NCBI GenBank assembly: GCA_031370645.1
Contig: JANMQV010000009.1
Location: 2,200 to 66,199, forward strand
Direction of reading: 5' to 3'
Origin: Candidatus Eiseniibacteriota bacterium
GTDB taxonomy: Bacteria; Eisenbacteria; RBG-16-71-46; SZUA-252
DNA length: 64,000 bases
The translations under genes and the position numbers were made by a program. Below are positions 1-64,000 of this stretch, one piece after another. Numbering within the stretch: the stretch's first letter is position 1; every line of letters begins with the position of its first letter. The notes under the pieces were generated by a model, which did not search any database, was not told the origin of the DNA, and saw nothing but the letters and a program-made list of their open reading frames with translations.

Positions 1-1179
1 GGAACCGCGATCCAGATCACGGTCAAGGACGAGAATCCCGAAGTGGCCAGGGACCTGGCCTCGGCGATCGGCGATCTCCTTCTCCAGCGTAGCCTCCAGA
101 ATACGCTCGAGAAGGTTCAGGCACGCGGCGAGTTCAGCAAGGACCAGGTTGTCGTCCTCGAGGAGCGCGTCCATGAGGCGGAAGCCGCGCTCCGCAAGTT
201 CCAGGAGTCGCATCTCCGAACCACGATCACGGCGGGGATATCCTCCGAGCAGGAACTGCAGTCCGCGCAATCCTCCCGCCGATCGACCGGGGAAGAGATC
301 GCGCAGCTTCGAGCGCGAATCGGCGCCGCGAACGAAGAGTGGAGAAGTTCGGCTGGAGGCGTAACGCTCCCGATTCTCTCGAGTAGCCGGGCGACCGAAT
401 TGGGGGGCCAGCTCGTCCGTCACGAGGTGACGGGGGTCATGGCCCAATTGTCCGGCCGCGGTGACAAGACCGGGGAATCCGACGCGCTTCAAGGGCGGAT
501 CACCGCCACGCGCCAAGCACTATTCGTCGAGTTCGATCGACTCGCGCAGGAGCTGGACGCCGGATATTCGGCGGAACTACGGAATACGGCCGCGGGCATT
601 GCACTCGACCGCGCGGTGCTTCGCTCGCTCCAGTCGCGCGAGGGTCGTCTCGGGTCGGCGATCGGGGAGTATCTCTCGAACGTGCAGCGGGCGCCGCGCG
701 ACCAGCTGGAGCTCCAGACGCTCCAGGACAACTTGACGTCTGCTCGGACCCTTCTCTCGACCATGCGAAACGAGACGGTGTCGTCGGGCGTCTCGGAAGC
801 CCTCGCCACGAGCCAGATGGGGCCGCGTCTCGAAATCGTCGAGCACCCGCTCCTCCCGCTCCAGCCTTCGTCCATCGGCGCCCGAGCGACGTATGCCGTC
901 GCGGGATTCCTCGGATTGGTCATCGACGCGCTCATCATTTTCGCGGGTGAGCGTCTCGCGGCGGTCGTCCGCACGGTGGAGCAGGCCGAGGCGGAGTACG
1001 GGCTCCGCGTCGTCGGCGTCGTTCCGCGCATCGAGACGCGCCCGAAGCCGGGCGGGTATCTACGGAATCACTGGCCCAAGTTCGCCATTCTCGCGGTGCT
1101 GCTCGTTTCGGCCCTCGTCGTCGTCTTCGATGAGTTCGTTTTCCCTCACCCGACGAAGACCGGCCAGGTCCAGCGGTAG
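1..1179 (+). CDS. Polysaccharide chain-length determinant protein (Wzz/GumC-like, PEP-CTERM locus subfamily), 5'-truncated by the window edge
   Basis: The reading frame is open from base 1 (GTAIQITVKDENPEVARDLASAIGD...). It has a coiled-coil-rich periplasmic region and a C-terminal hydrophobic TM segment (FAILAVLLVSALVVVF). It sits immediately upstream of a BY-kinase, as in TIGR03007/TIGR03018 pairs. Confidence 0.7.
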   Translation, partial: GTAIQITVKDENPEVARDLASAIGDLLLQRSLQNTLEKVQARGEFSKDQVVVLEERVHEAEAALRKFQESHLRTTITAGISSEQELQSAQSSRRSTGEEIAQLRARIGAANEEWRSSAGGVTLPILSSSRATELGGQLVRHEVTGVMAQLSGRGDKTGESDALQGRITATRQALFVEFDRLAQELDAGYSAELRNTAAGIALDRAVLRSLQSREGRLGSAIGEYLSNVQRAPRDQLELQTLQDNLTSARTLLSTMRNETVSSGVSEALATSQMGPRLEIVEHPLLPLQPSSIGARATYAVAGFLGLVIDALIIFAGERLAAVVRTVEQAEAEYGLRVVGVVPRIETRPKPGGYLRNHWPKFAILAVLLVSALVVVFDEFVFPHPTKTGQVQR

Positions 1180-1194
1180 TCGACAGGAGCGGCC

Positions 1195-1977
1195 TTGTTC
1201 TTCGCGAAGCACGAGTCTCAGGATCTTCTCGACGGATTCCAGATCGACGCCCCCTATGTGACGGAGGTGCGGCGGCTTCTGCAGAATCTCGGCCGGCAGC
1301 GCGGCAACGAGAAGCTCGAGAGACAGGTGTACCTGGTGACCAGCGCGGCGCGCGACGAAGGGAAGAGCACCACGTGCGCGCTCATGGCCATCGTGGCGGC
1401 GCGGGTCTTTCGGCGGCGAACGTTGTTGATCGACGGCGACCTCCGGCGGCCCACGATTCACTCGCTCTTGCGCGTGGCGCGCGGCCCCGGGTTGCGGGAG
1501 ATTCTCGCCGGAACCGTATCGATCACGGACGCGACGCGGCCGACCGCGCTTCCGCTCCTCTCCGTGATTCCGAGGGGCGACTCGATCGTTCCGGCGAGCG
1601 AGGCGTATTCCGACGAGGTCTTCGCGGATTTGATCCGTGATTCCCGTGGACGTTACGATCTGATTCTCGTCGACGCGGCGCCGGTCGTACCGGTCATCGA
1701 GCCGATTCTCATGGCCGAGCATGTCGATGCCATTCTCGTGGTCGCGATGGCGGGGAAGACGCCCGTGACCGCGGTGCGACGATCGATGCAGATTCTCGCG
1801 CCCGTGGTTTCTAAGATCGCCGGCATCGTGCTCAACAACGCGATGAACGGTTTGCCCTACTACTACGACTACCGTTATTACGGCTACAAGGAACGCCGAC
1901 CCACACCCCTCGGCCAGTCGGACGAGCCGCGCGAGCGCGCGCCGTCACGCGATCGAGATTTCGAAGGAGACCGTTAG
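1195..1977 (+). CDS. Tyrosine-protein kinase (BY-kinase, CpsD/CapB-type; EPS/PEP-CTERM locus tyrosine autokinase)
   Basis: Walker A (ARDEGKSTT), Walker A' / B (LLIDGDLRRP, LILVDAAP) and a C-terminal tyrosine cluster (YYYDYRYYGYK). TTG start with an AGGAG RBS. Its stop overlaps the next start (TAGTG). Confidence 0.85.
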   Translation: MFFAKHESQDLLDGFQIDAPYVTEVRRLLQNLGRQRGNEKLERQVYLVTSAARDEGKSTTCALMAIVAARVFRRRTLLIDGDLRRPTIHSLLRVARGPGLREILAGTVSITDATRPTALPLLSVIPRGDSIVPASEAYSDEVFADLIRDSRGRYDLILVDAAPVVPVIEPILMAEHVDAILVVAMAGKTPVTAVRRSMQILAPVVSKIAGIVLNNAMNGLPYYYDYRYYGYKERRPTPLGQSDEPRERAPSRDRDFEGDR

Positions 1978-3305
1978 TGGCGCCCAGGAAACGATCGATG
2001 CCCCTTCTTCAGAAGTTCACTCGCCGTGTCGAGAACCGAAAGGCTCGGATCGGCGTTATCGGGCTCGGCTACGTCGGGCTTCCGCTGGCGGTCGAATTCG
2101 CGAAGGCCGGATTTTACGTGACCGGTTTCGACATCGACGCCAAACGCGTCGCGGCGCTGAACGCCGGACGCTCCTACATTCAGGACGTGCCGACCGGCGA
2201 ACTTCGCGACCTCGTCCGTTCGGGGCGCCTCACCGCGAGCGTGGAATCCGACGCGCTCCGGCAGATGGACGCGATCGAGATTTGCGTTCCGACACCGCTC
2301 CGGAAAACGCGCGACCCCGACGTTTCCTACATCATCGCGTCCGTCCAGGAGATCGCGCCCCGGCTTCGGAAGGGGGCGCTCGTCGTGCTCGAGAGCACGA
2401 CCTACCCGGGCACGACGGATGAGTTGGTACGCCCGATGCTCGAGGAGGGCGGGATGCGGGCCGGCAAGGACTTCTTCCTCGCCTTCTCGCCCGAGCGCGT
2501 CGATCCGGGGAATCCGAAGTACCACACGCGAAACATTCCGAAAGTGACGGGCGGGCACACCCCGGACTGCAGCACCGCGGTGTCGACGCTCTACGCCCAG
2601 ATCTTCGACCAAGTCGTGCCGGTCTCGTCCACCCAGGTGGCCGAGACGGTCAAGCTGCTCGAGAACACGTTCCGAAGCGTGAACATCGGCCTCGTGAACG
2701 AAATGGCGCTCATGTGCGACAAGCTCAACATCGACGTCTGGGAGGTCATCGACGCCGCCTCCACGAAGCCGTTTGGATTCATGCCGTTCTATCCCGGTCC
2801 GGGGCTCGGCGGGCACTGCATTCCGATCGATCCGTTCTACCTCTCATGGAAGGCCCGCCAGAGCGGGTTCGAGGCGCGTTTCATCGAACTCGCCGGGCAG
2901 GTGAACGGGAGCATGCCGTACCACGCGGCGCGCCTCGTCTCCGACGCGTTGAACTCGAAGCGCCGGTCGATCCGGGGCGCCCATGTGTTGATCCTCGGCA
3001 TGGCGTACAAGGCCGACATCGACGACGTGCGCGAGTCGCCGTCGCTCGACGTCATGGAAATCCTCGAGAAGGAAGGGGCTCGCGTCTCGTTCTGCGATCC
3101 CTATGTTCCGTCGATCCGTCACGGGGGAAGCGTGAAGAAGTCGTTGCCGTTCCGGGCGAGCACGCTCCGAGCGGCCGACTGCGTCATCATCGCGACCGCG
3201 CACAAGGTGTTCGACTACGCCCTCGTCTCGCGACATGCGCGGACCGTCGTCGACTGCCGAAACGCCCTCAAGGGCCGCCGCACGCGCGGCGTGTTCCGGA
3301 TCTAG
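1977..3305 (+). CDS. UDP-N-acetyl-D-glucosamine/mannosamine 6-dehydrogenase family (nucleotide-sugar dehydrogenase, WecC/WbpA/Cap5O-like)
   Basis: N-terminal Rossmann fold (IGVIGLGYVGLPLAVEFA), a catalytic Cys region (GGHCIP) and typical UDPG_MGDP_dh central and C-terminal domains. GTG start 9 nt after GAAGGAGA. Confidence 0.8.
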   Translation: MAPRKRSMPLLQKFTRRVENRKARIGVIGLGYVGLPLAVEFAKAGFYVTGFDIDAKRVAALNAGRSYIQDVPTGELRDLVRSGRLTASVESDALRQMDAIEICVPTPLRKTRDPDVSYIIASVQEIAPRLRKGALVVLESTTYPGTTDELVRPMLEEGGMRAGKDFFLAFSPERVDPGNPKYHTRNIPKVTGGHTPDCSTAVSTLYAQIFDQVVPVSSTQVAETVKLLENTFRSVNIGLVNEMALMCDKLNIDVWEVIDAASTKPFGFMPFYPGPGLGGHCIPIDPFYLSWKARQSGFEARFIELAGQVNGSMPYHAARLVSDALNSKRRSIRGAHVLILGMAYKADIDDVRESPSLDVMEILEKEGARVSFCDPYVPSIRHGGSVKKSLPFRASTLRAADCVIIATAHKVFDYALVSRHARTVVDCRNALKGRRTRGVFRI

Positions 3306-3308
3306 TCC

Positions 3309-4256
3309 GTGGGACTTCGTCTCGTCACGGGGGGCGCCGGTTTCATCGGTTCGCACGTCGCCGCTCGGCTCCTGGAGGACGGCCACCGGGTGAGGGTTCT
3401 CGACAACCTTTCCACCGGCCGGCAGTCGAACCTCGATTTCCTGCAGCGCACCTACGGAGAGCGATTCGAGCCGATTCTCGGTGACATCCGGGATCGAGAC
3501 GTCTGCCGCAGGGCCTGCGACGGAGTCGAGTTCGTCTTCCATCAGGCCGCGCTGGCGTCCGTCCAGCGCTCCATCGAAAACCCAGCCGACAGCACGGCAG
3601 TGAACGTGCTCGGCACCGTGAACGTCTTCACGGCGGCACGCGAGGCCGGCGTACGCCGGGTGGTCGCGGCGAGTTCCTCCTCCGTTTACGGCGACACGCC
3701 GACCTTGCCGAAGCACGAGGAGATGCCGACCTTGCCCCGCTCGCCCTATGCGGCGAACAAGCTCGCGGGGGAACACATGGCGCGAGTCTTCGCCGGAACG
3801 ATGGGGCTCGAGACCGTCTCGCTTCGCTACTTCAACGTTTTCGGCCCCCGGCAGGACCCGAACTCCGCCTACGCGGCCGTGATTCCGCTCTTCATCACCG
3901 CGTTGATGACAGGGGATCGCCCTACGATCTTCGGCGACGGCACGCAGAGCCGCGACTTCACGTATATCGACAACGTGGTCGACGCCAACCTTCGCGCGTC
4001 GACGTGCGCCGATGGAACGGGGGAGGCGGTGAACGTGGCGTGCGGCGATCGTTTCTCGCTCCTCGATCTTCTCGACCAACTGGGGCGAATCATCGGAAAG
4101 AAGGCGGACCCGCAGTTCCTTCCGCCTCGCGCGGGCGACGTACTCCACTCCCAGGCATCCATCGAGAAGGCGCGGCGCCTGTTCGGCTTCCAGCCCGGGA
4201 TCGGGTTCGAGGAAGGCCTTCGGCGGACCGTCGAGCACTTCCGCCTTGAGCGCTGA
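3309..4256 (+). CDS. NAD-dependent nucleotide-sugar epimerase/dehydratase (GalE/WbpP-like extended SDR)
   Basis: GGAGFIGSH Rossmann motif, an SSS..YG motif and the catalytic YxxxK (YAANKLAGE). Confidence 0.8.
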   Translation: MGLRLVTGGAGFIGSHVAARLLEDGHRVRVLDNLSTGRQSNLDFLQRTYGERFEPILGDIRDRDVCRRACDGVEFVFHQAALASVQRSIENPADSTAVNVLGTVNVFTAAREAGVRRVVAASSSSVYGDTPTLPKHEEMPTLPRSPYAANKLAGEHMARVFAGTMGLETVSLRYFNVFGPRQDPNSAYAAVIPLFITALMTGDRPTIFGDGTQSRDFTYIDNVVDANLRASTCADGTGEAVNVACGDRFSLLDLLDQLGRIIGKKADPQFLPPRAGDVLHSQASIEKARRLFGFQPGIGFEEGLRRTVEHFRLER

Positions 4257-5319
4257 CGGGGGCGCATCGCTCGGACTCACCGGGAAGCCGTCCGAACTCG
4301 AGATCGAAACGGCCGCTGACCCCGGCGCGGAATGGGACGAATTCGCGGCGGGGCGCCCTGACGCGACGCTGTTCCATCGCTCCGGCTGGCAGCGGGCGGT
4401 TCGCCGGACCTTTGGATACCGCTCCCACTGCCTCGTCGCCCGCCGCGGCGGCCGAATCGCAGGAATCCTTCCACTCTTCGCCGTCCCGACGCTCCCCTGG
4501 GGCCGCGCGCTCGTGTCCGCGCCGCAGGCCGTCTACGGAGGACCGGTCGCCACGGATCCTGCCGCGCTCGACGCGCTTCTAGGCCGGGCCAAAGAGATCG
4601 GCGAGAGCCTCGGCGCCCGCTATATCGAGTTCCGAAACGTTTCTCCCCTCGCGGATCTCCCCGGCAAGGATCTCTACGTGACGTTCCGGAAGCCGATTCT
4701 CTCGACGAGCGATGAGAACATGGCCGCGATTCCAAGGAATCAGCGCCGCAGCATCCGGATCGCCATGAAAAATGGGCTCACCTACGAGGTCGGCAGGGAG
4801 GAGCACTTCGACGCGTTCTACGATCTCTACTCCCAGAGCGTTCGAAATCTTGGAACGCCGGTCTTTCCACGAAGCCTCTTCCGGAATCTGCTCGAAGAGT
4901 TCGGCGCCAATGGAAAGATTCTCCTCGTCCGCCGGGATGGACGCCCCGCGGCGGCCGTGCTCACGTTCTTCTATCGCGACGAGGTGCTCCCGTACTACGG
5001 CGGCGCGCGGCGTGAGGAGTTCCGGTACGCCGTGAACGACTTCATGTACTGGAGTCTTCTCTGTTACGGCATGGAGCAGGGCTACAAAGTCTTCGACTTC
5101 GGCCGGAGCAAGAAGGGGAGCGGATCGTACGATTTCAAACGCCACTGGGGCTTCGAACCGACCCCGCTCCATTATCAATACCAACTCGTGCGGCAGCGGT
5201 CGCTCCCCGACCTGAGCCCGCGAAATCGCAACTTCTCGGTCGCGATCGAAATGTGGAAGCGGACGCCCCTCTGGCTCTCGCGGCGGATCGGCCCCGCGCT
5301 CGTGCGGTATTTCCCGTGA
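4246..5319 (+). CDS. FemAB-family protein, PEP-CTERM system-associated (TIGR03019-like)
   Basis: FemAB/GNAT-fold signature (FHRSGWQRAV, RYAVNDFMYWSLL, YDFKRHWGF). It overlaps the upstream stop by 11 nt, so the true start may be a few codons downstream. Confidence 0.7.
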   Translation: MSADGGASLGLTGKPSELEIETAADPGAEWDEFAAGRPDATLFHRSGWQRAVRRTFGYRSHCLVARRGGRIAGILPLFAVPTLPWGRALVSAPQAVYGGPVATDPAALDALLGRAKEIGESLGARYIEFRNVSPLADLPGKDLYVTFRKPILSTSDENMAAIPRNQRRSIRIAMKNGLTYEVGREEHFDAFYDLYSQSVRNLGTPVFPRSLFRNLLEEFGANGKILLVRRDGRPAAAVLTFFYRDEVLPYYGGARREEFRYAVNDFMYWSLLCYGMEQGYKVFDFGRSKKGSGSYDFKRHWGFEPTPLHYQYQLVRQRSLPDLSPRNRNFSVAIEMWKRTPLWLSRRIGPALVRYFP

Positions 5320-6518
5320 GGATTCTCTTTCTCTCGAACCGGGTGCCCTACCCGCCCACGAAGGGCGAAAAGATCCGCTCGTATCACGAGATCGCCGAAT
5401 TGTCGCGGCGGCACGAGGTCCATCTCGTCACGATGGCGGACGCGGGGATCGACGAGGAGTCCGTGGCGTTCCTCGGAAAGCAGTGCGCCTCCGTCGGCGT
5501 TGCCTATCGCTCTCGATACGCAGCGGGGTTTTCGGCGTTTGGCGCGTTAACCTCCGGACGCCCCCTCTCCATCGCCGCATTCGATTCGCGATCCTTTCGG
5601 AATCTCGTCGTGGAGCGTGTTCGCTCCACTCGCCCCGACATCCTCTTCGCCTATACGGCGGCCGTGGCGCCCAGCCTCGAAGGGTTGTCGGGGACGCCGC
5701 GGGTGATCGACTTCGTCGACGCCGACTCCGAGAAATATCGCGTCTACAGCCGCCGGCGGGGATTCCCTCAGTCGCTGCTCTACGCCTTCGAAGCGAACCG
5801 ACTCGCGCGCTACGAGGGGCGCCTCGCGTCGGAGTTCGACGCGTCGATTGTCGTCACGGCGGCCGAGGCCGAGATCGTTCGGCGGCACTCGCCATCGAGC
5901 CATCCGGTGGTGCTACCGAATGGCGTCGACCTCGAGCTTTTCCGGCCGTCGCCGGACGCCGAGCGCCCACCGAAGCCGAACATCGTCTTCACCGGCGTGA
6001 TGGGGTATTACCCGAATGTCGACGCCGTCACGTACTTCGCGCGCGACGTGATGCCGCACCTTCGCGCGCAGGTTCCGGAGGCGCAGTTTCTCATCGTGGG
6101 GCGAGATCCGGTGGGAGCCGTGCGCCGGCTGGCGGATCTCCCGGGCGTCGTCGTGACGGGCACCGTTCCGGACGTCCGCCCCTATCTCGCCGACGCGGCC
6201 CTCGCTGTCGCTCCCTTTCGGATCGCGCGCGGCGTCCAGAACAAGGTCCTCGAGGCGATGGCATCCGGCCTTCCCGTTGTCGGGACGAGTCTCGCGTTTC
6301 AGGGCCTTGCGGCGAGTGCGGCAGACGGCGTTCGAATGGCCGATTCGCCCGACACGCTGGCGACGGCGGTGGCGACTCTGCTGCGGAACGAAGGGGAGCG
6401 GCGGGAGTGCGGACGCCACGCGCGCCTCTTCGTCGAACGCCACCATCATTGGGGGCGCTTCGGGGAAAAACTGGAAGGGCTTCTCACGGATCTGGTCGCC
6501 AGGCGGTCCGTACGATGA
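5316..6518 (+). CDS. GT4 glycosyltransferase, PEP-CTERM/EpsH1 system-associated sugar transferase family (TIGR03087-like)
   Basis: Begins (V)RILFLSNRVPYPPTKGEKIRSYHEI, the hallmark N-terminus of this family. C-terminal GT1 motif (EAMASGLPVVGT). GTG start overlapping the upstream TGA (GTGA). Confidence 0.75.
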   Translation: MRILFLSNRVPYPPTKGEKIRSYHEIAELSRRHEVHLVTMADAGIDEESVAFLGKQCASVGVAYRSRYAAGFSAFGALTSGRPLSIAAFDSRSFRNLVVERVRSTRPDILFAYTAAVAPSLEGLSGTPRVIDFVDADSEKYRVYSRRRGFPQSLLYAFEANRLARYEGRLASEFDASIVVTAAEAEIVRRHSPSSHPVVLPNGVDLELFRPSPDAERPPKPNIVFTGVMGYYPNVDAVTYFARDVMPHLRAQVPEAQFLIVGRDPVGAVRRLADLPGVVVTGTVPDVRPYLADAALAVAPFRIARGVQNKVLEAMASGLPVVGTSLAFQGLAASAADGVRMADSPDTLATAVATLLRNEGERRECGRHARLFVERHHHWGRFGEKLEGLLTDLVARRSVR

Positions 6519-6647
6519 CCAGAAATAGCGTTCGCGTCGCCCGTGGCGCCTGGTATGCTAGATGCCGATGAAATCGACACTTGAGCGCGATGCCTTCGCG
6601 AATCGCCACCTCGGAGCGCCTTCACGAATGAACTCGATCGAGCGCGC

Positions 6648-7556
6648 ATGACGCACCCGGCGCCAACCACGGAGTCCGCAGCGGCCGTGACGCCGCGCGT
6701 CTCCATTCTCGGCGATCTGACCGATATCGCGCGCGACTTTTGGCATTATCGCGACCTCCTCTACCAGGTGACGCTTCGCGACATCCGCATCCGCTACAAG
6801 CAAGCGGTCATGGGATTCGGCTGGGCGCTCCTCATGCCGGCGTTGGTCGTTCTCGCCGGGCTCCTCATCAAGATCGCCATGGCCAGTTTTGCGGGGAAGG
6901 CGATCCAATCGACCGATATCGCGAGCGTGATGGTGAAGGCCATCCCGTGGGCGTTCTTCGTCGGCGCGATCGGCTTCTCGGCGGCGAGCCTTCTCTCCAA
7001 TATCCAACTGGTCACGAAGGTTTACCTTCCTCGAGAGGTGTTCCCGGTCGCCGCGACGATCGCCCAAGCATTCGACACCTTGATCGGCGCGACAGTGGCG
7101 ACAATCGTGCTCCCGTTCATGGGTGTGACCTTCTCGTGGACCCTGGCGTGGGTGCCGGTCTTGGCGCTCCTTCTCTTTCTATTCACGACGGCTGTCGGGC
7201 TCTTTCTCAGTTGCGCGAATCTCTTCTTCCGAGACGTGAAGTACATCGTGCAGGTTCTACTCACTTTTGGGATTTTCTTCACTCCCGTGCTGTTCGACGC
7301 GTCGATGTTCGGAGCTAAGGGTTCGGTGCTCGTGATGCTCAATCCGCTCTCGCCCTTTCTCGAGGGGCTCCGACTCTGCATCGTGAAGCACCACGATCTC
7401 CTACAGGTACTCACGATCGTGAACGCCGCGGGACAGACCATCCTGGTCTGGAGCCCCTGGTACCTGCTTGCCGCCTTCGTCTGGAGCGTCGGAGGATTCC
7501 TTGCCGCCTCGCTCTACTTCCACCGTCTCGAGTTCGTGTTCGCCGAGTACATCTAG
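6648..7556 (+). CDS. wzm: ABC-2 type polysaccharide export permease (Wzm/TagG/KpsM family)
   Basis: ABC-2 signature (DIRIRYKQAVMGFGWALLMP) and six predicted TM helices. It is immediately upstream of an ATPase. Confidence 0.8.
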   Translation: MTHPAPTTESAAAVTPRVSILGDLTDIARDFWHYRDLLYQVTLRDIRIRYKQAVMGFGWALLMPALVVLAGLLIKIAMASFAGKAIQSTDIASVMVKAIPWAFFVGAIGFSAASLLSNIQLVTKVYLPREVFPVAATIAQAFDTLIGATVATIVLPFMGVTFSWTLAWVPVLALLLFLFTTAVGLFLSCANLFFRDVKYIVQVLLTFGIFFTPVLFDASMFGAKGSVLVMLNPLSPFLEGLRLCIVKHHDLLQVLTIVNAAGQTILVWSPWYLLAAFVWSVGGFLAASLYFHRLEFVFAEYI

Positions 7557-7597
7557 CCGCGTGAGCGCGCGAACGAACAGGAACGGGGAATAAGCCC

Positions 7598-8821
7598 ATG
7601 AGCGAGTACGCCATCGAAGTCGCCGATGTCTGGAAGAAGTTCCATCGCGGCGCGATCCACGACAGTTTGCGGGACCTGGTCCCGGCGGTGGCGAAGCGAC
7701 TCGTCGGCCGCGGCCCCAAGCCGGCCGAGCTCGAGAAGGGCGATTTCTGGGCGCTCCGTGAAGTGACCTTCCAGGTGAAGCCGGGGGAAGCGCTCGGGAT
7801 CATCGGGCCGAACGGCGCCGGCAAGTCGACGATGCTGAAGGTCCTCACGAAGATCCTGCGTCCGACGCGCGGGAGTTGCATCGTGCGCGGTCGCGTGGGC
7901 GCGCTGATCGAGGTCGCAGCCGGTTTCCATCCCGATCTGACGGGAATGGAAAACATCTTCCTTCAGGGCGCGATCATGGGGATGCGCTCGGCGGAAATCG
8001 CCCGGAAAGTCGACGAGATCGTGGCGTTTGCTGGCGTCTCTGACTTCATCGACACGCCGGTGAAGCGTTATTCCTCTGGCATGCACGCGCGCCTCGGATT
8101 CTCGGTCGCGGCGCATCTCGACCCCGATGTGCTCCTGATCGACGAAGTTCTTTCGGTTGGGGACATGGCGTTTCAGGAGCGCTGCATCGAGCGCATGAAA
8201 CAGTTCAAGCGCCAGGGTGTGGCCATCGCCTTCGTCTCGCACAACATGCAGGCCGTGGCCGAGCTCTGCGATACGGGAGTCTACCTCTCCAGCACCGTCC
8301 GGGAAATCGGCACGGCCAATCAGGCGATCGGCACCTACGTCCGCTCCGTCTCTCAACAGACCGCATCCCCGAAGGGGGCCGCGATCGACATCGTGAAGGC
8401 GGAGTTGATCGACGAAGCGGGGGAGCCCGCCGTGAACGTGAGCCCCGGCGCGCCGTTGACGCTCCGCGTCACCTATCAGGTGCAAAAGCCGACCAAGGAA
8501 TACCATATGCGGTTTATTCTCTATCGCTCGACGGACGGCCTGAAGGTATTCGACGGAAATCTTCGAAGCGACGAGCTCGGACTGGACTCGGTCCAGGCAG
8601 GGGAGCGCTTCACGATCGATTTCAAATTCCGAGCGCACCTTGTCCGGGGGCAGTATCACATCGCCACCTGGGTCTTCGACAACCCGACGCTGGCGCCGAT
8701 CTCGCACCTGGTCCCCTGCGGTCTCTTCGCCGTCAGCGAGACGAGGACATACGGGGGAGGGGTCGCCGACCTCGAACTCACGTGCGGCGGCGTGGGACGG
8801 TCGGCCCCGGTTCGCGTCTAA
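7598..8821 (+). CDS. wzt: ABC transporter ATP-binding protein for polysaccharide export (Wzt/TagH family) with C-terminal substrate-binding beta-sandwich extension
   Basis: Walker A (GPNGAGKST), signature (YSSGMHARLGF), Walker B (LLIDEV) and an H-loop (SHN). It carries a roughly 150-aa C-terminal extension, as in Wzt carbohydrate-binding domains. Confidence 0.85.
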   Translation: MSEYAIEVADVWKKFHRGAIHDSLRDLVPAVAKRLVGRGPKPAELEKGDFWALREVTFQVKPGEALGIIGPNGAGKSTMLKVLTKILRPTRGSCIVRGRVGALIEVAAGFHPDLTGMENIFLQGAIMGMRSAEIARKVDEIVAFAGVSDFIDTPVKRYSSGMHARLGFSVAAHLDPDVLLIDEVLSVGDMAFQERCIERMKQFKRQGVAIAFVSHNMQAVAELCDTGVYLSSTVREIGTANQAIGTYVRSVSQQTASPKGAAIDIVKAELIDEAGEPAVNVSPGAPLTLRVTYQVQKPTKEYHMRFILYRSTDGLKVFDGNLRSDELGLDSVQAGERFTIDFKFRAHLVRGQYHIATWVFDNPTLAPISHLVPCGLFAVSETRTYGGGVADLELTCGGVGRSAPVRV

Positions 8822-9015
8822 CGCTTAGCCGGCCTCGGTCCGCCGGCGGCCAAATGTCGACGAGGTAGAGCCTCATTGGGGGCCCGAAACCTGCTATGAT
8901 TGAGGTTGAAGTGTCGCCCGTAGGTGAAACGTGGACCTTAGTTTAGGCCAGCAGCGCTCGCGAAGCGCCGACCCCGATCGAGCGACCCCTGGCCGGGCCC
9001 TTTCCAAGCCCGCCG

Positions 9016-9032
9016 TGGCGCGAAGCTTGCAA
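9016..9032 (+). promoter_or_regulatory. Candidate sigma54 (RpoN) promoter, TGGCGCG-N4-TTGCAA, about 55 nt upstream of the epimerase-rfbF operon
   Basis: GG and GC dinucleotides with exact -24/-12 spacing. It matches TGGCAC-N5-TTGCW at 10 of 11 consensus positions. It lies in a 265-bp intergenic region, and a sigma54-dependent activator (PrsR) is encoded in the same window. Confidence 0.4.
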
Positions 9033-9086
9033 CCTCACTCCCCGGTTCGACCCGGAAGCGTTTCTCCCATCGTAAAGGGCGCCTGA

Positions 9087-10154
9087 ATGAAAGTACTAGT
9101 CACCGGACATCAGGGGTACATCGGCTCGGTTCTGACCCCGCTCTTCCAGCGCTCCGGCCACGAGGTGGTTGGTCTCGACAGCGGGCTCTTCGCCGACTGC
9201 ATCTTCGGGGCCGCCCCGCCCGAGGTTCCCTCGATCCGAGTCGATCTCCGGGATGTCACCGTCGACACGCTTCGTGGGTTCGACGCGGTGATTCACTTGG
9301 CCGCGCTCTCGAACGACCCGCTTTCGAACCTGAATCCGAACATCACCTACGACATCAATCACCGCGCGACCGTGCGGCTCGCGGCCCTGGCCAAGGAGGC
9401 GGGCGTCAGCCGCTTCCTCCAGTCCTCCTCCTGCAGCCTCTACGGCAAAGCGGGGGACGAGATGCTGACCGAAAGCGCCGGCTTCAATCCCGTGACGGCG
9501 TACGGCGAATCGAAGGTGTTCGTCGAGCGCGACGTGGCCGCCCTGGCGGACGACCGCTTCAGCCCCACGTACCTCCGGAACGCCACCGCGTACGGTTCGT
9601 CTCCGAGGCTACGCGCCGATTTGGTCGTGAACAATCTCGTCGGCTACGCCTACACCACGAGGCGCATTCTGATCATGAGCGACGGCTCGCCCTGGCGCCC
9701 GCTGGTTCACCTTGAAGATATCTCCCGGGCGTTTCTTGCGATCATGGAAGCGCCCCGCGAGCGGATCCACAACGAGGCGTTCAACGTCGGGCGGAACGAG
9801 GAGAACTACCGGGTTCGCGAGCTGGCCGCGATGGTCAAGGAGGCGATCCCCGCGAGCGAAGTACAATATGCCGAGGGCGGCGGACCCGATACGCGCGACT
9901 ACCGCGTCGACTGCAGCAAGATCGCGCGGGTCATCCCCGAGTTCAAACCGCAATGGACGGTCCGGCGCGGCATCGAGGAGTTGTTGGACGCGTATCGGAA
10001 GAACGGTCTGACGACCGAGGAGTTCCTTAGCTCTCGATACCTTCGCATCAAGCGGGTCACGGAACTGCAGGGAAGCGGAGAGCTCGATTCCGAGCTCCGC
10101 CGTACGAAGCGTGGCCCGGAAGCCGCGACCGCTTCGGCGCGTCGATCGGGCTGA
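9087..10154 (+). CDS. NAD-dependent epimerase/dehydratase family protein (extended SDR)
   Basis: N-terminal [12 protein letters not shown] Rossmann motif and the catalytic YGESK. It has a low-complexity C-terminal tail of about 25 aa. Confidence 0.7.
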
Positions 10155-10164
10155 GGAGAGAACC

Positions 10165-10953
10165 ATGAAGGTCGTGCTCTTCTGCGGTGGGCTCGGACTT
10201 CGGCTCGGAGACGGCCCCAACGCCACTCCGAAGCCGATGGTGATGATCGGCCAGCGTCCGATTCTTTGGCACGTCATGAAGTACTACGCCCACTACGGCC
10301 ACAAGGATTTCATCCTCTGCCTCGGCCATCGGCCCGGCGCGATCAAGGACTACTTCCTCACTTACAGCGAAGCCGTCTCGAACGACTTCGTCCTCTCCGA
10401 GGGCGGTCGCACGATCCGACTCCTGAATCAGGACATCGCCGACTGGCGCATCACCTGCATCGACACGGGACTTAACTCGACGATCGGTCAGCGGCTGCGG
10501 GGCGTTCGCGAGCACCTCGCCGGCGAAGAGGTCTTCCTCGCCAACTACAGCGACGGGGTCTCCGATCTTCACCTTCCGGGCCTGATCGACGGGTTCGTCG
10601 CGGGGCCCTGCGTCGGCGCGGTGGTCTGCGTCCGCCCGCCGCTCAGTTATCACGCCGTCGAAATTGGGAAGGGCTCGCGTGTCGAGAGCGTTCGCCCCTT
10701 CACGGAGGCGGGGCCGCTCATCAACGGCGGCTTCTTCGTCCTTCGCCAGTCGATCTTCGACTACTACAAGGACGGCGAGGATCTCGTGGTCCACGCCTTC
10801 CCTCGCCTCGTGGCGAAGGGGCTTCTCCTCGGCCACGAGCACAAGGGATTCTGGGCGAGCATGGACACGTTCAAGGACAAGCAGGCGCTGGAGGAACTCA
10901 TGGCGCGCGGCGACGCCCCGTGGGAGATCTGGCGGCAGGGCCCGCGCGCTTGA
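10165..10953 (+). CDS. rfbF: Glucose-1-phosphate cytidylyltransferase
   Basis: MKVVLFCGGLGLRL, PKPMVMIGQRPILWHVMKYY, INGGFFVL, GFWASMDTFKDK and APWEIW match RfbF. The ATG is preceded by GAGGAG. The longer ORF from 10111 is an unlikely N-extension. Confidence 0.85.
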   Translation: MKVVLFCGGLGLRLGDGPNATPKPMVMIGQRPILWHVMKYYAHYGHKDFILCLGHRPGAIKDYFLTYSEAVSNDFVLSEGGRTIRLLNQDIADWRITCIDTGLNSTIGQRLRGVREHLAGEEVFLANYSDGVSDLHLPGLIDGFVAGPCVGAVVCVRPPLSYHAVEIGKGSRVESVRPFTEAGPLINGGFFVLRQSIFDYYKDGEDLVVHAFPRLVAKGLLLGHEHKGFWASMDTFKDKQALEELMARGDAPWEIWRQGPRA

Positions 10954-11600
10954 GGTCGCTCGGGATTCTCGATCACCTGCCGCGAAACCCGACGATTCTC
11001 TGCCTCGGGGCTCACTGCGACGACATCGAGATAGGTTGCGGCGCGTCGATGCTCCGGATCCTTCGCGAACGGAAAGACGTCTCGGTCCGGTGGGTCGTCC
11101 TGAGTTCCACGGAGGTGCGGGCGCGCGAAGGCACGGCGGCGGCGACCCTCTTCCTCCGGGGCGCCAAGCGCCGCATGGTGAGGATCGAAGCGTTCACGGA
11201 CGGCCATTTCCCGTACCAGGGCGCCGAGATCAAGCAGGTCTTCGAGGAACTCAAGCAGGACTCCACGCCCGACCTGATCTTCACCCATTATCGCGACGAC
11301 CGACACCAAGACCACCGGGTCGTCAGCGACAGCACCTGGCAGACCTTCCGCGATGCGATGATCCTGGAATACGAAATTCCAAAGTACGACGGAGACCTCG
11401 GCATTCCGAACGTCTTCACGGAGATTGATTCTGCGACCTGCGAACGAAAGATTCGATACCTCACGAAGTGCTACGCCACGCAGCGCGCGAAACCTTGGTT
11501 CACCGCGGAGACGCTTCGAGCGCTCATGCGGATTCGGGGCGTCGAGTCGCGCGCGCCCCGCTATGCCGAGGCGTTTCACGGCCGAAAACTCGTCCTCTAA
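10920..11600 (+). CDS. PIG-L/LmbE family N-acetylglucosaminyl deacetylase
   Basis: LCLGAHCDDIEIGCG metal-binding motif followed by HxDH (HQDHRVV). The start is uncertain (GTG 10920 or TTG 10950). It overlaps the rfbF stop. Confidence 0.7.
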   Translation: MGDLAAGPARLRSLGILDHLPRNPTILCLGAHCDDIEIGCGASMLRILRERKDVSVRWVVLSSTEVRAREGTAAATLFLRGAKRRMVRIEAFTDGHFPYQGAEIKQVFEELKQDSTPDLIFTHYRDDRHQDHRVVSDSTWQTFRDAMILEYEIPKYDGDLGIPNVFTEIDSATCERKIRYLTKCYATQRAKPWFTAETLRALMRIRGVESRAPRYAEAFHGRKLVL

Positions 11601-11639
11601 CGTTCCGTGCCCCCTTCGGGCGTCCCCAGGAGTGGATCC

Positions 11640-12203
11640 ATGATCTTCACCGAAACCAAGTTGAAGGGAGCCTTCATCGTCGACCTCGAGCGCCGGGAGG
11701 ATAGCCGCGGCTTTTTCGCCCGATCGTTCTGCCAGCACGAGTTCGAGGAGCACGGCTTGAAACCAGTCATCGCCCAGGCGAACATCGCCTTCAACGTTCG
11801 GAAGGGCACCCTTCGGGGAATGCATTTCCAGTTTCCGCCGGCGGCGGAGACGAAGCTCGTTCGGGCCACCCGGGGAGCGATCCTGGACGTCATCGTCGAC
11901 CTCCGCCCCGAGAGCCCAACCTACCTCCAACACGTCGCCGTGGAACTGAGCGCCGAGAATCACCGCGCGCTCTACGTTCCGGAGCGATTCGCGCACGGCT
12001 ATCAGGTTCTCGAAGACACCACCGAGACGAGCTACCAGGTGGGGGAGTTCTACGCGCCCGGAACCGAGGGGGGCCTCCTCTACTCGGACGAACGGCTCGG
12101 GCTCCGCTGGCCGCTTCCGGTCACCGAGATCTCCCCCAAGGATGCCGTCTGGAAGCCACTAAGCGAGGTGGAGGCCGAGGTGAAGCGGCGGATGACTCGA
12201 TGA
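11640..12203 (+). CDS. RmlC-like cupin sugar-nucleotide 3,5-epimerase (dTDP-4-dehydrorhamnose 3,5-epimerase family)
   Basis: ETKLKGAFIV, RGFFARSF, GMHFQ, RGAILDVIVDLR and FAHGYQVL motifs. ATG at 11640; the upstream ORF extension is unlikely. Confidence 0.75.
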   Translation: MIFTETKLKGAFIVDLERREDSRGFFARSFCQHEFEEHGLKPVIAQANIAFNVRKGTLRGMHFQFPPAAETKLVRATRGAILDVIVDLRPESPTYLQHVAVELSAENHRALYVPERFAHGYQVLEDTTETSYQVGEFYAPGTEGGLLYSDERLGLRWPLPVTEISPKDAVWKPLSEVEAEVKRRMTR

Positions 12204-13528
12204 TCCTCGTCGACACCGCGCTCCAGGCGCGCGAGGAGCAGGGAAAGCCGATCCGCGTCGGTATGATCGGCGCCGGCTTCATGGGGCAGGGGCTCACGAA
12301 CCAAATCGTGAACAGCGTGCCCGGCATGCGCATGGCCGCGATCTACAACCGGAAGCCGGAGCGCGCCGTCGGCGTCTACCACTACTCGGGCTGCCCCGAT
12401 GTGGTCGTGGCGAAGACGCAAGCGGCCCTCGACGACGCCGTGCGCCGTGGGGTTCCCGCGGTGGCGGAAGACGCGTTCACGATCTGCCGCTCCCCGGAGA
12501 TCGACGTTCTGATCGACGTGACGGGCTCGGTCGATTTCGGCGCCCAGGTCATCCTCGAAGCGTTCCAGCATGGAAAGTCGGTCGTGCTCATGAACGCCGA
12601 GGTCGACGCGACCCTGGGGCCGATCCTTCGCGTCTATGCGAAGAAGCACGGCGTCATCCTCTCCGCCTGCGACGGGGACGAGCCGGGCGTGCAGATGAAT
12701 CTCTACCGCTGGGTGAAGGGGCTGGGACTCACGCCGCGCGCCATGGTGAACGTGAAGGGGCTGCAGGATCCCTATCGGAATCCCACGACCCAGCAAGCGT
12801 GGGCGGAGCGCTGGGCGCAGAACGCGGCCATGGTCACTTCCTTCGCGGACGGCTCGAAGATCAGCTTCGAGCAGTCGATCGTCGCGAACGCCACCGGCTT
12901 CAAGGTTCGTTCGCGCGGAATGTCCCGAGGGCTCGAGTTCAAGGGCTCCGTCATGGATGTCCAGAAGATCTACGACGTGGAGGAGCTGCGCGCCCTCGGG
13001 GGGATCGTCGACTACGTCGTCGGACTTCCGCTGGTGAAGGTGTTCTGCCTCGCGGAACATACCGACCCCAAGCAGCAGCACTACCTGAACCTCTACAAGA
13101 TGGGGGAAGGGCCGCTCTATCCCTTCTGGATCCCCTATCACCTCGTCCACTTCGAAACCCCGTTCGCGATCGCGCGCGTGGTCCTCTTCAAGGACGACGT
13201 GGCGCCGTCGTTGGGAGGCCCGGTCGTCGAGGTTTGCGCCTTGGCGAAACGGAATCTCAAGTCGGGGGAGGTGCTCGACGCCTACGGCATGTATATGACC
13301 TACGGTGAGGCGGCGAACGCGGAGGAGATGAACCGAGGGCGGTACTTGCCGGAGGGGCTTGTGGAGGGATGCCGCTTGCGACACGACATCGCGAAGGACG
13401 CCGTGCTCACCTACGACGATGTCGAGCTACCGGAGGGGCGCCTGGCCGATCGCTTGCGCGCCGAGCAGTACCGGCACTTTCGAGGCGAAACCTGGCTCGA
13501 AGATCGGCTCGCCGCTCGTCCTACCTGA
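12200..13528 (+). CDS. NAD(P)-binding oxidoreductase with SAF domain (COG4091-like, 'predicted homoserine dehydrogenase' family)
   Basis: N-terminal GMIGAGFMGQG Rossmann motif, about 440 aa, architecture typical of COG4091. ATGA start/stop overlap with the upstream gene. Confidence 0.55.
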   Translation: MILVDTALQAREEQGKPIRVGMIGAGFMGQGLTNQIVNSVPGMRMAAIYNRKPERAVGVYHYSGCPDVVVAKTQAALDDAVRRGVPAVAEDAFTICRSPEIDVLIDVTGSVDFGAQVILEAFQHGKSVVLMNAEVDATLGPILRVYAKKHGVILSACDGDEPGVQMNLYRWVKGLGLTPRAMVNVKGLQDPYRNPTTQQAWAERWAQNAAMVTSFADGSKISFEQSIVANATGFKVRSRGMSRGLEFKGSVMDVQKIYDVEELRALGGIVDYVVGLPLVKVFCLAEHTDPKQQHYLNLYKMGEGPLYPFWIPYHLVHFETPFAIARVVLFKDDVAPSLGGPVVEVCALAKRNLKSGEVLDAYGMYMTYGEAANAEEMNRGRYLPEGLVEGCRLRHDIAKDAVLTYDDVELPEGRLADRLRAEQYRHFRGETWLEDRLAARPT

Positions 13529-16469
13529 GCAGGGCGAGCTTCATCGAGCGCGCCCCGTCGGAGGCTTCCAGGCGCGCGATGTAGATCCCGGTCGACAGAA
13601 GCATACCGCTATCCGATGTTCCATCCCACCCGACTGAGTGCTCCCCTTCGGAAAGCCTCGGGAGAGCGAACGTCTTCACGAGTCGTCCCGCCACGTCGAA
13701 AATCCGCAACGTCGCCTGTTCCGCCGTCGTCAACCGATAGCGAATCCTCGTATTTGGATTGAAGGGGTTGGGATCGGCGCTAAGGAGGGCGCTGGTCCTC
13801 GGAGGGGAGTTCTGCCCCGTGTCGACGGCGGTTAGGATGGGATTCGCCATGTCGTGCTGGACCTCCGCGGCCGACAGCGCGCGGTTGTAGATCAGGACCT
13901 CGTCGATTCGCCCTGTGAAGAACTGGCCGAAGAGGGCGTCACCCCCGACGGAAAGCGGGCCGCCCGATGTAGGCAAGGAGTCCGTCTCCGCTCGGTTGCT
14001 CACCTCGTTGCCGTTCAGATAGAGCCGAATCATGGCCCCATTGTAGGTCGCCGCCAAATGCGACCACGCGTTCACAGGCAATGGTGAGACGGAGTAGAGG
14101 GGGTACGTGATACTCGAACCCGTTGCGGCCCTCCCGCCGGGCGTCGCGGTCGCCGCGAGAAAGAAATCATCGTTCTGCTTCATGATGACGTCGGACCAAT
14201 TGCCGACCTGCGCCGTCGGGTAGACCCAGGCCTCCAGCGTCATCGCCGATTTCAGGCGGAGTGATGGTGAGTCGGGAATCGTGACCTTCGAGGTGGTCCC
14301 GTTGAACTGAAGCGCGTTCCCGTACTTTCCCAACGCGGTCCACGTCGCGCCGGAGAGCGTCCCCGTGTTGCTGTTCCCTGATTTGTCCGCCGCCGTCGTC
14401 CCGCTCCCGGCGGCGAAATCGTAGGCCGCCACCAGTCCGAACGGAGTCCCGGCCGGGCCGAATGTCGCGGACCAGCTCGCGTCGCTCGTCGGCACGATGA
14501 TTTCGTGAGATCGGAGCCCTCCGTCCGACCAGGCGGCGAAGTCGTACCATTGCCCCGTCACGAGCTGCGGCGGCGCGTTGATCGTGTAATGAAACCCCTT
14601 CAGCGCATCCAGCACGAAGGGCGAGACCTTTCGGATGCCATCGACGTCGAGCGAAAGCCCGCTCGGTTGGGTCGAGAACGACAAATTCACCTTGTCCGGA
14701 TAGACGCGGACTGAGTTCGAGGCCGAGAGGCCGCTCGCGTCGGTGACGGTCAGAATGATCTCGTAGTTCGTCGAGCTGGTGAAGTCGTGCCCGCTGATTG
14801 GAATGGTGAAGGTCCCGGAGACTCCCGGAAACGGCCCGCCCGCGGGATGGACATGCGTCAGGTGGTGAAACAGGATGTTCCAGGCGTAGGCGCTCGGCGG
14901 GAGGGGATTCCCGGACCCGTCGAGCCCGCTTCCGGAGTAGGAGATCACGTCTCCCGCTCGGAACAGGATTCCGTCCGCCGGGGTCAGGATCTGCACGGTG
15001 GGGGGGACGCCGACCGTGATGACGAGATTGCTCGAGAGCGTCGAGTTCACGCCGTCGGAGACCTGGACCCGAGCGGTGTATGTCCCGTTCGCCGCGTACG
15101 TGTGCGACGGATTCGCCGCGGTGGAGGTGGCGAGATCCCCGAAGGTCCAGAGATAGGTGAGGGGCTGGCCCTCCGGATCGAGCGACCCGGCGCTGGAGAA
15201 GGCGACTGTGAGCGGCGCGGAGCCTATTCGCGGCGTCGCGTCCGCGACCGCTACGGGAGCAGCATTACCGGTCGAGTACCGGATGCGGCGGATGGTGGCC
15301 TCGTTCGGTTCGTGCACGTCGTTGAAGCCGATGTCCACGTAATAGAGCGCGCCGTCGGGGCCCTGGAGGAGCTTCGTGAAATCGCCGTAGGGCCCGTCCG
15401 GCGTACCGTCGGTCGGTTCGAAATTGAGGACCGAGGCCAGATTTCCGGAGCCGTCGAAAGTCAGACGCTTGATCCAATTCTGAGAATAATCCGCAAAGAA
15501 ATAACTCCCCTCATAACCGCTGGGGAAATTGCCGCCTCGGTAAACGAAGCCCCCCATGATGGCGGCATCCCGTCCCGAGTGCCCGTAGTCGTAAAGGGGA
15601 TTGGTCATTCCGGGCGTGGCGCAGGCGCCCTCGCAGAGGGGCCACCCGTAGTTCGCGCCGGCGACCCCGATGTTGACCTCTTCTCGCGCGGTCGCCACGG
15701 AATTGCCGCCGACATCCGCGATGAAGATTCGCCCGCTCGTGGCGTCGTAGTTCATACGAACCGGATTGCGAAGTCCGTACGCCCAAATTTCATCGTAGTT
15801 CGGCCCCGCGCCGTCGTAGAACGGATTGTCCGTCGGGATCGAACCGTCGGGATTGACGCGCAGCAACTTGCCGCGGTAGGTGTCGAGGCGCTGGGCATCG
15901 TTGGCGTAGAACGCTTCGCCGACCGCGATGAACAGCTTGCCCTGGGGACCAAAGGCGAGGCCCCCGCCATGGTGGTCGAAGTTGGCGTCGGCATCATCCT
16001 GCCAGATGACGACCTCGCTTCCCGCGAGCGTGGTGTCGCCGTTCGCCGTAAATCGGCCGACGCGGTCGTGGTTCCCACCCGTGGCGAAGCACTTTGTGTA
16101 GAAGACGTAGTACCAACTGTTCGTCGCGAAATTGGGGTCGAGGATGATCTCCATCAATCCCTGTTCGCCGGCGAGGGTACTGTTGTCGAGCGCGAGGAAG
16201 GGGTTCGGCTCGGGCGTGCTCAAACCAGGATGGACCACCCAGATCCGTTCGTTCAATTCGCCGACCAGCATGCGGCCGTCGGGGAGGAACGCGATCGTGA
16301 GCCCCGAGGAGATTCCCGGGACGATGACCTCGTTGACGAAATTCGGGGGGGCAGCTGCTGCGGGGTGAACGTGAAGGGATTGGCCCAACGTTAGAAGGGT
16401 GAAGATAATGCCGCGAAGGCCACGACGGGCCGCCCTCGCGTAGGTCGTCCCGCGAACCGCATCCACCAT
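13521..16469 (-). CDS. Large secreted multidomain protein: PQQ-dependent sugar dehydrogenase-like beta-propeller + PKD + Ig-like + LamG/concanavalin-like + T9SS-type C-terminal sorting domain
   Basis: GSDH motifs (IWAYGLRNP, GRIFIADVGGN), a PKD segment (PLTYLWTFGD...YTARVQVSDG) and a LamG-like region (GNALQFNGTTSKVTIPD...LYLNGNEV). The C-terminus is PNPFNPNTRIRY...GIYIARLEA...KLALLR, resembling TIGR04183. The start was chosen at the internal Met preceding a signal-like segment; the ORF extends to 16574. Confidence 0.7.
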   Translation of the reverse strand: MVDAVRGTTYARAARRGLRGIIFTLLTLGQSLHVHPAAAAPPNFVNEVIVPGISSGLTIAFLPDGRMLVGELNERIWVVHPGLSTPEPNPFLALDNSTLAGEQGLMEIILDPNFATNSWYYVFYTKCFATGGNHDRVGRFTANGDTTLAGSEVVIWQDDADANFDHHGGGLAFGPQGKLFIAVGEAFYANDAQRLDTYRGKLLRVNPDGSIPTDNPFYDGAGPNYDEIWAYGLRNPVRMNYDATSGRIFIADVGGNSVATAREEVNIGVAGANYGWPLCEGACATPGMTNPLYDYGHSGRDAAIMGGFVYRGGNFPSGYEGSYFFADYSQNWIKRLTFDGSGNLASVLNFEPTDGTPDGPYGDFTKLLQGPDGALYYVDIGFNDVHEPNEATIRRIRYSTGNAAPVAVADATPRIGSAPLTVAFSSAGSLDPEGQPLTYLWTFGDLATSTAANPSHTYAANGTYTARVQVSDGVNSTLSSNLVITVGVPPTVQILTPADGILFRAGDVISYSGSGLDGSGNPLPPSAYAWNILFHHLTHVHPAGGPFPGVSGTFTIPISGHDFTSSTNYEIILTVTDASGLSASNSVRVYPDKVNLSFSTQPSGLSLDVDGIRKVSPFVLDALKGFHYTINAPPQLVTGQWYDFAAWSDGGLRSHEIIVPTSDASWSATFGPAGTPFGLVAAYDFAAGSGTTAADKSGNSNTGTLSGATWTALGKYGNALQFNGTTSKVTIPDSPSLRLKSAMTLEAWVYPTAQVGNWSDVIMKQNDDFFLAATATPGGRAATGSSITYPLYSVSPLPVNAWSHLAATYNGAMIRLYLNGNEVSNRAETDSLPTSGGPLSVGGDALFGQFFTGRIDEVLIYNRALSAAEVQHDMANPILTAVDTGQNSPPRTSALLSADPNPFNPNTRIRYRLTTAEQATLRIFDVAGRLVKTFALPRLSEGEHSVGWDGTSDSGMLLSTGIYIARLEASDGARSMKLALLR

Positions 16470-16705
16470 TGTTTCCAGATTCCTCTCTGCAGCACTTCTT
16501 GAAGCACCACGCTGTTTCGGAGCATCAAAGGATGCCCGGTGGGCGACTCCGGCGCCTCGGGGGGAGAGCCACACACGGAGAGAGTATACCGCGCCACCGA
16601 GCGAAACCGTGCTTCATTACTGCAGATGGGCGCTGTAAACCATTGTAGGGTGGATTGTTGCAGCAAGTGGCGCGGCGCCTGTTCGGGGAGCGATGGGGCT
16701 CTCAG

Positions 16706-18031
16706 TTACGGTCGTTCTTGGCGCCTCGGTCCCAGAACGGTCTCGTACTGCGCCTTCAGGTCATTCCGGTACATCTCGAGCCGCCGCTGAATTCGATCCC
16801 CGGCGTCATGGTCCCGCTCCAGAGCCGCGAGGCGCTCAAGCAGCTGTTCGGCGGTCATGTCCGTGATGTCGACGGCGTACGCGCCCTGACCAACGTCCAC
16901 GAGGAGGTCGCGCGTAGAACGGCGGTAGACGATACCGAGGGTCGGCTTCCCGAGCATCTGGGATATCAAGGCCCCGTGGAAACGGGCGGCGACGACGAGG
17001 TCCGCCGCCGAAAACTGCGCCACGAGGTCCTCGAAGTTCGTGACGCTGGTTTGGAGCGACGCCGCTCCGCCGCTCGCTCCCGCTCGCTCGCCGATCGCTC
17101 GGAGGATATCGGTGACCACGAGGGGATCGGCGCGCAATTGGGTCGGGACGAAGCGAACCCGATAGCCGCGCTCCCCTAGCATCACGGTGAAGGTCGCCAT
17201 CGTGTCGACGTAGCGCTGGTAGATGACCGCATCGCGTTCCGCCCACGAGCGCGGATCGAAGTAGGGGAGGGGATTGATCGCGACCAGCGTTCCCGACTCC
17301 GCCGGCGCGGCGGCGCCGGGCCGCACGGAGGGCCGGAGGCCGTGCGCCAGATCGGGCGCGAGGAGGTGCGGACCGGGAACGCCGATCGCCGCTACGGCGT
17401 CGCGCGACCCCAGATCTCGATAGGAGCGATACGTCGCGAGCGCGAGCGCCATCCGAATGAGAAGTCCGCTCCCGCGAGCGCGGATCGGGCCGGCGCCCAC
17501 GCTGAGGAACGCGACGCGCGCGCCGGCGAGGCGCGCTGCGAGCGACCAAGCCCAGAGCGTGTAGGGAAAGCCCCACGCTCCGCCGTAGTAGTCCGAGAGC
17601 TGATTGGAGCCGGCCACGATCAGAAGGTCGACGCGCCTCATCCGGCGATAGCGGACGATCCAGAAGGCCGTCTCCCGCATCATTTCTCGGAGCCAGCGTG
17701 TCCCGGCGGCCGCCGCGGCGAGGAACCTGCCGAGGCCGGGAGTTCGGCGGAGGGCCGTGCGCCAGCCATTGGACGATGCCGGCGCCGCCGTGGGCGGAGG
17801 CGGGGCGGCGCCAGGTGCGGAGGTGCGGCCGGTGTCGAGCCCGCGCCTCAACGGAAAGGACGGTATCCCGTGTCGCGCCTCGGTATCGGCCGGACGAATG
17901 GTGAACGCAACGAACGTCGCGTCGGGGATTTCCTCACGAACGCCGCGGAGCAACGCGTCGATGATCGCCTCGTCGCCGAGGTTCCCGTTCCCGACGTGCC
18001 CGATGATTCCGATCCGCCGCGGTGGACTCAT
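16706..18031 (-). CDS. Polysaccharide pyruvyl transferase (CsaB/WcaK family)
   Basis: N-terminal IGIIGHVGNGNLGDEAII and the overall PS_pyruv_trans architecture. Confidence 0.75.
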   Translation of the reverse strand: MSPPRRIGIIGHVGNGNLGDEAIIDALLRGVREEIPDATFVAFTIRPADTEARHGIPSFPLRRGLDTGRTSAPGAAPPPPTAAPASSNGWRTALRRTPGLGRFLAAAAAGTRWLREMMRETAFWIVRYRRMRRVDLLIVAGSNQLSDYYGGAWGFPYTLWAWSLAARLAGARVAFLSVGAGPIRARGSGLLIRMALALATYRSYRDLGSRDAVAAIGVPGPHLLAPDLAHGLRPSVRPGAAAPAESGTLVAINPLPYFDPRSWAERDAVIYQRYVDTMATFTVMLGERGYRVRFVPTQLRADPLVVTDILRAIGERAGASGGAASLQTSVTNFEDLVAQFSAADLVVAARFHGALISQMLGKPTLGIVYRRSTRDLLVDVGQGAYAVDITDMTAEQLLERLAALERDHDAGDRIQRRLEMYRNDLKAQYETVLGPRRQERP

Positions 18032-18915
18032 GGACGCGCGGAGGAACGATGTCGAAGCGCGCTCACCAACTCCCGGAGGAGTTCACGACGCACCGCGATG
18101 CAGATCCTCGCGATGGTTCCGGCGACGCGCGCCTTATCCGCCACGGAAATGGGGGAGCGGAGATCGGCGCGAAGGTACTCGTACTGGTGCCGCCACGTAC
18201 GCATCACAAACGTGCCGCGAGTCGCCGGCGAGAAGAACTCCTGCCAACTCTCCAGCGTCGCGTTGTGGATCGCGTTCGTCGATTCGTACCGGCGATGAAA
18301 CAGAATTTCCGGTACTTCCACAAACGTTCCGTGAAGGCTCAATTCTCCGAGCAGGACCATGTCGGACCCGGGGTAGTCTCCGAGCAGCCCGGTGCGGCGC
18401 AGAACTTCCGGGCGCATCAAGCCGAAGAGGGCGTTGCAAAGGCGCACGCGGCGGAGGTATTCGCGGAAGCGGCGCGGCGGCTCCGGCCAGGGGAGGTCGA
18501 GATTGTCTTCATAGACCTGTGTCGTCGCGCCCCGTTCGTCGATGATGCTCGTCTTCGGATAGGCGAGAACCGCCCGTGGATTCGTTTCGAGGACGTCGAG
18601 ACACCGGCGCAGAAACGGGGGATCGTGAACGTCGTTCGACGACGCCCACTTGAAGTACCGGCCTCGGGCGAGTCGGACGACCTGGTTGAAATTCGGCGCG
18701 ACGCCGAGATTCACCTCGTTCCGGACGTAGCGAATCCGCGGATCGCGCGACGCGAAATCGCGGCAGATCCGCTCTGTCGCGTCGGTCGAATGATTGTCCG
18801 AGATGATGATTTCGAAATCGTCGACCGTCTGCGCGAGGAGCGACTCGAGAGACGAAGCGATCCGCAACTCGCCGTTGTAGACGGGGAGCCCAATGCTGAT
18901 CAGGGGGGCGCTCAT
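18028..18915 (-). CDS. Family 2 glycosyltransferase
   Basis: ISIGLPVYNGE...IIISDNHSTD...DxD-like region. Roughly 290-aa GT-A fold. Confidence 0.8.
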   Translation of the reverse strand: MSAPLISIGLPVYNGELRIASSLESLLAQTVDDFEIIISDNHSTDATERICRDFASRDPRIRYVRNEVNLGVAPNFNQVVRLARGRYFKWASSNDVHDPPFLRRCLDVLETNPRAVLAYPKTSIIDERGATTQVYEDNLDLPWPEPPRRFREYLRRVRLCNALFGLMRPEVLRRTGLLGDYPGSDMVLLGELSLHGTFVEVPEILFHRRYESTNAIHNATLESWQEFFSPATRGTFVMRTWRHQYEYLRADLRSPISVADKARVAGTIARICIAVRRELLRELVSALRHRSSARP

Positions 18916-20153
18916 TGGGGGCCGGCCGGAATCCCGACCCGATCGGCGATCTCGCGCGCGATGGCCAACGACGACGTCGCCGCCGGCGACGGGGCGTTCA
19001 TGACGTGGAATTCAGCGCCTTCCGACTTGATGGCGAAGTCCTCGATGAAACTTCCGTCGCGCGCGACGGCCTGCGCCCGAATTCCGGAGGGACCGTCCAG
19101 GAGATCCGACGCCCGCACTTCCGGCACGTAGCGGGCGAGGTCTCGCGCGTAGACTTCCTTCACCCAGTCCCTCCAGAGTTCCGCCACTCCGGCGCGCCAA
19201 TGACGACCCATGATTCGCCAGAGCCCCGGCCAGGAGACGCTGTCCCTCACGTCCGAGAAGGAGAAGGAAGTGCGTCCGTAGCCCTCCCTCGCCAGAGAGA
19301 GCACGGCGTTCGGGCCGGCCCAGACGTCGCCGTCGTACCGCCGCGTGAAATGGACGCCGAGGAACGGGTAGCGGGGGTCGGGCACCGGATAGATCATCGA
19401 GCGGATCAACGAGCGAGCCTCCGGGCGAAGTCGGTAGTAGTCACCGCGGAAGGGAATGATGCGGAGATCGTCGACTCGGCCAGACTGCGACGCGACGCGG
19501 TCGCATTGGAGTCCGGCGCAGGCGATGAGCCGCTTCGCGGTCAGTGATCCGCCGGTCGAGTCGATCCGAACTCCGTCCCCGTCGCGGCGAATGGAGCGAA
19601 CCTCGTGCGACACGAGGATCTCCGCGCCGAGGGCCGTGGCTTCCCGCGCCAGCGCTTCCGCGACGGAAACGTAATCGACGATCCCGGCGCCCGGCACCCA
19701 GATCGCCGCGATGCCGGTCGCATGAGGCTCCCGTTCCCGTAGTGCCGAGGCATCGAGGAGTTCGAGCCCTTCGACACCGTTGGCCCGGCCCCGGGCGAGG
19801 ATCTCCTCGAGACGGGCGCGTTCGGACTCCTCCACGGCGACGATCAGCTTCCCCGTGATCGCGTGCGAAATGCCGTTCACCTCGCAGAATCGGATCATGG
19901 CCGCTCGACCTTCGACGCAGAGGCGGGCCTTGAGGCTTCCGGGCTTGTAATAGATTCCGGTGTGGATGACGCCGCTGTTGTGCCCGGTCTGATGCCGGGC
20001 AATGGCCGGCTCCTTCTCCAACAGCACAACCCGGCTCCCGGGAGCGCGCTGAAGGACTTCTCGGGCGGTGGCGAGGCCGAGGATTCCTCCGCCGACAACG
20101 GCTACATCGAACCGGCCACGGGGAAGCGTCGACTCGGATCGATCTGGAGTCAT
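18912..20153 (-). CDS. lhgO: L-2-hydroxyglutarate oxidase (FAD-dependent)
   Basis: Strong co-linear similarity to E. coli LhgO: FDVAVVGGGILGL, HQTGHNSGVIHTGIYYKPGSLKA, REREP, PFRGDYYRL, PDPRYPFLGVHFTR, GPNAV and NAPSPAATSS. Start taken at the internal Met, 13 codons into the ORF. Confidence 0.8.
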   Translation of the reverse strand: MTPDRSESTLPRGRFDVAVVGGGILGLATAREVLQRAPGSRVVLLEKEPAIARHQTGHNSGVIHTGIYYKPGSLKARLCVEGRAAMIRFCEVNGISHAITGKLIVAVEESERARLEEILARGRANGVEGLELLDASALREREPHATGIAAIWVPGAGIVDYVSVAEALAREATALGAEILVSHEVRSIRRDGDGVRIDSTGGSLTAKRLIACAGLQCDRVASQSGRVDDLRIIPFRGDYYRLRPEARSLIRSMIYPVPDPRYPFLGVHFTRRYDGDVWAGPNAVLSLAREGYGRTSFSFSDVRDSVSWPGLWRIMGRHWRAGVAELWRDWVKEVYARDLARYVPEVRASDLLDGPSGIRAQAVARDGSFIEDFAIKSEGAEFHVMNAPSPAATSSLAIAREIADRVGIPAGPQ

Positions 20154-20326
20154 GGGCCCGCAGGGTACCAGGTAGAGCCGGAAGTAATCCACCGAGGCAT
20201 TCCGAGATACTCCTCCATTCGCGGAACCAGCGCTTCCGCAAGGTGTTGTGCTATAAGTTGAAGGAACTGTCGAGGGTATGAGACCCTTATAGGAAGAATT
20301 CCGATTCCGACCCTGAGGATCCCGAC

Positions 20327-21025
20327 GTGAAGATATTCCGACGCGCGCCGATCGCCTGGACGCTTCAGCTCGTCCTCTGCTTCGGCGCGGCTGCGCATTC
20401 TAGCGCCGCGGGCGCGCCCAACTCGTCGACGACCGCCGGGACCACGCCAGTCGTCGGCGGAAATCCCTCCGGCGGAGACGTGGAGAATCCCATGGGGGGC
20501 GGGAATTACGACTACTTCACGGCGGATCAGGATCCCGGGTTGAGCAAGTACCTCGCGCTCGTCTCGCATCGCCATGTCGGCGAAGTCGTTTGGGCTCGCT
20601 TCTGGTCGGGCAACTACACCGAGCCGCTGGCGGATTGCCGGTATGCCCTCGAACGGTTTCCCAATCACCCCCGCGCCCTTCACCTCGTTGGGGAGATCGC
20701 CAAGATCACGAACCAGGTTTCGCTGGCCATTCCCTACTTTGAATACGCCTTGAGGCTTTACCCGCAGTATGGCTTCACGCACGCTCAATACGGCCACTAT
20801 CTGGTCGACATCGGAGCGTTCACCGCCGGCGTGGTGGAACTCCGCGAAGCGCTTCGCCTCGAACCCAAGCAATTTCAGGCCAAGGCGTGGCTGGCTGAAG
20901 CCCTCGCTGCCCATCCGGAGTTGGGAGAGGAAAAACCGGCACCCGGATCCGCCACCGGCGCTACGGCTCCCAAGACGAGCGGCGGTACTGCTCCCAAGAC
21001 GAGCGGCGCGAAGGGGAGTCGGTAA
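20327..21025 (+). CDS. Secreted TPR-like repeat protein (hypothetical)
   Basis: N-terminal signal peptide (LQLVLCFGAAAHSSAAG), TPR-like helical repeats, and a Pro/Thr/Gly/Lys-rich tail with APKTSGGTAPKTSG repeats. GTG start with a GAGGA RBS. Confidence 0.5.
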   Translation: MKIFRRAPIAWTLQLVLCFGAAAHSSAAGAPNSSTTAGTTPVVGGNPSGGDVENPMGGGNYDYFTADQDPGLSKYLALVSHRHVGEVVWARFWSGNYTEPLADCRYALERFPNHPRALHLVGEIAKITNQVSLAIPYFEYALRLYPQYGFTHAQYGHYLVDIGAFTAGVVELREALRLEPKQFQAKAWLAEALAAHPELGEEKPAPGSATGATAPKTSGGTAPKTSGAKGSR

Positions 21026-21037
21026 CAGCCGTTTCGA

Positions 21038-22156
21038 TCAGGCGGACTTCCGCGACGCACGCCGCGCGGCCGCAACCTCGTAGACCTTCAAGAGCCCCTC
21101 CCGGACCCGCTCCCAGGCAAAACGGCGAACCAACTCGTGGCCCGATAGCACCTGGGCATTTCGACGCGCGTCATCCGTGAGCAGACCGATCGCCTCCCGG
21201 GCCATGGCGTCGTGATCGCGAGGAGCGACGAGTGACGCCGTGACGCCGTCCTTCACCAGATCGGGAATCCCCCCCACATTCGTGCTCACGACCGGAACGC
21301 CGCTTGCGAGCGCCTCCAAGATCGAAATCGGCATGTTATCGACCAGGCTCGGGTTCAGCATGAGGTTGGCTTGCCTGAAGAGTCCCGCCATCTGATCGTT
21401 GTCGAGCCGCCCGGTGAACGTGACCGAGTCCTGGATCCCGAGTTCCCCTGCTAGCAATTCCAACGAGGCACGCTCGGCGCCGGCGCCAGCGATGGAGATC
21501 CGGGCTCCCGGGAACCGTTCGCGAAGGATGCGAAACGCTCGGAGCGCGGTATCGTTTCCGTAAATCGGTTCGAGATGCCGCGCCACGATGATGTGAGGCG
21601 CGCGCGAAGCGGCAGCGCCGTCGTCCGGGATCGAGGCCGGCGCGAATCGGGCGAGGTCGACGATGTTCGGAACCACGACCGCCTCAAACCCGAAATCGCG
21701 AAAGACGCGCTCCAGGAACGGCGAGGGGACCATGATCGCGGAGGCGCGCGCGAGGGTCGGTCGAACCCAAAGGGCCGACTGGCGGAAGAAGTCGGAGGCG
21801 CCGCCGCCCCGGTAATTCACCACGACGGGGAGGCGCCGCCACGACGCGATCCATACGGCGGGAGCGGCTCGCAGGTGCCACGACCAGCCCGAATTCGCCA
21901 TGACGTGCATCACGTCGGCCCGCCCTGCCGCGTTCCATAGATCGCCGAGGTAGGGAAGAAGCCGGAAGAGAGCGCGGACGCCGCGGAGATGGACGGTCCA
22001 CCTCGGACGGTAGGGAGCGTTCACCGCCCGCAGTTCCACGGCCGCTCCTTCCTGGCGAAGGAGCCTCGCGAGTTGGGCGGTCTGGTTCGCCATTCCTCCG
22101 TCGGGAGGAGGAACGGGGCCGACCAGGAGAATGCGCAGCCCGCTGAAGCCGGTCAT
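21038..22156 (-). CDS. GT4 (group 1) glycosyltransferase
   Basis: MTGFSGLRILLVGPVPPPDGG ... EALASGVPVVSTNVGGIPDLV. Real start at the Met overlapping the upstream stop (ATGA). The Arg-rich N-terminal ORF extension is spurious. Confidence 0.8.
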   Translation of the reverse strand: MTGFSGLRILLVGPVPPPDGGMANQTAQLARLLRQEGAAVELRAVNAPYRPRWTVHLRGVRALFRLLPYLGDLWNAAGRADVMHVMANSGWSWHLRAAPAVWIASWRRLPVVVNYRGGGASDFFRQSALWVRPTLARASAIMVPSPFLERVFRDFGFEAVVVPNIVDLARFAPASIPDDGAAASRAPHIIVARHLEPIYGNDTALRAFRILRERFPGARISIAGAGAERASLELLAGELGIQDSVTFTGRLDNDQMAGLFRQANLMLNPSLVDNMPISILEALASGVPVVSTNVGGIPDLVKDGVTASLVAPRDHDAMAREAIGLLTDDARRNAQVLSGHELVRRFAWERVREGLLKVYEVAAARRASRKSA

Positions 22157-23367
22157 CAGGCGCGAGCCGCGTGCGCCATGGCGTAGACCTTCCGGTAGCG
22201 TTCCACGACTGTCGGCCAGGAGCGCTCGCTTTCGACGAAGGCTCTGGCCGCGCGCCGCAACGACGGAAAGGTTTCCGGTGCCCGAATCAGACGAACCACC
22301 GCGTCGGCGAGCGCGCCCGGATCCCCGGCCCGAAAGAGCGTTCCGGTCGATCCGTCGCGAACGAGCTCGCGATGCCCTCCGACGTCGGACGCCACGACCA
22401 ATCGCCCCTGGGCCATGGCCTCGAGCGGCTTCAGCGGCGTCACGAGTTCCGTGAGGCGATTCGGAAGACGTGGATAGACGAAGATATCGATGAGATCGTA
22501 GTAGCGCTCGATCTCCGCGTGGGGAATCCGGCCGACGAAGCGGATCCGATCTCCGTGAAGCGTCGCCGCCGCGAGCGCGCGGAGCCGCGCATCCTCCGGC
22601 CCTCCGCCGGCCAGGATGACGCGAATCGTCGGCACCTGCGCCACGAGGGCAGGCAGCGCCTCGATGAGAATCTCGAGTCCCTCGTAGCGGTAGAACGAGC
22701 CGATGAAGCCGAGCACCGGCCCCCCATCGAGACCGAGCGACTTCGCGAGAGCCGGATCGGCATCGTGCGCGCCCGAGAAGCGTTGGAGGTCGACGGCGTT
22801 CGGAATGACGGTGACCCGGTCGGCCGCGATGCCCCGTGCGACGATGTCGCCCCGGAGCCCTTCGCAGATGGTGGTGACGGCGGAGGCGCGCCGGAGCGCG
22901 TTCGTTTCGAGTGCGCGCGTGACGCGATAGCGCGCGCCCCACTCCTTCGTGGTGCCGTGGTCGACCGCCGCGTCTTCCCAAAAGGCCCGCACTTCATAGA
23001 CGACCGGGATCCGGAGGCGCCGGCCGACGCTCAAGGCGGGAAAGGCATTCAGCACCGGAGAATGGGCGTGAAGGATGTCGGGGCGGGTCTCCCGCGCCAG
23101 CGCGTCGAGTCGCCGCTCCACGTCCCGCATCTGGGCGAGCTCTCGAAGGACCGGAACGTCGAGCGGGCCGCCCGAGCGTGGTTGCGTGCGGTGAAATTGC
23201 AGGTCGTCCACCTGCTCCACCTCGGCTGAGGTCGGTCCCTGCTTGGGGCTCGTGAGGTGGACCGTTTCCCATCCCAGTTTTCGTTGCTCGCGTAGGATGG
23301 CGAGCGTGCGGAAGGTATAGCCGCTGTGGAGCGGCACGGAGTGGTCGAGGACGTGCAGGATTCGCAC
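22156..23367 (-). CDS. GT4 glycosyltransferase, exosortase A system-associated family (TIGR04063-like)
   Basis: Begins (V)RILHVLDHSVPLHSGYTFRTLAILREQRKLGWETVHLTSPKQ, the signature N-terminus of this family. GTG start 3 nt downstream of the asnB stop. Confidence 0.8.
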   Translation of the reverse strand: MRILHVLDHSVPLHSGYTFRTLAILREQRKLGWETVHLTSPKQGPTSAEVEQVDDLQFHRTQPRSGGPLDVPVLRELAQMRDVERRLDALARETRPDILHAHSPVLNAFPALSVGRRLRIPVVYEVRAFWEDAAVDHGTTKEWGARYRVTRALETNALRRASAVTTICEGLRGDIVARGIAADRVTVIPNAVDLQRFSGAHDADPALAKSLGLDGGPVLGFIGSFYRYEGLEILIEALPALVAQVPTIRVILAGGGPEDARLRALAAATLHGDRIRFVGRIPHAEIERYYDLIDIFVYPRLPNRLTELVTPLKPLEAMAQGRLVVASDVGGHRELVRDGSTGTLFRAGDPGALADAVVRLIRAPETFPSLRRAARAFVESERSWPTVVERYRKVYAMAHAARA

Positions 23368-23369
23368 GA

Positions 23370-25295
23370 TCAGACTTGGACGGCGTCGTCGACGCGCGGC
23401 CTGAGGCCGCGGAGGCGCTGGAGGCTCGACTCGAACATCATGAGCGACCAAAGAGGGGCGCTGTGGTCGCGAAATCCCGCCTGGTGTTCGTCGACCATTC
23501 TCTCGATGGTGGCGAAGTTGAAGATTCCGAGTTCGCGCATCGACGGCCCGAGCACCGCCTGGCGGACGCGCTCCCGCAACGGTCCGCGGAACCACGACGT
23601 GAGCGGAACGGCGAAGCCCATCTTCGGCCGATAGAGAATGTCCGAAGGAAGGTAGGGTTCGAGCGCCTTCTTGAAGATGTACTTCCCCTCGCTTCCTCTC
23701 AGTTTCATGGAAGAGGGAAGCTTCGCCATCCATTCGACCAGCGGGTGATCGAGCAGGGGAACGCGGACCTCGAGCGAATGCGCCATGCTGGCCCGGTCGA
23801 CCTTCGTCAGGATGTCGCCGGGGAGGTAGGTCTTGATGTCGAGGTACTGAACCATCGAGAGCGGATCCTCGACCGGGGCGCGACGGGCGTGACGACGCAG
23901 CACCTCCACGGCGTTGTACCCCTGGAGCCCGCGGCGGAACGATTCGCTGAAGAGATCGCGCCGTGCCGCCGTGCCGAAGAGCGACACGCTGTGGAAGTAA
24001 CCGTCGACCGAGTCTCGCGCAATTCCCTGAAACGTCGTCTTCGCGCGCAGGAAGCGCGGCGCCCAGTCCGCTTTGGGGTAAAGGCTCCCCATGAGGCCGA
24101 AGAGCGGCTGGCGAATCGCGCCGGGAAGCAGGCGACGAAGCCGTTCCTCGTAGGCGTGCCAACGGTAGCGGCGGTACCCGGCAAGATTCTCGTCGCCGCC
24201 GTCGCCGGAGAGGGCGACGACGACGCGCTTCCGGGCGAGACCGCAGACGCGATAGGTCGGAATGGCGGAGCTGTCGGCGAACGGCTCGTCGTACATGTCG
24301 GCGAGCCGGGAGACGAGATCGAAACTGTCGGAGCTCACGCGCTCGACCTGGTGGCTCGTCTTGTATCGCGTGGCGACGTCCTGCGCGAAGTCCGATTCGT
24401 CGAAGCCGCGCTCCCCGAAGGCCATCGTGCACGTGTTGACCGGATCGGGCGAGAGCCCCGCCATGAGCGCGACGACGGCGCTCGAGTCCACACCCCCAGA
24501 GAGGAAGGCGCCGAGCGGAACTTCGGCGACGAGACGAATGCGAACCGCCTCACGGAGGCGCTCGATCAACTCCTCGCCGATCTCCTGTTCGGAGCCGCGG
24601 ATCGTGGCCTCGAACGTAACGTCCCAGTACTCGTGCGGCTCGGGAACCGGCTCGCCGTGGCGGATGGTCAGCGTATGCGCGGGAGGGAGCTTTTTCACCT
24701 GCCGCAAGATCGTCCGCGGCTCCGGAACGTATCCGTACGCGAAGTATTCCTCGATGGCGCAGGGATCGAGTTCGGGAGAGACGTCCGGGTAACAGAGGAT
24801 CGTCTTCATCTCGGAGCCGAAGAGAAAGGTCCCGTCGGGGAGGGAAGCGTAGTAGAGCGGCTTGATGCCGAGCCGGTCGCGCGCCAGGAAGAGCGTCCGG
24901 CGGTCCATGTCCCAAAGCGCGAAGGCGAAGAAACCGCGGAAGCGCTCGACGCAGCGTTCTCCCCACTCCTCCCAGGCGTGAACGACGACCTCCGTGTCGC
25001 AGCGCGTCTTGAAGACGTGGCCGAGGGCCGTCAGCTCCTCGATCAATTTCGGGAAGTTGTAGATCTCGCCGTTGTAGACGAGGACGATGCGTCCGTTCTC
25101 GTTGTAGAGCGGCTGACGCCCGCCAGAAAGATCGATGATGGAAAGCCGCCGATGGACGAGGCCGACTCCCGGCTCTTCGTGGAAGCCGAAGGCGTCGGGA
25201 CCGCGGTGATGGATGATTTCGCTCATCCGCTCGAGGAGGGAGTGATCGGGGCTTCGACGACCGCGAGTGTCGATGATGCCGGCAATTCCGCACAT
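23370..25295 (-). CDS. Asparagine synthase (glutamine-hydrolysing)-like amidotransferase, exosortase A system-associated paralog 1
   Basis: MCGIAG N-terminal nucleophile, an SGGVDSS PP-loop, and the AsnB C-terminal domain. The ORF's N-extension upstream of MCGIAG is rejected. Confidence 0.85.
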   Translation of the reverse strand: MCGIAGIIDTRGRRSPDHSLLERMSEIIHHRGPDAFGFHEEPGVGLVHRRLSIIDLSGGRQPLYNENGRIVLVYNGEIYNFPKLIEELTALGHVFKTRCDTEVVVHAWEEWGERCVERFRGFFAFALWDMDRRTLFLARDRLGIKPLYYASLPDGTFLFGSEMKTILCYPDVSPELDPCAIEEYFAYGYVPEPRTILRQVKKLPPAHTLTIRHGEPVPEPHEYWDVTFEATIRGSEQEIGEELIERLREAVRIRLVAEVPLGAFLSGGVDSSAVVALMAGLSPDPVNTCTMAFGERGFDESDFAQDVATRYKTSHQVERVSSDSFDLVSRLADMYDEPFADSSAIPTYRVCGLARKRVVVALSGDGGDENLAGYRRYRWHAYEERLRRLLPGAIRQPLFGLMGSLYPKADWAPRFLRAKTTFQGIARDSVDGYFHSVSLFGTAARRDLFSESFRRGLQGYNAVEVLRRHARRAPVEDPLSMVQYLDIKTYLPGDILTKVDRASMAHSLEVRVPLLDHPLVEWMAKLPSSMKLRGSEGKYIFKKALEPYLPSDILYRPKMGFAVPLTSWFRGPLRERVRQAVLGPSMRELGIFNFATIERMVDEHQAGFRDHSAPLWSLMMFESSLQRLRGLRPRVDDAVQV

Positions 25296-25459
25296 GTCTG
25301 GTTTCGTTCCTCGACACTTGGAAGGGGTGACGCGTCTCGCGAGCACGCGCAAGCGGCCCCGGAATTTACAGTTACCCCGGGCGCCGGGAAACACCTTATT
25401 CTATCGAAAATCTCGCTGCGCATGCTTCGGCATTTTCGACGACACAAGGAGACCCGACG

Positions 25460-26854
25460 TTGGGGCGTGACGCGTACAGCGCGCTCGTAGCTGGAGTCCT
25501 CTTCCCGCTCCACGAGAATCTCAAAGGTCACGACACGAACCGCCGGCTCCGCCAGTTGGAGCGAAGCCAGTGGTGGGCCGCCGCCACGCTGGAGGCGGAT
25601 CAACTCGCGCGGCTCCGCACATTCCTCGGAACCATCGGATCGAACGTCGCCTACTATCGCGACCTCTTTCGCCGCTCGGACTTCCAACCCGCCTCGATCC
25701 GAAGCGCCTCCGACCTGGCGCAATTGCCGATCCTCACGAAGAGCACCATCCGCGCCCATCACGCCGCCTTCCTTCGAGCAGGAGCCCGGGGCCTCACCAC
25801 GTACAGCACCGGTGGATCGACCGGCGAGCCGCTCCAGCTCTTCGTGGGACCGGCGCGAATCACGGCCGACGTCGCCCATCGCCGCCGCGCGATGCGGTGG
25901 TGGGGGGTCGACATCGGCGACCCCGAAATCGTTCTGTGGGGGTCCCCGATCGAGGTGACGAGACAAGACCGCGTACGGGAGTTCCGCGACCGACTCTTCC
26001 GGAGCACGCTCCTCTCCGCGGCGGGCATGACGCCGCGGCGCATGGACGAGTACCTGGACACGGTCGTTCGGGTCAGGCCGGCGCAACTGTTTTCACACGC
26101 CTCGGTCCTCTGCGAACTCGCGGCGCATGCGGAGCGAACCGGGCGAGCCCTCACCGGGCTCGGGACGCGCGTGGTGTTTGTCACGTCGGAGGAGCTCTAC
26201 GACTATCAGCGCGTGCAACTCGAGCGCGTCTTCGGGTGCCCCGTCGCGAACGGGTACGGCGGACGCGATGCCGGCTTCATCGCCCAGGAGTGCCCGAAGG
26301 GCGGGATGCACCTGAGCGTCGAGGACATTGTGGTCGAGATCGTGGACGACCGCGGCGCCCCGGTCCCGCGAGGGAGCTCGGGCGAGATTGTCGTGACGCA
26401 CCTTGCGAGCGACGACTTTCCGTTCGTCCGCTACGCGACGGGGGACATCGGCATTCTCCACGACACCCCCTGCGCCTGCGGACGGGGGCTACCGCTCCTG
26501 CGCGAGCTGCATGGCCGCGCCGACGACTTGTTGCTCGCGACGGACGGGTCGCGAGTCCCCGGGCAGATGGTCGTGCACCTGGTGAAGGGGCTTCCCGAGA
26601 TCGAAGCCTTCAAGCTCATCCAGGAGACTCCCGATCTCGTGAGAATTCTGCTCGTCGCGTCGGCGGAAATCGCGGAGGAGGCGAAGTCGTCGATCGTCGC
26701 CGGCGTCCGCGCCCGTTTGGGCGAGGGAATGCGCGTCGAGTTCGAAAAGGTGGAGACGATCCCGCGAGAAGCGTCGGGGAAGTATCGAACCGTCGTGAGC
26801 CGACTCGGGCTCAGTCCCGCGCTGCAGGCGAAGCGCGCCGCTTCCGGTTCCTGA
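25460..26854 (+). CDS. Phenylacetate-CoA ligase-like adenylate-forming enzyme (CapK / coenzyme F390 synthetase family)
   Basis: TYSTGGSTGEP AMP-binding motif with PaaK-like length and layout. TTG start 8 nt after AAGGAG. Confidence 0.7.
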   Translation: MGRDAYSALVAGVLFPLHENLKGHDTNRRLRQLERSQWWAAATLEADQLARLRTFLGTIGSNVAYYRDLFRRSDFQPASIRSASDLAQLPILTKSTIRAHHAAFLRAGARGLTTYSTGGSTGEPLQLFVGPARITADVAHRRRAMRWWGVDIGDPEIVLWGSPIEVTRQDRVREFRDRLFRSTLLSAAGMTPRRMDEYLDTVVRVRPAQLFSHASVLCELAAHAERTGRALTGLGTRVVFVTSEELYDYQRVQLERVFGCPVANGYGGRDAGFIAQECPKGGMHLSVEDIVVEIVDDRGAPVPRGSSGEIVVTHLASDDFPFVRYATGDIGILHDTPCACGRGLPLLRELHGRADDLLLATDGSRVPGQMVVHLVKGLPEIEAFKLIQETPDLVRILLVASAEIAEEAKSSIVAGVRARLGEGMRVEFEKVETIPREASGKYRTVVSRLGLSPALQAKRAASGS

Positions 26855-28022
26855 TTCGTCGTTCCCGCTCCAGCGCGAGTTCCGAGTAGAGCGCGGCGTA
26901 GGCCCGAATCATTCCGGGCATGGAATGCACCGCCTCCATGCGCGCCCGTCCCGCCGCCCCCATCCGCTCTCGGAGCGCGGCGTCATTTAGCAGTTCCAGG
27001 ATTCGTCTCGCCATCGCCTCTGGTTCGACGGCCGGTACGAGGTAGCCGGTCACGCCGTCTCCGACGAGGTCCGGATTTCCGCCGACCGCCGTCGCCACCA
27101 CGGGCCTGCCCGCCGCCATGGCCTCCAAAATCGTATTCGACATTCCTTCGTAGCGTGACGAGTTGACGTAGACGTCGCACGTCCGAAGGAGCCGCGGGAT
27201 GTCGTGCCTCACGCCGGCGAAACGGACGGCTGCGCCGACGCCGAGCGACTCCGCCTCCCGGTCGAGCCCGCCGCGCGGATTCTCCGGGCTCCCTTGCCCG
27301 ATCAGAAGAAGCCTCGCCCGCGGCTCCGTGCGATGAACGAGGGCGAAGGCGCGAAGCAGGGTCGCGTGGTCCTTGACCGAGCGGAAGCCGCCGGTGTTCA
27401 TGACGACTCGGTCCTCTGGCGTCAGCCCCAGCTCGCCGCGCAACGCTTCCGAACGGTCGTCGCCACCGAAGGCATCCAGGTCGACCCCGTTCGGAATCCA
27501 GCGGACGCGATCCGCGGGGACCTTCCAGTCCCGAACCACTTCCTCCGCGAGGTCCCGTGACACGGCACAGACACGGTCGGCGCCCATCGCCAGGAGGCGG
27601 CTCCCGAGCACGCGCTTCGGATGGCGAAGTGTGTCGTCCTTGCCGTGCTCTCCGTGGATGACGATCGGCACTCCGGCGAGACGGGCGGCGCAGACGGCGT
27701 AGAGGAAGGTCGACCAATTGTGGGAGTGGACGACGTCGATCTCCTGCTCCCGGAAGAGTGCCGCCAGCCGTCCGATCACGCTCCAATTCCGCCCCGACTC
27801 CTTCCGCATCTCGAAGACGGCAACGTCGTGCGAGAGGAGCGCTTTCACGTCCTCGCGCTGATGGCGCATACAAACGATGATCGAGCGAAACCGATCAGGA
27901 TCGAGTCGGTTCACGAGCTTCACCACGCCGTACTCCATGCCGGCGAGCGCCAGCACGTCGACGATATGCGCGATTCGAAGGGGAGACGCCGGAGTAGCGA
28001 CGGGCGTTCGCGGGGCGTGCAT
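26811..28022 (-). CDS. GT4 (group 1) glycosyltransferase
   Basis: LRIAHIVDVLALAGMEYGVVKLVNRL N-terminus, an EGMSNTILEAMAAGRPVVATAVGGNPDLV motif. Convergent 44-nt overlap with the upstream ligase. Confidence 0.75.
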   Translation of the reverse strand: MHAPRTPVATPASPLRIAHIVDVLALAGMEYGVVKLVNRLDPDRFRSIIVCMRHQREDVKALLSHDVAVFEMRKESGRNWSVIGRLAALFREQEIDVVHSHNWSTFLYAVCAARLAGVPIVIHGEHGKDDTLRHPKRVLGSRLLAMGADRVCAVSRDLAEEVVRDWKVPADRVRWIPNGVDLDAFGGDDRSEALRGELGLTPEDRVVMNTGGFRSVKDHATLLRAFALVHRTEPRARLLLIGQGSPENPRGGLDREAESLGVGAAVRFAGVRHDIPRLLRTCDVYVNSSRYEGMSNTILEAMAAGRPVVATAVGGNPDLVGDGVTGYLVPAVEPEAMARRILELLNDAALRERMGAAGRARMEAVHSMPGMIRAYAALYSELALERERRIRNRKRRASPAARD

Positions 28023-28269
28023 GGCTGCAGAGTACCAACCGGCGCTCGTGCCTGTCACCCCGCGCCTCCTTGGGGCGCTTGGATGTCTCGCCGGCGCGTG
28101 AGAGCGGCAACTTTCCCGTGGACTTTCCATCGGTCGGAATCTAGCCTCATCGGCTCATGAAGGATTCGCGCGAGTTCCTTCCGCGTTGCGCTCCGTCACC
28201 GATCCGACAGACTTCCATGGCCTCTCCCACAATCCATCTCGCCTTCGCGGCGCCGATCCCGGAGCAGCC

Positions 28270-30165
28270 ATGAGCGGCATTTGCGGCGTCCTGTCCAGGC
28301 CCGGCGGTCCCTCGATCGCTCCCGCGGGCATCGACGCGATGTGCCGGCGGCTTTCCTTGGGAGACGCGGGAGTCGATCCTGTTGTCTGCACGACCCTCTC
28401 GCTCGGCCCCGTGGCGCTCGGCGCTTCCACGTTCGGGCGCCACCGGGGCGGAGTCGGTAGCCTCCAGCACGAGGGGCACACCGTCGCGATCGCGGTGCTC
28501 GGCAGTTTCTACGATCAAGACGCTCCGCGCGCGGCGATCCCCGAACACTTCCTGGCGCGCTACCTGGAGGAGGGAATTCGATTCGTCGAAGGAGTTCGCG
28601 GCGAGGCGACGTTCGCGGTCTGGGACGGTCGGACCGAGGAGCTTCACGTCACGACCGATCGCTTCCGGTTTCACTCCATGTTCACGAGCGACCGGCCCGA
28701 CCAATTCGCGTTCGCCTCCCGGATCGGCGCACTCCTCGCGTCGCCGATCCCGCTTGAGGCCACGCTTCGCCCCGAGGCGATCGTGGATGCCGTCGGTTCT
28801 TCGATCATTCCGACGCCCCACACCGCCTACCGGGAAGTATTCAAATTGCCGCCCGCGCACCGGCTCACGCACCGGGCGGGAAAGATCTCGCTCGCGCCCT
28901 ATTGGGAAATCGACTTTCGAAATCCACGACGGGCGAGCGAAGCGGAGCTGGCGGAAGATCTTCGCGCGCGGTTCTCCGAGGCGATGGCGCGGCGCGTCCG
29001 GGTCGACGGGGAGCCCGAACGGCTCGGCTCGTTCCTGAGCGGCGGCGTCGATAGCAGCACCGTGACGGGGGTCCTTCAACAGGTCTCCGGTCGCCGCATG
29101 AAGAGCTTCTCGATCGGATTCGGGGAAGCGCGCTACAACGAGATCTCGTTCGCTCGTCTCGCCGCCGACGCCCTGAAGTCCGACTACCACGAATACTTCG
29201 TCGTGCCTCGCGACGTCTCCGAAGCGCTACCGACCATTCTCGCGTCGTTCGACGAGCCGTACGCGAATGCTTCGGCGATTCCGACCTATTTCTGCGCGCG
29301 GCTCGCGCGGAAGCACGGCGTGGACGTCCTTTACGCCGGGGACGGAGGGGACGAACTCTTCGCGGGAAACGAACGCTACGCCACGCAGAAACTCTTCGAG
29401 TACTACCGTCGCGTTCCGCGCTGGCTCGGTCGCGGGTTCGTCGAACCGACGGTCGGGGCGCTCGCCGATCTTCTGAAACTCGATCTCTTCGTCAAAGGTC
29501 GAAAGTACATCCGGAGGGCGCTTATCCCGCCGGCGAAGCGGCTGACGTCGTACGATTTCTTCCGGCTCGTCCCGCTCGAGGGGTTCCTGACCCCCGAGTT
29601 CATGGAGCACGTCGGGAAGCAGTACGAGCCCGGGGCCGCGCTGGAGGCACTCCACGGCCGCGCCACCGGGCCGACCGAGTTGGATCGCCAGCTCTACGTC
29701 GATCTCCATCTCACCATCTCCGACAACGACATCGTCAAGGTGACGCGCATGACGGAGGCAGCCGGGGTGACGGTGCGATTTCCGTTCTTGGATCAGGCGT
29801 TCGCCGAGTTTGCCATGACCGTGCCGGCCGGCGTCAAGATGCGGGGCCGAACGCTACGAACCTTCTTCAAGGGGGCGTACGCGGACATCCTTCCGCCGGA
29901 AATCCGGTCGAAGTCGAAACACGGATTCGGGCTCCCGATCGCGGAGTGGCTCCGGACCGATCCGGCGCTCGCGGAGGTGATGAACGATGCGCTCCTGAGC
30001 CCGCGTTCGCTCGCGCGCGGCTATTTCCGACAGGAGGCCCTCGCGGAGCTGCTGAAGCGCCATCGCGAGGACCCCACGTCCTTCTACGGGACCACGCTCT
30101 GGAATCTGGTCATCCTCGAGTTGTGGTTGCGGCGCCAAGAGGAGGAGGGAAGGAACCGGGCGTAA
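28270..30165 (+). CDS. Asparagine synthase (glutamine-hydrolysing)-like amidotransferase, exosortase A system-associated paralog 2
   Basis: MSGICGV N-terminal nucleophile, an SGGVDSS PP-loop and the AsnB C-terminal domain. Confidence 0.85.
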   Translation: MSGICGVLSRPGGPSIAPAGIDAMCRRLSLGDAGVDPVVCTTLSLGPVALGASTFGRHRGGVGSLQHEGHTVAIAVLGSFYDQDAPRAAIPEHFLARYLEEGIRFVEGVRGEATFAVWDGRTEELHVTTDRFRFHSMFTSDRPDQFAFASRIGALLASPIPLEATLRPEAIVDAVGSSIIPTPHTAYREVFKLPPAHRLTHRAGKISLAPYWEIDFRNPRRASEAELAEDLRARFSEAMARRVRVDGEPERLGSFLSGGVDSSTVTGVLQQVSGRRMKSFSIGFGEARYNEISFARLAADALKSDYHEYFVVPRDVSEALPTILASFDEPYANASAIPTYFCARLARKHGVDVLYAGDGGDELFAGNERYATQKLFEYYRRVPRWLGRGFVEPTVGALADLLKLDLFVKGRKYIRRALIPPAKRLTSYDFFRLVPLEGFLTPEFMEHVGKQYEPGAALEALHGRATGPTELDRQLYVDLHLTISDNDIVKVTRMTEAAGVTVRFPFLDQAFAEFAMTVPAGVKMRGRTLRTFFKGAYADILPPEIRSKSKHGFGLPIAEWLRTDPALAEVMNDALLSPRSLARGYFRQEALAELLKRHREDPTSFYGTTLWNLVILELWLRRQEEEGRNRA

Positions 30166-30188
30166 CGGCCGGAACCTTCGCCGGCGAC

Positions 30189-31262
30189 ATGGGCCCTACT
30201 CCGCCACGCTTCCGGGCGCGCCTCTTCGCGTTTGTCGCGCGAATCCTCCATGCCTGCGGCCTCGTCACCCTCGCGCGCCCCCTCGTGAACCGCACGCGGC
30301 TTGTGCTGGGCGCACCGGGGCGGGCGCGGCTCCCGCGTCTCGTCGAGCGTCCCGGGCGAAACGCGCAGATCCTCATCTACCACCGCGTGAACGACGAGGG
30401 TGATCCCTACTTCGGCGGTATTTCCCCCGCTCTCTTCGAGCGACAGATGGCCTACGTCTCGTCACGCTTCACCGTCCTCCCCCTGGAGGAACTTGTGGCG
30501 GCCCTTGGGGCGCGGGCGGTTCCTCCGAATGCCATCGCCGTCACACTCGACGACGGGTACCGCGACAACTACCTCGAGGCGTTTCCCGTCTTCCAGCGCC
30601 ATTCCATCCCCGCGACGATCTTTCTGGCGACGTCGGCCGTCGGGTCGGAGCAGACGCTCTGGCACGACGACGTCTTCTCGGCTTTTCGGGAAACGAAGTC
30701 GCCGACTCTCGACGCGTTCGGTCCGCGCTCGATCGGGGGTTCGCTCGCGAGCGTCGGCGATCGACTACACGTGATGCGCCAAGTCCTCGAAACTGTTCGC
30801 GCCGTTCCGGACGACGAACGCGCCGAAGCCGTCGTGAAACTGCGCGAGGCTCTGAACGTGGGGCCATCCCGCCCCGTTCCGGGTCTCATGCTCACGTGGG
30901 ACGAGGCGCGTGAGATGAGCCGCGGTGGAATCCGCTTCGGCTCGCACACGGTTTCACACCCCATCCTCTCGCGAGTCGATCGTGACCGCGCTCGGCGGGA
31001 GCTCTCGGATTCGAAAGCGGTGATCGAGGAGCGCCTGGGACTTCCGGTGGTCGGATTCGCCTATCCCAACGGGACGCCCGCCGATTTTCGCTCCGAGACG
31101 AAGACCCTCCTGGACGAGTGCGGGTACCGATTCGCCGTGACGACCACCCCAGGCGCGAACGACGAAACGACCGACCGTTTCGAGCTCCGGCGGGGCACCC
31201 CGTGGGACGACGACCTATTTGCATTCGGGGCACGGTTGCTCTACAATAAGTGGCAGTCATGA
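30189..31262 (+). CDS. Polysaccharide deacetylase (NodB-homology domain) family protein
   Basis: ILIYHRV, TLDDGYRDNY, ATIFL and LMLTWDEAREM...GSHTVSHP NodB motifs. Start at the Met 24 nt after the asnB stop. Confidence 0.7.
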   Translation: MGPTPPRFRARLFAFVARILHACGLVTLARPLVNRTRLVLGAPGRARLPRLVERPGRNAQILIYHRVNDEGDPYFGGISPALFERQMAYVSSRFTVLPLEELVAALGARAVPPNAIAVTLDDGYRDNYLEAFPVFQRHSIPATIFLATSAVGSEQTLWHDDVFSAFRETKSPTLDAFGPRSIGGSLASVGDRLHVMRQVLETVRAVPDDERAEAVVKLREALNVGPSRPVPGLMLTWDEAREMSRGGIRFGSHTVSHPILSRVDRDRARRELSDSKAVIEERLGLPVVGFAYPNGTPADFRSETKTLLDECGYRFAVTTTPGANDETTDRFELRRGTPWDDDLFAFGARLLYNKWQS

Positions 31263-31342
31263 ACCAACCTACGCGAGTTTGGCCCGCCGTCGAGCGACTC
31301 CGTCTCGACCCAGTCTTCGCATCCTGAACCGGATCGAATGCG

Positions 31343-32377
31343 GTGCCGCTGAAGATCCGGCCGGCGGACGTACACGCGGACCGAAACGTGATCATCGACT
31401 GCCTCCGCCGCTTCCTGTCGCCCGATGCGGATGCCGGTCGTTACGACTGGCTCTACCTCCAGAGTCCGCACGGACCGGCGGTCGCGTGGATCGCCTTCGA
31501 TGAAACCAGCGGCGAAACGATCGGCGTCGCAAGCGCCTTTCCGCGACGCGCGCTCCTGGACGACTCGGAAACCGTCGCCTGGGTGCTGGGCGACTTCTGC
31601 ATCCACGACCAATACCGCACACTCGGCCCCGCGCTTCAGCTCAATCGCGCCTGCCTCGACGCGGTGGGCCGCGGCGACGCCGCCTTCTGCTACGATTTTC
31701 CGAGTCAGAGCATGATGGCCGTCTATCGCCGCCTGCGCATCGCCCCGCTAGGAAACGTCGTGCGCCACGCTCGCGTCCTTCGGTGGGGGCGCCGGCTCGG
31801 GCAGGCGATTTCGGTCCCCGGCCTTCGCGAGGGAGTGACCGCAATCGCATCGATCGCCGACCTGGCGCCGCCATCGCGCGCGCGGGCACCCGAAGGACTT
31901 GCCGTCGGTCTCCAGACCGAAGCGTGCGGGAGCGAATTCGATGAACTCGACCGCGCGCGACGCGGACGGACGCGAGTCCACCTCGAGCGCTCGGCGGCGC
32001 ATTTGAATTGGCGCTACCGAGGGAAGCCGGGATCGCGCCACGAACTCCTGGCCGCGCGAGACTCCCGAGGGCTACGCGGCTATGCCGTCGTTCTTTCGGA
32101 AGGCTCCGAGGCCTCCATTTCCGACCTGGCCGCTCTCGATGAAGAGGCGGCCCAGGCGCTCCTCGATGAGAGCGCCGTCCATTCGTGGCGGCGGGGAGCG
32201 GTCACGCTGTCGATGTCGGTGTTCGCCTCGCACGCGATCGCACCCGTCTTGCAGCGCAGCGGATTTCGTCCCCGAGAGGAGCGCCCGGTGATCGCGCATG
32301 CCGGTCCCGATCTCGGGCGGCGCCCCGCCTTGCGCGAAGGCGACGTTCCGCTCACGGACGGAGACCGGGAGAGTTGA
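31343..32377 (+). CDS. GNAT/FemAB-like acyltransferase-fold protein (exosortase-locus associated, hypothetical)
   Basis: About 340 aa with weak GNAT-like core (VLGDFCIHDQYR...GPAL). Its position between the deacetylase and ACP matches the XrtA-associated cassette. GTG start. Confidence 0.5.
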   Translation: MPLKIRPADVHADRNVIIDCLRRFLSPDADAGRYDWLYLQSPHGPAVAWIAFDETSGETIGVASAFPRRALLDDSETVAWVLGDFCIHDQYRTLGPALQLNRACLDAVGRGDAAFCYDFPSQSMMAVYRRLRIAPLGNVVRHARVLRWGRRLGQAISVPGLREGVTAIASIADLAPPSRARAPEGLAVGLQTEACGSEFDELDRARRGRTRVHLERSAAHLNWRYRGKPGSRHELLAARDSRGLRGYAVVLSEGSEASISDLAALDEEAAQALLDESAVHSWRRGAVTLSMSVFASHAIAPVLQRSGFRPREERPVIAHAGPDLGRRPALREGDVPLTDGDRES

Positions 32378-32395
32378 TCCCGGCCCGAATCGCTC

Positions 32396-32662
32396 ATGAA
32401 CGCTGACACCACGACCGGACGGATCCGGCACTTCATCCTGAACCAGTTTCCCTTGGCCCGCCAACGCGCCATCGGCGATGACGACCCGCTGCTCCGAACG
32501 GGGATCCTCGATTCGCTCGGCATTCTCGAGGTCGTCGCTTTTATCGAGTCCGAGTTCCAGATCACGGTCGCCGACGAGGAGCTCGTTGCGGAGAGTTTCG
32601 AGTCGATCGCCACGATGGCTCGGTTCGTGGACGGGAAACGCCAGCGCGAGGTCGGCGCGTAG
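32396..32662 (+). CDS. Acyl carrier protein
   Basis: 88 aa. The LDSLGILEVVAFIE motif carries the phosphopantetheine-attachment serine (DSL). Confidence 0.6.
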   Translation: MNADTTTGRIRHFILNQFPLARQRAIGDDDPLLRTGILDSLGILEVVAFIESEFQITVADEELVAESFESIATMARFVDGKRQREVGA

Positions 32663-32675
32663 CCGCCGGGACACC

Positions 32676-34247
32676 GTGGACTTCTTGATCCACCACATGC
32701 TGCGGTCGAGCGCCGCCCGCCTCCCGGAGAAAGAGGCGCTGGTGTGCGGCGATCAGCGCCTTTCGTACGCCGAGGTGTGGGCGCGCGTCCGTGGCCTCGC
32801 CGCGGGAATCCGCCGCGCCGGGATCGAGCGCTCCGATCGCGTCGGGATCTTCCTCGACGCCTCCGTCGAGCAGTCGATCTCGATTTTCGCCGTCTCGCGC
32901 GCCGAGTGCGTCTTCGTGCCGATCAGCGGCGTCTTGCTTCAAGATCAGGTGGCGCACATCGTCCGCGATTGCCGCATGCGATGCCTCATCGTCTCCGCGT
33001 CGAAACTGGAGATCGTGGTGCCGGTACTCTCGTCTATTCCGACGCTGGAGCGGCTCATCGTGGTCGGGGGAAGCGCGCCCGCGGGGACGCCGCTTCCGGC
33101 CGACTCGTACGAGGCGCTCTGCGGCGACGTGCCGGCCTCCGACGCCCCGGAAGCATCGATCGAGAAGGATCTCGCGGCGATCCTCTACACGTCCGGGTCG
33201 ACCGGGAAGCCGAAGGGCGTCATGTTGAGCCACGGGCAGGTGATGGCCGGCGCCACGATCGTCTCGACCTATCTCGAGATCACGGAATCGGAGCGGATCC
33301 TCGCGGTCCTCCCGTTCAGTTTCGATGCCGGCATGAACCAGATCATGACGGCGTTCCAGCGCGGCGCGACAATCGTCCTGAAGCCGTTCGTCTTCGCCCG
33401 CGAGCTGGTGACGGCGCTGAAGAACGAACGGATCACGGGCCTCGCCGGCGTGCCGACGCTCTGGGGTCTCCTCGCCCAGCCGAGCTCGTCGCTCAGCAAG
33501 GGGACCTACCCGCATCTTCGCTACATCACGAACACCGGCGGCGTCATGCCGCAGGACGTCCTCGCCACGCTTCGGGCGGCGCTCCCGACGACGAAGGTCT
33601 TCCTCATGTACGGGCTGACCGAAGCGTTTCGCTCGACCTATCTGCCTCCCTCCGAACTCGACAAGCGACCGACCTCGATGGGGAAGGCGATTCCCGATAC
33701 CGAAATCCTGGTGATCGACGAGAATGGCCGGCGGTGCGGGCCCGGCGAAATCGGCGAACTGGTCCATCGCGGCCCGACGGTGTCGATGGGGTATTGGGGA
33801 CAGCCGGAACTGACGGCGCGCGTGCTCCGACCCCATCCATTCCTTCCGCCGGAGCTCGGCGACACGGAACGGGTCTGCTATTCCGGCGATCTCGTCAAGA
33901 TGGACGAGGACGGCTTCCTCTACTTCATCGGGCGGCGAGACAATATGATCAAGTCGTCCGGATATCGAATCAGTCCGACCGAGGTCGAAGAGGTGCTCTT
34001 CCAGAGCGGAATGGTCCAACTTGCCGCTGTCATCGGCGTCCCGGATCCGATGCTTGGCGCGATCGTCGTCGCCTTCGTCGTGCCGAGCGAAGGAGGGTCG
34101 TTCGACCCCGCTGCGCTCCAGGCCTACTGCTCCGCGAAGATGCCGCCCTACATGTTGCCGAAGACAATCGAGGTCCTCGACCACTTGCCGAAGACGAGCA
34201 GCGGCAAGGTGGACTATCCCGCGCTGCGCCGTCGAACGGGGAGCTGA
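32676..34247 (+). CDS. Acyl-CoA ligase (AMP-forming), exosortase A-associated family (TIGR03098-like)
   Basis: YTSGSTGKPKGV AMP-binding motif, a YGLTE motif, and a C-terminal SSGKVDY lysine motif. GTG start at 32676 after the ACP stop. Confidence 0.8.
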   Translation: MDFLIHHMLRSSAARLPEKEALVCGDQRLSYAEVWARVRGLAAGIRRAGIERSDRVGIFLDASVEQSISIFAVSRAECVFVPISGVLLQDQVAHIVRDCRMRCLIVSASKLEIVVPVLSSIPTLERLIVVGGSAPAGTPLPADSYEALCGDVPASDAPEASIEKDLAAILYTSGSTGKPKGVMLSHGQVMAGATIVSTYLEITESERILAVLPFSFDAGMNQIMTAFQRGATIVLKPFVFARELVTALKNERITGLAGVPTLWGLLAQPSSSLSKGTYPHLRYITNTGGVMPQDVLATLRAALPTTKVFLMYGLTEAFRSTYLPPSELDKRPTSMGKAIPDTEILVIDENGRRCGPGEIGELVHRGPTVSMGYWGQPELTARVLRPHPFLPPELGDTERVCYSGDLVKMDEDGFLYFIGRRDNMIKSSGYRISPTEVEEVLFQSGMVQLAAVIGVPDPMLGAIVVAFVVPSEGGSFDPAALQAYCSAKMPPYMLPKTIEVLDHLPKTSSGKVDYPALRRRTGS

Positions 34248-34249
34248 AC

Positions 34250-35554
34250 GTGGACCACGTCCGAGAGCTCGTGGCACGGCACTTCGGCGAACGCGGCGGA
34301 GAGCTCTTGGTCGGCGGCATGGCGATTCGTGAATTGGCGGAGAAGTTCGGTACGCCGCTCTTCATCTACGACGCCGCCGCCATCGATCGGCAGATCGAGA
34401 ATCTCCGCTCCACCTATCCCGCGCCATTCGAGATCTACTACTCAGTCAAGGCGAACCCCTGTCCCGCGGTGGTCCGCCACTTCGTGGAGCGCGGCCTCGG
34501 GCTCGAGATCGCCTCCGGCGGGGAATTCCACCAGGCGATTCGGGCGGGATGCGCGGCCGATCGAATTCTCTTCGCGGGTCCCGGGAAGAGCGAGCGGGAA
34601 CTCGCCTACGTCCTCGAACACGGAATCGGCGAGATCCATCTCGAGTCGATCCTCGAGGGGAAGCGGGTCGCGTCGATCAGCAAGCGATTGGGAATTCGAA
34701 CGCGAGTCGCGCTTCGAGTCAATCCGGGCGCCGAAGCGCAGGGGGGCGCCATGCGAATGGGCGGGAAGCCGGCCCCGTTTGGCGTGGACGAAGAGCTCCT
34801 CGACGACGTCCTCAATCATTTGCTGGCCGAGTCGTCGCTCGATCTCCAGGGAATCCACCTCTACGCGGGGACGCAGATCCTCGACGACCGGATCCTCGTG
34901 ACGCAGTACCGTCGAGGAATCGAGATCGCCCGGCGCGTTGCCGACCGGATGGGCCGCCCGCTCCGAACGATCGATTTCGGGGGCGGGCTCGGCATTCCCT
35001 ACTTCCCGAGCGAGTCGCCGCTGCCCCTCGCGCCGCTTGCGGAGGGTCTCGCGGTGATGGTGAAGGAGCTCCAGCCGGATGCTCGATTCGCGGGCACGCG
35101 TTTCATCATCGAACCGGGCCGCTATCTCGTCGGCGAAGCGGGGATCTACGTCACGCGCGTGAACGACATGAAGGTCTCGCGCGGGAAGACGTTTCTCGTC
35201 GTCGACGGCGGAATGAATCACCACTTGGCGGCGTCGGGAAATCTCGGCCAGGTCATCAAACGGAATTTCCCGGCCGCGATCTTGAATCGTCTTCAGGGCG
35301 ATTCAACGCTGAAGGCCGACGTTGTCGGCCCGCTCTGCACGCCGCTCGACGTCATTGCCCGCGACCTTCCGCTTCCCGCCGCCGAGGTAGGGGATCTGTT
35401 CGGAATCTTCCAGTCGGGAGCCTACGGCCGCTCGGCGAGCCCACTCGGATTCCTGAGCCAGCCTACGCCCGCGGAAGTGCTGGTCCGAAACGGGGAGGCG
35501 ATCCTGGCGCGTCGCGCCGGAACGTTCGAAGAGACCCTTGGAGACGTCCCCTGA
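34250..35554 (+). CDS. Pyridoxal-dependent decarboxylase, exosortase A system-associated (Orn/DAP/Arg decarboxylase fold-III family, TIGR03099-like)
   Basis: FEIYYSVKANPCPAVV (PLP lysine), a GGGLGIPYF motif, and EPGRYLVGEAG. It is the 3' third of ORF 32744..35554. GTG start 3 nt after the ligase stop. Confidence 0.8.
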   Translation: MDHVRELVARHFGERGGELLVGGMAIRELAEKFGTPLFIYDAAAIDRQIENLRSTYPAPFEIYYSVKANPCPAVVRHFVERGLGLEIASGGEFHQAIRAGCAADRILFAGPGKSERELAYVLEHGIGEIHLESILEGKRVASISKRLGIRTRVALRVNPGAEAQGGAMRMGGKPAPFGVDEELLDDVLNHLLAESSLDLQGIHLYAGTQILDDRILVTQYRRGIEIARRVADRMGRPLRTIDFGGGLGIPYFPSESPLPLAPLAEGLAVMVKELQPDARFAGTRFIIEPGRYLVGEAGIYVTRVNDMKVSRGKTFLVVDGGMNHHLAASGNLGQVIKRNFPAAILNRLQGDSTLKADVVGPLCTPLDVIARDLPLPAAEVGDLFGIFQSGAYGRSASPLGFLSQPTPAEVLVRNGEAILARRAGTFEETLGDVP

Positions 35555-35600
35555 CCGCTGGAGGGATCGTGCCGGGGCAAACGGGTTGAAGCAAGTTCTC

Positions 35601-36830
35601 ATGATCGCCTATCACTATCCTCCGCTTCGGGGGAGTAGCGGAATTCAGCGGACGCTTGCGTTCTCGCGCGATCTTCGCGAATTCGGATGGCAGCCGATCG
35701 TCCTGTCGGCCAACCCGCGCGCCTATCCCGGAACCGGCGCCGACCAGCTGCGCGATATCCCTGCGGATGTTCCCGTCTACCGCCCCTTCGCACTCGATAC
35801 GTCGCGGCACCTGTCGATCCGTGGCGCCTATCCGCAGGCGCTCGCGCTCCCCGATCGGTGGTCGAGCTGGCTCCTCGGCGCGGTGCCCGCGGGGTGGGGC
35901 ATCATTCGCCGGCATCGGCCCGACGTCATCTGGTCGACCTATCCGATCGCCACGGCCCACTTGATCGGTCTCTGGCTGCAGCGACTCTCCGGGCTCCCCT
36001 GGGTCGCCGATTTTCGCGACTCCATGACGGAGGCCAACTTTCCGCCGGACCCCACGCTTCGCCGCGTCCGCCAAGACCTCGAACGGAAAACCGTGGAGCG
36101 CGCGTCGCGATCCGTGTTCACGACGCCCGGCGCCCGGCGTATGTATGCGGAGCGCTACCCGAACCTCTCGGCGGAGCGATGGACCGTGATCCCGAACGGA
36201 TACGACGAGGGGCCGTTTCACGACGCGGAGGGCGCCGCCGGACCGACGCGGGCCGAGGGAGCGCCGACCGTGCTCGTCCACAGCGGGCTCCTCTATCCCA
36301 ACGAGCGAGATCCCCGCGCGTTTTTCGATGCGCTGGCGTCGCTACGGCGCCAAGGGGCGGTCTCGTCGAGCACGTTGCAGGTCGTCCTCCGGGCAACCGG
36401 CTTCGACGATCCGTACCGTCCCATGCTGCGCGAGCGGGGAATCGAAGATCTCGTGCGTCTCGAGCCGCCGCTCGGTTACCGCGCCGCGCTCGCCGAGATG
36501 CTCGCCGCCGACGGGCTTCTCCTCTTCCAGGCCGCGAACTGCAATCATCAGATCCCGGCGAAGGTCTACGAGTACCTTCGGGCGCGACGACCGATCTTCG
36601 CCATGACCGACTCCGGCGGCGACACCGCGCGCGTCCTCCGAGAAGCGGGAGTCGACAGCATCGTCCCGCTCGATTCCGCGGAGAAGATCGCTCAGGGTCT
36701 GTCGACCTTCCTCGACGCGCTCCGCCGGAAGGCCGCAGCGGTGCCCGGGCCCGAAGTGGTCGACCGCTATTCTCGTCGCGCGCGGGCACGCGAGCTCGCG
36801 GCGCTTCTCGATTCGATCACCGGAGGCTGA
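35601..36830 (+). CDS. Glycosyltransferase (GT4-like), exosortase-locus associated
   Basis: MIAYHYPPLRGSSGIQRTLAFSRDL N-terminus, with a GT-B C-terminal region. Confidence 0.65.
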   Translation: MIAYHYPPLRGSSGIQRTLAFSRDLREFGWQPIVLSANPRAYPGTGADQLRDIPADVPVYRPFALDTSRHLSIRGAYPQALALPDRWSSWLLGAVPAGWGIIRRHRPDVIWSTYPIATAHLIGLWLQRLSGLPWVADFRDSMTEANFPPDPTLRRVRQDLERKTVERASRSVFTTPGARRMYAERYPNLSAERWTVIPNGYDEGPFHDAEGAAGPTRAEGAPTVLVHSGLLYPNERDPRAFFDALASLRRQGAVSSSTLQVVLRATGFDDPYRPMLRERGIEDLVRLEPPLGYRAALAEMLAADGLLLFQAANCNHQIPAKVYEYLRARRPIFAMTDSGGDTARVLREAGVDSIVPLDSAEKIAQGLSTFLDALRRKAAAVPGPEVVDRYSRRARARELAALLDSITGG

Positions 36831-36843
36831 CCGAGGAGCATTC

Positions 36844-38157
36844 ATGCGCGACTATCTCGTGCTGGCCATCATCCTTCTCGGGGCGCCGCTCGCCCTCTTC
36901 CGGCCGTATCTCGGCATCCTCTGGTGGTGCTGGATCAGCTACATGAATCCCCACCGCCTTACGTGGGGGATCGCCTACAACTTCCCGGCCGCCATGGTGA
37001 TCGGCGGCGCCACGCTGGCGGGGCTCCTCTTCACCAAGGATCGAACGAAGGTCCCGTTCGAGCGAGAGACGATCCTTCTCATCATTCTCTACATCCTGTT
37101 CGTCGTGACGACGAACTTCGCCCTCGCTCCTATTTCAGCGTGGAGCCGCTTCACGGAAATCTCGAAGATTCTCCTGATGACGGTCGCCACGATGGCGCTC
37201 GTCACCTCGCGGCATCGGTTCCGGACGTTTCTTTTGGTGATCGCCTTGTCGGTCGGATTCTTCGGCGCGAAGGGAGGCCTCTTCAGCCTTCGGGGCGGCG
37301 GCGTGGACCGAATCTACGGCCCCCCGGGCTCGTTCCTCGAGGACAACAATGATCTGGCGCTCGCCATCGTCATGGTGCTTCCGCTGCTCTTCTACCTGAC
37401 CCGCGACGAACCTCGAGCCTGGTTCCGGTGGGTGTTGCGAGGGACGGGCCTTCTTTCGATTCTCACCGTCATCTTCACCTACTCGCGCGGAGGGTTCGTC
37501 GGGCTCGCGGCTATCGCGGGGTGGTCGCTTCTGAAGTCGAAGAAGAAGTTTTTGGCGGTGATTCTGCTCGCGCTCGCGGTCGGAGTCGGATTCTTCTTCG
37601 TGCCGACGCAGTGGGTGGATCGAATGCAGACGATCGGCGACGTCGCGGACGAGTCGGCGCAAGGGCGGATCAACGCCTGGATGTTCGCCTACAATCTCGC
37701 TTCCGCCCGGCTCTTCGGCGGAGGCTTCGATGTCTGGTCGCCCGACCTCTTTCTCAGATACGCGCCGAATCCGACGGATTTTCACGCCGCTCACAGCATC
37801 TATTTCGAAATGCTCGGCGAGCAGGGCTTCATCGGGCTCGGACTCTTCCTGGCCATCCTCGCCTCTTCGATCTTCAGTTTGCAGGGACTACGTCGCTACC
37901 GACACTGGCCGGAGATGCGGTGGGTATCGGACTACGCCGACATGCTGCAGATCGCCTTGATCGGCTACGTCACGAGCGGGGCGTTTCTCGGGCGCGCGAA
38001 CTTCGACCTCTACTACCACTTGATCGCCGCCACGATCATCTTGAAAGCGCTCGCGAAACGGGAGGCGTGGGCTCTCTCGCAGGCCGCCGCGGAGCCGGAG
38101 CCCGCGTCCGAGATTCCCGCGCTGTCCCAGCCCGTGCCGGGACTACAACCGGGGTGA
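36844..38157 (+). CDS. O-antigen ligase-like / putative O-glycosylation ligase, exosortase A system-associated (TIGR03097-like, Wzy_C family)
   Basis: About 10-12 TM helices and a Wzy_C-type loop (FTYSRGGFVGLAAIAGWSLL...HSIYFEMLGEQG). GAGGAG RBS. Confidence 0.75.
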   Translation: MRDYLVLAIILLGAPLALFRPYLGILWWCWISYMNPHRLTWGIAYNFPAAMVIGGATLAGLLFTKDRTKVPFERETILLIILYILFVVTTNFALAPISAWSRFTEISKILLMTVATMALVTSRHRFRTFLLVIALSVGFFGAKGGLFSLRGGGVDRIYGPPGSFLEDNNDLALAIVMVLPLLFYLTRDEPRAWFRWVLRGTGLLSILTVIFTYSRGGFVGLAAIAGWSLLKSKKKFLAVILLALAVGVGFFFVPTQWVDRMQTIGDVADESAQGRINAWMFAYNLASARLFGGGFDVWSPDLFLRYAPNPTDFHAAHSIYFEMLGEQGFIGLGLFLAILASSIFSLQGLRRYRHWPEMRWVSDYADMLQIALIGYVTSGAFLGRANFDLYYHLIAATIILKALAKREAWALSQAAAEPEPASEIPALSQPVPGLQPG

Positions 38158-38198
38158 GCAGCACCGGCGACAAACCGAGCGCCGGCTGAGGAAGGGAA

Positions 38199-39659
38199 TT
38201 ACGGAGCGCGGAGGTTGAGGGGAACGCCGGGAGGTGTCGTATCGGCTCCCGTCGCGACCGACGACTTGAGAGCAGCCTGCAAGCGCCAGCCGGGATTCAC
38301 GCCCTGTCCCGCATAGGCCCCCCGGTAGCGGAAGTCGGCCTTCGCGTCCGCATTGAAGTCGCGGTCGTAGGCGACGTTGGTGGAAAAGGGTGAAAGATCG
38401 AGCGGCGTCCCGCTACAGCCGCTGCACGAAATCGCCGGGTAGAAGTCCATCTGCCCGAGGATCTCCGAGGGCGCCGTGAAGTAGGGGGAACCGTCCGAGG
38501 GGGTACCGATCACGTTGCTCCCGGCCGTCGGCACCGAACCGCCGAGTCCTGCCCCGCCGGTCACGATGAGATTCCCGCGCACGATTCCACCCTCACGCGG
38601 CGCGGTCGAGTACCGAATCCCGCCGCCGGAAACGCTGTAGACCGTGTTGTTGTAGACGTTCGTGAGCTTCAGCGGGCCGTTGTGATCGGTAAAGACCACC
38701 GACATCTGTCCGGCACCGGACGAAACGAACACGTTGTCGTGAACCGTCATTCGGCCCGTCGCCTGGAAAAGCGCTTCATTCGGGTTCTTGTAGAAGAAAT
38801 TGCCGTAGATCTCGTAGAGGTCCTGGCTTCCCATTCCGGTGTCGGGGAAGGGATCGACGAGCAGATTGGGCCGCACCGCGACCACCTGCCCCGGCGCCCA
38901 GTTGTTCTTCTCCTTGATGAAGACGTTGTTCCGGATGATCGTCCGATGAGGCTCCGGCGGGAGCGCGGTGGCCCACGGCTGCGTTCCGTAGGCGAGTTGA
39001 TTCTTGATCTCCATGTTGTAGCCGATGCTGTTGAGGAACAGATTCCCCTCGATCACGCCCGCGACGAACGGCTGCGTCCCGTCGGAGTTCCCGAGATAGA
39101 TGCCGGTTCCCGCCTCGATGATCTTGTTGCCGCGAATCGTCCAGTTCCAAGCGGGGGACTTGGTGGAAATCGCGACCGTCCCCTGACTGTTGTCCTGGCC
39201 GATCAGAGTGCAATTCTCGATGAGAATGTCGTGGGTTGGGTTTCCCTTCGCGTTGATGCCGTCGATGGCATCCAGACCCGCGCTGTCGATCGTGACGTTC
39301 CGTAGCACGACGTACGATGTGCCGCCCAGCTGAACCGTGTTGCAGCAGGTCGACGCCGTCGTGATGGTCGCGGCAGGGCCCGACGCGGGCCCCGTGATGA
39401 CGATCCACGCCGAAGGGGTGCCATTCTTTCCATCCAGAACGAGGCGATCCGGGTAATTGCCGGAAGGGAGGTAGAGCGTGTCGCCGGGCGCGAGCGATCC
39501 GACGAGCGTCCGATAGTAGCCTGCTTGGCCGGAGACCGCTCCCGGCGTCGCGACGAGGGTTCGAGACTCCGCCATCGAAGGAAGGCTTACGCCCACCACG
39601 AGGAGCGCCAGAGCAACCGCGGCGCGAACCGGCGATGCCAATTCCACTCGACGATTCAT
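38199..39659 (-). CDS. Secreted right-handed parallel beta-helix repeat protein (pectate-lyase fold; candidate polysaccharide lyase/epimerase)
   Basis: Signal peptide (MNRRVELASPVRAAVALALLVVGVSLPSMA) and repeated NxxIxxN/GxxIxxN beta-helix rungs (VTIDSAGLDAIDGI, ILIENCTLIGQDNS, WTIRGNKIIEAGTGIYLGNS, IRNNVFI, TVHDNVFV). Confidence 0.6.
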   Translation of the reverse strand: MNRRVELASPVRAAVALALLVVGVSLPSMAESRTLVATPGAVSGQAGYYRTLVGSLAPGDTLYLPSGNYPDRLVLDGKNGTPSAWIVITGPASGPAATITTASTCCNTVQLGGTSYVVLRNVTIDSAGLDAIDGINAKGNPTHDILIENCTLIGQDNSQGTVAISTKSPAWNWTIRGNKIIEAGTGIYLGNSDGTQPFVAGVIEGNLFLNSIGYNMEIKNQLAYGTQPWATALPPEPHRTIIRNNVFIKEKNNWAPGQVVAVRPNLLVDPFPDTGMGSQDLYEIYGNFFYKNPNEALFQATGRMTVHDNVFVSSGAGQMSVVFTDHNGPLKLTNVYNNTVYSVSGGGIRYSTAPREGGIVRGNLIVTGGAGLGGSVPTAGSNVIGTPSDGSPYFTAPSEILGQMDFYPAISCSGCSGTPLDLSPFSTNVAYDRDFNADAKADFRYRGAYAGQGVNPGWRLQAALKSSVATGADTTPPGVPLNLRAP

Positions 39660-40083
39660 GTCGTTCGCTCCGGGCTCGGCCGCACGAGAGTTAGGCGTAG
39701 GGAGTTGGATCCCGATGACCATCTCGCGCGTTGCGTGTTTGGGGTCGATCAGAACCGAGTACCCCGTTTTGGGCGAACTCGTTCCCGAATCCACCCGGAA
39801 TTTAGCACGATTCGGGCCAAGTCGCGCTCCCGTATGGAATCGAGCACTTGGCGCCGAATCATTCCCGATTCATCGACAGAACGCGTGTCGCGGCTTGCAC
39901 TCCGCGAGGGCGAAATCGCGAAGCGCGGTGAAAACCGAGCCGGTCGTTCCGCATCCAATGGTTCTACCCCTTCCGGCGGCAGGAAAAGGTGTGCCGTCTG
40001 GCCGGGGGACTAACGTCCCGGCAGGAAACGTGTTAGGCCGATCGATGCGCTCCCTGCAAACGCCGGGAGAAGCGGAGTGGCGT

Positions 40084-40099
40084 TGGTGCGAAATTTGCG
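40084..40099 (+). promoter_or_regulatory. Candidate sigma54 promoter TGGTGCG-N4-TTGCG, about 55 nt upstream of the Fn3/CTD gene and exosortase
   Basis: Correct GG-N10-GC spacing, with 2 mismatches in the -24 box. It lies in a 495-bp divergent intergenic region. Confidence 0.3.
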
Positions 40100-40154
40100 T
40101 CATTCTTCGACGATCCTACCCTGTATGGGTTTAGCGTCCGATGCGGAGGCCTTG

Positions 40155-41198
40155 ATGAGAGTCCGATTCATGCCCGACGTGGTTCGCGCCCTGGCGTGCG
40201 CGGGTATCGTCTCAACCATGACGATTGCCCCGGCGGCGTTCTTCCTGCCGGCGACGCCTGCCTTCGCGCAGACCAGTGCCGCGAACAGCATGACACTACT
40301 TTGGACGGCGTCGGGAGATGACGGAGACCAGGGGCAGGTGAGCGGTTATGAAGCGCGCTTTCGCACCACCCCGCCTGCCGCGGGCGACACCCTCACCTGG
40401 TGGAATGGCGTGCCCTCCGGGCAACGAATCACCCTCGGCCCGCCTCGCGCGTCGGCTGGCGCCGATGATTCGACGAAAGTGACCGGATTGTCTCAGAACA
40501 CTACGTATTACTTCGTGATTCGGGCCTTCGACGAACAGCCCAATTACTCCGCGTACTCGAACGTCGCTACCGGAACTACCGCCTCATGCAACGCTCCCAG
40601 CGCGGCGCCAACCGGATTCGGAGCGGTTGCCGACACGGGACAGGTGACCGTCTCGTGGGGCGCCACGTCCGACCCGCTCGCGCTCTCCCTCCACTTGTAC
40701 CGAGCTCAGGGTTCGACGGGCGCGTTCAACCAGATTCAGAATCTCTCGCCCGGCACGACCTCGTTCCTCGACACGTCCGTCTTGGCCGGCACGACCTATC
40801 GATATCGCGCGGCCTACATGGGCACGCTCTGCGAAGGCCCGACGACCGGCGTCGCGACCGTGACGCTGCCGGGGACGCCGCCGCCACCGCCGCCCGCGGC
40901 CACGGCGGGCTCTTCGACCATTCACGCCTATCCGAACCCCGCGAGCAGCGCGACCGGATCGATTCGGATCGTCGTCGATGTGGACGCCACCGTGGCGACA
41001 CCGGCCTACCTTCGTCTCTTCGACCTGAACGGACACTGGGTCGCCACGCTGGCCGATGGGAACTACCCGCCCGGTAAGACCGAGGTAGCCTGGAACCGGA
41101 TCGGGCGCGACGGGCGAACCGTGGGACCCGGTTACTATGAAATCCTCGGGACCATAGGCATCACGCGGGTACGCGACCGCATCGTCCTCCTTCCGTAG
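40155..41198 (+). CDS. Secreted Fn3-like repeat protein with T9SS-type C-terminal sorting domain
   Basis: Signal peptide ending AFAQ. First repeat LLWTASGDDGDQGQVSGYEARFRT...TLTWWNG; second Fn3-like domain (LYRAQGS...TTYRYRAAY). C-terminus HAYPNPASS...LRLFDLNGHWVATL...GYYEILG...RIVLLP. GGAGG RBS. Confidence 0.65.
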   Translation: MRVRFMPDVVRALACAGIVSTMTIAPAAFFLPATPAFAQTSAANSMTLLWTASGDDGDQGQVSGYEARFRTTPPAAGDTLTWWNGVPSGQRITLGPPRASAGADDSTKVTGLSQNTTYYFVIRAFDEQPNYSAYSNVATGTTASCNAPSAAPTGFGAVADTGQVTVSWGATSDPLALSLHLYRAQGSTGAFNQIQNLSPGTTSFLDTSVLAGTTYRYRAAYMGTLCEGPTTGVATVTLPGTPPPPPPAATAGSSTIHAYPNPASSATGSIRIVVDVDATVATPAYLRLFDLNGHWVATLADGNYPPGKTEVAWNRIGRDGRTVGPGYYEILGTIGITRVRDRIVLLP

Positions 41199-42733
41199 TG
41201 AATCCCGCCCCTTCGCGCGGTTGGACCTCCGCGCTCGTCGCGTTCGCCGCGACGTTTGTCTTCGCGCTCCTCGTCTACGGGAGCACCATCGCGTCGCTCG
41301 TGAACATCTGGAGAATCTCGGACACCTTCGCGCATGGATTCCTCGTGCTGCCGGTCTGCGTCCTTCTTGCGTGGCGCTCGCGCGACCGGCTGGTAACGCT
41401 CCAGCCGCGACCCTACCCCCTCGCCCTGATCGGACTCCTTCCACTCGGCTTCGGGTGGATCATGGGCCGCGCCGCGAGCACGCTCTCCGTCGAACAGTTC
41501 TGTTTCGTGGCGATGATTCCGATCCTCGTGATTGCGCACTTCGGCCCGGCCGTCGCTCGCCGCCTCGCGTTTCCGCTCGCGTTTCTCTTCTTCGCCGTGC
41601 CGTTCGGCGATGTCTTCCAGCCGCGGCTCATGGAGATCACCGCCGGGTTCGCGGAGCGGACGCTTCGATGGAGCGGCGTGGAAGTTTCCCGGGAGGGGCT
41701 CTTCCTCGCCACGACGAATTCACGCTGGCGGGTCGTCGAGTCGTGCAGCGGGCTGCGATTCACGGTCGCGGGAGTCGTTCTGGCGACTCTCTTCGCCCAC
41801 CTCTCGTACCGTTCGAATCTCAAGCGGGCCATCTTCGTCGCCTCGGCCGTGCCCGTTTCGATTCTCGCGAACGGGATCCGCGCATACGTCCTCATCATGC
41901 TCGGACACCTGACCCACATGCGCCGTGGCGTGGGATTCGATCACTACATGTACGGATGGCTCGTCTTCACGCTCGTGATGGCCGCGTTCTTCATGATCGG
42001 CTCCGCATTTCGAGATCCTGAACGGCCGGCAACTCCCGCGGGTACGGGAGAAGGGGACGGTCCGCCGAGTGCGCCGCTCCCCCTCGGCCGTCGCGTCTCT
42101 GTCGCGGCTCTCGCGGCCATCTTCCTTGCCGCGTGGCCGGTGCTCGATGCGATCGGTTCGTCCCGCGGACTCGATCGGACTCCCGTCGTTCTCGCCGCCC
42201 CGGCCCCGCAGCGTGGCTGGGTGCTCGAGGCCGTGCAGGACTCGCTTTGGAAGCCCCACTTTCTCGGCGCCACTTCCGAGCTGAATGAACGCTATGCCGG
42301 AGCCGGCGGCACCGTTCAATGCTTTGTCGCGTATTACACGAACCAGTCGCAGGGGCGGGAACTGCTGCACACGGGGAACCGGATCATCGTGATGGGAGAT
42401 CCGACGTGGCTCGTCGTCGGGGAGGGGAGCCGCTCGTTGCCCGGCAGCTCGCCGCCCGCGTCGATCCGTGAGACCTCGGTTCGCGGTCCCGACGGTCCGA
42501 TGGTCGTCTGGAACTGGTACTGGCTTCCCGACGAGTACACTTCCGACCCGTTCCGGGCAAAGTGGCTTCAAGCGAAGAGCCGCATGCTCGGCCGGGGAGA
42601 CCGTGCCGCCGTGATCGTGCTCGCCGCGACCGCGCCCGATCCGCGCGACGCCGAACGGTTGCTGGCGCAATTCAGCGGCGACATGCTCCCTTCGATCCGA
42701 CTCGCCCTTCGAAGCGCGCAACATTCCCGCTAG
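41198..42733 (+). CDS. xrtA: Exosortase A fused to EpsI-family domain (XrtA-EpsI)
   Basis: Eight TM helices with exosortase catalytic motifs (ESCSGLRF Cys, ANGIRAY Arg, FAHG). The C-terminal roughly 200 aa are EpsI-like (soluble, after GSAFRD). GTG start overlapping the upstream TAG (TAGTG). Confidence 0.85.
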   Translation: MNPAPSRGWTSALVAFAATFVFALLVYGSTIASLVNIWRISDTFAHGFLVLPVCVLLAWRSRDRLVTLQPRPYPLALIGLLPLGFGWIMGRAASTLSVEQFCFVAMIPILVIAHFGPAVARRLAFPLAFLFFAVPFGDVFQPRLMEITAGFAERTLRWSGVEVSREGLFLATTNSRWRVVESCSGLRFTVAGVVLATLFAHLSYRSNLKRAIFVASAVPVSILANGIRAYVLIMLGHLTHMRRGVGFDHYMYGWLVFTLVMAAFFMIGSAFRDPERPATPAGTGEGDGPPSAPLPLGRRVSVAALAAIFLAAWPVLDAIGSSRGLDRTPVVLAAPAPQRGWVLEAVQDSLWKPHFLGATSELNERYAGAGGTVQCFVAYYTNQSQGRELLHTGNRIIVMGDPTWLVVGEGSRSLPGSSPPASIRETSVRGPDGPMVVWNWYWLPDEYTSDPFRAKWLQAKSRMLGRGDRAAVIVLAATAPDPRDAERLLAQFSGDMLPSIRLALRSAQHSR

Positions 42734-43145
42734 TTCCTCCCGCTTCACCTCCTCACCCCCAAACGATTCTCGTTCGATCGCGTGCAGCATGAGCGACCGC
42801 CGCGTGCGGATCGCGCCGTGCATCGTGCGCGTTCGGACACGCCTCGCGCGCTAGCTGCTTACCGACGACCGTGTTTGCAGCGTGCAGGGTGCACCGCGCG
42901 TACTCCGCGCCATGGCACATTTCGTGCAGACACTGGCGCGCGGTGGGATGGGGGTCCTGCCAAACATCAATCGAGTCCCATGAACGCATGCGACCCGCCC
43001 TCTCGGGTGGGGAGCAACACCGTGGGCAATCGGACCCAGGCGAACGCTCGCGTTCGGCTGGGTACAGAACTGCATCTCGAGGAGGATCTCCATGCGCCGT
43101 TGCCTACCTGTTCCTCACCACCCCCTTCGCGGCCCTCGAATCGCG

Positions 43146-43979
43146 ATGCGGGGAGTCATGCGCCGTTCTCTCCTGATCGGAGCGGCGATTCTCACCATGT
43201 TCGCGGCCGGAGTCGCGAAAGCACAGACCTCGGCCGACTCGTCGGTAGTTCTGCAGTGGACCGCGCCGGGAGATGACGGCACGATCGGCCGCGCCACATC
43301 GTATGACCTTCGGTATCGCACGACCGCGATCTCGGCCACGGATACTCTGACGTGGTGGAACGGCGCGACTCCGGTAAGCGGCGAGCCCGTCCCGAGCACC
43401 TCCGGAGCGACCGATTCGATGCGAGTACGCGGTCTCACGCCCTTGACGACCTACTTCTTCATCGTGCGCGCGGCCGATGAGGTTCCGAATTGGTCGGGAT
43501 ACTCGAACGTGGCGAGCAAGACGACGTCCGGCGATGCGACGCCGCCGGCCGCCATTACCACGCTGGCGGTGACCGCTACGACCGGCTCCACCATGGCACT
43601 TCGGTGGAACGCTCCGGGTAACGACGGGAGCACGGGCACGGCCGCCAGCTACGATATCCGCTATTCGACGAGTCCCATCACCTCGGCCAATTGGACAACC
43701 GCAACGCAGGCGACCGGGGAACCGGCTCCCGCCGTCGCGGGGACGCAGCAGGTCTACACACTCCCCGGACTCTCCGGAAGTCAGACCTATTACGTGGCGA
43801 TCAAGGCGACGGACGGCAGCGGTAACGTCGGAGCGCTGTCGAATGTCGTGAGCGGCACCACGGCCGACACGGTCGCGCCGGCCGCGGTTCGCGATCTCTC
43901 GATGCGCGATCTGCCGGCGGGCAATCAAGGGCCGCCGGTCGCGACGCTTCGCGGCGGCAACGAGCGTCATGATTCCTAA
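43146..43979 (+). CDS. Secreted protein with two Fn3-like repeats (paralog of flanking genes; no C-terminal sorting domain)
   Basis: Signal peptide (MRGVMRRSLLIGAAILTMFAAGVAKAQ). Repeats VLQWTAPGDDGTIGRATSYDLRYRT...TLTWWNG and ALRWNAPGNDGSTGTAASYDIRYST. Confidence 0.55.
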   Translation: MRGVMRRSLLIGAAILTMFAAGVAKAQTSADSSVVLQWTAPGDDGTIGRATSYDLRYRTTAISATDTLTWWNGATPVSGEPVPSTSGATDSMRVRGLTPLTTYFFIVRAADEVPNWSGYSNVASKTTSGDATPPAAITTLAVTATTGSTMALRWNAPGNDGSTGTAASYDIRYSTSPITSANWTTATQATGEPAPAVAGTQQVYTLPGLSGSQTYYVAIKATDGSGNVGALSNVVSGTTADTVAPAAVRDLSMRDLPAGNQGPPVATLRGGNERHDS

Positions 43980-44934
43980 ACGTTCTCCTGGAGGTTGCTT
44001 CGGGGTTGCGAGGGCGGCGGCATTCGCCGCCCTCCTTCTCCCGGGATCGGCCGCGGCCGATTCAATCACGCTCTCGTGGACCGCGCCGGGCGACGACGGC
44101 AACACGGGCCGGGCGACCTCCTATGAGCTTCGCTACTCGGATCAGGCGATTGCGGGGCAGGACACGGTCTCGTGGTGGAACTCCGCCTCCGTGGCCGGCG
44201 CGCTTCCTTCGCCTCAGTCGGCGGGGGCTCGCGAGTCGTTCACGTTGCCGGGGCTGACGACCGGACTCACGTATTACTTCGTCCTCCGCACGTCGGATGA
44301 AGTGCCGAACGTCTCCGGATTCTCGAACGCGCGCATGCGCCAGGTCGGAGCGGTCGCGCTCGCGACGCCGACCGGCTTCACCGCGCAGGCGGCGACGGGC
44401 GGAGTCCTGCTGTCGTGGCAAGAGCCGGCGTCGGGCGCGGGGGAGGGGTACCATCTCTATCGTCGCGAAGGCGCGAGCGGCGCGGACACGCTGCTTCGGA
44501 CCTCACCGCTCGGCACGACGCGATGGACCGACCCGTCCGCCAAGGCGGGCACGGACTATGAATATCGGATCGCAACCTATCTCGGCGCCGTGGAAGGCAC
44601 GCCCGCCGTCGCGACCATCAACGTCCCGGCCGTCGCCATCGCCGAAGGCGTGACCGTGATCGAGGGCTATCCTAATCCCGCTCACGGCAGCGTGACGTTT
44701 CGATTCCGCGCCGAGACGAGGGATGGATCACCAGGACACGCGCGAATCGTCGTCTTCGACATGGGCGGCCACCGAATCGCTCAACTCCTCGATGGAGAGG
44801 TACCGTCCGGCGAGCAATCGATCCAGTGGCTCTGCCGCTCCGACCAGGGAAGCCCGGTGTCCCCGGGCCTCTACAACGCCATCCTCGACGGACCCGAGGG
44901 GCGTTCCGTGATGCGCGTGGCTGTCGTTCCCTGA
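43969..44934 (+). CDS. Secreted Fn3-like repeat protein with T9SS-type C-terminal sorting domain
   Basis: Signal peptide (AFAALLLPGSAAA). ITLSWTAPGDDGNTGRATSYELRYS...TVSWWN, and a second Fn3-like domain (HLYRREG...DYEYRIATY). C-terminus GYPNPAHGSVTF...IVVFDMGGHRIAQL...GLYNAIL...RVAVVP. Confidence 0.65.
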   Translation: MIPKRSPGGCFGVARAAAFAALLLPGSAAADSITLSWTAPGDDGNTGRATSYELRYSDQAIAGQDTVSWWNSASVAGALPSPQSAGARESFTLPGLTTGLTYYFVLRTSDEVPNVSGFSNARMRQVGAVALATPTGFTAQAATGGVLLSWQEPASGAGEGYHLYRREGASGADTLLRTSPLGTTRWTDPSAKAGTDYEYRIATYLGAVEGTPAVATINVPAVAIAEGVTVIEGYPNPAHGSVTFRFRAETRDGSPGHARIVVFDMGGHRIAQLLDGEVPSGEQSIQWLCRSDQGSPVSPGLYNAILDGPEGRSVMRVAVVP

Positions 44935-45043
44935 TCGAGCAATCCCCGCTTTCCGCCTTCCCGCACCCCCCCTACAATGGCCAGGCGCGCGGCAACCCGC
45001 CGCGACTTCGCGTGGCGGATCGTAGACGGCGTCGAGGGGAACG

Positions 45044-45976
45044 GTGAAGGGGACGGAATCGAACTCGAAACGCTCCGCGGAGCCTCTCTTCGCGATGAGC
45101 GTCGACGTCGAGGAGCACTTCCAAGTTCAGGCGTTCGCGAAACTCGTCCCGCGAGAGTCGTGGCCGCTTCACCCGTCCCGTGTCGAGCAGAACACCCGCC
45201 TCTTGCTCGACCTCTTCGACGAATCCGGGACCAAGGCCACGTTCTTCACGCTCGGCTGCGTGGCGCGGGAACACCCGAGCCTCGTTCGCGAAATCGTGGT
45301 TCGCGGTCACGAGATGGCTTCGCACGGCATGGATCATCGAATGTTGACCGAACTCACCCCCGACGAATTCCGAATTCAAGCACGCGATTCGCGCGCCCTC
45401 CTCGAAGATCTCACGGGGAAGCGGGTCCTCGGATTTCGAGCGCCCTCCTATAGCATCGGACGCTCGACGCTCTGGGCCATCGATTTGCTCGCGGAGACGG
45501 GGTACGAATATGATTCGAGCGTCTATCCGATCCGCCGGCGGCGGTACGGATATCCGGAGGGCCCGGTGGCGCCCGCGATGATTCGTGGGCCGGGCGGCGC
45601 GTCGCTCGCGGAATTTCCATTACCGACACTCGCGGTCGGTCCGTTGCGGATTCCCGTACTCGCCGGCGCATTCCTGCGCCTCCTTCCACTTCATCTCTCG
45701 CGTCTCGCGCTCGAGCTTCATCGCTCCGGTGCCCGCGCGCTCATCGTGAACGTTCACCCTTGGGAACTCGATCCCACGCAACCGACCCTCGGTCCGTCAC
45801 GCCGCGCGACCTGGACGCACTACGCGCGACTCGGCCGCGTGGAGGGAATTCTCCGCGCGCTACTTTCGCGCGCGACATTTCGGACCGCGGCGACTCGACT
45901 GGGGCAACTCGGACTCTTGCCTGGCTCGAGGGGCTTGAACGAGATTCCGAGTGCCGACGTCAAATCGGGGGACTAG
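45044..45976 (+). CDS. Polysaccharide deacetylase family protein, PEP-CTERM locus subfamily (TIGR03006-like)
   Basis: MSVDVEEHFQVQAF N-terminus typical of this family, with a NodB-like core (FFTLGCVAREHP, HGMDH). The start may be the internal Met at 45095. Confidence 0.75.
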   Translation: MKGTESNSKRSAEPLFAMSVDVEEHFQVQAFAKLVPRESWPLHPSRVEQNTRLLLDLFDESGTKATFFTLGCVAREHPSLVREIVVRGHEMASHGMDHRMLTELTPDEFRIQARDSRALLEDLTGKRVLGFRAPSYSIGRSTLWAIDLLAETGYEYDSSVYPIRRRRYGYPEGPVAPAMIRGPGGASLAEFPLPTLAVGPLRIPVLAGAFLRLLPLHLSRLALELHRSGARALIVNVHPWELDPTQPTLGPSRRATWTHYARLGRVEGILRALLSRATFRTAATRLGQLGLLPGSRGLNEIPSADVKSGD

Positions 45977-46047
45977 CGTAGCAACTATCTGGCATGCAAT
46001 GGGTTACGAGGGTCTAAAAATTCTTCACTTTCTACCCGAAAAGTTGG

Positions 46048-46076
46048 TTGACACTTTGTGCGGGGAAGAGTAGATT
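46048..46076 (+). promoter_or_regulatory. Sigma70-like promoter (TTGACA-17-TAGATT) in an AT-rich island upstream of the PEP-CTERM gene
   Basis: Perfect -35 hexamer, a 17-nt spacer and a 4/6 match in the -10 hexamer. The surrounding roughly 270 bp are conspicuously lower in GC than the rest of the window. Confidence 0.35.
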
Positions 46077-46243
46077 TATCAGTGCGCGAGGGAGTGCCGA
46101 CGATTGTCGCCTAAAGATTTACGGTGACAAAGTGAGCGGCCACAGCGTACGATTCTCAGCACTTGAAGAAGCGCTGCGAACGTTTCCGTATTCGGATCGT
46201 AGTGAACGAGCGCCCCTAGCATCCACGGGAGAGGTAAACCGAC

Positions 46244-46972
46244 TTGAAGCAAAGCCGACTTTGGATCCCTGCTCTGATCATCGCCGTCATGGCGGTGAAT
46301 GCTCCCGCGGCCTTTGCTATTCCCGCCCTGCAGCTTTATTGCCCGGACGCCACGTACGACCAGCTGAACGAAACGTGGGTGATCTCCGATAACACCTTCG
46401 AGCTCCAGGTCATCGGCGCCGTCGGGAGTTATGGATCGATCTACGACGTGACGCTCGCGGCCTCGTTCTACGGCACCGGCGGCAACATGAGTATTCTCCC
46501 TGGACTCGCGGTCGACGCAGACTACGCCGACAAGCCGGGCTTCAAGGCAGGGGTCTCCAATCACGCCGAGTTCAAGAACGCGAACAGCCACGCGTTCTAC
46601 GACATCGGCGACTTCACGAAGACGACCGACACGATTTACGATTACACTGGCGGACCGCTCGGTTCGGCGAAGCAGGGCGAGATCAAGTCGTACATGATCC
46701 ACATCACTGGTTACGACGCGGTCCACTTCGACGCCTTCGACCACTACTACACGCAGCAGGGTCGGACGGCGACGTACAAGCTCCACGGAGTCTTCGCCCC
46801 GTTCTCCCACGATGCGACGGGTGGCGGTGGTGAAGGTGGCAGCGGTGGAGGTGGCGGTAGCGGTGGTGGTGGCGGGAACGGCGGTGGCGGTGGCTCCACG
46901 GTTCCTGAGCCCGCGTCGCTGCTTCTTCTGGCTCCGGGTCTCGCGGGACTGCTGATCCGCCGCAAGAAGTAA
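46244..46972 (+). CDS. PEP-CTERM sorting-domain protein (exosortase substrate)
   Basis: Signal peptide (IPALIIAVMAVNAPAAFA), a Gly-rich linker (GGGGEGGSGGGGGSGGGGGNGGGGGS), then VPEPASLLLLAPGLAGLLIRRKK: PEP motif + TM helix + basic tail. TTG start 9 nt after GGGAGAGG. Confidence 0.85.
   Translation: MKQSRLWIPALIIAVMAVNAPAAFAIPALQLYCPDATYDQLNETWVISDNTFELQVIGAVGSYGSIYDVTLAASFYGTGGNMSILPGLAVDADYADKPGFKAGVSNHAEFKNANSHAFYDIGDFTKTTDTIYDYTGGPLGSAKQGEIKSYMIHITGYDAVHFDAFDHYYTQQGRTATYKLHGVFAPFSHDATGGGGEGGSGGGGGSGGGGGNGGGGGSTVPEPASLLLLAPGLAGLLIRRKK
46816..46900 (+). repeat. Glycine-codon simple repeat (GGN)n inside the PEP-CTERM gene linker
   Basis: ggtggcggtggtgaaggtggcagcggtggaggtggcggtagcggtggtggtggcgggaacggcggtggcggtggc. 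Confidence 0.5.
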
Positions 46973-47007
46973 TAGCAGTACCGAACATCAACGACGCGAC
47001 ACAACGA

Positions 47008-47046
47008 AGCCGGATCGACTCTCCAGTCGGTCCGGCTCTTCTATTG
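47008..47046 (+). terminator. Rho-independent terminator after the PEP-CTERM gene
   Basis: 12-bp GC-rich stem (GCCGGAUCGACU / AGUCGGUCCGGC, one G-U pair), a CUCC loop, and a UCUUCUAUU tail 36 nt after the stop. Confidence 0.4.
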
Positions 47047-47072
47047 CGCGGTGAAGGGAACCCGCCGCGTCC

Positions 47073-47102
47073 TTGACACGTCCTTCGGGCACCGCCTATA
47101 GT
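47073..47102 (+). promoter_or_regulatory. Sigma70-like promoter (TTGACA-18-TATAGT) directly abutting the start codon of the next gene
   Basis: Perfect -35 hexamer and a 5/6 -10 hexamer. The -10 ends 8 nt before the ATG at 47111, implying a leaderless or near-leaderless mRNA. Confidence 0.35.
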
Positions 47103-47110
47103 GCGCGGCG

Positions 47111-48202
47111 ATGGCCAAGCCTTCGATCCTTCCTCTGCTAATTCTCACCACGCTACTCGTCCCCACGTTTGCATCCGCGCAGGCGGCGGCCTCTGACGTT
47201 CCAGTTGCGCCGCAGGCGCCCCGCGAACTTCTCACGATTCTAGCCGAGCCGGCCCAGACACGCCTCCGCCTCGACTCGAAGAGCGGCGAGATTCACGGCC
47301 TGGCCCCGCTCGACGTCGCCGCGACCTTTGAGGGGCCGTTCCGCGTCACCCTCGAAGGACCACGCGTGGCGCGCACTCGTGGATCGATCGTCATTCCGGG
47401 TCACGGCGGAAGGGTATCTCTGCTCTCCGAGCCGCGTCAGCCTAGCTTGGAGCTTCTGGTGCGGTCGCTCAACTTCCCGGGCGTCGCCAATATCACGACT
47501 GGCCGGACGGGGCGCGGAATCGTCCTCGGCGTGGCGGCCATCGGCGGCCTGTTCGCTACGACTCGCGCTCACATGATGTATCGCGATCGACTCGGGGAGT
47601 TCGGCGACTATGCGGCCGACCGTGCCCGCGACGAGCGCCTCTCTCGGAATTCCTGGGCGCGCTACAGCGCCGCGACATGGGGGGTGAGCGCGGTCGACTA
47701 CTGGCTCCGCCCGCGCCTCGCGATCGAAGAGGTCGCGAACCAACGCCTCGTCCTTTCCGCCCCGGCCGTCACGCGAACCTCCATCGTCTGGCGGTCGCTT
47801 CTGATCCCGGGCGCCGGGCAGGAATTCGCGAACCACAGCGGCCGCGGCGCGCTTTGGCTTGGAGCCACGTTGGCCGCCGGCGCGGGGCTCGTGGTGGCCG
47901 ACGGCATGGTGGAGCGTGATCAGACTCGGGTCGATTGGGCGGAAATGCAGATCGACAGCGCGGGCCCGACGGAGCGTGTCGAGCGCGTGCGTGACTGGGA
48001 ACGCCGGAAGCGCGATCTCCAATCCTCCGAAGACCTGCGACGCGGATTTCGCTACGGCCTGATCGGCTCCTATCTCGCGAACGTCGTCGATGCGATCTTC
48101 GTCCCCATGGGACGTCCCGCTCCGGTAGGGAAGGCGCGGCTCTCCACCTCGGCGATCATCCGACCGGATGGTCCCGAGCTCGTAACGACTCTCCACTTCT
48201 AG
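47111..48202 (+). CDS. Secreted/membrane hypothetical protein with DUF5683-like motif
   Basis: Signal peptide (LLILTTLLVPTFASAQA). The central SLLIPGAGQEF...ALWLGATLAAGAGLVV resembles the S-x-(L/I)PG-x-GQ motif plus TM of DUF5683. Confidence 0.5.
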   Translation: MAKPSILPLLILTTLLVPTFASAQAAASDVPVAPQAPRELLTILAEPAQTRLRLDSKSGEIHGLAPLDVAATFEGPFRVTLEGPRVARTRGSIVIPGHGGRVSLLSEPRQPSLELLVRSLNFPGVANITTGRTGRGIVLGVAAIGGLFATTRAHMMYRDRLGEFGDYAADRARDERLSRNSWARYSAATWGVSAVDYWLRPRLAIEEVANQRLVLSAPAVTRTSIVWRSLLIPGAGQEFANHSGRGALWLGATLAAGAGLVVADGMVERDQTRVDWAEMQIDSAGPTERVERVRDWERRKRDLQSSEDLRRGFRYGLIGSYLANVVDAIFVPMGRPAPVGKARLSTSAIIRPDGPELVTTLHF

Positions 48203-48543
48203 GCAGCCCTCCTTACGGCGGCGCGCACGCGCCTGCATCGCGCACCCTCCCGGCGCGTTCGAGCCAATCTCTCTCCTTCTTCGAACCCTCATCGCGAGAC
48301 GCCTCACTGTGCAATATGCGGCATCCGTACCGATCCGTGCGTGGCTGGTTCGACGCGCCGCCATGCGCGCGATGCACCCCCTTGCGCCGCAACGAAGTCG
48401 AGGCTCGCGGAGCGCCGCAGCGCCGCTTTTCCCGTGGCACGCTAACTGCTTTAACGGGAAGTGGGTCTGCTGTGTCGCACCGCGCCAGGGGGTCGAAGGC
48501 CGGCGACCAGGCTATGGGGGATTCTTCAGACGGGAGATTTCTT

Positions 48544-50127
48544 ATGACTTGGTCCACTCCGGGTCGAACGACGCCGAAGCACGCGATGCTCCGACTCGCT
48601 CCTCTCGCTGTTCTGATGGCCACACTCCTGTACCCGGGGGTACGTGGCACCGCATCCGCCGCGCTCGTCGGCGGGTCGTCGGCGGACTTCCTTCAGTTCG
48701 AGGTCGGCGGTCGATCGGCGGGCATGGGCGGCGCCCAAACGGGCGTCGCGACGGGCGTGACGGCTCAGTTCTGGAACCCCGCACTCTTGGCGACGCTTCA
48801 GAATCCGGAGGTCGGTGCGCTGCACGCCTCGTGGCTACAGGACCTGAGCTACGAGTGGGTCGGCTATGCGCGCCCCCTCGGATCGAGCCTCGGCGTTGGA
48901 TCGGTCTCGGCGGCGTACTTCCATATGCCGAGCATCCAGGGCGTCGATGAGTTCAACAACCCGACCGGCACCTTCCGCGTCTACGACCTCGCGATCACGG
49001 CCGGACTCTCGCGGCCCGTCGCGCGCGGCGTGAACGTCGGCGCCAATCTCAAGATGATCCGGCAGAATCTCGCGACCGTTTCAGCGACGGGCGTGGCCGC
49101 CGATTTCGGCGTCGCGGCGGCCGTGCTCGGCGGCACGGTCGGCCTCGCGGTCCAGAATGTGGGACCGAACATGGCGTACAGCGATGCCGCCTCCTACCCG
49201 CTACCGCAGCAGATCCGCTTCGGCGTGAGCCGCGGCTTTCTTCAAGAGCGCCTTCTTGTCGCGGCCGACTACAACTCGCCCCGCAACTATTTTAACGACG
49301 TCCGACTCGGCACCGAGTTCAAGGCGCACCGGAACATCTCCATTCGTCTCGGTTATCGCTATGAACTCGGAAGCTCGAACGACCCGGTCACCGGGCTCTC
49401 GTACGGACTCGGCCTTCACTTCGGCCCGGCATCGCTCGATTACGCGATGACTCCGAGCAACGACTTCGACAACGTGCAGCGCTTCGCGTTCGGATACAGT
49501 TTCGGCGGCGGCGCCGAGGAGACGCCGGCGAAGCCGCAGGCGCCGAAGAAGCAGAAGCCGCTGCCGCCGGCGCCGCCGAAGAACCCGACCACGGTCGCCG
49601 CCGCGCCGAACGCGAAGAAGAATCCGAAGCCGGTCGCACCCGTGAGCATCCTTTCGGACACGAAGACGGTTGCCTCCGCGCCCGTGGCCCCGGTCGTGTC
49701 GCCTGATGTCCGCTCCGCGACGGAGACTGCCGCGCCGAAGTCGAACAACACTCCGACCGAGTCGGCGCCGAGCCCCGCTCCCGTCGTGATCGCGACGGCT
49801 CCGGAGAAGGCGCCCGAAACAATCGTGGAGAAGGCCGCTGAGAAGGCTCCGGAGAAGAGTGCCCCGAAGGAATCGAAGCCCGTGAAGGTCGTCCTCGAGC
49901 ACCTCGTGTTGCTCCTCGGCTATAGCTCGATGGAAAGTGCTCAGTCCGAGATGAAGGCGCTCCAGCTACTCGGATTCAGGACGAAGGACGCGTCGATAGT
50001 GGCCGACCCGAAGGGGGGCTACGCCATTCGCCTCGCGCAGATGAAGTCGAAGGACAGCGCGGAGGGAATGGTTTCGGATCTCGCTCGGATGTCGTTTCGG
50101 GCCGTGGTACAGACCGTCCAGCGCTAG
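48544..50127 (+). CDS. PorV/PorQ-family-like outer-membrane beta-barrel protein with Pro/Lys/Ala-rich linker and C-terminal SPOR domain
   Basis: Signal peptide (MLRLAPLAVLMATLL). The N-terminal GSSADFLQFEVGGRSAGMGGAQTGVATGVTAQFWNPALLA matches the hallmark start of PorV-like barrels, followed by alternating beta-strand patterns. A low-complexity linker (PAKPQAPKKQKPLPPAPPKNP...EKAPEKSAPKESKP) follows. The C-terminal roughly 75 aa are SPOR-like (VVLEHLVLLLGYSSMESAQSEMKALQLLGF...GYAIRLAQMKSKDSAEGMVSDL). ATG 7 nt after GGGAGA. Confidence 0.55.
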   Translation: MTWSTPGRTTPKHAMLRLAPLAVLMATLLYPGVRGTASAALVGGSSADFLQFEVGGRSAGMGGAQTGVATGVTAQFWNPALLATLQNPEVGALHASWLQDLSYEWVGYARPLGSSLGVGSVSAAYFHMPSIQGVDEFNNPTGTFRVYDLAITAGLSRPVARGVNVGANLKMIRQNLATVSATGVAADFGVAAAVLGGTVGLAVQNVGPNMAYSDAASYPLPQQIRFGVSRGFLQERLLVAADYNSPRNYFNDVRLGTEFKAHRNISIRLGYRYELGSSNDPVTGLSYGLGLHFGPASLDYAMTPSNDFDNVQRFAFGYSFGGGAEETPAKPQAPKKQKPLPPAPPKNPTTVAAAPNAKKNPKPVAPVSILSDTKTVASAPVAPVVSPDVRSATETAAPKSNNTPTESAPSPAPVVIATAPEKAPETIVEKAAEKAPEKSAPKESKPVKVVLEHLVLLLGYSSMESAQSEMKALQLLGFRTKDASIVADPKGGYAIRLAQMKSKDSAEGMVSDLARMSFRAVVQTVQR

Positions 50128-50189
50128 CCCCGGGCCTCCACGGCCCGCCGCCGCCAACCGGCTGCGACAGAATAGCTTGTCGCTGGCCG

Positions 50190-50218
50190 TTGACCCCGCG
50201 ACCAAGGGAGCGTATACT
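50190..50218 (+). promoter_or_regulatory. Sigma70-like promoter (TTGACC-17-TATACT) upstream of the priming sugar transferase
   Basis: 5/6 matches in both the -35 and -10 hexamers, with a 17-nt spacer. A roughly 180-nt leader follows, containing direct repeats of ATACGTG. Confidence 0.35.
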
Positions 50219-50404
50219 TAGGGATACGTGGGGGCATAACGGGGCACCGTGGTATACGTGCGCCCCTTCCGCCTTTGCTCCCGCCACGGTGGTTCATGGT
50301 GCCGGTGCCCATGGATGCCGCGCCCAGAGGGCGCCGCTCGTAGCATTCCTCGCGAGTGGATCATTCCGCCCGGCGCAGCTTCGAGCCAACGACGGTGGCC
50401 ATTG

Positions 50405-51178
50405 ATGATTCTCCCATCAGGATATATCGGCCCCAAGGCAACCGCGGACACAAGCGTACGCCGCGACGCTCCCATCAAGCGAGCCGTCGACGTCGCCCTC
50501 TCCATCATCGGCCTCATCGTCATGCTGCCCGTCTTTGCCGTCATCGCCATCGCCATCAAACTCGACAGCCACGGGCCGATCATCTACGCCCAAGAGCGGA
50601 TCGGGCTGAATCGCCGCCGCGGCGCCTCGCGTCACGGGGGTTCGGGGACTGGCAACGGCAATGGCCACGAGAAACATGAAAACGGCAACGGCGCGACCAT
50701 TCTGACGCTGACTCCGGAACGCCGTCGTCGCGACACGTACGGCCGTCCATTCAAGATCTACAAGTTCCGAAGCATGGTGACCGACGCCGAGAAGAACACC
50801 GGCCCCGTCTGGGCGGCGAAGAGCGATTCGCGCATCACGCGGGTCGGCAACATTCTCCGAAAGACGAGGCTCGACGAGTTCCCGCAGCTCTGGAACGTCC
50901 TCCGTGGCGACATGAGCATCGTGGGCCCGCGCCCCGAGCGCCCGACGTTCGTGGTCGAGCTGACGCAGTCGCTTCCGGACTATCCGCAGCGCTGCAACAC
51001 GCTCCCGGGCATCACCGGACTCGCGCAGGTGAAGTGGCAGTACGACACTTCCATCGAGACCGTGAATCGCAAATTGGAATACGATCTCTACTATGTGCGC
51101 CATCGCCGCCTGCTACTCGATCTGAAGATCATGGCCGCCACGGTGAAGGTGATGGCCCGGGGAGAGGGCGCGCACTAG
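50405..51178 (+). CDS. Undecaprenyl-phosphate sugar phosphotransferase (bacterial sugar transferase, WbaP/WcaJ C-terminal-domain type)
   Basis: Single TM ([22 protein letters not shown]), then [30 protein letters not shown] and GITGLAQV motifs. A Gly/Asn/His-rich insertion ([29 protein letters not shown]) sits between the TM and the catalytic domain. Confidence 0.8.
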
Positions 51179-51207
51179 TTCGCTTCTCGTCATCGATCGC
51201 GATTCGA

Positions 51208-51240
51208 AAGGCCGGCCACGCGCCGGCCTTCTTCATTTCG
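51208..51240 (+). terminator. Rho-independent terminator after the sugar transferase
   Basis: AAGGCCGGC-cacgc-GCCGGCCTT 9-bp stem followed by a T-rich tract (cttcatttcgggccttttcc), 30 nt after the stop. Confidence 0.4.
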
Positions 51241-51278
51241 GGCCTTTTCCTTGACCCCCGTCGCGCCACGATGCTAGC

Positions 51279-53192
51279 GTGCGGCCCGAGACGCGGATGC
51301 GGCATGCATGGAGCGATCGCCCCCTTCGCGATTCCACTTTGAGACAACCCACACGGAGTACGCAGCGAGCCACGGTCGAGCGGCTGTGGCGACGCGCCGA
51401 AGAGATCCGCTCGCTCTGCGGCCTTCCTCCCTTGCCGCCCGAGGTCCCGGGTTCGCCCGACGGGCCGGACGCGGCGTCGCTCGAATTCCTCGTCGATTAT
51501 CTCCTTCACGACCTCGAAGGAAATTTTCGTCGCGAGCTCGCGACGCGCGTGCAGCTCGAAGGCCTCGCCGAACTCATGGCCACGACCGCCGGGGGTTCGG
51601 AGCCCGGGCGGGGCTACGGCCTGCTCGTGAACTATCTCGCCCGCGCCCTCGACGAGCCGCGTCTTTGGATCGGTGTCGTCGACGGGCAGCCGCCGACCTT
51701 CACGCTCTTCCGGGCGGGCGATCCCACGCTTCACGACGTTCAGCCGGATCGGGTGCATCTCCAGTGGCTTCATCCCGACTGGCTCCAGTGGCTCGCCCTC
51801 GGGGAGGGGGAGCCGGCGCTCTGGTCGGACCCCACCGGTTCGCGGAAAGGCGGCCCATGGCACGCCGTGCCGATTCGAGGCGAGATCCCGCACGATCGTT
51901 TCACCGGCGAGGTGACGGCCTGTCCCGGCTCGCTCGCCTCGGGCGACGCCTGCGCGCTCTCGCGCGGCCCTCTCGAAGAAATGGCGGGCGGGCACCGAGC
52001 CTGCGGCCGCTGCCAATTCCGCCGCATCGCAGGTCTCGTCGGGATCGAGGGGACTCTTCCGACGGAGCGGCGCGCGAGCCTTGAAGCCGTCGCCCCATCG
52101 CTCGGGCCGATCCTCGTCACCCTCGCGCTCCGTGAGGCGCTCGATCTCGAGGCGCGCTTCCGGGACGGCGTGATCGAGGAACTTCCGCTCGGAATCGTGG
52201 CCATTGACGAGCGGGGCCGCGCCCTCGCCTGGAATCGCGCGGCGGAGTCGATCGTCGGTCTCTCGAAGGAGCAGGTGCGTTCCACGCCGCTCGCAAGACT
52301 GCTGCCGGACCGGAGCTGGCATCAATCGCTCGTCCGGAGCCTCGAACTCGGCGTGGAGACCGATCGGACCGAGCACGACGTCGTCCGATCGGACGGGACC
52401 TCGCTCCCCGTGGAAGTCCGCACGTCCCCGCTCCGGGACGGCGAAGGGAGGATTCGGGGCGCCGTCGGAACGATGGTCGATCTCTCGAGCCTGAAGGGAA
52501 TGGAGGAGCGGATCCGCCAACTCGACCGGCTGGCCGCGGTCGGCCGATTCGTCTCGAGCGTCGCCCACGAGCTTCGAAACCCCCTGACGGGGATCGCCAC
52601 GGGCGTGCAGTACCTGAGCCGCGGGTTTCCCGAGGGGGACGAGCGCCACGAGAGCGTCACCTTCATTCTCCGCGAAGTCGTCCGGCTCAATACCATCATC
52701 CAAGACCTCTTCACGGCGGCGCGCCCTCGCGATCTCGTCCTGGCCCGTACCCCGGTCCTGGAAATCATCGACCGCGTCGTCCGGACCCTCTCCGGGGGGG
52801 CCGAAGCCTCGGGGGTCACGATCGCGCTGGAAGGTGCCGATAGGTGGCCCGATGCCATGATTGACGCCGACCAGGTCCAGCAGGTGTTCCTGAACCTGGT
52901 CGAGAACGCGATTCACGCCACCGCTCCAGGCGGAACGATTTCCATCCGCTCCGTCCGGCGATCCGCCCCGCCGGAGATCGTGGTGACCGTGGAGGACACG
53001 GGCGCGGGCATGCCGCCGGAGCAGCAGGCGCGCATCTTCGAGCCCTTCTATACGACGAAGGCGAAAGGCACCGGCCTTGGGCTCTTCGTGGCGCACGGTA
53101 TCGTGCAGCGGCATGGCGGGGCCATCGAGGTCGAAAGCGAGCCGGGCCGCGGAACTCGATTCCGCGTCGCCCTCCCCGGCACCCAGGAATAA
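51279..53192 (+). CDS. Sensor histidine kinase, PrsK-like (cytoplasmic; GAF/PAS-HisKA-HATPase)
   Basis: HisKA H-box (VSSVAHELRNPLTGI), N-box (FLNLVENAIHAT), G1/G2 boxes (VEDTGAGM, GTGLGLFVAHGIV), and a PAS-like segment (LPLGIVAIDERGRALAWNRAAESIVGL). No TM helices. The start is GTG 51279 or ATG 51297. Confidence 0.8.
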   Translation: MRPETRMRHAWSDRPLRDSTLRQPTRSTQRATVERLWRRAEEIRSLCGLPPLPPEVPGSPDGPDAASLEFLVDYLLHDLEGNFRRELATRVQLEGLAELMATTAGGSEPGRGYGLLVNYLARALDEPRLWIGVVDGQPPTFTLFRAGDPTLHDVQPDRVHLQWLHPDWLQWLALGEGEPALWSDPTGSRKGGPWHAVPIRGEIPHDRFTGEVTACPGSLASGDACALSRGPLEEMAGGHRACGRCQFRRIAGLVGIEGTLPTERRASLEAVAPSLGPILVTLALREALDLEARFRDGVIEELPLGIVAIDERGRALAWNRAAESIVGLSKEQVRSTPLARLLPDRSWHQSLVRSLELGVETDRTEHDVVRSDGTSLPVEVRTSPLRDGEGRIRGAVGTMVDLSSLKGMEERIRQLDRLAAVGRFVSSVAHELRNPLTGIATGVQYLSRGFPEGDERHESVTFILREVVRLNTIIQDLFTAARPRDLVLARTPVLEIIDRVVRTLSGGAEASGVTIALEGADRWPDAMIDADQVQQVFLNLVENAIHATAPGGTISIRSVRRSAPPEIVVTVEDTGAGMPPEQQARIFEPFYTTKAKGTGLGLFVAHGIVQRHGGAIEVESEPGRGTRFRVALPGTQE

Positions 53193-53204
53193 GAGGCGAC
53201 GCTC

Positions 53205-54633
<1,429 letters not shown>

Positions 54634-54647
<14 letters not shown>

Positions 54648-55146
54648 ACCTTTCGTCGCGGCGCTCCTCGCCGCGGCGTGTGCGGCCGGAGGCTGCGCCT
54701 ACTCGGTGTCCGGGGTCCTCCCGAGCCACCTGAAGACCCTCGCCGTCCCGGTCTTCGGCAACAACACGGTCGAGTTCCGGCTGGCCGATGACGTCACCCA
54801 GGCCATCACCGACGCGTTCCTCGCCGACCGCCGGCTTCGCATCGTGCGCGAGCGTGATGCCGACGCCGTCCTCCGCGGCACCGTCGTGGCCTACCGGAAT
54901 CAGGTCTACGGCTACACCGCGAAGGAGCGCGCCACCCAGTACGAAATTGTCCTCGTCGTCCAGGTGACGTTTCGCGACCAGGTGAAGAACCGCGTCCTCT
55001 GGAAGGAAGATCAGCTGGCGGTTCGGACGACGTACAATGTCGTCCCGCTGGGAGGGGAAATCGCGAAGACGGAGACCGATGGACGGCGCGAGGTGATTCA
55101 GAAATTGGCGGACCAGATCGTGAGCCGAACGGTGCAGGGATGGTGA
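54634..55146 (+). CDS. lptE: LPS-assembly lipoprotein LptE-like
   Basis: Lipobox (LLAAACAAGGC) followed by AYSVSGVLPSHLKTLAVPVFGNNT, typical of LptE. About 170 aa. Conserved linkage with holA and leuS. Confidence 0.6.
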
Positions 55147-56117
55147 CGGCGCGCTCCCGCGGCGGAGCCGGCGCGACCGGAACGCCGCAGGCGCTCGCGC
55201 GGGCCTGGCGCGACGGCGCGGAACCCGCTCCCTTCCTAGTCGCCACCGGGCCGAGCGACTATTGGCGCGTGCACCTCGTCGAGGCGTATCGCGAAAGCGC
55301 TGCGGCGGCGGGGGCGGAGTTCCAACGGCTGGAAGGGGACGACCTCGACGCCGAGACACTCGCGGGCGCCCTCGAGTCGCTCTCCCTCTTCGCGACGTCG
55401 CAGAGGCTTTGGATCCGCGAAGGGGCCAAACTCGAGAAGGCGTGCGAGGAGCGGCTTCTCCGGTTGGCCGGCGCTCCGATCGCCGGCGTCACCATCCTCC
55501 TCACGACCGCGCGCGATCCGTCCGAGTTGAAGTTCCTCGGCTCGCTCGCCGCGAAGGCGGCCGTCGTGTCATGCGAGGAGCGTTCGGGCGACTCCATGAA
55601 GGAGGCCCAGCGCCTCGCAACCGAAGCCGGACTGAAGCTCCCTCCGGGGCTCCTGGAAGCGATCACAGCCCGCGCCGGGTCGCTACAGTCGCTCCGTCAG
55701 GAATTGGCGAAATTGGGGGTTCTGGCGGATGGGACGGGGAAGATCGAACTCTCGGCGCTGAACGCCGTCGCGGCAGGTCGGAGCGCCGCCTCGGTGGAGC
55801 GATGGGCCGTCGCCGCTCTTCAGCGAGACGCGGCCCGTGCGCGTGTGGAGGCCGCGGCCCTGAGCGCCGAGGGATCGGCGACCGGATCCGCGCTCTGGGC
55901 GGTCGCCTCCATGGCTCTCGCGGCCCTCGAGCCACAGGCGTACGGATTTCGCCGTGGACCGTCCGGCCCGGCCCTTCGCCCCGCCGCGGCGCGGGCGGCG
56001 CTCGATGCGGTCTATCGGGCCGATCGCGCCATGAAACGGGGCGAGATCCGAGACGAGGAAGTGCTCGACGTGCTGGAACGAAGCCTGCAGGGAGGAACGA
56101 GTGTCCGAGACGCGTGA
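55140..56117 (+). CDS. holA: DNA polymerase III subunit delta (HolA)-like
   Basis: PFLVATGPSDYW...LESLSLFATSQRLWIREGAKL pattern and its length. Position between lptE and leuS as in many bacteria. Confidence 0.5.
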   Translation: MVTARSRGGAGATGTPQALARAWRDGAEPAPFLVATGPSDYWRVHLVEAYRESAAAAGAEFQRLEGDDLDAETLAGALESLSLFATSQRLWIREGAKLEKACEERLLRLAGAPIAGVTILLTTARDPSELKFLGSLAAKAAVVSCEERSGDSMKEAQRLATEAGLKLPPGLLEAITARAGSLQSLRQELAKLGVLADGTGKIELSALNAVAAGRSAASVERWAVAALQRDAARARVEAAALSAEGSATGSALWAVASMALAALEPQAYGFRRGPSGPALRPAAARAALDAVYRADRAMKRGEIRDEEVLDVLERSLQGGTSVRDA

Positions 56118-58656
56118 CGCCATCAACCTGAACCGAGGCTCCGCCCCAGACCCGGAGGAGGGGAGCCGCGCCGGCTATCCCTTCCGCGCGCTCGAGGAGA
56201 GCGCCCAGCGCCGGTGGGCCGAGGAACGTCTCTTCGAATCGGGCGATCCGATGGCGGCCGAGAAACGCTTCTACTGTCTGAATATGTTCCCCTATCCGTC
56301 GGGCGACCTCCACGTGGGGCACGGGCGGAATTACATCTTGGGCGACGCGGTCGCACGGCTGAAGCGGATGCAGGGCTACACGGTCCTATCCCCGATGGGA
56401 TGGGACGCGTTCGGGCTGCCGGCCGAGAATGCCGCGATCGCGAATCAGATCCATCCGGCCGTCTGGACGAAGCGGAACATCGCCCGCATGAAGGAGCAGT
56501 TTCACGCCTGGGGCGTCGGTTTCGATTGGACGCGGGAGATCGCGAGCTGCGATCCCGAGTACTACCGCTGGACGCAGTGGATCTTCCTCAAACTCTACGA
56601 GAAGGGACTCGCCTACCGCGCGAAGGGCGCCGTGAACTGGTGCCCCTCTTGCCAGACCGTGCTCGCGAACGAGCAGGTCGAGGATGGGAAGTGCGAGCGA
56701 TGCGGCACCGCCGTCGTCCTGCGTGATCTCGAGCAGTGGTATTTCAAGATCACGCACTACGCGGACGCGCTCCTGAACGATCTATCGCTCCTCAAGCAGT
56801 GGCCGGAGAAGGTTCGCGTCATGCAGGCGAACTGGATCGGCCGTAGCGAAGGTGCCTCGATCCGTTTCGCGGGGGCGGGGGAGAAGGCGCCGCTCGAAGT
56901 GTTCACGACGCGTCCCGACACGCTCCTCGGCGCGACCTTCCTGGCGCTTGCGGCGGAGCATCCTTTCGTCACGAGATGGAGGGAGCAGGGGAAGCTCGGC
57001 TCCGATGCCGCGGCGTTCATCGATCGCTTGAAGCGCTCCCGGATCGAGAACCGGTTCGCCATCGAAACCGAGAAGGAAGGATTCGACACCGGAGTTACGG
57101 TGGCGCATCCGCTGACCGGATCTCCGATCCCGGTCTGGATCGCGAACTACGTCATGATGGGATACGGCACCGGCGCGATCATGGCCGTGCCGGCTCACGA
57201 TCAGCGCGACTTCGAGTTCGCGACGAAGTACCGGATCCCGATCGTGGAAGTGATTCGGCCGGAAGCGGGCTCCGGGTCGGCGTTCGACGGGAGCGGCGCC
57301 TACGAAGGCGAAGGAATCCTGGTGAATTCCGGAGCGTTTGACGGCCTCGCGAGTGCGCACGCGCGGGGCGCGGTGACCGAGGCGCTGAGGGCGAAGGGGG
57401 CGGGGGAGAGCCGCGTGAATTTCCGGCTTCGCGATTGGCTGATCTCGCGCCAGCGCTACTGGGGCGCGCCAATCCCGATGATCCACTGCCCGAAGTGCGG
57501 CATCGTACCGGTTCCCGAGAAGGACCTCCCGGTCCTCCTGCCCGATCAGGTGGAGTTCAAGCCGACGGGTGAGTCGCCGCTCCTGTCGAACGAAGCCTTC
57601 CTCCGCGTCGATTGTCCGCGGTGCGGCGGTCCCGCGCGCCGGGAAACCGACACGATGGACACCTTCGTCGACTCTTCGTGGTATTTCATGCGCTTCCTGA
57701 GCCCTCGGCTGGAAACCGCTCCCTTCGCAACGGATGCGGTGAACCGTTGGCTCCCCGTGAACCAGTACATCGGAGGCGTCGAGCACGCGATTCTCCACCT
57801 CCTCTATTCGCGCTTCATGGTGAAGGTATTGCGCGACGTGGGCATGGTTTCGTTCTCGGAACCGTTCGAGCGCCTCTTCACGCAGGGGATGATCACGAAG
57901 GACGGAAACAAGATGTCGAAGTCGAAGGGGAACGTCGTCCCTCCCGATGCGCTCCTGCAGCGCTACGGGGCGGACACGGTTCGCCTCTACACGCTCTTCA
58001 TCGGGCCGCCGGAGAAGGACGCCGAGTGGAACGATCGTGGCGTGGAGGGGGCCTATCGGTTCCTCACCCGCTACTGGAAGATGATTGAGGATGTGGCTGG
58101 GAACGGCTCGCTTAGGAAGAAGGAATCGGCTCCACCGACGCCTAATTGGGTCGCATCCGGACCCCCTCGGGAGCTTCGCCGCCGAGTCCACCAACTGACC
58201 CAGCAGGTCTGCGACGATATGGACCGGTTCCACCTGAACACGGCCGTGAGCGGCCTCATGCAACTGGTGAACGCGGTCCAGGAATACCAAGGGGCGGGCG
58301 GAGATTTGCGCCTGGCCGAAGTCCGTGAAGCGGCCGAGATCTCGACCCGGCTCCTGGCCCCCCTGGCCCCACACACCGCGGAAGGCGCCTGGGAACTCCT
58401 GGGATACTCGAATTCGGTGGCGTTGGCGCCATGGCCGGCTCCAGCGCCGGAAGCCCTGGAAAGCGCCACAAAGAGCCTGGTGGTCCAGGTGAACGGCAAG
58501 CTGCGGGCCCACGTGATCGTGCCGGTGGGCGCCGATCAGGAGACGATTCGAAAGGCAGCCCTGGCGGACGAGAAGGTGGCGAAGATGGTCGAGGGGAAGA
58601 CGGTGGCCCAGGTGATCGTCGTTCCGGGCCGCCTGGTGAACATCGTCCTGCGGTAG
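56101..58656 (+). CDS. leuS: Leucine--tRNA ligase
   Basis: HVGH (PYPSGDLHVGHGRNY) and KMSKS (KMSKSKGN) class-I signatures, the WCPSCQTVLANEQV zinc knuckle, and the editing domain. 851 aa. GTG start. Confidence 0.95.
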   Translation: MSETRDAINLNRGSAPDPEEGSRAGYPFRALEESAQRRWAEERLFESGDPMAAEKRFYCLNMFPYPSGDLHVGHGRNYILGDAVARLKRMQGYTVLSPMGWDAFGLPAENAAIANQIHPAVWTKRNIARMKEQFHAWGVGFDWTREIASCDPEYYRWTQWIFLKLYEKGLAYRAKGAVNWCPSCQTVLANEQVEDGKCERCGTAVVLRDLEQWYFKITHYADALLNDLSLLKQWPEKVRVMQANWIGRSEGASIRFAGAGEKAPLEVFTTRPDTLLGATFLALAAEHPFVTRWREQGKLGSDAAAFIDRLKRSRIENRFAIETEKEGFDTGVTVAHPLTGSPIPVWIANYVMMGYGTGAIMAVPAHDQRDFEFATKYRIPIVEVIRPEAGSGSAFDGSGAYEGEGILVNSGAFDGLASAHARGAVTEALRAKGAGESRVNFRLRDWLISRQRYWGAPIPMIHCPKCGIVPVPEKDLPVLLPDQVEFKPTGESPLLSNEAFLRVDCPRCGGPARRETDTMDTFVDSSWYFMRFLSPRLETAPFATDAVNRWLPVNQYIGGVEHAILHLLYSRFMVKVLRDVGMVSFSEPFERLFTQGMITKDGNKMSKSKGNVVPPDALLQRYGADTVRLYTLFIGPPEKDAEWNDRGVEGAYRFLTRYWKMIEDVAGNGSLRKKESAPPTPNWVASGPPRELRRRVHQLTQQVCDDMDRFHLNTAVSGLMQLVNAVQEYQGAGGDLRLAEVREAAEISTRLLAPLAPHTAEGAWELLGYSNSVALAPWPAPAPEALESATKSLVVQVNGKLRAHVIVPVGADQETIRKAALADEKVAKMVEGKTVAQVIVVPGRLVNIVLR

Positions 58657-58716
58657 CCGCGAGCCCGACCTGGTCCCGGTTCGTTGTTTACATAATACTC
58701 ATTATACGACAAACCA

Positions 58717-59103
58717 CTAGAACTTGGGGGTAGGCTCCTCGACCCGCTCGGGGTCCGATTCGGTGGCCCGCCGCTCCGCCAGCTCCCCCAACCGGTCCCG
58801 CACCTGCTGCGTCAGCGTCGTCAGCTTCTCCAGAACGAATCCCGCGTGCTTCGTATTCTCCTCGACGGCCAGGATCACCTCGATCGCCTGGGCCGCGAAT
58901 ACGACATAGAGAAAGAAGAGTCCGCCCGAGGCGCCATACTTCACCCAGTCCCAGATCTCCTCGCTGGAACCCCCGATGATCGCCCGCGCGATGCCGACGG
59001 GCGTGATGAGGATCGTCAGGCCGAGCGCGACCCAGCCGACGACCGACAGGACCTTGCAAAGACGGCGGAGGAGCCAGAAGCGGCGTTCAGGTAGCCAAGA
59101 CAT
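58717..59103 (-). CDS. Small membrane protein (hypothetical, two predicted TM helices)
   Basis: LSVVGWVALGLTILITPVGIA and GGLFFLYVVFAAQAIEVILAV hydrophobic segments. Confidence 0.4.
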   Translation of the reverse strand: MSWLPERRFWLLRRLCKVLSVVGWVALGLTILITPVGIARAIIGGSSEEIWDWVKYGASGGLFFLYVVFAAQAIEVILAVEENTKHAGFVLEKLTTLTQQVRDRLGELAERRATESDPERVEEPTPKF

Positions 59104-59109
59104 GGTTTG

Positions 59110-59496
59110 TTAGAACGGCACCTTCTCGATGCCGTCTCCTAGAAACGGGATTCGCGCGAAAGAACCACTCGCGCCTTTCGCGACGCCGTAAACGGTCACG
59201 GCGAGGAACAGCAAACCAACCGCCAATCGGGCCGCCGCCGTGATCAGGAGGCCGAGGAACGGAATACGACCGACCGAGACGTCGAGAATCCAGAGCGCGA
59301 TCCACGCAGCAACCTCGACGCCGAAGAGAATCAGGCCTTGGCGGGCGTGGAATCGGACGTAGCGATTCGTGGGAGCCGCGGCGAATCCGACGAAGCAGAG
59401 GGCCGGGAGGTACGCCACCGCCGCAAGGATGCGCCCATCCTCGATCTCCTCGCTGCTGGCGTCCTCGAATCGGGGCGCGTCGGTCTCCGTCGGCAC
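59110..59496 (-). CDS. DUF4870-family membrane protein
   Basis: RILAAVAYLPALCFVGFAAAP...RFHARQGLILFGVEVAAWIALWIL...IPFLG matches the DUF4870 pattern. Start taken at GTG. The longer Arg-rich N-extension (to 59646 or 60531) is rejected. Confidence 0.5.
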   Translation of the reverse strand: MPTETDAPRFEDASSEEIEDGRILAAVAYLPALCFVGFAAAPTNRYVRFHARQGLILFGVEVAAWIALWILDVSVGRIPFLGLLITAAARLAVGLLFLAVTVYGVAKGASGSFARIPFLGDGIEKVPF

Positions 59497-59528
59497 CTCT
59501 AGATCATCGCATCCGCGCGCCGCGGGGG

Positions 59529-61673
59529 TCAAGTCGCCGACCCATGCGTGAGCCGCCGGTCGGCGGGAGGCCGCCCCACTCGAAACGAACCGTCGCGCGG
59601 CACGACGGCCACGGGGCGCCCTTGGCGTTCCACCAGGAGGCGCCATTCGAGCGACTTCCCTGGCGCGATTCCGAATTTCTGGAACGGAAGTCTGGCCTCG
59701 ACGTCGCCGTCGCGGGCGAATGCCCCCTCGTCCGGTTCGCCAAGGATCGCGCCACGCCAGGCCGGAGCACCCGAGACGGGCCCCCCGAGCGGAATCTCCG
59801 CCGCGATCGACGCACCCGCTTTGCCGACCGCTTCGACGAGGAGGAAACCCGAGTCGTCGATCGCCGCCGCCTCGCATTCGACGCGCACGTAGAGCGAGCG
59901 CTCGTCGAACCCGTAGCGAAGTTCCCGGATCACGACGGACGTCTGATGCATGCTTCCGGAGGTCGCCGCCGGGTCGACGCGCACGGCGTCCCGCCAGTCG
60001 AAATCGCCGGAGTCGCGTCCCTCGACGCGCGGGCGGATGGTAGGCGGAGAAGCCGCGGCGACGGGCGCCGTCTCGCGTAGCGAGCTCCGGAGTCGCGCCG
60101 GGATCTCGACTCCGAGAACTTCGTAAACGCGCGCGACATGTCCGCGGAAGAGCCGATCGAATTCGGCGGCGTGCGCGGTCGGATGATCGTCTCCGTACCA
60201 CCAGAACCAATCGCTCGCCTCGGCCGCGTAGAGCGACTCGCGCGCCGCCTCGAGGCTCGCCGCCGCGACGCCGTGGCGCTCCGCAGCGCGAAGTTCTTCC
60301 CGCGCATGATGGATCTCGACCCACCCGCGATTCTTCTCCGCGTGCCCCACCCAAATTCCGAGATCGGCCCGAATCCAGGATCCGACGGGGAACGCGGTGA
60401 GCGTTTCGCGCGGAGGCGCGGCCGCCAGCGCTTCGCTCACGGTGACCGCTTCGATCCCCTCCGCCCGCTCCAGCGCGCCATAGAGCGCGTCGAGAAACGG
60501 CCCGCCGTCCTCCTCGTACGACTCCCAGCAATTCTCCCCGTCCAAGATCACCGTCACCAGTGCCGGGTCATCACCGCGCCGGCCGGCGGCGGCCGCGCGG
60601 ACGCCGGCCACGAAGTCGGCCGCCGCGGCCGCTGGCTCGACGTGCATGTAGGTGAATCCGATGAGATCCGAGAGTCGCCGATCCCGGAAGAGCATCGCGA
60701 TCGGCCGAGAATTCCCAGACCCGGTGTCCACCGACCACGCTTGAAGCCGCGCCGCCGGATCGTTCGCGCGCGGATCTCCCATCGCGGCGAGGGCGCGGCC
60801 GAGCGTCTCTTCGTCGGAGGCCGCCCAGCGAAATCCCTCCTGCTCGAGAATCGCAAGCGACTCGCGGCTCACGGCTCCTTCCGCGGGCCACACTCCGCCC
60901 GGCGCCACGCCGAATCGCGCCTCATGGGACCGCCGCGCCGCGCGCACCTGCGCCACGGCGTCCTCGGGCGCGCGCGATCGCGGCGACGGGAGCGCGATCG
61001 TGGCCGAGACCTCTCGCGGCGCGTCGGTGTCGCACAGGAGCGGCAGAATGGGATGGTGGTACGGAACCGTCGCCAGTTCCACCTGGCCCCGCTCGAGCGC
61101 GGCGCGGTAGGCGGGGACGATTCGCGCCGCCAGGGCGATGCCCCAGTCGAGGAGCGCCCGCTTCTGTTCTTCGCTGAATCCCCTTCCCTGTCGCCAGAGC
61201 GACCGAATCGGTTCCTCCGCGCGATAGGTCGGATCGACCCAGGCGAGGTGAAACCACGTCTGGAGATCGCGTGCTTCCTCGACCGTGAGCGGCGCGCCGC
61301 CGGACCGCTCCTCCTCCGCACGGCTCGAGAGTTCGCGATAGCGCGGATGAGGATCGAGCATGCGAGTCCGCTGAACGTGGAAGAACTCACGGAGGAGGAA
61401 CTCGCGCTGCGTGGAGGTGAGCGCCTCGGAGGGGGTCCGCGCGAGCGCGAGATGCGGATCGTCGCCCGCCGTTCCAGTCGCGATGGCGTCGAGTTGATCG
61501 AGGAGGATGGGCGTCAGCGAAAACGTGACGTGGACGCCGGGGTGGGCTTGGAGCGCCGCCGCCATGTCGCCGTAGTCCTTCGTGGCGTGGAGACGGGTCC
61601 AGGGTAAGACGAAGCGGCCCGTCGCGGGATCGCGGTAGCTCGGCTGGTGCAGGTGCCACACCAGCGCCAGCAT
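59529..61673 (-). CDS. Glycoside hydrolase family 57 protein (alpha-glucan branching / amylopullulanase-like)
   Basis: MLALVWHLHQP...LTPILLDQLD N-terminus, WFWWYGDDHP, and a TIM-barrel GH57 layout. The ORF's 212-aa Arg-rich N-extension is rejected. Confidence 0.7.
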   Translation of the reverse strand: MLALVWHLHQPSYRDPATGRFVLPWTRLHATKDYGDMAAALQAHPGVHVTFSLTPILLDQLDAIATGTAGDDPHLALARTPSEALTSTQREFLLREFFHVQRTRMLDPHPRYRELSSRAEEERSGGAPLTVEEARDLQTWFHLAWVDPTYRAEEPIRSLWRQGRGFSEEQKRALLDWGIALAARIVPAYRAALERGQVELATVPYHHPILPLLCDTDAPREVSATIALPSPRSRAPEDAVAQVRAARRSHEARFGVAPGGVWPAEGAVSRESLAILEQEGFRWAASDEETLGRALAAMGDPRANDPAARLQAWSVDTGSGNSRPIAMLFRDRRLSDLIGFTYMHVEPAAAAADFVAGVRAAAAGRRGDDPALVTVILDGENCWESYEEDGGPFLDALYGALERAEGIEAVTVSEALAAAPPRETLTAFPVGSWIRADLGIWVGHAEKNRGWVEIHHAREELRAAERHGVAAASLEAARESLYAAEASDWFWWYGDDHPTAHAAEFDRLFRGHVARVYEVLGVEIPARLRSSLRETAPVAAASPPTIRPRVEGRDSGDFDWRDAVRVDPAATSGSMHQTSVVIRELRYGFDERSLYVRVECEAAAIDDSGFLLVEAVGKAGASIAAEIPLGGPVSGAPAWRGAILGEPDEGAFARDGDVEARLPFQKFGIAPGKSLEWRLLVERQGRPVAVVPRDGSFRVGRPPADRRLTHGSAT

Positions 61674-61702
61674 GACCGGCGCCGCCACGGGCCGCGAACT
61701 CC

Positions 61703-62401
61703 CTACGGCGTCGCGCCGCCCTGGAGTTCTCCGAGGCGTGCGTTGGCGGCGTCGAGGATCGGCTGCTCGGCGAGCGGGAGGAGCACCACGGCCTTGTAGA
61801 CGTCGATCGCCTTCGCGTTCTGTCCGGCGCGGAGGAAGCAGCGCGCCTCGGCGAGCATGGCCCGGCCCCGTTCGTTGTCGGTCGAGGATCGCTTCGCCGC
61901 GTCGCCGTAAGCGGCGGCTGCCTCGGCGAAAGCCTTGTTGTTCTCGTGCGCCGCGGCCAATCCCCAAACGCCCGCGAGCGCGGCAGCCTTGTCGCCGCCC
62001 GACTTGTCGATGAACTTCTGGTACCAGGACGCGGCATCGGCCGGCTTCCCTTGCGCGAGGGAGAGGTCGCCGAGATAGCGCATCGCGTCGCGCGCCGCCT
62101 TCGTTCCGGCGGAGTTGTCGATGAGTTCCTTCAGCATCGGCCCGGCCGTGACGTAATCGCTCTGCGCGATCGAGAGGACCGCGCGGAAGAGTTCTCCCTG
62201 CGCCCGCTCCTCCGACTGAGCGCGCGTCCGCATGACGAAGAGTCCGAGCACCGCCACCAACACCAACGCGCCGACACCGATGAGAATGGCGCGGCCATGA
62301 CGATCCCACACCTCGGTCGCCCGAAACGCGGCCGTGACGAGGGCGTCTTCCTTGATCGATCGCTTGGTCATCTTCTGGTGCTTCACCAGATGGGTCGACA
62401 T
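61703..62401 (-). CDS. Membrane-anchored TPR-like protein (YfgM/YbgF-like)
   Basis: Short cytoplasmic N-terminus, one TM (ILIGVGALVLVAVLGLFV), then an Ala-rich helical repeat region. Confidence 0.45.
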   Translation of the reverse strand: MSTHLVKHQKMTKRSIKEDALVTAAFRATEVWDRHGRAILIGVGALVLVAVLGLFVMRTRAQSEERAQGELFRAVLSIAQSDYVTAGPMLKELIDNSAGTKAARDAMRYLGDLSLAQGKPADAASWYQKFIDKSGGDKAAALAGVWGLAAAHENNKAFAEAAAAYGDAAKRSSTDNERGRAMLAEARCFLRAGQNAKAIDVYKAVVLLPLAEQPILDAANARLGELQGGATP

Positions 62402-62457
62402 GTCTGTTTCTCCCTTGGGGTTGAGCCCCCGAGTCTACCGGTGCACGGCCCCCGCTG

Positions 62458-63285
62458 TCAAACGGACTTCCCCGCCTTCGCCTCCGTCACGGCCGCCAGA
62501 AGCGCCGCCGCCACGAGCCTCGCTTCGGTGTCGAGCGCGCGCTGGCGAATGGCGGCCGCCAGTTTTCGCTCCCAGTCTTCCTTCAATTGGAGCATCCGCC
62601 CCGCTTCGCGATCCTCCGCGCGGCGGCGCCGGCCCGACCGCTCCTCCGCGATGAGCGACCGAAAGTGAACCGAGAGTTGGCGCATCTCGCGATGGAGCTC
62701 TCGGCGCATCTTGTCCTCGTACGGCTTCATTCGCTGCCGGATGCGCGACTCGAGAAGCCGAAGCCCTCGAATCCACGCGCCGGCGAGCGCCTCCGGATCG
62801 GGCGGCGCCAGACGCGCGCGTTCCTCAACGGTCGCTTCGCGAAACGCCGAGTCGGCCGGACGCCCTCCGACCCCACGCCCGCCGAGCGGGAGCGTCTGCG
62901 TGAGCAACTCCTCCGAGACGTCGTCGCTGCCGTAGCGAATCCGCCAATGGAGACGCACCCAGTATTTCGGCTCCGGTGCGGCGCCTCGGCCCACCGCCGG
63001 CACGTGAGCCACGAGCCGCGTCACGGCACCACGGGACCGTCCCAGCAGGAGGATTCGTTCCGTCAGCGTGGCATCGTTTTCCGCCCCGCGTGCGGCTCTC
63101 CCCGCCGGCGAGGCGAGAATGCGGACTCGCTCCACGCCGAGTTCCTTCGCGAGCGGCGGCGGGAGTTCGGCCTCCCACGCGGTGCCGCGGCGGTGAACGG
63201 TCGCCTGCTGCGATTCGAGGATGGCCGCCAAAAGATCCGGGAGCTCCGAGCGCTCCGGCCCGCGGCGGTTACGGCGCGGTTTCAT
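62458..63285 (-). CDS. Hypothetical protein (coiled-coil C-terminus)
   Basis: No recognised motifs. Downstream of, and overlapping, the SNF2 helicase fragment. Confidence 0.4.
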   Translation of the reverse strand: MKPRRNRRGPERSELPDLLAAILESQQATVHRRGTAWEAELPPPLAKELGVERVRILASPAGRAARGAENDATLTERILLLGRSRGAVTRLVAHVPAVGRGAAPEPKYWVRLHWRIRYGSDDVSEELLTQTLPLGGRGVGGRPADSAFREATVEERARLAPPDPEALAGAWIRGLRLLESRIRQRMKPYEDKMRRELHREMRQLSVHFRSLIAEERSGRRRRAEDREAGRMLQLKEDWERKLAAAIRQRALDTEARLVAAALLAAVTEAKAGKSV

Positions 63286-64000
63286 CGGACGCCAGCCCGT
63301 CGAGGAGCTGCCGGTCGAGTTCCTCGACCGCGTCGTAGCGCTTCCGGCCGACGAGGAGTGCCGCGCCCAGTTTCGAGAATTCGCGCTCCAGGTCGCGGTC
63401 GCCGCGCGCCTGAGCCCAGATGCTGAACACGGCGTCCTCGAACGAGCCGGCCTCCGCGAAGGGGCCGAGCACCATGTCCAAATCCCCGATCACGCTTCGG
63501 AAGAGATTGATCTTCTCGTGCACGATCTCGAGGACGTACGCCTCCACGGTGTTTCGCGCCGTGAAGTTGAAGACGTGGACGTCGTGATCCTGGCCGAGGC
63601 GGTGGAGCCGGCCGATGCGCTGCTCGATTCGCATCGGATTCCACGGGAGGTCGTAGTTTACGAGAAGATGGCAGAACTGGAGATTCCGCCCCTCGCCGCC
63701 CGCCTCCGTGCTCACGAGCACGCGAGCGCGATCCCGAAACTGCGCGATGGCGCTCTCCTTCTCCCGAAGCGAAAGAGCGCCATGAAACGTCGCCACCTTC
63801 ACGCCGCGGGCCCGGATCGAGCGCGTGATGAACTCGAGTGTGGCGCGGAATTGCGTGAAGATGACGATCTTGTCGCGCGACGCCTGCATCAGTTTCACGA
63901 TCCCCTCGAACTTCGCGTTTGTCTCGATGCCGCGCGCCGCCCGCCACAGCGCTTCGACATCGGTGCGAAAGGCAGCCATCCCTTCCCGCTGGAGAAGTTT
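63269..64000 (-). CDS. SNF2-family helicase, C-terminal helicase domain (5'-partial; continues beyond window end)
   Basis: Helicase motifs IV-VI (VIFTQF, LVSTEAGGEGRNLQ, QRIGRLHRLGQ). The reading frame is open to base 64000. Confidence 0.65.
   Translation of the reverse strand, partial: KLLQREGMAAFRTDVEALWRAARGIETNAKFEGIVKLMQASRDKIVIFTQFRATLEFITRSIRARGVKVATFHGALSLREKESAIAQFRDRARVLVSTEAGGEGRNLQFCHLLVNYDLPWNPMRIEQRIGRLHRLGQDHDVHVFNFTARNTVEAYVLEIVHEKINLFRSVIGDLDMVLGPFAEAGSFEDAVFSIWAQARGDRDLEREFSKLGAALLVGRKRYDAVEELDRQLLDGLASDETAP

What the first reader, a model, noticed from the sequence alone, without database searches (positions are those of the whole stretch)
41198..42733. XrtA fused to an EpsI-like domain in a single 511-aa polypeptide
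The N-terminal roughly 290 aa have all exosortase hallmarks: eight TM helices, a CSGLRF Cys, a NGIRAY Arg and an FAHGF motif. The C-terminal roughly 200 aa are soluble and co-linear with EpsI-family proteins (TIGR02914), which are normally encoded by the gene next to xrtA. The fusion physically couples the protease with its proposed partner or methanolan-type accessory.
Basis: partly seen in the sequence, partly recalled or inferred. Interest (0 to 1): 0.5.

Follow-up and report, generated by a model that had tools for sequence, protein, structure and literature searches.

The report
Common two-domain exosortase A protein
This gene encodes an ordinary exosortase A, a membrane enzyme thought to cut the anchoring tail off PEP-CTERM proteins, and its built-in EpsI domain is an arrangement described in 2006 and shared by most of its close relatives.

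Summary
ORF 41198..42733 (+) encodes a 511-aa protein. Residues 15-273 match exosortase A (TIGR03109, 287.7 bits, cutoff 208). Residues 335-501 match EpsI (TIGR02914, 99 bits, cutoff 42.8; Pfam DUF3485 covers 306-500). The FAHGF, CSGLRF and NGIRAY motifs are present. No frameshift was found at the junction.

The implied rarity is wrong. Haft et al. [quoted passage not shown] In their Table 1, 8 of 13 EpsI-containing systems have both domains in one gene. NCBI now names the model "exosortase C-terminal domain/associated protein EpsI".

In my searches:
- All 117 complete proteins among the best 120 homologues are fused.
- All 83 fetched loci are fused, including Nitrosomonas, Nitrosospira and Methylobacillus.
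- A search with the exosortase domain alone returned 131 of 150 nearest cluster representatives at fused length.

The gene sits in a canonical XrtA/PEP-CTERM exopolysaccharide locus.

Verdict: real, already known, low interest.

The parts
41198..42733 (+). xrtA gene encoding the 511-aa two-domain exosortase A (XrtA-EpsI)
   Evidence: Single ORF. TIGR03109 287.7 bits (cutoff 208) and TIGR02914 99 bits (cutoff 42.8). PF09721 plus PF11984. A 100% identical 511-aa protein, P0001, is in public data.
41240..42016 (+). Exosortase (8-TM) catalytic domain, aa 15-273
   Evidence: TIGR03109 aligns aa 15-273 to model positions 2-261 of 261. Eight hydrophobic segments and matching helices in the AF2 model.
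41744..41746 (+). Codon of Cys183 (CSGLRF), putative catalytic nucleophile
   Evidence: Invariant in 34 aligned sequences. Cys/Arg/His is the inferred exosortase triad (Haft preprint 10.1101/2023.06.07.544157).
41879..41881 (+). Codon of Arg228 (NGIRAY), putative triad Arg
   Evidence: N225, R228 and A229 are invariant in alignment A1.
41942..41944 (+). Codon of His249, putative triad His at the start of TM8
   Evidence: H249 is invariant in alignment A1.
42011..42088 (+). Pro/Gly-rich, poorly conserved linker (aa about 272-297), inferred cytoplasmic
   Evidence: Variable length and sequence in A1. pLDDT below 50 at aa 282-287. Flanked by RD..R and GRR charges.
42092..42157 (+). Ninth TM helix (aa about 299-320), the membrane anchor of the EpsI domain
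   Evidence: Hydropathy peak of 1.99. Helix 296-322 in the AF2 model. PF11984 begins at aa 306.
42113..42700 (+). EpsI / DUF3485 domain (aa 306-501), inferred periplasmic
46244..46972 (+). Candidate substrate: a choice-of-anchor N protein with the PEP-CTERM tail VPEPASLLLLAPGLAGLLIRRKK
   Evidence: NF038141 109.6 bits (cutoff 40). TIGR02595 20.1 bits (cutoff 16). PF07589 24.7 bits (cutoff 20.7). Motif scan.
32478..38157 (+). XrtA-system marker genes upstream: acyl-CoA ligase (32478-34247), PLP decarboxylase (34274-35554), GT4 glycosyltransferase (35538-36830) and O-antigen-ligase-like protein (36844-38157)
   Evidence: TIGR03098 632.9 bits (cutoff 592). TIGR03099 462.2 bits (cutoff 478.45, just below). 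TIGR03097 449.8 bits (cutoff 188). GT4 Pfam domains.
45044..45976 (+). XrtA system polysaccharide deacetylase
   Evidence: TIGR03006 289.1 bits (cutoff 276.2).

Best explanation
This is a standard exosortase A (XrtA) of the common two-domain form, encoded inside a canonical XrtA/PEP-CTERM exopolysaccharide locus, probably in a Candidatus Eisenbacteria-like genome.

Shown here:
- An 8-TM exosortase domain carries the invariant Cys183, Arg228 and His249.
- It is followed by a variable linker, a ninth TM helix and a roughly 190-aa EpsI/DUF3485 domain.

Inferred topology:
- By the positive-inside rule, the N-terminus and the 272-297 linker are cytoplasmic.
- Cys183, Arg228 and His249 lie at the periplasmic ends of TM6, TM7 and TM8.
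- TM9 returns the chain across the membrane, so the EpsI domain sits in the periplasm beside the active site.

Inferred mechanism (Haft 2006 model):
- PEP-CTERM proteins, such as the product of 46244-46972, are exported by Sec and held in the inner membrane by their C-terminal helix.
- XrtA's Cys attacks near the PEP motif, removes the anchor, and passes the protein to an acceptor or releases it into the exopolysaccharide matrix.

My proposal for the EpsI domain is the least certain step. I suggest it is a non-catalytic periplasmic binding module with a Mog1p/PsbP-like beta-sheet plus helix fold. It would help position either the substrate's PEP-proximal region or the acceptor.

The fusion to XrtA is the majority state of this clade and is not an innovation of this genome.
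For: HMM scores are above the curated cutoffs for both domains.

Conserved residues. C183, R228 and H249 are invariant. W341, Q383 and N394 in the EpsI domain are also invariant across 34 sequences at 35-77% identity.

Models:
- The AF2 full-length model has pLDDT 87.6 and pTM 0.84, with helix 296-322 as a ninth TM.
- The domain-only model has pLDDT 92.1.

Locus context. Models above cutoff in the window are TIGR03019, TIGR03087, TIGR03108, TIGR03098, TIGR03097 and TIGR03006, plus a PEP-CTERM protein.

The fusion is the norm:
- Haft 2006 text and Table 1.
- 117 of the best 120 homologues carry PF09721+PF11984 at full length and are named 'exosortase A'. The other 3 are truncated or partial.
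- All 83 fetched loci are fused.
- 131 of 150 nearest representatives are at least 480 aa when only aa 1-290 is the query.

Gene order is conserved in relatives at 55-65% identity.
Against: - No experiment on any EpsI protein or domain was found in the searched literature. Its role is inference only.
- I could not read model coordinates. Contact between the EpsI domain and the active-site face is inferred only from the high pTM.
- The adjacent histidine kinase and sigma-54 regulator score below the PrsK and PrsR cutoffs.
- Only one PEP-CTERM gene lies in the window.
- The 19 shorter hits may include genuinely unfused XrtA, so the 87% figure is approximate.
Confidence: 0.92

Rival explanations
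1. The single ORF is an artefact. Two adjacent genes (xrtA and epsI) were merged by a frameshift or assembly error near 42080.
For: The linker (aa 272-297) is low-complexity, poorly conserved and poorly modelled. Third-position GC dips to 0.65 there.
Against: - The frame is open throughout, and the codon-position GC pattern is in the same frame on both sides.
- 33 homologues down to 35% identity are co-linear through the linker and TM9.
- All 83 independent loci from many assemblies have both domains in one frame.
- An identical 511-aa protein was called on another public contig.
Confidence: 0.02
2. It is not XrtA but another exosortase subtype with a built-in EpsI domain (XrtW or XrtD), serving a different sorting signal.
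For: NF038142 (XrtW, a 494-position full-length fused model) aligns end to end (aa 15-501) at 203 bits. TIGR04152 (XrtD) gives 120.9 bits. The neighbouring PEP-CTERM protein is a 'choice-of-anchor N' family member.
Against: - Both scores are far below their cutoffs (425 and 400), whereas TIGR03109 XrtA passes (287.7 against 208).
- The locus carries the XrtA-specific marker set above cutoff: TIGR03097, TIGR03098, TIGR03006, TIGR03019, TIGR03087 and TIGR03108.
- Sources name the homologues exosortase A.
Confidence: 0.04
3. The identity is the same, but the EpsI domain has a different role. It serves the polysaccharide side of the pathway, for example binding or handing over the nascent exopolysaccharide or lipid-linked acceptor, or contacting Wzy/Wzc-type machinery. 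It would not recognise PEP-CTERM substrates.
For: - EpsI was named from a polysaccharide (methanolan) gene cluster.
- The locus is dominated by polysaccharide genes.
Against: - Many exosortase systems (cyanobacteria, Verrucomicrobia, Planctomycetes) have PEP-CTERM proteins and EpsH but no EpsI. EpsI is therefore not a general requirement of either step.
- No direct data exist.
- The fold hits are too weak to discriminate between ligands.
Confidence: 0.3

Closest known systems
Exosortase A (XrtA; TIGR03109) in its EpsH-EpsI fused form, e.g. Nmul_A2521, NE1797, Tbd_0290, Daro_2406, Noc_1778, ebA4261 and Rru_A3120 (Haft et al. 2006, PMC1569441)
   Same: - The same two Pfam/NCBIfam domains in the same order, and the same length class (about 505-530 aa).
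- The same invariant Cys/Arg/His.
- The same kind of locus, with XrtA-associated ligase, decarboxylase, O-antigen-ligase-like protein, deacetylase, FemAB-like protein and amidotransferase.
- 35-41% identity over the full length to Nitrosomonas, Nitrosospira, Sulfuricella and Methylobacillus proteins.
   Different: - The host lineage is probably Candidatus Eisenbacteria rather than Proteobacteria (names).
- The adjacent two-component regulators do not reach the PrsK and PrsR cutoffs.
- The gene is flanked by FN3 proteins with T9SS-like tails, an arrangement conserved in its closest relatives.
Separate EpsH and EpsI genes (Methylobacillus sp. 12S methanolan cluster; GSU1979/GSU1978, DVU_A0055/56, Dde_0847/48, HCH_03425/24)
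   Same: The same two modules are always encoded together. Where it is a separate gene, EpsI is adjacent to the exosortase gene (Haft 2006 Table 1).
   Different: Here the two are one polypeptide joined by a roughly 25-aa linker. In Methylobacillus sp. MM3 the homologue is also a single 520-aa ORF.
Exosortase W (NF038142) and XrtD (TIGR04152), other exosortases with an integrated EpsI-like C-terminal domain
   Same: Fused architecture. The XrtW model aligns over aa 15-501.
   Different: Scores of 203 and 120.9 bits are far below the cutoffs of 425 and 400. The protein is not a member of either family.
Mog1p/PsbP-like fold proteins (PsbP 2xb3, Mog1 1jhs, PA0094 1tu1 and Eag chaperones SciW/EagT6, DcrB 6e8a, LpqN 6e5d)

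Membership tests
Exosortase A (XrtA, TIGR03109) | Score above the curated cutoff of the XrtA model and above all other exosortase subtype models relative to their cutoffs | tested here: met
   287.7 bits against a cutoff of 208. XrtW, XrtD, XrtB, XrtV, XrtC and XrtN are all below their cutoffs.
Exosortase A (XrtA, TIGR03109) | Conserved Cys, Arg and His of the inferred exosortase/archaeosortase catalytic triad in a polytopic (8-TM) membrane domain | tested here: met
   C183, R228 and H249 are invariant in 34 sequences. Eight hydrophobic segments and helices. The triad is defined in 10.1101/2023.06.07.544157.
Exosortase A (XrtA, TIGR03109) | Location in an exopolysaccharide locus with the XrtA-associated marker genes | tested here: met
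   TIGR03098, TIGR03097, TIGR03006, TIGR03019, TIGR03087 and TIGR03108 are all above cutoff in the window. TIGR03099 is just below (462.2 against 478.45).
Exosortase A (XrtA, TIGR03109) | PEP-CTERM substrate proteins encoded in the same genome (several expected) | tested here: inconclusive
   One clear PEP-CTERM protein lies in the 64-kb window (46244-46972; TIGR02595 20.1 against 16; PF07589 24.7 against 20.7). The rest of the genome is not available.
Exosortase A (XrtA, TIGR03109) | Associated PrsK/PrsR sigma-54 two-component regulators (typical of proteobacterial systems) | tested here: not met
   An adjacent histidine kinase and a sigma-54 response regulator exist. They score 103 against 300 (PrsK) and 377.8 against 502.6 (PrsR). 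A -24/-12 motif scan was at chance level. This feature accompanies many proteobacterial systems but does not define the enzyme.
Exosortase A (XrtA, TIGR03109) | Cleavage of the PEP-CTERM anchor in vivo | not testable with these tools
   Requires genetics and mass spectrometry.
EpsI family (TIGR02914 / PF11984 DUF3485) | Score above the curated cutoffs of the EpsI models | tested here: met
   TIGR02914 99 bits against 42.8, aa 335-501 on model positions 5-171 of 174. PF11984 118.1 bits against 26.1, aa 306-500.
EpsI family (TIGR02914 / PF11984 DUF3485) | Fused to, or encoded next to, an exosortase, and preceded by its own hydrophobic anchor | tested here: met
   Same ORF as XrtA. TM9 lies at aa about 299-320. 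The definition 'fused with or adjacent to' comes from Haft 2006.
Exosortase W (NF038142) | Score above the curated cutoff of 425 bits | tested here: not met
   203 bits.
Mog1p/PsbP-like fold | Significant structural superposition of the EpsI domain on solved members | tested here: inconclusive

The most novel reading that the evidence does not exclude
The EpsI domain may be a membrane-tethered periplasmic module related in fold to the Eag/DUF1795 and PsbP family, in which Eag chaperones bind transmembrane helices of effectors. In that reading it would grip the hydrophobic PEP-CTERM helix or the PEP-proximal segment and feed it to the XrtA active site. That would explain why it is always fused to or adjacent to the enzyme. 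A second possibility is that, in this Eisenbacteria-like clade, the exosortase locus is functionally linked to T9SS-type cargo, namely the conserved flanking FN3 proteins with T9SS-like tails and a PorV/PorQ-family protein.
Probability: 0.12. Interest if true: 0.45.

Novelty: already known. Interest (0 to 1): 0.1.

Why it matters
It matters little as a discovery. The XrtA-EpsI fusion was described with the family in 2006. It is reflected in the NCBIfam model name and is the predominant form among close XrtA relatives.

Its practical value is in annotation. The gene anchors the window as a complete XrtA/PEP-CTERM exopolysaccharide locus in a poorly studied lineage, probably Candidatus Eisenbacteria.

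The function of EpsI remains an open question. No study of it turned up in the searched literature, and no solved structure matched by sequence. The topology argument (a ninth TM helix that should place the domain beside the active site) and the weak Mog1p/PsbP-like fold assignment give simple, testable hypotheses for anyone working on a tractable XrtA organism.

Tried and rejected
- Frameshift or assembly artefact at the junction: rejected on codon-position GC, co-linear homologues and 83 of 83 fused loci.
- A second epsI or exosortase gene in the window: profile HMMs built from A1 found only the ORF itself among 659 open stretches. The next best hits had E 0.16 and E 5.6. The rest of the genome is not available.
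- XrtW or XrtD membership: below cutoff.
- A sigma-54 -24/-12 promoter upstream of the PEP-CTERM gene and its neighbours: 40 matches against 36.2 expected by chance, so uninformative.
- Solved structures: no PDB sequence homologue at E up to 1. Foldseek against PDB gave nothing at E 0.001 or better.
- The afdb50 fold library was not available, so I could not survey fused versus free EpsI in the AlphaFold database.
- Literature: no paper combines 'exosortase' and 'DUF3485'. Haft et al. 2012 (PMC3256604) is not held. The CrtB paper contains none of the searched terms: EpsI, XrtA, 'exosortase A', 'catalytic' or 'cleav'.
- Model coordinates are not exposed, so contacts between the EpsI domain and the active-site face could not be measured.
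Full report
**Observation**

Its GTG start overlaps the TAG stop of the upstream gene by one base. The three motifs are present: FAHGF at aa 44, CSGLRF at aa 183 and NGIRAY at aa 225.

The HMM matches are well above the curated cutoffs:
- NCBIfam TIGR03109 (exosortase A) scores 287.7 bits against a cutoff of 208, over aa 15-273.
- TIGR02914 (EpsI) scores 99 bits against 42.8, over aa 335-501.
- Pfam gives PF09721 (E 4e-66) and PF11984/DUF3485 (E 5.5e-34, aa 306-500).

Other exosortase subtypes, including the naturally fused XrtW (203 bits against 425) and XrtD (120.9 against 400), are below their cutoffs.

**Is the fusion real?**

Yes.
- The frame is open throughout.
- Third-position GC stays in the same frame on both sides of the junction. 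It dips only over the Pro/Gly-rich linker, where first-position GC rises.
- 33 homologues at 35-77% identity are co-linear through the linker and the following hydrophobic helix.
- An identical 511-aa protein was called on another public contig.
- In all 83 related loci fetched, both domain profiles hit the same open frame.

**Anatomy**

Hydropathy and an AlphaFold2 model (pLDDT 87.6, pTM 0.84) show the following order:
- eight TM helices in the exosortase domain;
- a variable, low-confidence linker (aa about 272-297);
- a ninth TM helix (aa about 296-322);
- a beta-sheet plus helix domain.

The EpsI module keeps its own membrane anchor.

By the positive-inside rule, the loops at aa 60-74, 117-122 and 204-211 and the linker are basic, so I place them in the cytoplasm. 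That places Cys183, Arg228 and His249 at the periplasmic ends of TM6, TM7 and TM8. These three residues are all invariant in the alignment. TM9 then delivers the EpsI domain to the same, periplasmic side. This topology is inference and was not measured. Cys/Arg/His is the inferred triad of exosortases and archaeosortases (Haft preprint).

**Context**

The whole window is a canonical XrtA/PEP-CTERM exopolysaccharide locus.

Genes above their curated cutoffs:
- FemAB-family XrtA-associated protein (TIGR03019)
- TIGR03087 glycosyltransferase
- XrtA/PEP-CTERM amidotransferase (TIGR03108, 1049.8 bits)
- exosortase-A-associated acyl-CoA ligase (TIGR03098)
- O-antigen-ligase-like protein (TIGR03097)
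- XrtA-system deacetylase (TIGR03006)
- a PEP-CTERM protein with the tail VPEPASLLLLAPGLAGLLIRRKK (46244-46972)

Other observations on the locus:
- The PLP decarboxylase TIGR03099 is just below cutoff, at 462.2 against 478.45.
- A histidine kinase and a sigma-54 regulator follow, but they do not reach the PrsK and PrsR cutoffs.
- No second EpsI or exosortase ORF exists in the 64 kb.
- Gene order is conserved in metagenomic relatives at 55-65% identity.
- Named relatives point to Candidatus Eisenbacteria.

**Is it unusual?**

No. Haft et al. [quoted passage not shown] In their Table 1, EpsH and EpsI share a locus tag in eight systems: Nmul_A2521, Tbd_0290, Daro_2406, Gmet_1503, NE1797, Noc_1778, ebA4261 and Rru_A3120. 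They are adjacent separate genes in five systems. NCBI's current name for the model is 'exosortase C-terminal domain/associated protein EpsI'.

My own searches agree:
- Of the best 120 homologues, 117 are 504-588 aa with both Pfam domains. The other 3 are truncated or labelled partial. Those with a source name are called 'exosortase A', 'xrtA' or 'EpsH'.
- The best 80 genome loci are all full-length matches. They include Nitrosomonas, Nitrosospira, Sulfuricella, Aromatoleum, Rhodoferax and Methylobacillus sp. MM3, where the homologue is a single 520-aa ORF.
- To remove the bias of a fused query, I searched 1.84 billion cluster representatives with aa 1-290 only. Of the best 150, 131 are at least 480 aa. 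The 19 shorter ones are 280-460 aa, and many may be truncated.

**What does EpsI do?**

I found no experimental work on it, and no solved structure matches by sequence.

Foldseek shows the same proteins weakly. This suggests a Mog1p/PsbP-like fold, typical of non-enzymatic binding modules, but the evidence is too weak for homology.

My working model is that EpsI is a membrane-tethered periplasmic binding module. It would help position the PEP-proximal part of the substrate, or the acceptor, at the XrtA active site. The high pTM of the full-length model is compatible with a fixed inter-domain arrangement, but I could not inspect contacts.

The main rival is a role on the polysaccharide or acceptor side rather than in substrate recognition.

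**Verdict**

The arrangement has been known since 2006 and predominates in this clade, so interest is low.

The side observations are listed separately. They include the conserved FN3 genes with T9SS-like tails flanking xrtA, and a PorV/PorQ-family gene in the locus.

Noticed in passing
window 40077-41198 (+) and 43969-44934 (+); also 43092-43979 (+): xrtA is flanked by FN3-domain secreted proteins. The two outer ones are paralogues (38% identity, E 4e-52). They end not in PEP-CTERM but in a FlgD-Ig/T9SS-type-A-like tail, which aligns with the tail of the TIGR04183-positive protein at 13521-16574. The upstream one is translationally coupled to xrtA by a 1-nt overlap. The same FN3 genes flank xrtA in relatives L081, L082 and L083.
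   Followed up: partly
window 48316-50127 (+): A PorV/PorQ-family outer-membrane protein (NF033709, 157.6 bits against a cutoff of 90) is encoded inside the XrtA locus. It is conserved at the same position in L081 (PF03687). A T9SS-type component in an exosortase locus is unexplained.
   Followed up: partly
window 13521-16574 (-): A 1017-aa protein with a PQQ-dehydrogenase-like N-terminal region and a T9SS type A sorting domain (TIGR04183, 29.7 bits against a cutoff of 23). The genome therefore appears to use T9SS-type tails as well as PEP-CTERM.
   Followed up: no
window 28186-30165 (+) versus 23370-25394 (-): There are two asparagine-synthase-like amidotransferases. The one at 23370-25394 is a full XrtA/PEP-CTERM amidotransferase (TIGR03108, 1049.8 bits). 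The paralogue at 28186-30165 matches only from model position 110 onward (276.8 bits), so its first roughly 127 residues are not the usual glutaminase N-terminus.
   Followed up: no
window 6648-8821 (+) and 43-1977 (+): The locus carries both ABC-type (Wzm/Wzt-like permease and ATPase) and Wzc-type (chain-length determinant plus tyrosine autokinase) polysaccharide export components.
   Followed up: no
window 63269-63979 (-), running towards the window end: The product matches the helicase C-terminal region of the DISARM DrmD/SNF2-like helicases (NF038318, E 2.6e-43, well below cutoff). It is possibly part of a defence or SNF2 helicase gene.
   Followed up: no
window 59500-62400: This is the highest-GC stretch of the window (0.705 at 60001-62000). 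It has long overlapping ORFs on both strands. The one ORF I scanned here (60138-61607, +) had no NCBIfam match. The coding assignment is unclear.
   Followed up: no
L077 2965-4527 (Methylobacillus sp. MM3): In the genus where epsH and epsI were named as separate genes (Methylobacillus sp. 12S), strain MM3 has a single 520-aa fused ORF. Whether the 12S split is real or an early sequencing frameshift could not be checked.
   Followed up: partly

What the first reader, a model, noticed from the sequence alone, without database searches (positions are those of the whole stretch)
48544..50127. PorV-like outer-membrane barrel fused to a Pro/Lys-rich linker and a SPOR peptidoglycan-binding domain
- The N-terminal 330 aa begin with the PorV/PorQ-type signature (G.SA.FL.F.VGaRsAGMGGA.....D..A.FWNPA.LA) followed by amphipathic beta-strands.
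- Residues about 320-430 are a low-complexity spacer of PAKPQAPKK / EKAPEK repeats.
- The last roughly 75 aa look like a SPOR domain.

A PorV-type shuttle or outer-membrane barrel tethered to peptidoglycan, sitting 3 kb from the T9SS-CTD cargo genes and 1.5 kb from the PEP-CTERM gene, has not been described to my knowledge. It may be the outer-membrane anchor for the sorted cargo.
Basis: partly seen in the sequence, partly recalled or inferred. Interest (0 to 1): 0.6.

Follow-up and report, generated by a model that had tools for sequence, protein, structure and literature searches.

The report
Cell-wall-tethered PorV-like outer-membrane barrel
One gene in an uncultured soil bacterium (Candidatus Eisenbacteria) encodes an outer-membrane barrel of the PorV/PorQ family joined by a floppy proline-rich tether to a cell-wall-binding SPOR domain, and it appears to be switched on together with nearby surface proteins that carry a type IX-style sorting tail, so it is probably their cell-wall-anchored docking site.

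Summary

The same single-ORF architecture occurs in all 27 related loci, almost all labelled Candidatus Eisenbacteria. It is not an ortholog of PorV, PorQ or PorV2, because it scores below all three equivalog cut-offs.

It sits at the edge of a roughly 47-kb XrtA/PEP-CTERM exopolysaccharide locus. A conserved sigma-54 promoter lies about 95 nt upstream. The only other such promoter in the window precedes an operon of FN3 proteins, one of which has a T9SS type-A-like C-terminal domain. A sigma-54 response regulator is adjacent.

Close relatives carry LysM, OmpA, SPOR or TPR tails, or no tail.

Best reading (inferred, about 0.45): a peptidoglycan-tethered docking barrel for the CTD-bearing surface proteins, resembling PorQ-PorZ or PorP-PorE. 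I could not test whether these genomes have T9SS core genes. I found no paper describing this architecture. I rate it a new variant of a known kind, of moderate interest.

The parts
48435..48450 (+). Sigma-54-type promoter (-24/-12 element TGGCAC-N5-CTGCT), about 95 nt upstream of the ATG at 48544
   Evidence: One of only 2 matches to TGGCAYN6TGCW in the 64-kb window, against 0.09 expected. An equivalent element lies upstream of the ortholog in 24 of 25 Eisenbacteria loci (L016 lacks it).
48544..50127 (+). Whole gene: a 527-aa PorV/PorQ-family barrel, linker and SPOR protein (stop codon included)
   Evidence: Single ORF. Forty-two orthologs align end to end. Barrel and SPOR lie in one frame in 27 loci.
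48544..48660 (+). Predicted Sec signal peptide (residues 1-39): a basic N-region, the hydrophobic stretch LAPLAVLMATLL, and an ASA|A cleavage-like site
   Evidence: Read directly from the sequence. The hydrophobic stretch and the position are conserved in orthologs. No signal-peptide predictor was available.
48679..49503 (+). PorV/PorQ-family outer-membrane beta-barrel (residues 46-320). It begins with the conserved FLxFEVGGRSAGMGGA...AQFWNPA signature and ends with a last strand in GYSF (beta-signal-like).
   Evidence: NF033709 scores 158 bits against a cut-off of 90. AF2 barrel. PorV is the best PDB fold and sequence match.
49507..49881 (+). Disordered Pro/Ala/Lys/Glu-rich periplasmic tether (residues 322-446)
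   Evidence: Composition, and variable length of 69-155 aa in orthologs. pLDDT below 50.
49894..50121 (+). SPOR (peptidoglycan glycan-strand-binding) domain, residues 451-526
42913..42928 (+). Second sigma-54-type promoter, about 165 nt upstream of the FN3 gene pair
   Evidence: It is conserved at the equivalent place in 12 of 15 orthologous loci that have enough upstream sequence.
43092..44934 (+). Two overlapping FN3-domain secreted-protein genes (43092-43979 and 43969-44934). The second ends in a T9SS type-A-like C-terminal domain (about 44641-44931).
   Evidence: Pfam fn3. CTD: sub-threshold FlgD_ig and Por_Secre_tail matches; profile hit to the PorU CTD at E=1.7e-7; TIGR04183 in 10 of 10.
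40077..41198 (+). Third FN3 protein with the same type of C-terminal domain (about 40908-41195)
   Evidence: TIGR04183 scores 16.3 bits, below the cut-off of 23.
45044..45976 (+). XrtA-system polysaccharide deacetylase (VimE-like), probably in the same sigma-54 operon as the FN3 pair
   Evidence: TIGR03006 scores 289 bits against a cut-off of 276. The operon is inferred from strand and spacing.
47111..48202 (+). Conserved upstream neighbour: a signal-peptide membrane protein with a weak DUF5683 match (weak PEGA matches in orthologs)
   Evidence: DUF5683 scores 16.7 bits, below cut-off. The gene sits in the same position in L001, L003, L004 and L005.
50249..51178 (+). Conserved downstream neighbour: a small polyprenyl-phosphate glycosylphosphotransferase (Bac_transf). 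The true start is probably later than 50249.
   Evidence: Pfam Bac_transf scores 218 bits. Orthologs are 236-249 aa.
51279..54647 (+). PAS histidine kinase (51279-53192) and sigma-54-dependent response regulator (53205-54647), the candidate activator of the two promoters
   Evidence: The pair is conserved downstream of the barrel gene in Eisenbacteria and in the sister lineage.

Best explanation
The gene encodes a Sec-exported outer-membrane protein with three working parts. The first is a compact 14-strand-type beta-barrel of the PorV/PorQ family. The second is a flexible Pro/Ala/Lys tether of about 125 residues that continues from the barrel's periplasmic C-terminus. The third is a terminal SPOR domain that holds on to peptidoglycan glycan strands. 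The barrel is therefore leashed to the cell wall.

The gene is transcribed from a sigma-54 promoter. That promoter is most likely activated by the adjacent PAS kinase and sigma-54 response regulator, together with a second sigma-54 operon that encodes FN3 surface proteins with a type-IX-style C-terminal domain and a VimE-like deacetylase.

Most likely role: a cell-wall-anchored docking barrel that binds the C-terminal domain of those FN3 proteins at the cell surface. This would resemble how PorQ holds PorZ, how PorV holds PorU, or how PorP plus PorE hold PG1035, with the peptidoglycan-binding function built in. It would tie the surface protein and exopolysaccharide layer to the wall.

Shown: the domain architecture, its conservation, the promoter elements and the gene neighbourhood.

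Inferred: membrane topology, peptidoglycan binding, activation by the neighbouring regulator, and any binding of the C-terminal domains.
For: - Architecture.
- One ORF in 27 loci.
- Sigma-54 elements: only two in the 64-kb window (0.09 expected), one before this gene and one before the FN3/CTD operon. Both are conserved across orthologous loci. A sigma-54 activator and a PAS kinase follow the gene in every locus examined that is long enough.
- CTDs: the FN3 proteins' C-terminal domains match T9SS type-A CTDs. The PorU CTD 6za2 hits at E=1.7e-7, the RgpB CTD at 3e-3, TIGR04183 in 10 of 10, the PorU model in 6 of 10 and the PorZ model in 4 of 10.
- Sister lineage: SPOR-tailed relatives scoring only about 245-265 bits against the ortholog profile (780 for a true ortholog; P0123, P0128) are again found two genes from an FN3 protein with the same CTD, next to the kinase, regulator and LptE.
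- HMM preference: scores favour PorQ (105 bits) over PorV (55 bits), and PorQ is the static anchor type. PorU and PorZ are known to be held on the surface by PorV and PorQ, and PorP-PorE-PG1035 is the proposed peptidoglycan anchor (PMC7463736).
- Tails in relatives: among the closest relatives with tails, Pfam finds LysM (15), OmpA (8), SPOR (3) and TPR (about 23) out of 80. These are the same kinds of modules as PorE, which has TPR and OmpA_C-like domains (PMC12773672).
- Glycan pathway: the locus holds homologs of the T9SS linking-sugar enzymes VimA (TIGR03019), VimE (TIGR03006) and WbpS (TIGR03108) (PMC7468200). In the sister lineage the barrel gene directly follows Wbp-like sugar genes.
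Against: - No T9SS translocon, sortase or motor gene is in the window, and their presence in Eisenbacteria genomes could not be checked.
- The protein fails the PorV, PorQ and PorV2 equivalog cut-offs.
- The barrel is compact, about 275 aa against a 402-aa PorV chain. The alignment shows a stretch in PorV that is missing here. That stretch may include the long loops PorV uses to bind cargo.
- The window's own CTDs score below the curated cut-offs: 16.3 against 23 for TIGR04183, and 13-17.5 against 27 for Pfam.
- A syntenic ortholog in the sister lineage has no SPOR tail (L029), so wall tethering is not essential to the barrel's job.
- PorV-family members occur in phyla not known to have a T9SS.
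- The SPOR domain is divergent. Among SPOR structures, a sequence profile recovers only CwlC.
- Co-regulation is inferred from promoter motifs only.
Confidence: 0.45

Rival explanations
1. It is a general envelope staple. In this reading the protein is an OmpA/Pal-like structural link whose main job is to hold the outer membrane to the peptidoglycan, with no cargo-specific role. The PorV-family barrel serves only as the membrane anchor.
For: - Many close relatives carry interchangeable wall-binding tails: LysM, OmpA or SPOR.
- The gene lies beside housekeeping envelope genes (LptE, then a HolA-like gene, then LeuRS) in every lineage.
- The long flexible linker resembles those of other OM-to-peptidoglycan tethers.
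Against: - The N-terminal PorV signature is nearly invariant. That argues for a conserved function of the barrel interior or plug, not a passive anchor.
- Sigma-54 control shared with a surface-protein operon is unusual for a constitutive staple.
- A tail-less syntenic ortholog exists.
Confidence: 0.2
2. It is a FadL/LptO-like lateral-gate channel for a lipid-linked glycan or for lipid modification. The barrel would move or modify a hydrophobic or glycolipid molecule, such as a lipid-anchored polysaccharide or LPS species, made by the adjacent glycosylphosphotransferase and exopolysaccharide genes.
For: - The fold is related to FadL, TodX and CymD.
- There is constant adjacency to a polyprenyl-phosphate sugar transferase or to Wbp-like sugar genes, and to LptE.
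- A barrel-only relative lies next to chain-length and deacetylase exopolysaccharide genes (L030).
- From my own knowledge, PorV was first named LptO for an effect on LPS O-deacylation.
Against: - Pfam Toluene_X (FadL) scores only 10.7 bits against a cut-off of 29.7.
- PorV is a clearly better match than FadL in both sequence and fold.
- No lipid-handling partner was identified.
Confidence: 0.15
3. It is the organism's true PorV shuttle of a canonical T9SS, collecting cargo at a SprA-type translocon. The SPOR tail would only limit how far it can diffuse.
For: - PorV is the best solved-structure relative.
- T9SS-type CTD proteins are nearby.
- If extended, a 125-aa tether would still allow tens of nanometres of movement (inference).
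Against: - It scores 55 bits against a cut-off of 250 for the PorV equivalog, and scores higher on PorQ.
- It lacks a stretch that is present in PorV.
- There is no porU next to it and no T9SS core gene in 64 kb.
Confidence: 0.1
4. It is a division-site outer-membrane protein. Because SPOR domains bind the peptide-free glycan strands that accumulate at the septum, the tail would recruit the barrel to the division site. There it would help outer-membrane constriction, or deposit surface material at new poles.
For: - SPOR fold and family match.
- Known SPOR proteins (FtsN, DamX, DedD, RlpA) are septal (established knowledge).
Against: - No division genes are nearby.
- The SPOR domain is divergent.
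- The tail is replaced by LysM, OmpA or TPR in relatives and is absent in one ortholog, which argues for generic wall or periplasm attachment and against septal targeting.
Confidence: 0.1

Closest known systems
PorQ and PorV of the Bacteroidota type IX secretion system (NF033711, NF033710; PorV structures 6h3i and 8gl6)
   Same: Same protein superfamily (NF033709 is passed) and the same N-terminal signature. PorV is the best fold and sequence match in the PDB. Neighbouring genes encode proteins with T9SS type-A-like C-terminal domains, which is the ligand class that PorV and PorQ bind.
   Different: - It is below all equivalog cut-offs.
- The barrel is compact and lacks a stretch found in PorV.
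- It carries a roughly 125-aa tether and a SPOR domain that no described PorV or PorQ has.
- It lies in an XrtA exopolysaccharide locus in a non-Bacteroidota phylum.
- No T9SS core genes have been shown.
PorP-PorE-PG1035 complex of P. gingivalis (an outer-membrane barrel, a peptidoglycan-binding lipoprotein and a surface CTD protein)
   Same: The same logic: an outer-membrane barrel that holds a CTD protein on the surface and is connected to peptidoglycan. PorE's module types (TPR, OmpA_C-like) are the ones found fused to this protein's relatives.
   Different: - Here the wall-binding module is fused to the barrel itself and is a SPOR domain, not OmpA_C.
- The barrel belongs to the PorV/PorQ family, not PorP/SprF.
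- The nearby CTDs are type-A-like, not type B.
SPOR-domain proteins (FtsN, DamX, DedD, RlpA, CwlC; PF05036)
   Different: Known SPOR proteins are inner-membrane-anchored, lipoprotein or secreted enzymes. I found no paper describing a SPOR domain at the end of an integral outer-membrane barrel. The sequence is also divergent.
OmpA-type two-domain outer-membrane proteins
   Same: An N-terminal beta-barrel, a Pro-rich hinge and a C-terminal periplasmic peptidoglycan-binding domain.
   Different: The barrel is a 14-strand-type FadL/PorV-like barrel, not an 8-strand one. The linker is far longer. The wall binder is SPOR, which recognises glycan strands, not OmpA_C, which recognises the peptide stem.
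UPF0164 and FadL-like outer-membrane proteins (PF03687, PF03349)
   Same: It passes the Pfam UPF0164 threshold, and its fold is related to FadL and TodX.
   Different: The FadL model is not passed. There is no evidence of fatty-acid or hydrocarbon genes nearby.

Membership tests
PorV/PorQ family (NCBIfam NF033709) | Whole-protein HMM score at or above the curated cut-off of 90 bits, across the whole profile | tested here: met
   158.1 bits, residues 46-320 on profile positions 3-326 of 326. The sister-lineage relative P0123 scores 159.7 bits.
PorV/PorQ family (NCBIfam NF033709) | FadL-like outer-membrane beta-barrel fold resembling solved PorV | tested here: met
   AF2 barrel with pLDDT 70-90. 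The top Foldseek hits are PorV 8gl6_F and 6h3i_F at E about 2e-10, with TM (target-normalised) 0.56-0.59. Barrel closure and strand count were not checked on coordinates.
T9SS PorV (equivalog NF033710) | Score of at least 250 bits | tested here: not met
   55.3 bits.
T9SS PorQ (equivalog NF033711) | Score of at least 220 bits | tested here: not met
   104.8 bits.
PorV2 (equivalog NF052325) | Score of at least 325 bits | tested here: not met
   55.3 bits.
Type IX secretion system component | The genome encodes the T9SS core (SprA/Sov, PorU, PorK/L/M/N, PorZ) | not testable with these tools
   None of these is in the 64-kb window. Whole genomes such as OY969801.1 could not be scanned, and no paper links Eisenbacteria to a T9SS.
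Type IX secretion system component | Association with cargo that carries a T9SS C-terminal sorting domain | tested here: inconclusive
   Neighbouring FN3 proteins end in a domain that matches TIGR04183 in 10 of 10 aligned copies (best 5.6e-6) and the PorU CTD (6za2, E=1.7e-7). The window's own copies score below the curated cut-offs, and FlgD-Ig models match about equally well.
SPOR domain (Pfam PF05036) | HMM score at or above the gathering score of 21 bits | tested here: met
   16.6 bits in the full-length protein, but 22.8 bits for the isolated domain. All 23 orthologous tails match, the best at 2.5e-8.
SPOR domain (Pfam PF05036) | Beta-alpha-beta-beta-alpha-beta (RNP-like) fold closest to solved SPOR domains | tested here: met
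SPOR domain (Pfam PF05036) | Binds peptidoglycan glycan strands that lack stem peptides | not testable with these tools
   This needs a binding assay. The conservation of ligand-contact residues was not tested.
FadL/TodX family (Pfam PF03349) | HMM score at or above 29.7 bits | tested here: not met
   10.7 bits. The fold is related.
XrtA/PEP-CTERM exopolysaccharide system accessory gene | Consistent co-location with exosortase XrtA | tested here: inconclusive
   XrtA is 5.8 kb upstream in the window and also present in L004. It is absent within 10 kb in L001, L003, L005, L027 and L028. The link to the FN3/CTD operon and to the kinase-regulator pair is more constant.

The most novel reading that the evidence does not exclude
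The barrel-SPOR protein is the outer-membrane platform of a previously unrecognised surface-anchoring module outside Bacteroidota, regulated by sigma-54.

In this module, proteins with type-IX-style C-terminal domains are docked, and possibly glycan-attached, on a cell-wall-tethered PorQ/PorV-like barrel. They would use the same Vim/Wbp-like 'linking-sugar' chemistry that the neighbouring XrtA exosortase uses for PEP-CTERM proteins.

That would physically and genetically connect two sorting systems so far treated as separate. It would also supply the missing outer-membrane step for exosortase-linked surface assembly.
Probability: 0.15. Interest if true: 0.8.

Novelty: new variant of a known kind. 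Interest (0 to 1): 0.55.

Why it matters
PorV is thought of as a freely diffusing shuttle, and PorE is the only T9SS part known to touch the cell wall. The 2020 review read here explicitly asks whether other components do (PMC7463736). This protein, and the many relatives with LysM, OmpA, SPOR or TPR tails, show that wall- or periplasm-attached PorV-family barrels are common in uncultured phyla.

The locus also places three things side by side: type-IX-style cargo, an exosortase, and homologs of the enzymes that make the T9SS linking sugar. That makes testable the idea, raised by Veith et al. (PMC7468200), that exosortase systems and the T9SS use related attachment chemistry.

The conserved pair of sigma-54 promoters gives a concrete regulon to test.

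Tried and rejected
- Frameshift or two-gene explanation: rejected. There is one stop-free frame in the window and in 27 loci.
- The longer 603-aa ORF from 48316: rejected as the gene start. Ortholog N-termini and the promoter at 48435 lie inside it.
- True tandem peptide repeats in the linker: rejected. Only a weak 12-nt periodicity is present, so it is low complexity.
- T9SS core genes: I scanned about 50 ORFs in the window and found none. I could not scan a whole Eisenbacteria genome.
- Other PorV-family or SPOR genes within the window and about 480 kb of related loci: none besides the orthologs.
- Literature searches for PorV with SPOR, Eisenbacteria with T9SS, and T9SS in sister phyla: nothing relevant.
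- The AlphaFold-database fold library was unavailable.
- A palindrome TGCR-N3-YGCA, a possible activator site, is enriched upstream of both promoters. Strict matches are missing in many loci, including upstream of this gene in the window, so I left it as a lead.
- Organism labels of a few related contigs (Hyphomicrobiales, Acidobacteriota, Omnitrophota, Limnocylindrales, Bacteroidota, Binatia) conflict with their 50-60% identity (L009 also shares the upstream promoter element). I treated them as probable binning or labelling errors without testing this.
Full report
**What is there**

The ORF lister gives one long frame, 48316-50127 (+). The finding's start, ATG 48544, is the right one. It is preceded by GGGAGA, the N-termini of 41 orthologs align with it, and a conserved promoter lies inside the longer version.

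The 527-aa product begins with a basic stretch, then the hydrophobic run LAPLAVLMATLL and an ASA|A site, which reads as a Sec signal peptide. This was read directly from the sequence, because no predictor was available.

**Barrel**

- NCBIfam NF033709 (PorV/PorQ family) scores 158.1 bits against a cut-off of 90, over the whole 326-position profile. Pfam UPF0164 also passes, at 34.7 against 21.4.
- A profile of 42 orthologs finds F. johnsoniae PorV (6h3i_F, E=1.9e-12) as its only significant relative among solved structures.
- The AlphaFold2 model built on that alignment has a barrel at residues 89-321 with pLDDT about 70-90.
- Its best Foldseek matches are PorV (8gl6_F and 6h3i_F, E about 2e-10), ahead of TodX, FadL, CymD and BamG.
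- The last strand ends in an invariant GYSF, which is beta-signal-like.
- The specific ortholog models are not passed: PorQ scores 104.8 against 220, PorV 55.3 against 250, and PorV2 55.3 against 325.
- The alignment to PorV shows a stretch in PorV that this protein lacks.

**Linker**

Residues 322-446 are 125 aa, of which 26 are Pro, 24 Ala and 16 Lys. The model predicts disorder there. In orthologs the linker is 69-155 aa long. It is low complexity, not a repeat array.

**SPOR domain**

- The full-length Pfam score is sub-threshold (16.6 against 21).
- The isolated domain scores 22.8, and all 23 orthologous tails match SPOR, the best at 2.5e-8.
- A separate model of the tail (pLDDT 85.7) has the beta-alpha-beta-beta-alpha-beta order.
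- The domain is divergent: among SPOR structures, a sequence profile recovers only CwlC (E=1.6e-4).

**Distribution**

- The word-indexed protein search scored 158 proteins with E of 1e-5 or better. The 120 listed are 48-100% identical over their best local alignment, and the named ones are mostly 'PorV/PorQ family protein [Candidatus Eisenbacteria]'.
- In species-representative genomes, 21 loci were found. Sixteen are labelled Eisenbacteria, including a complete 3.12-Mb chromosome.
- In all 27 related loci, barrel and SPOR share one stop-free frame wherever the contig allows.
- An exhaustive profile search of 1.84 billion representatives gave 17,233 family hits.
- Of the 150 best, 92 have a tail of 60 aa or more after the barrel and 57 have none.
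- In 80 of the tailed proteins, Pfam finds TPR (about 23), LysM (15), OmpA (8) and SPOR (3). Ten match this family's own SPOR profile.
- The labelled relatives include Gemmatimonadota and Elusimicrobiota.
- The SPOR fusion is therefore one version of a widespread, unstudied design: a PorV-family barrel with a periplasmic wall-binding or TPR tail.

**Surroundings**

The first roughly 47 kb of the window form an XrtA/PEP-CTERM exopolysaccharide locus. It contains:

- a chain-length determinant and a tyrosine kinase;
- a nucleotide-sugar dehydrogenase and an epimerase;
- a FemAB-family protein (TIGR03019, 385 bits against 260);
- an amidotransferase (TIGR03108, 1050 against 817);
- an exosortase-A-associated acyl-CoA ligase;
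- a Wzy-like ligase;
- XrtA with EpsI (41198-42733);
- a deacetylase (TIGR03006, 289 against 276);
- a choice-of-anchor-N PEP-CTERM protein.

No T9SS core gene is present.

In Eisenbacteria the constant neighbours of the barrel gene are as follows:

- upstream, a membrane protein with a weak DUF5683 match and, in two orthologs, a weak PEGA match;
- downstream, a small glycosylphosphotransferase, a PAS kinase, a sigma-54 response regulator, LptE, a HolA-like gene and LeuRS.

XrtA itself is present in the window and in L004. It is absent within 10 kb in L001, L003 and L005.

**Cargo-like genes**

Three FN3 proteins lie 3.6-8.5 kb upstream. Two of them (40077-41198 and 43969-44934) end in an approximately 95-aa domain with the pattern YPNP...(F/Y)D..G......W.....G..V.PG.Y.

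- The window's own copies score below the Pfam and NCBIfam cut-offs.
- A 10-sequence profile hits the C-terminal domain of PorU (6za2) at E=1.7e-7, FlgD Ig domains at about 3e-4 to 6e-4, and the RgpB CTD at 3e-3.
- TIGR04183 matches 10 of 10, the PorU model 6 of 10 and the PorZ model 4 of 10.

**Regulation**

The pattern TGGCAYN6TGCW occurs only twice in the 64-kb window, against 0.09 expected. One copy is at 48435, 94 nt before the ATG of this gene. The other is at 42913, 164 nt before the FN3 pair.

Both are conserved in place. The first is present in 24 of 25 Eisenbacteria loci. The second is present in 12 of 15 loci that have enough upstream sequence. With a sigma-54 activator encoded three genes downstream, co-regulation is the simplest reading, but it is an inference.

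**Sister lineage**

SPOR-tailed relatives that score only about 245-265 bits against the ortholog profile (780 for a true ortholog; P0123, P0128) sit in a similar arrangement: Wbp-like sugar genes, the barrel gene, an epimerase, an FN3 protein with the same C-terminal domain, a PAS kinase, a sigma-54 regulator, LptE and HolA. In L027 a helicase gene lies between the sugar genes and the barrel. A third member (L029) has the same synteny without the kinase-regulator pair, and its barrel has no tail. A barrel-only relative lies in another exopolysaccharide locus.

**Link to known biology**

- In P. gingivalis, PorU and PorZ keep their C-terminal domains and are held on the surface by PorV and PorQ.
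- PorE, with TPR and OmpA_C-like domains, is the only T9SS part known to bind peptidoglycan.
- PorP-PorE-PG1035 is proposed as the wall anchor (PMC7463736; PMC12773672 and PMC7192894).
- T9SS cargo is attached to a linking sugar made by the Wbp/Vim pathway. Veith et al. noted that VimA matches TIGR03019, that WbpS matches TIGR03108, and that a deacetylase accompanies them in exosortase loci (PMC7468200). All three families are present in this window.

**Conclusion**

The architecture is real, conserved and, in the literature I could search, undescribed. The most likely function is a cell-wall-tethered docking barrel for the co-regulated CTD-bearing FN3 proteins, with confidence about 0.45.

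The rivals are a generic envelope staple, a FadL/LptO-like glycolipid channel, a true PorV shuttle, and a septum-targeted protein. The main gap is that the presence of a T9SS in these genomes could not be tested.

Noticed in passing
window 42913-42928 and 48435-48450 (+); equivalent sites in L001, L003, L004, L007, L014, L017, L019, L021-L025: These are the only two sigma-54-type -24/-12 promoter matches in the 64-kb window (0.09 expected). One precedes the FN3/CTD operon and one precedes the barrel-SPOR gene, and both are conserved in place across orthologous loci. This suggests a small sigma-54 regulon.
   Followed up: yes
window 42876-42893; about 200 nt upstream of the sigma-54 elements in L001, L004, L005, L017, L019-L021, L024-L026: The palindrome TGCR-N3-YGCA (NtrC-site-like) occurs at 1.5-5 per kb upstream of the two promoter classes, against 0.04 per kb elsewhere in 484 kb. 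Strict matches are missing in many loci, including upstream of 48435 in the window. These are possible activator binding sites.
   Followed up: partly
window 4246-5319, 23370-25394, 45044-45976 (also 1977-4256): The XrtA locus contains homologs of all three enzymes that build the T9SS cargo 'linking sugar' in P. gingivalis: VimA-like FemAB (TIGR03019), WbpS-like amidotransferase (TIGR03108) and VimE-like deacetylase (TIGR03006). A sugar 6-dehydrogenase and an epimerase are also present, in the same locus as T9SS-type CTD proteins.
   Followed up: partly
window 40077-41198 and 43969-44934; L027 12755-13930; L028 12556-13791: FN3 proteins end in a conserved domain of about 95 aa (YPNP...W...PG.Y) that matches T9SS type-A sorting domains and FlgD-Ig domains. 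They are found next to the barrel gene in two lineages whose barrel proteins are only distantly related.
   Followed up: yes
window 47111-48202: This is a 363-aa protein with a signal peptide, hydrophobic segments and a sub-threshold DUF5683 match (orthologs show weak PEGA matches). It is always the gene immediately upstream of the barrel gene in Eisenbacteria. Its function is unknown.
   Followed up: partly
P0123-P0269 (best 150 representatives); e.g. P0133 (Gemmatimonadota, TPR) and P0137 (Elusimicrobiota, 630 aa): About 60% of the closest PorV-family relatives have C-terminal extensions of 60-600 aa carrying TPR, LysM, OmpA or SPOR modules. This architecture class does not appear in the T9SS literature I searched.
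   Followed up: partly
L029 4670-5608: A syntenic ortholog in the sister lineage is barrel-only (312 aa, with the next gene 99 nt downstream). The SPOR tail has therefore been gained or lost within the orthologous group.
   Followed up: partly
window 54634-58656: LptE, a 325-aa gene with no Pfam hit (HolA-like by synteny with L027-L029) and a probable LeuRS (by synteny) follow the two-component genes. This is the leuS-lptE-holA association known from E. coli, in a different order.
   Followed up: no
window 50249-51178: The glycosylphosphotransferase ORF is 309 aa from GTG 50249, but orthologs are 236-249 aa, and only the C-terminal catalytic part of the EpsB/WbaP models is matched. It is probably a small monotopic PglC-type enzyme with a later start.
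   Followed up: no
window 28186-30165 and 13521-16574 (-): Two items were left unexamined. One is a second, divergent asparagine-synthase-like paralog (TIGR03108 scores 277 bits, below cut-off). The other is a 1017-aa protein with a glucose/sorbosone-dehydrogenase-like N-terminal region.
   Followed up: no
L009, L011, L013, L016, L024; P0043: Contigs carrying orthologs that are 50-60% identical (L009 also shares the upstream sigma-54 element) are labelled Hyphomicrobiales, Acidobacteriota, Omnitrophota, Limnocylindrales, Bacteroidota or Binatia. These are probably binning or labelling errors in the source MAGs.
   Followed up: no
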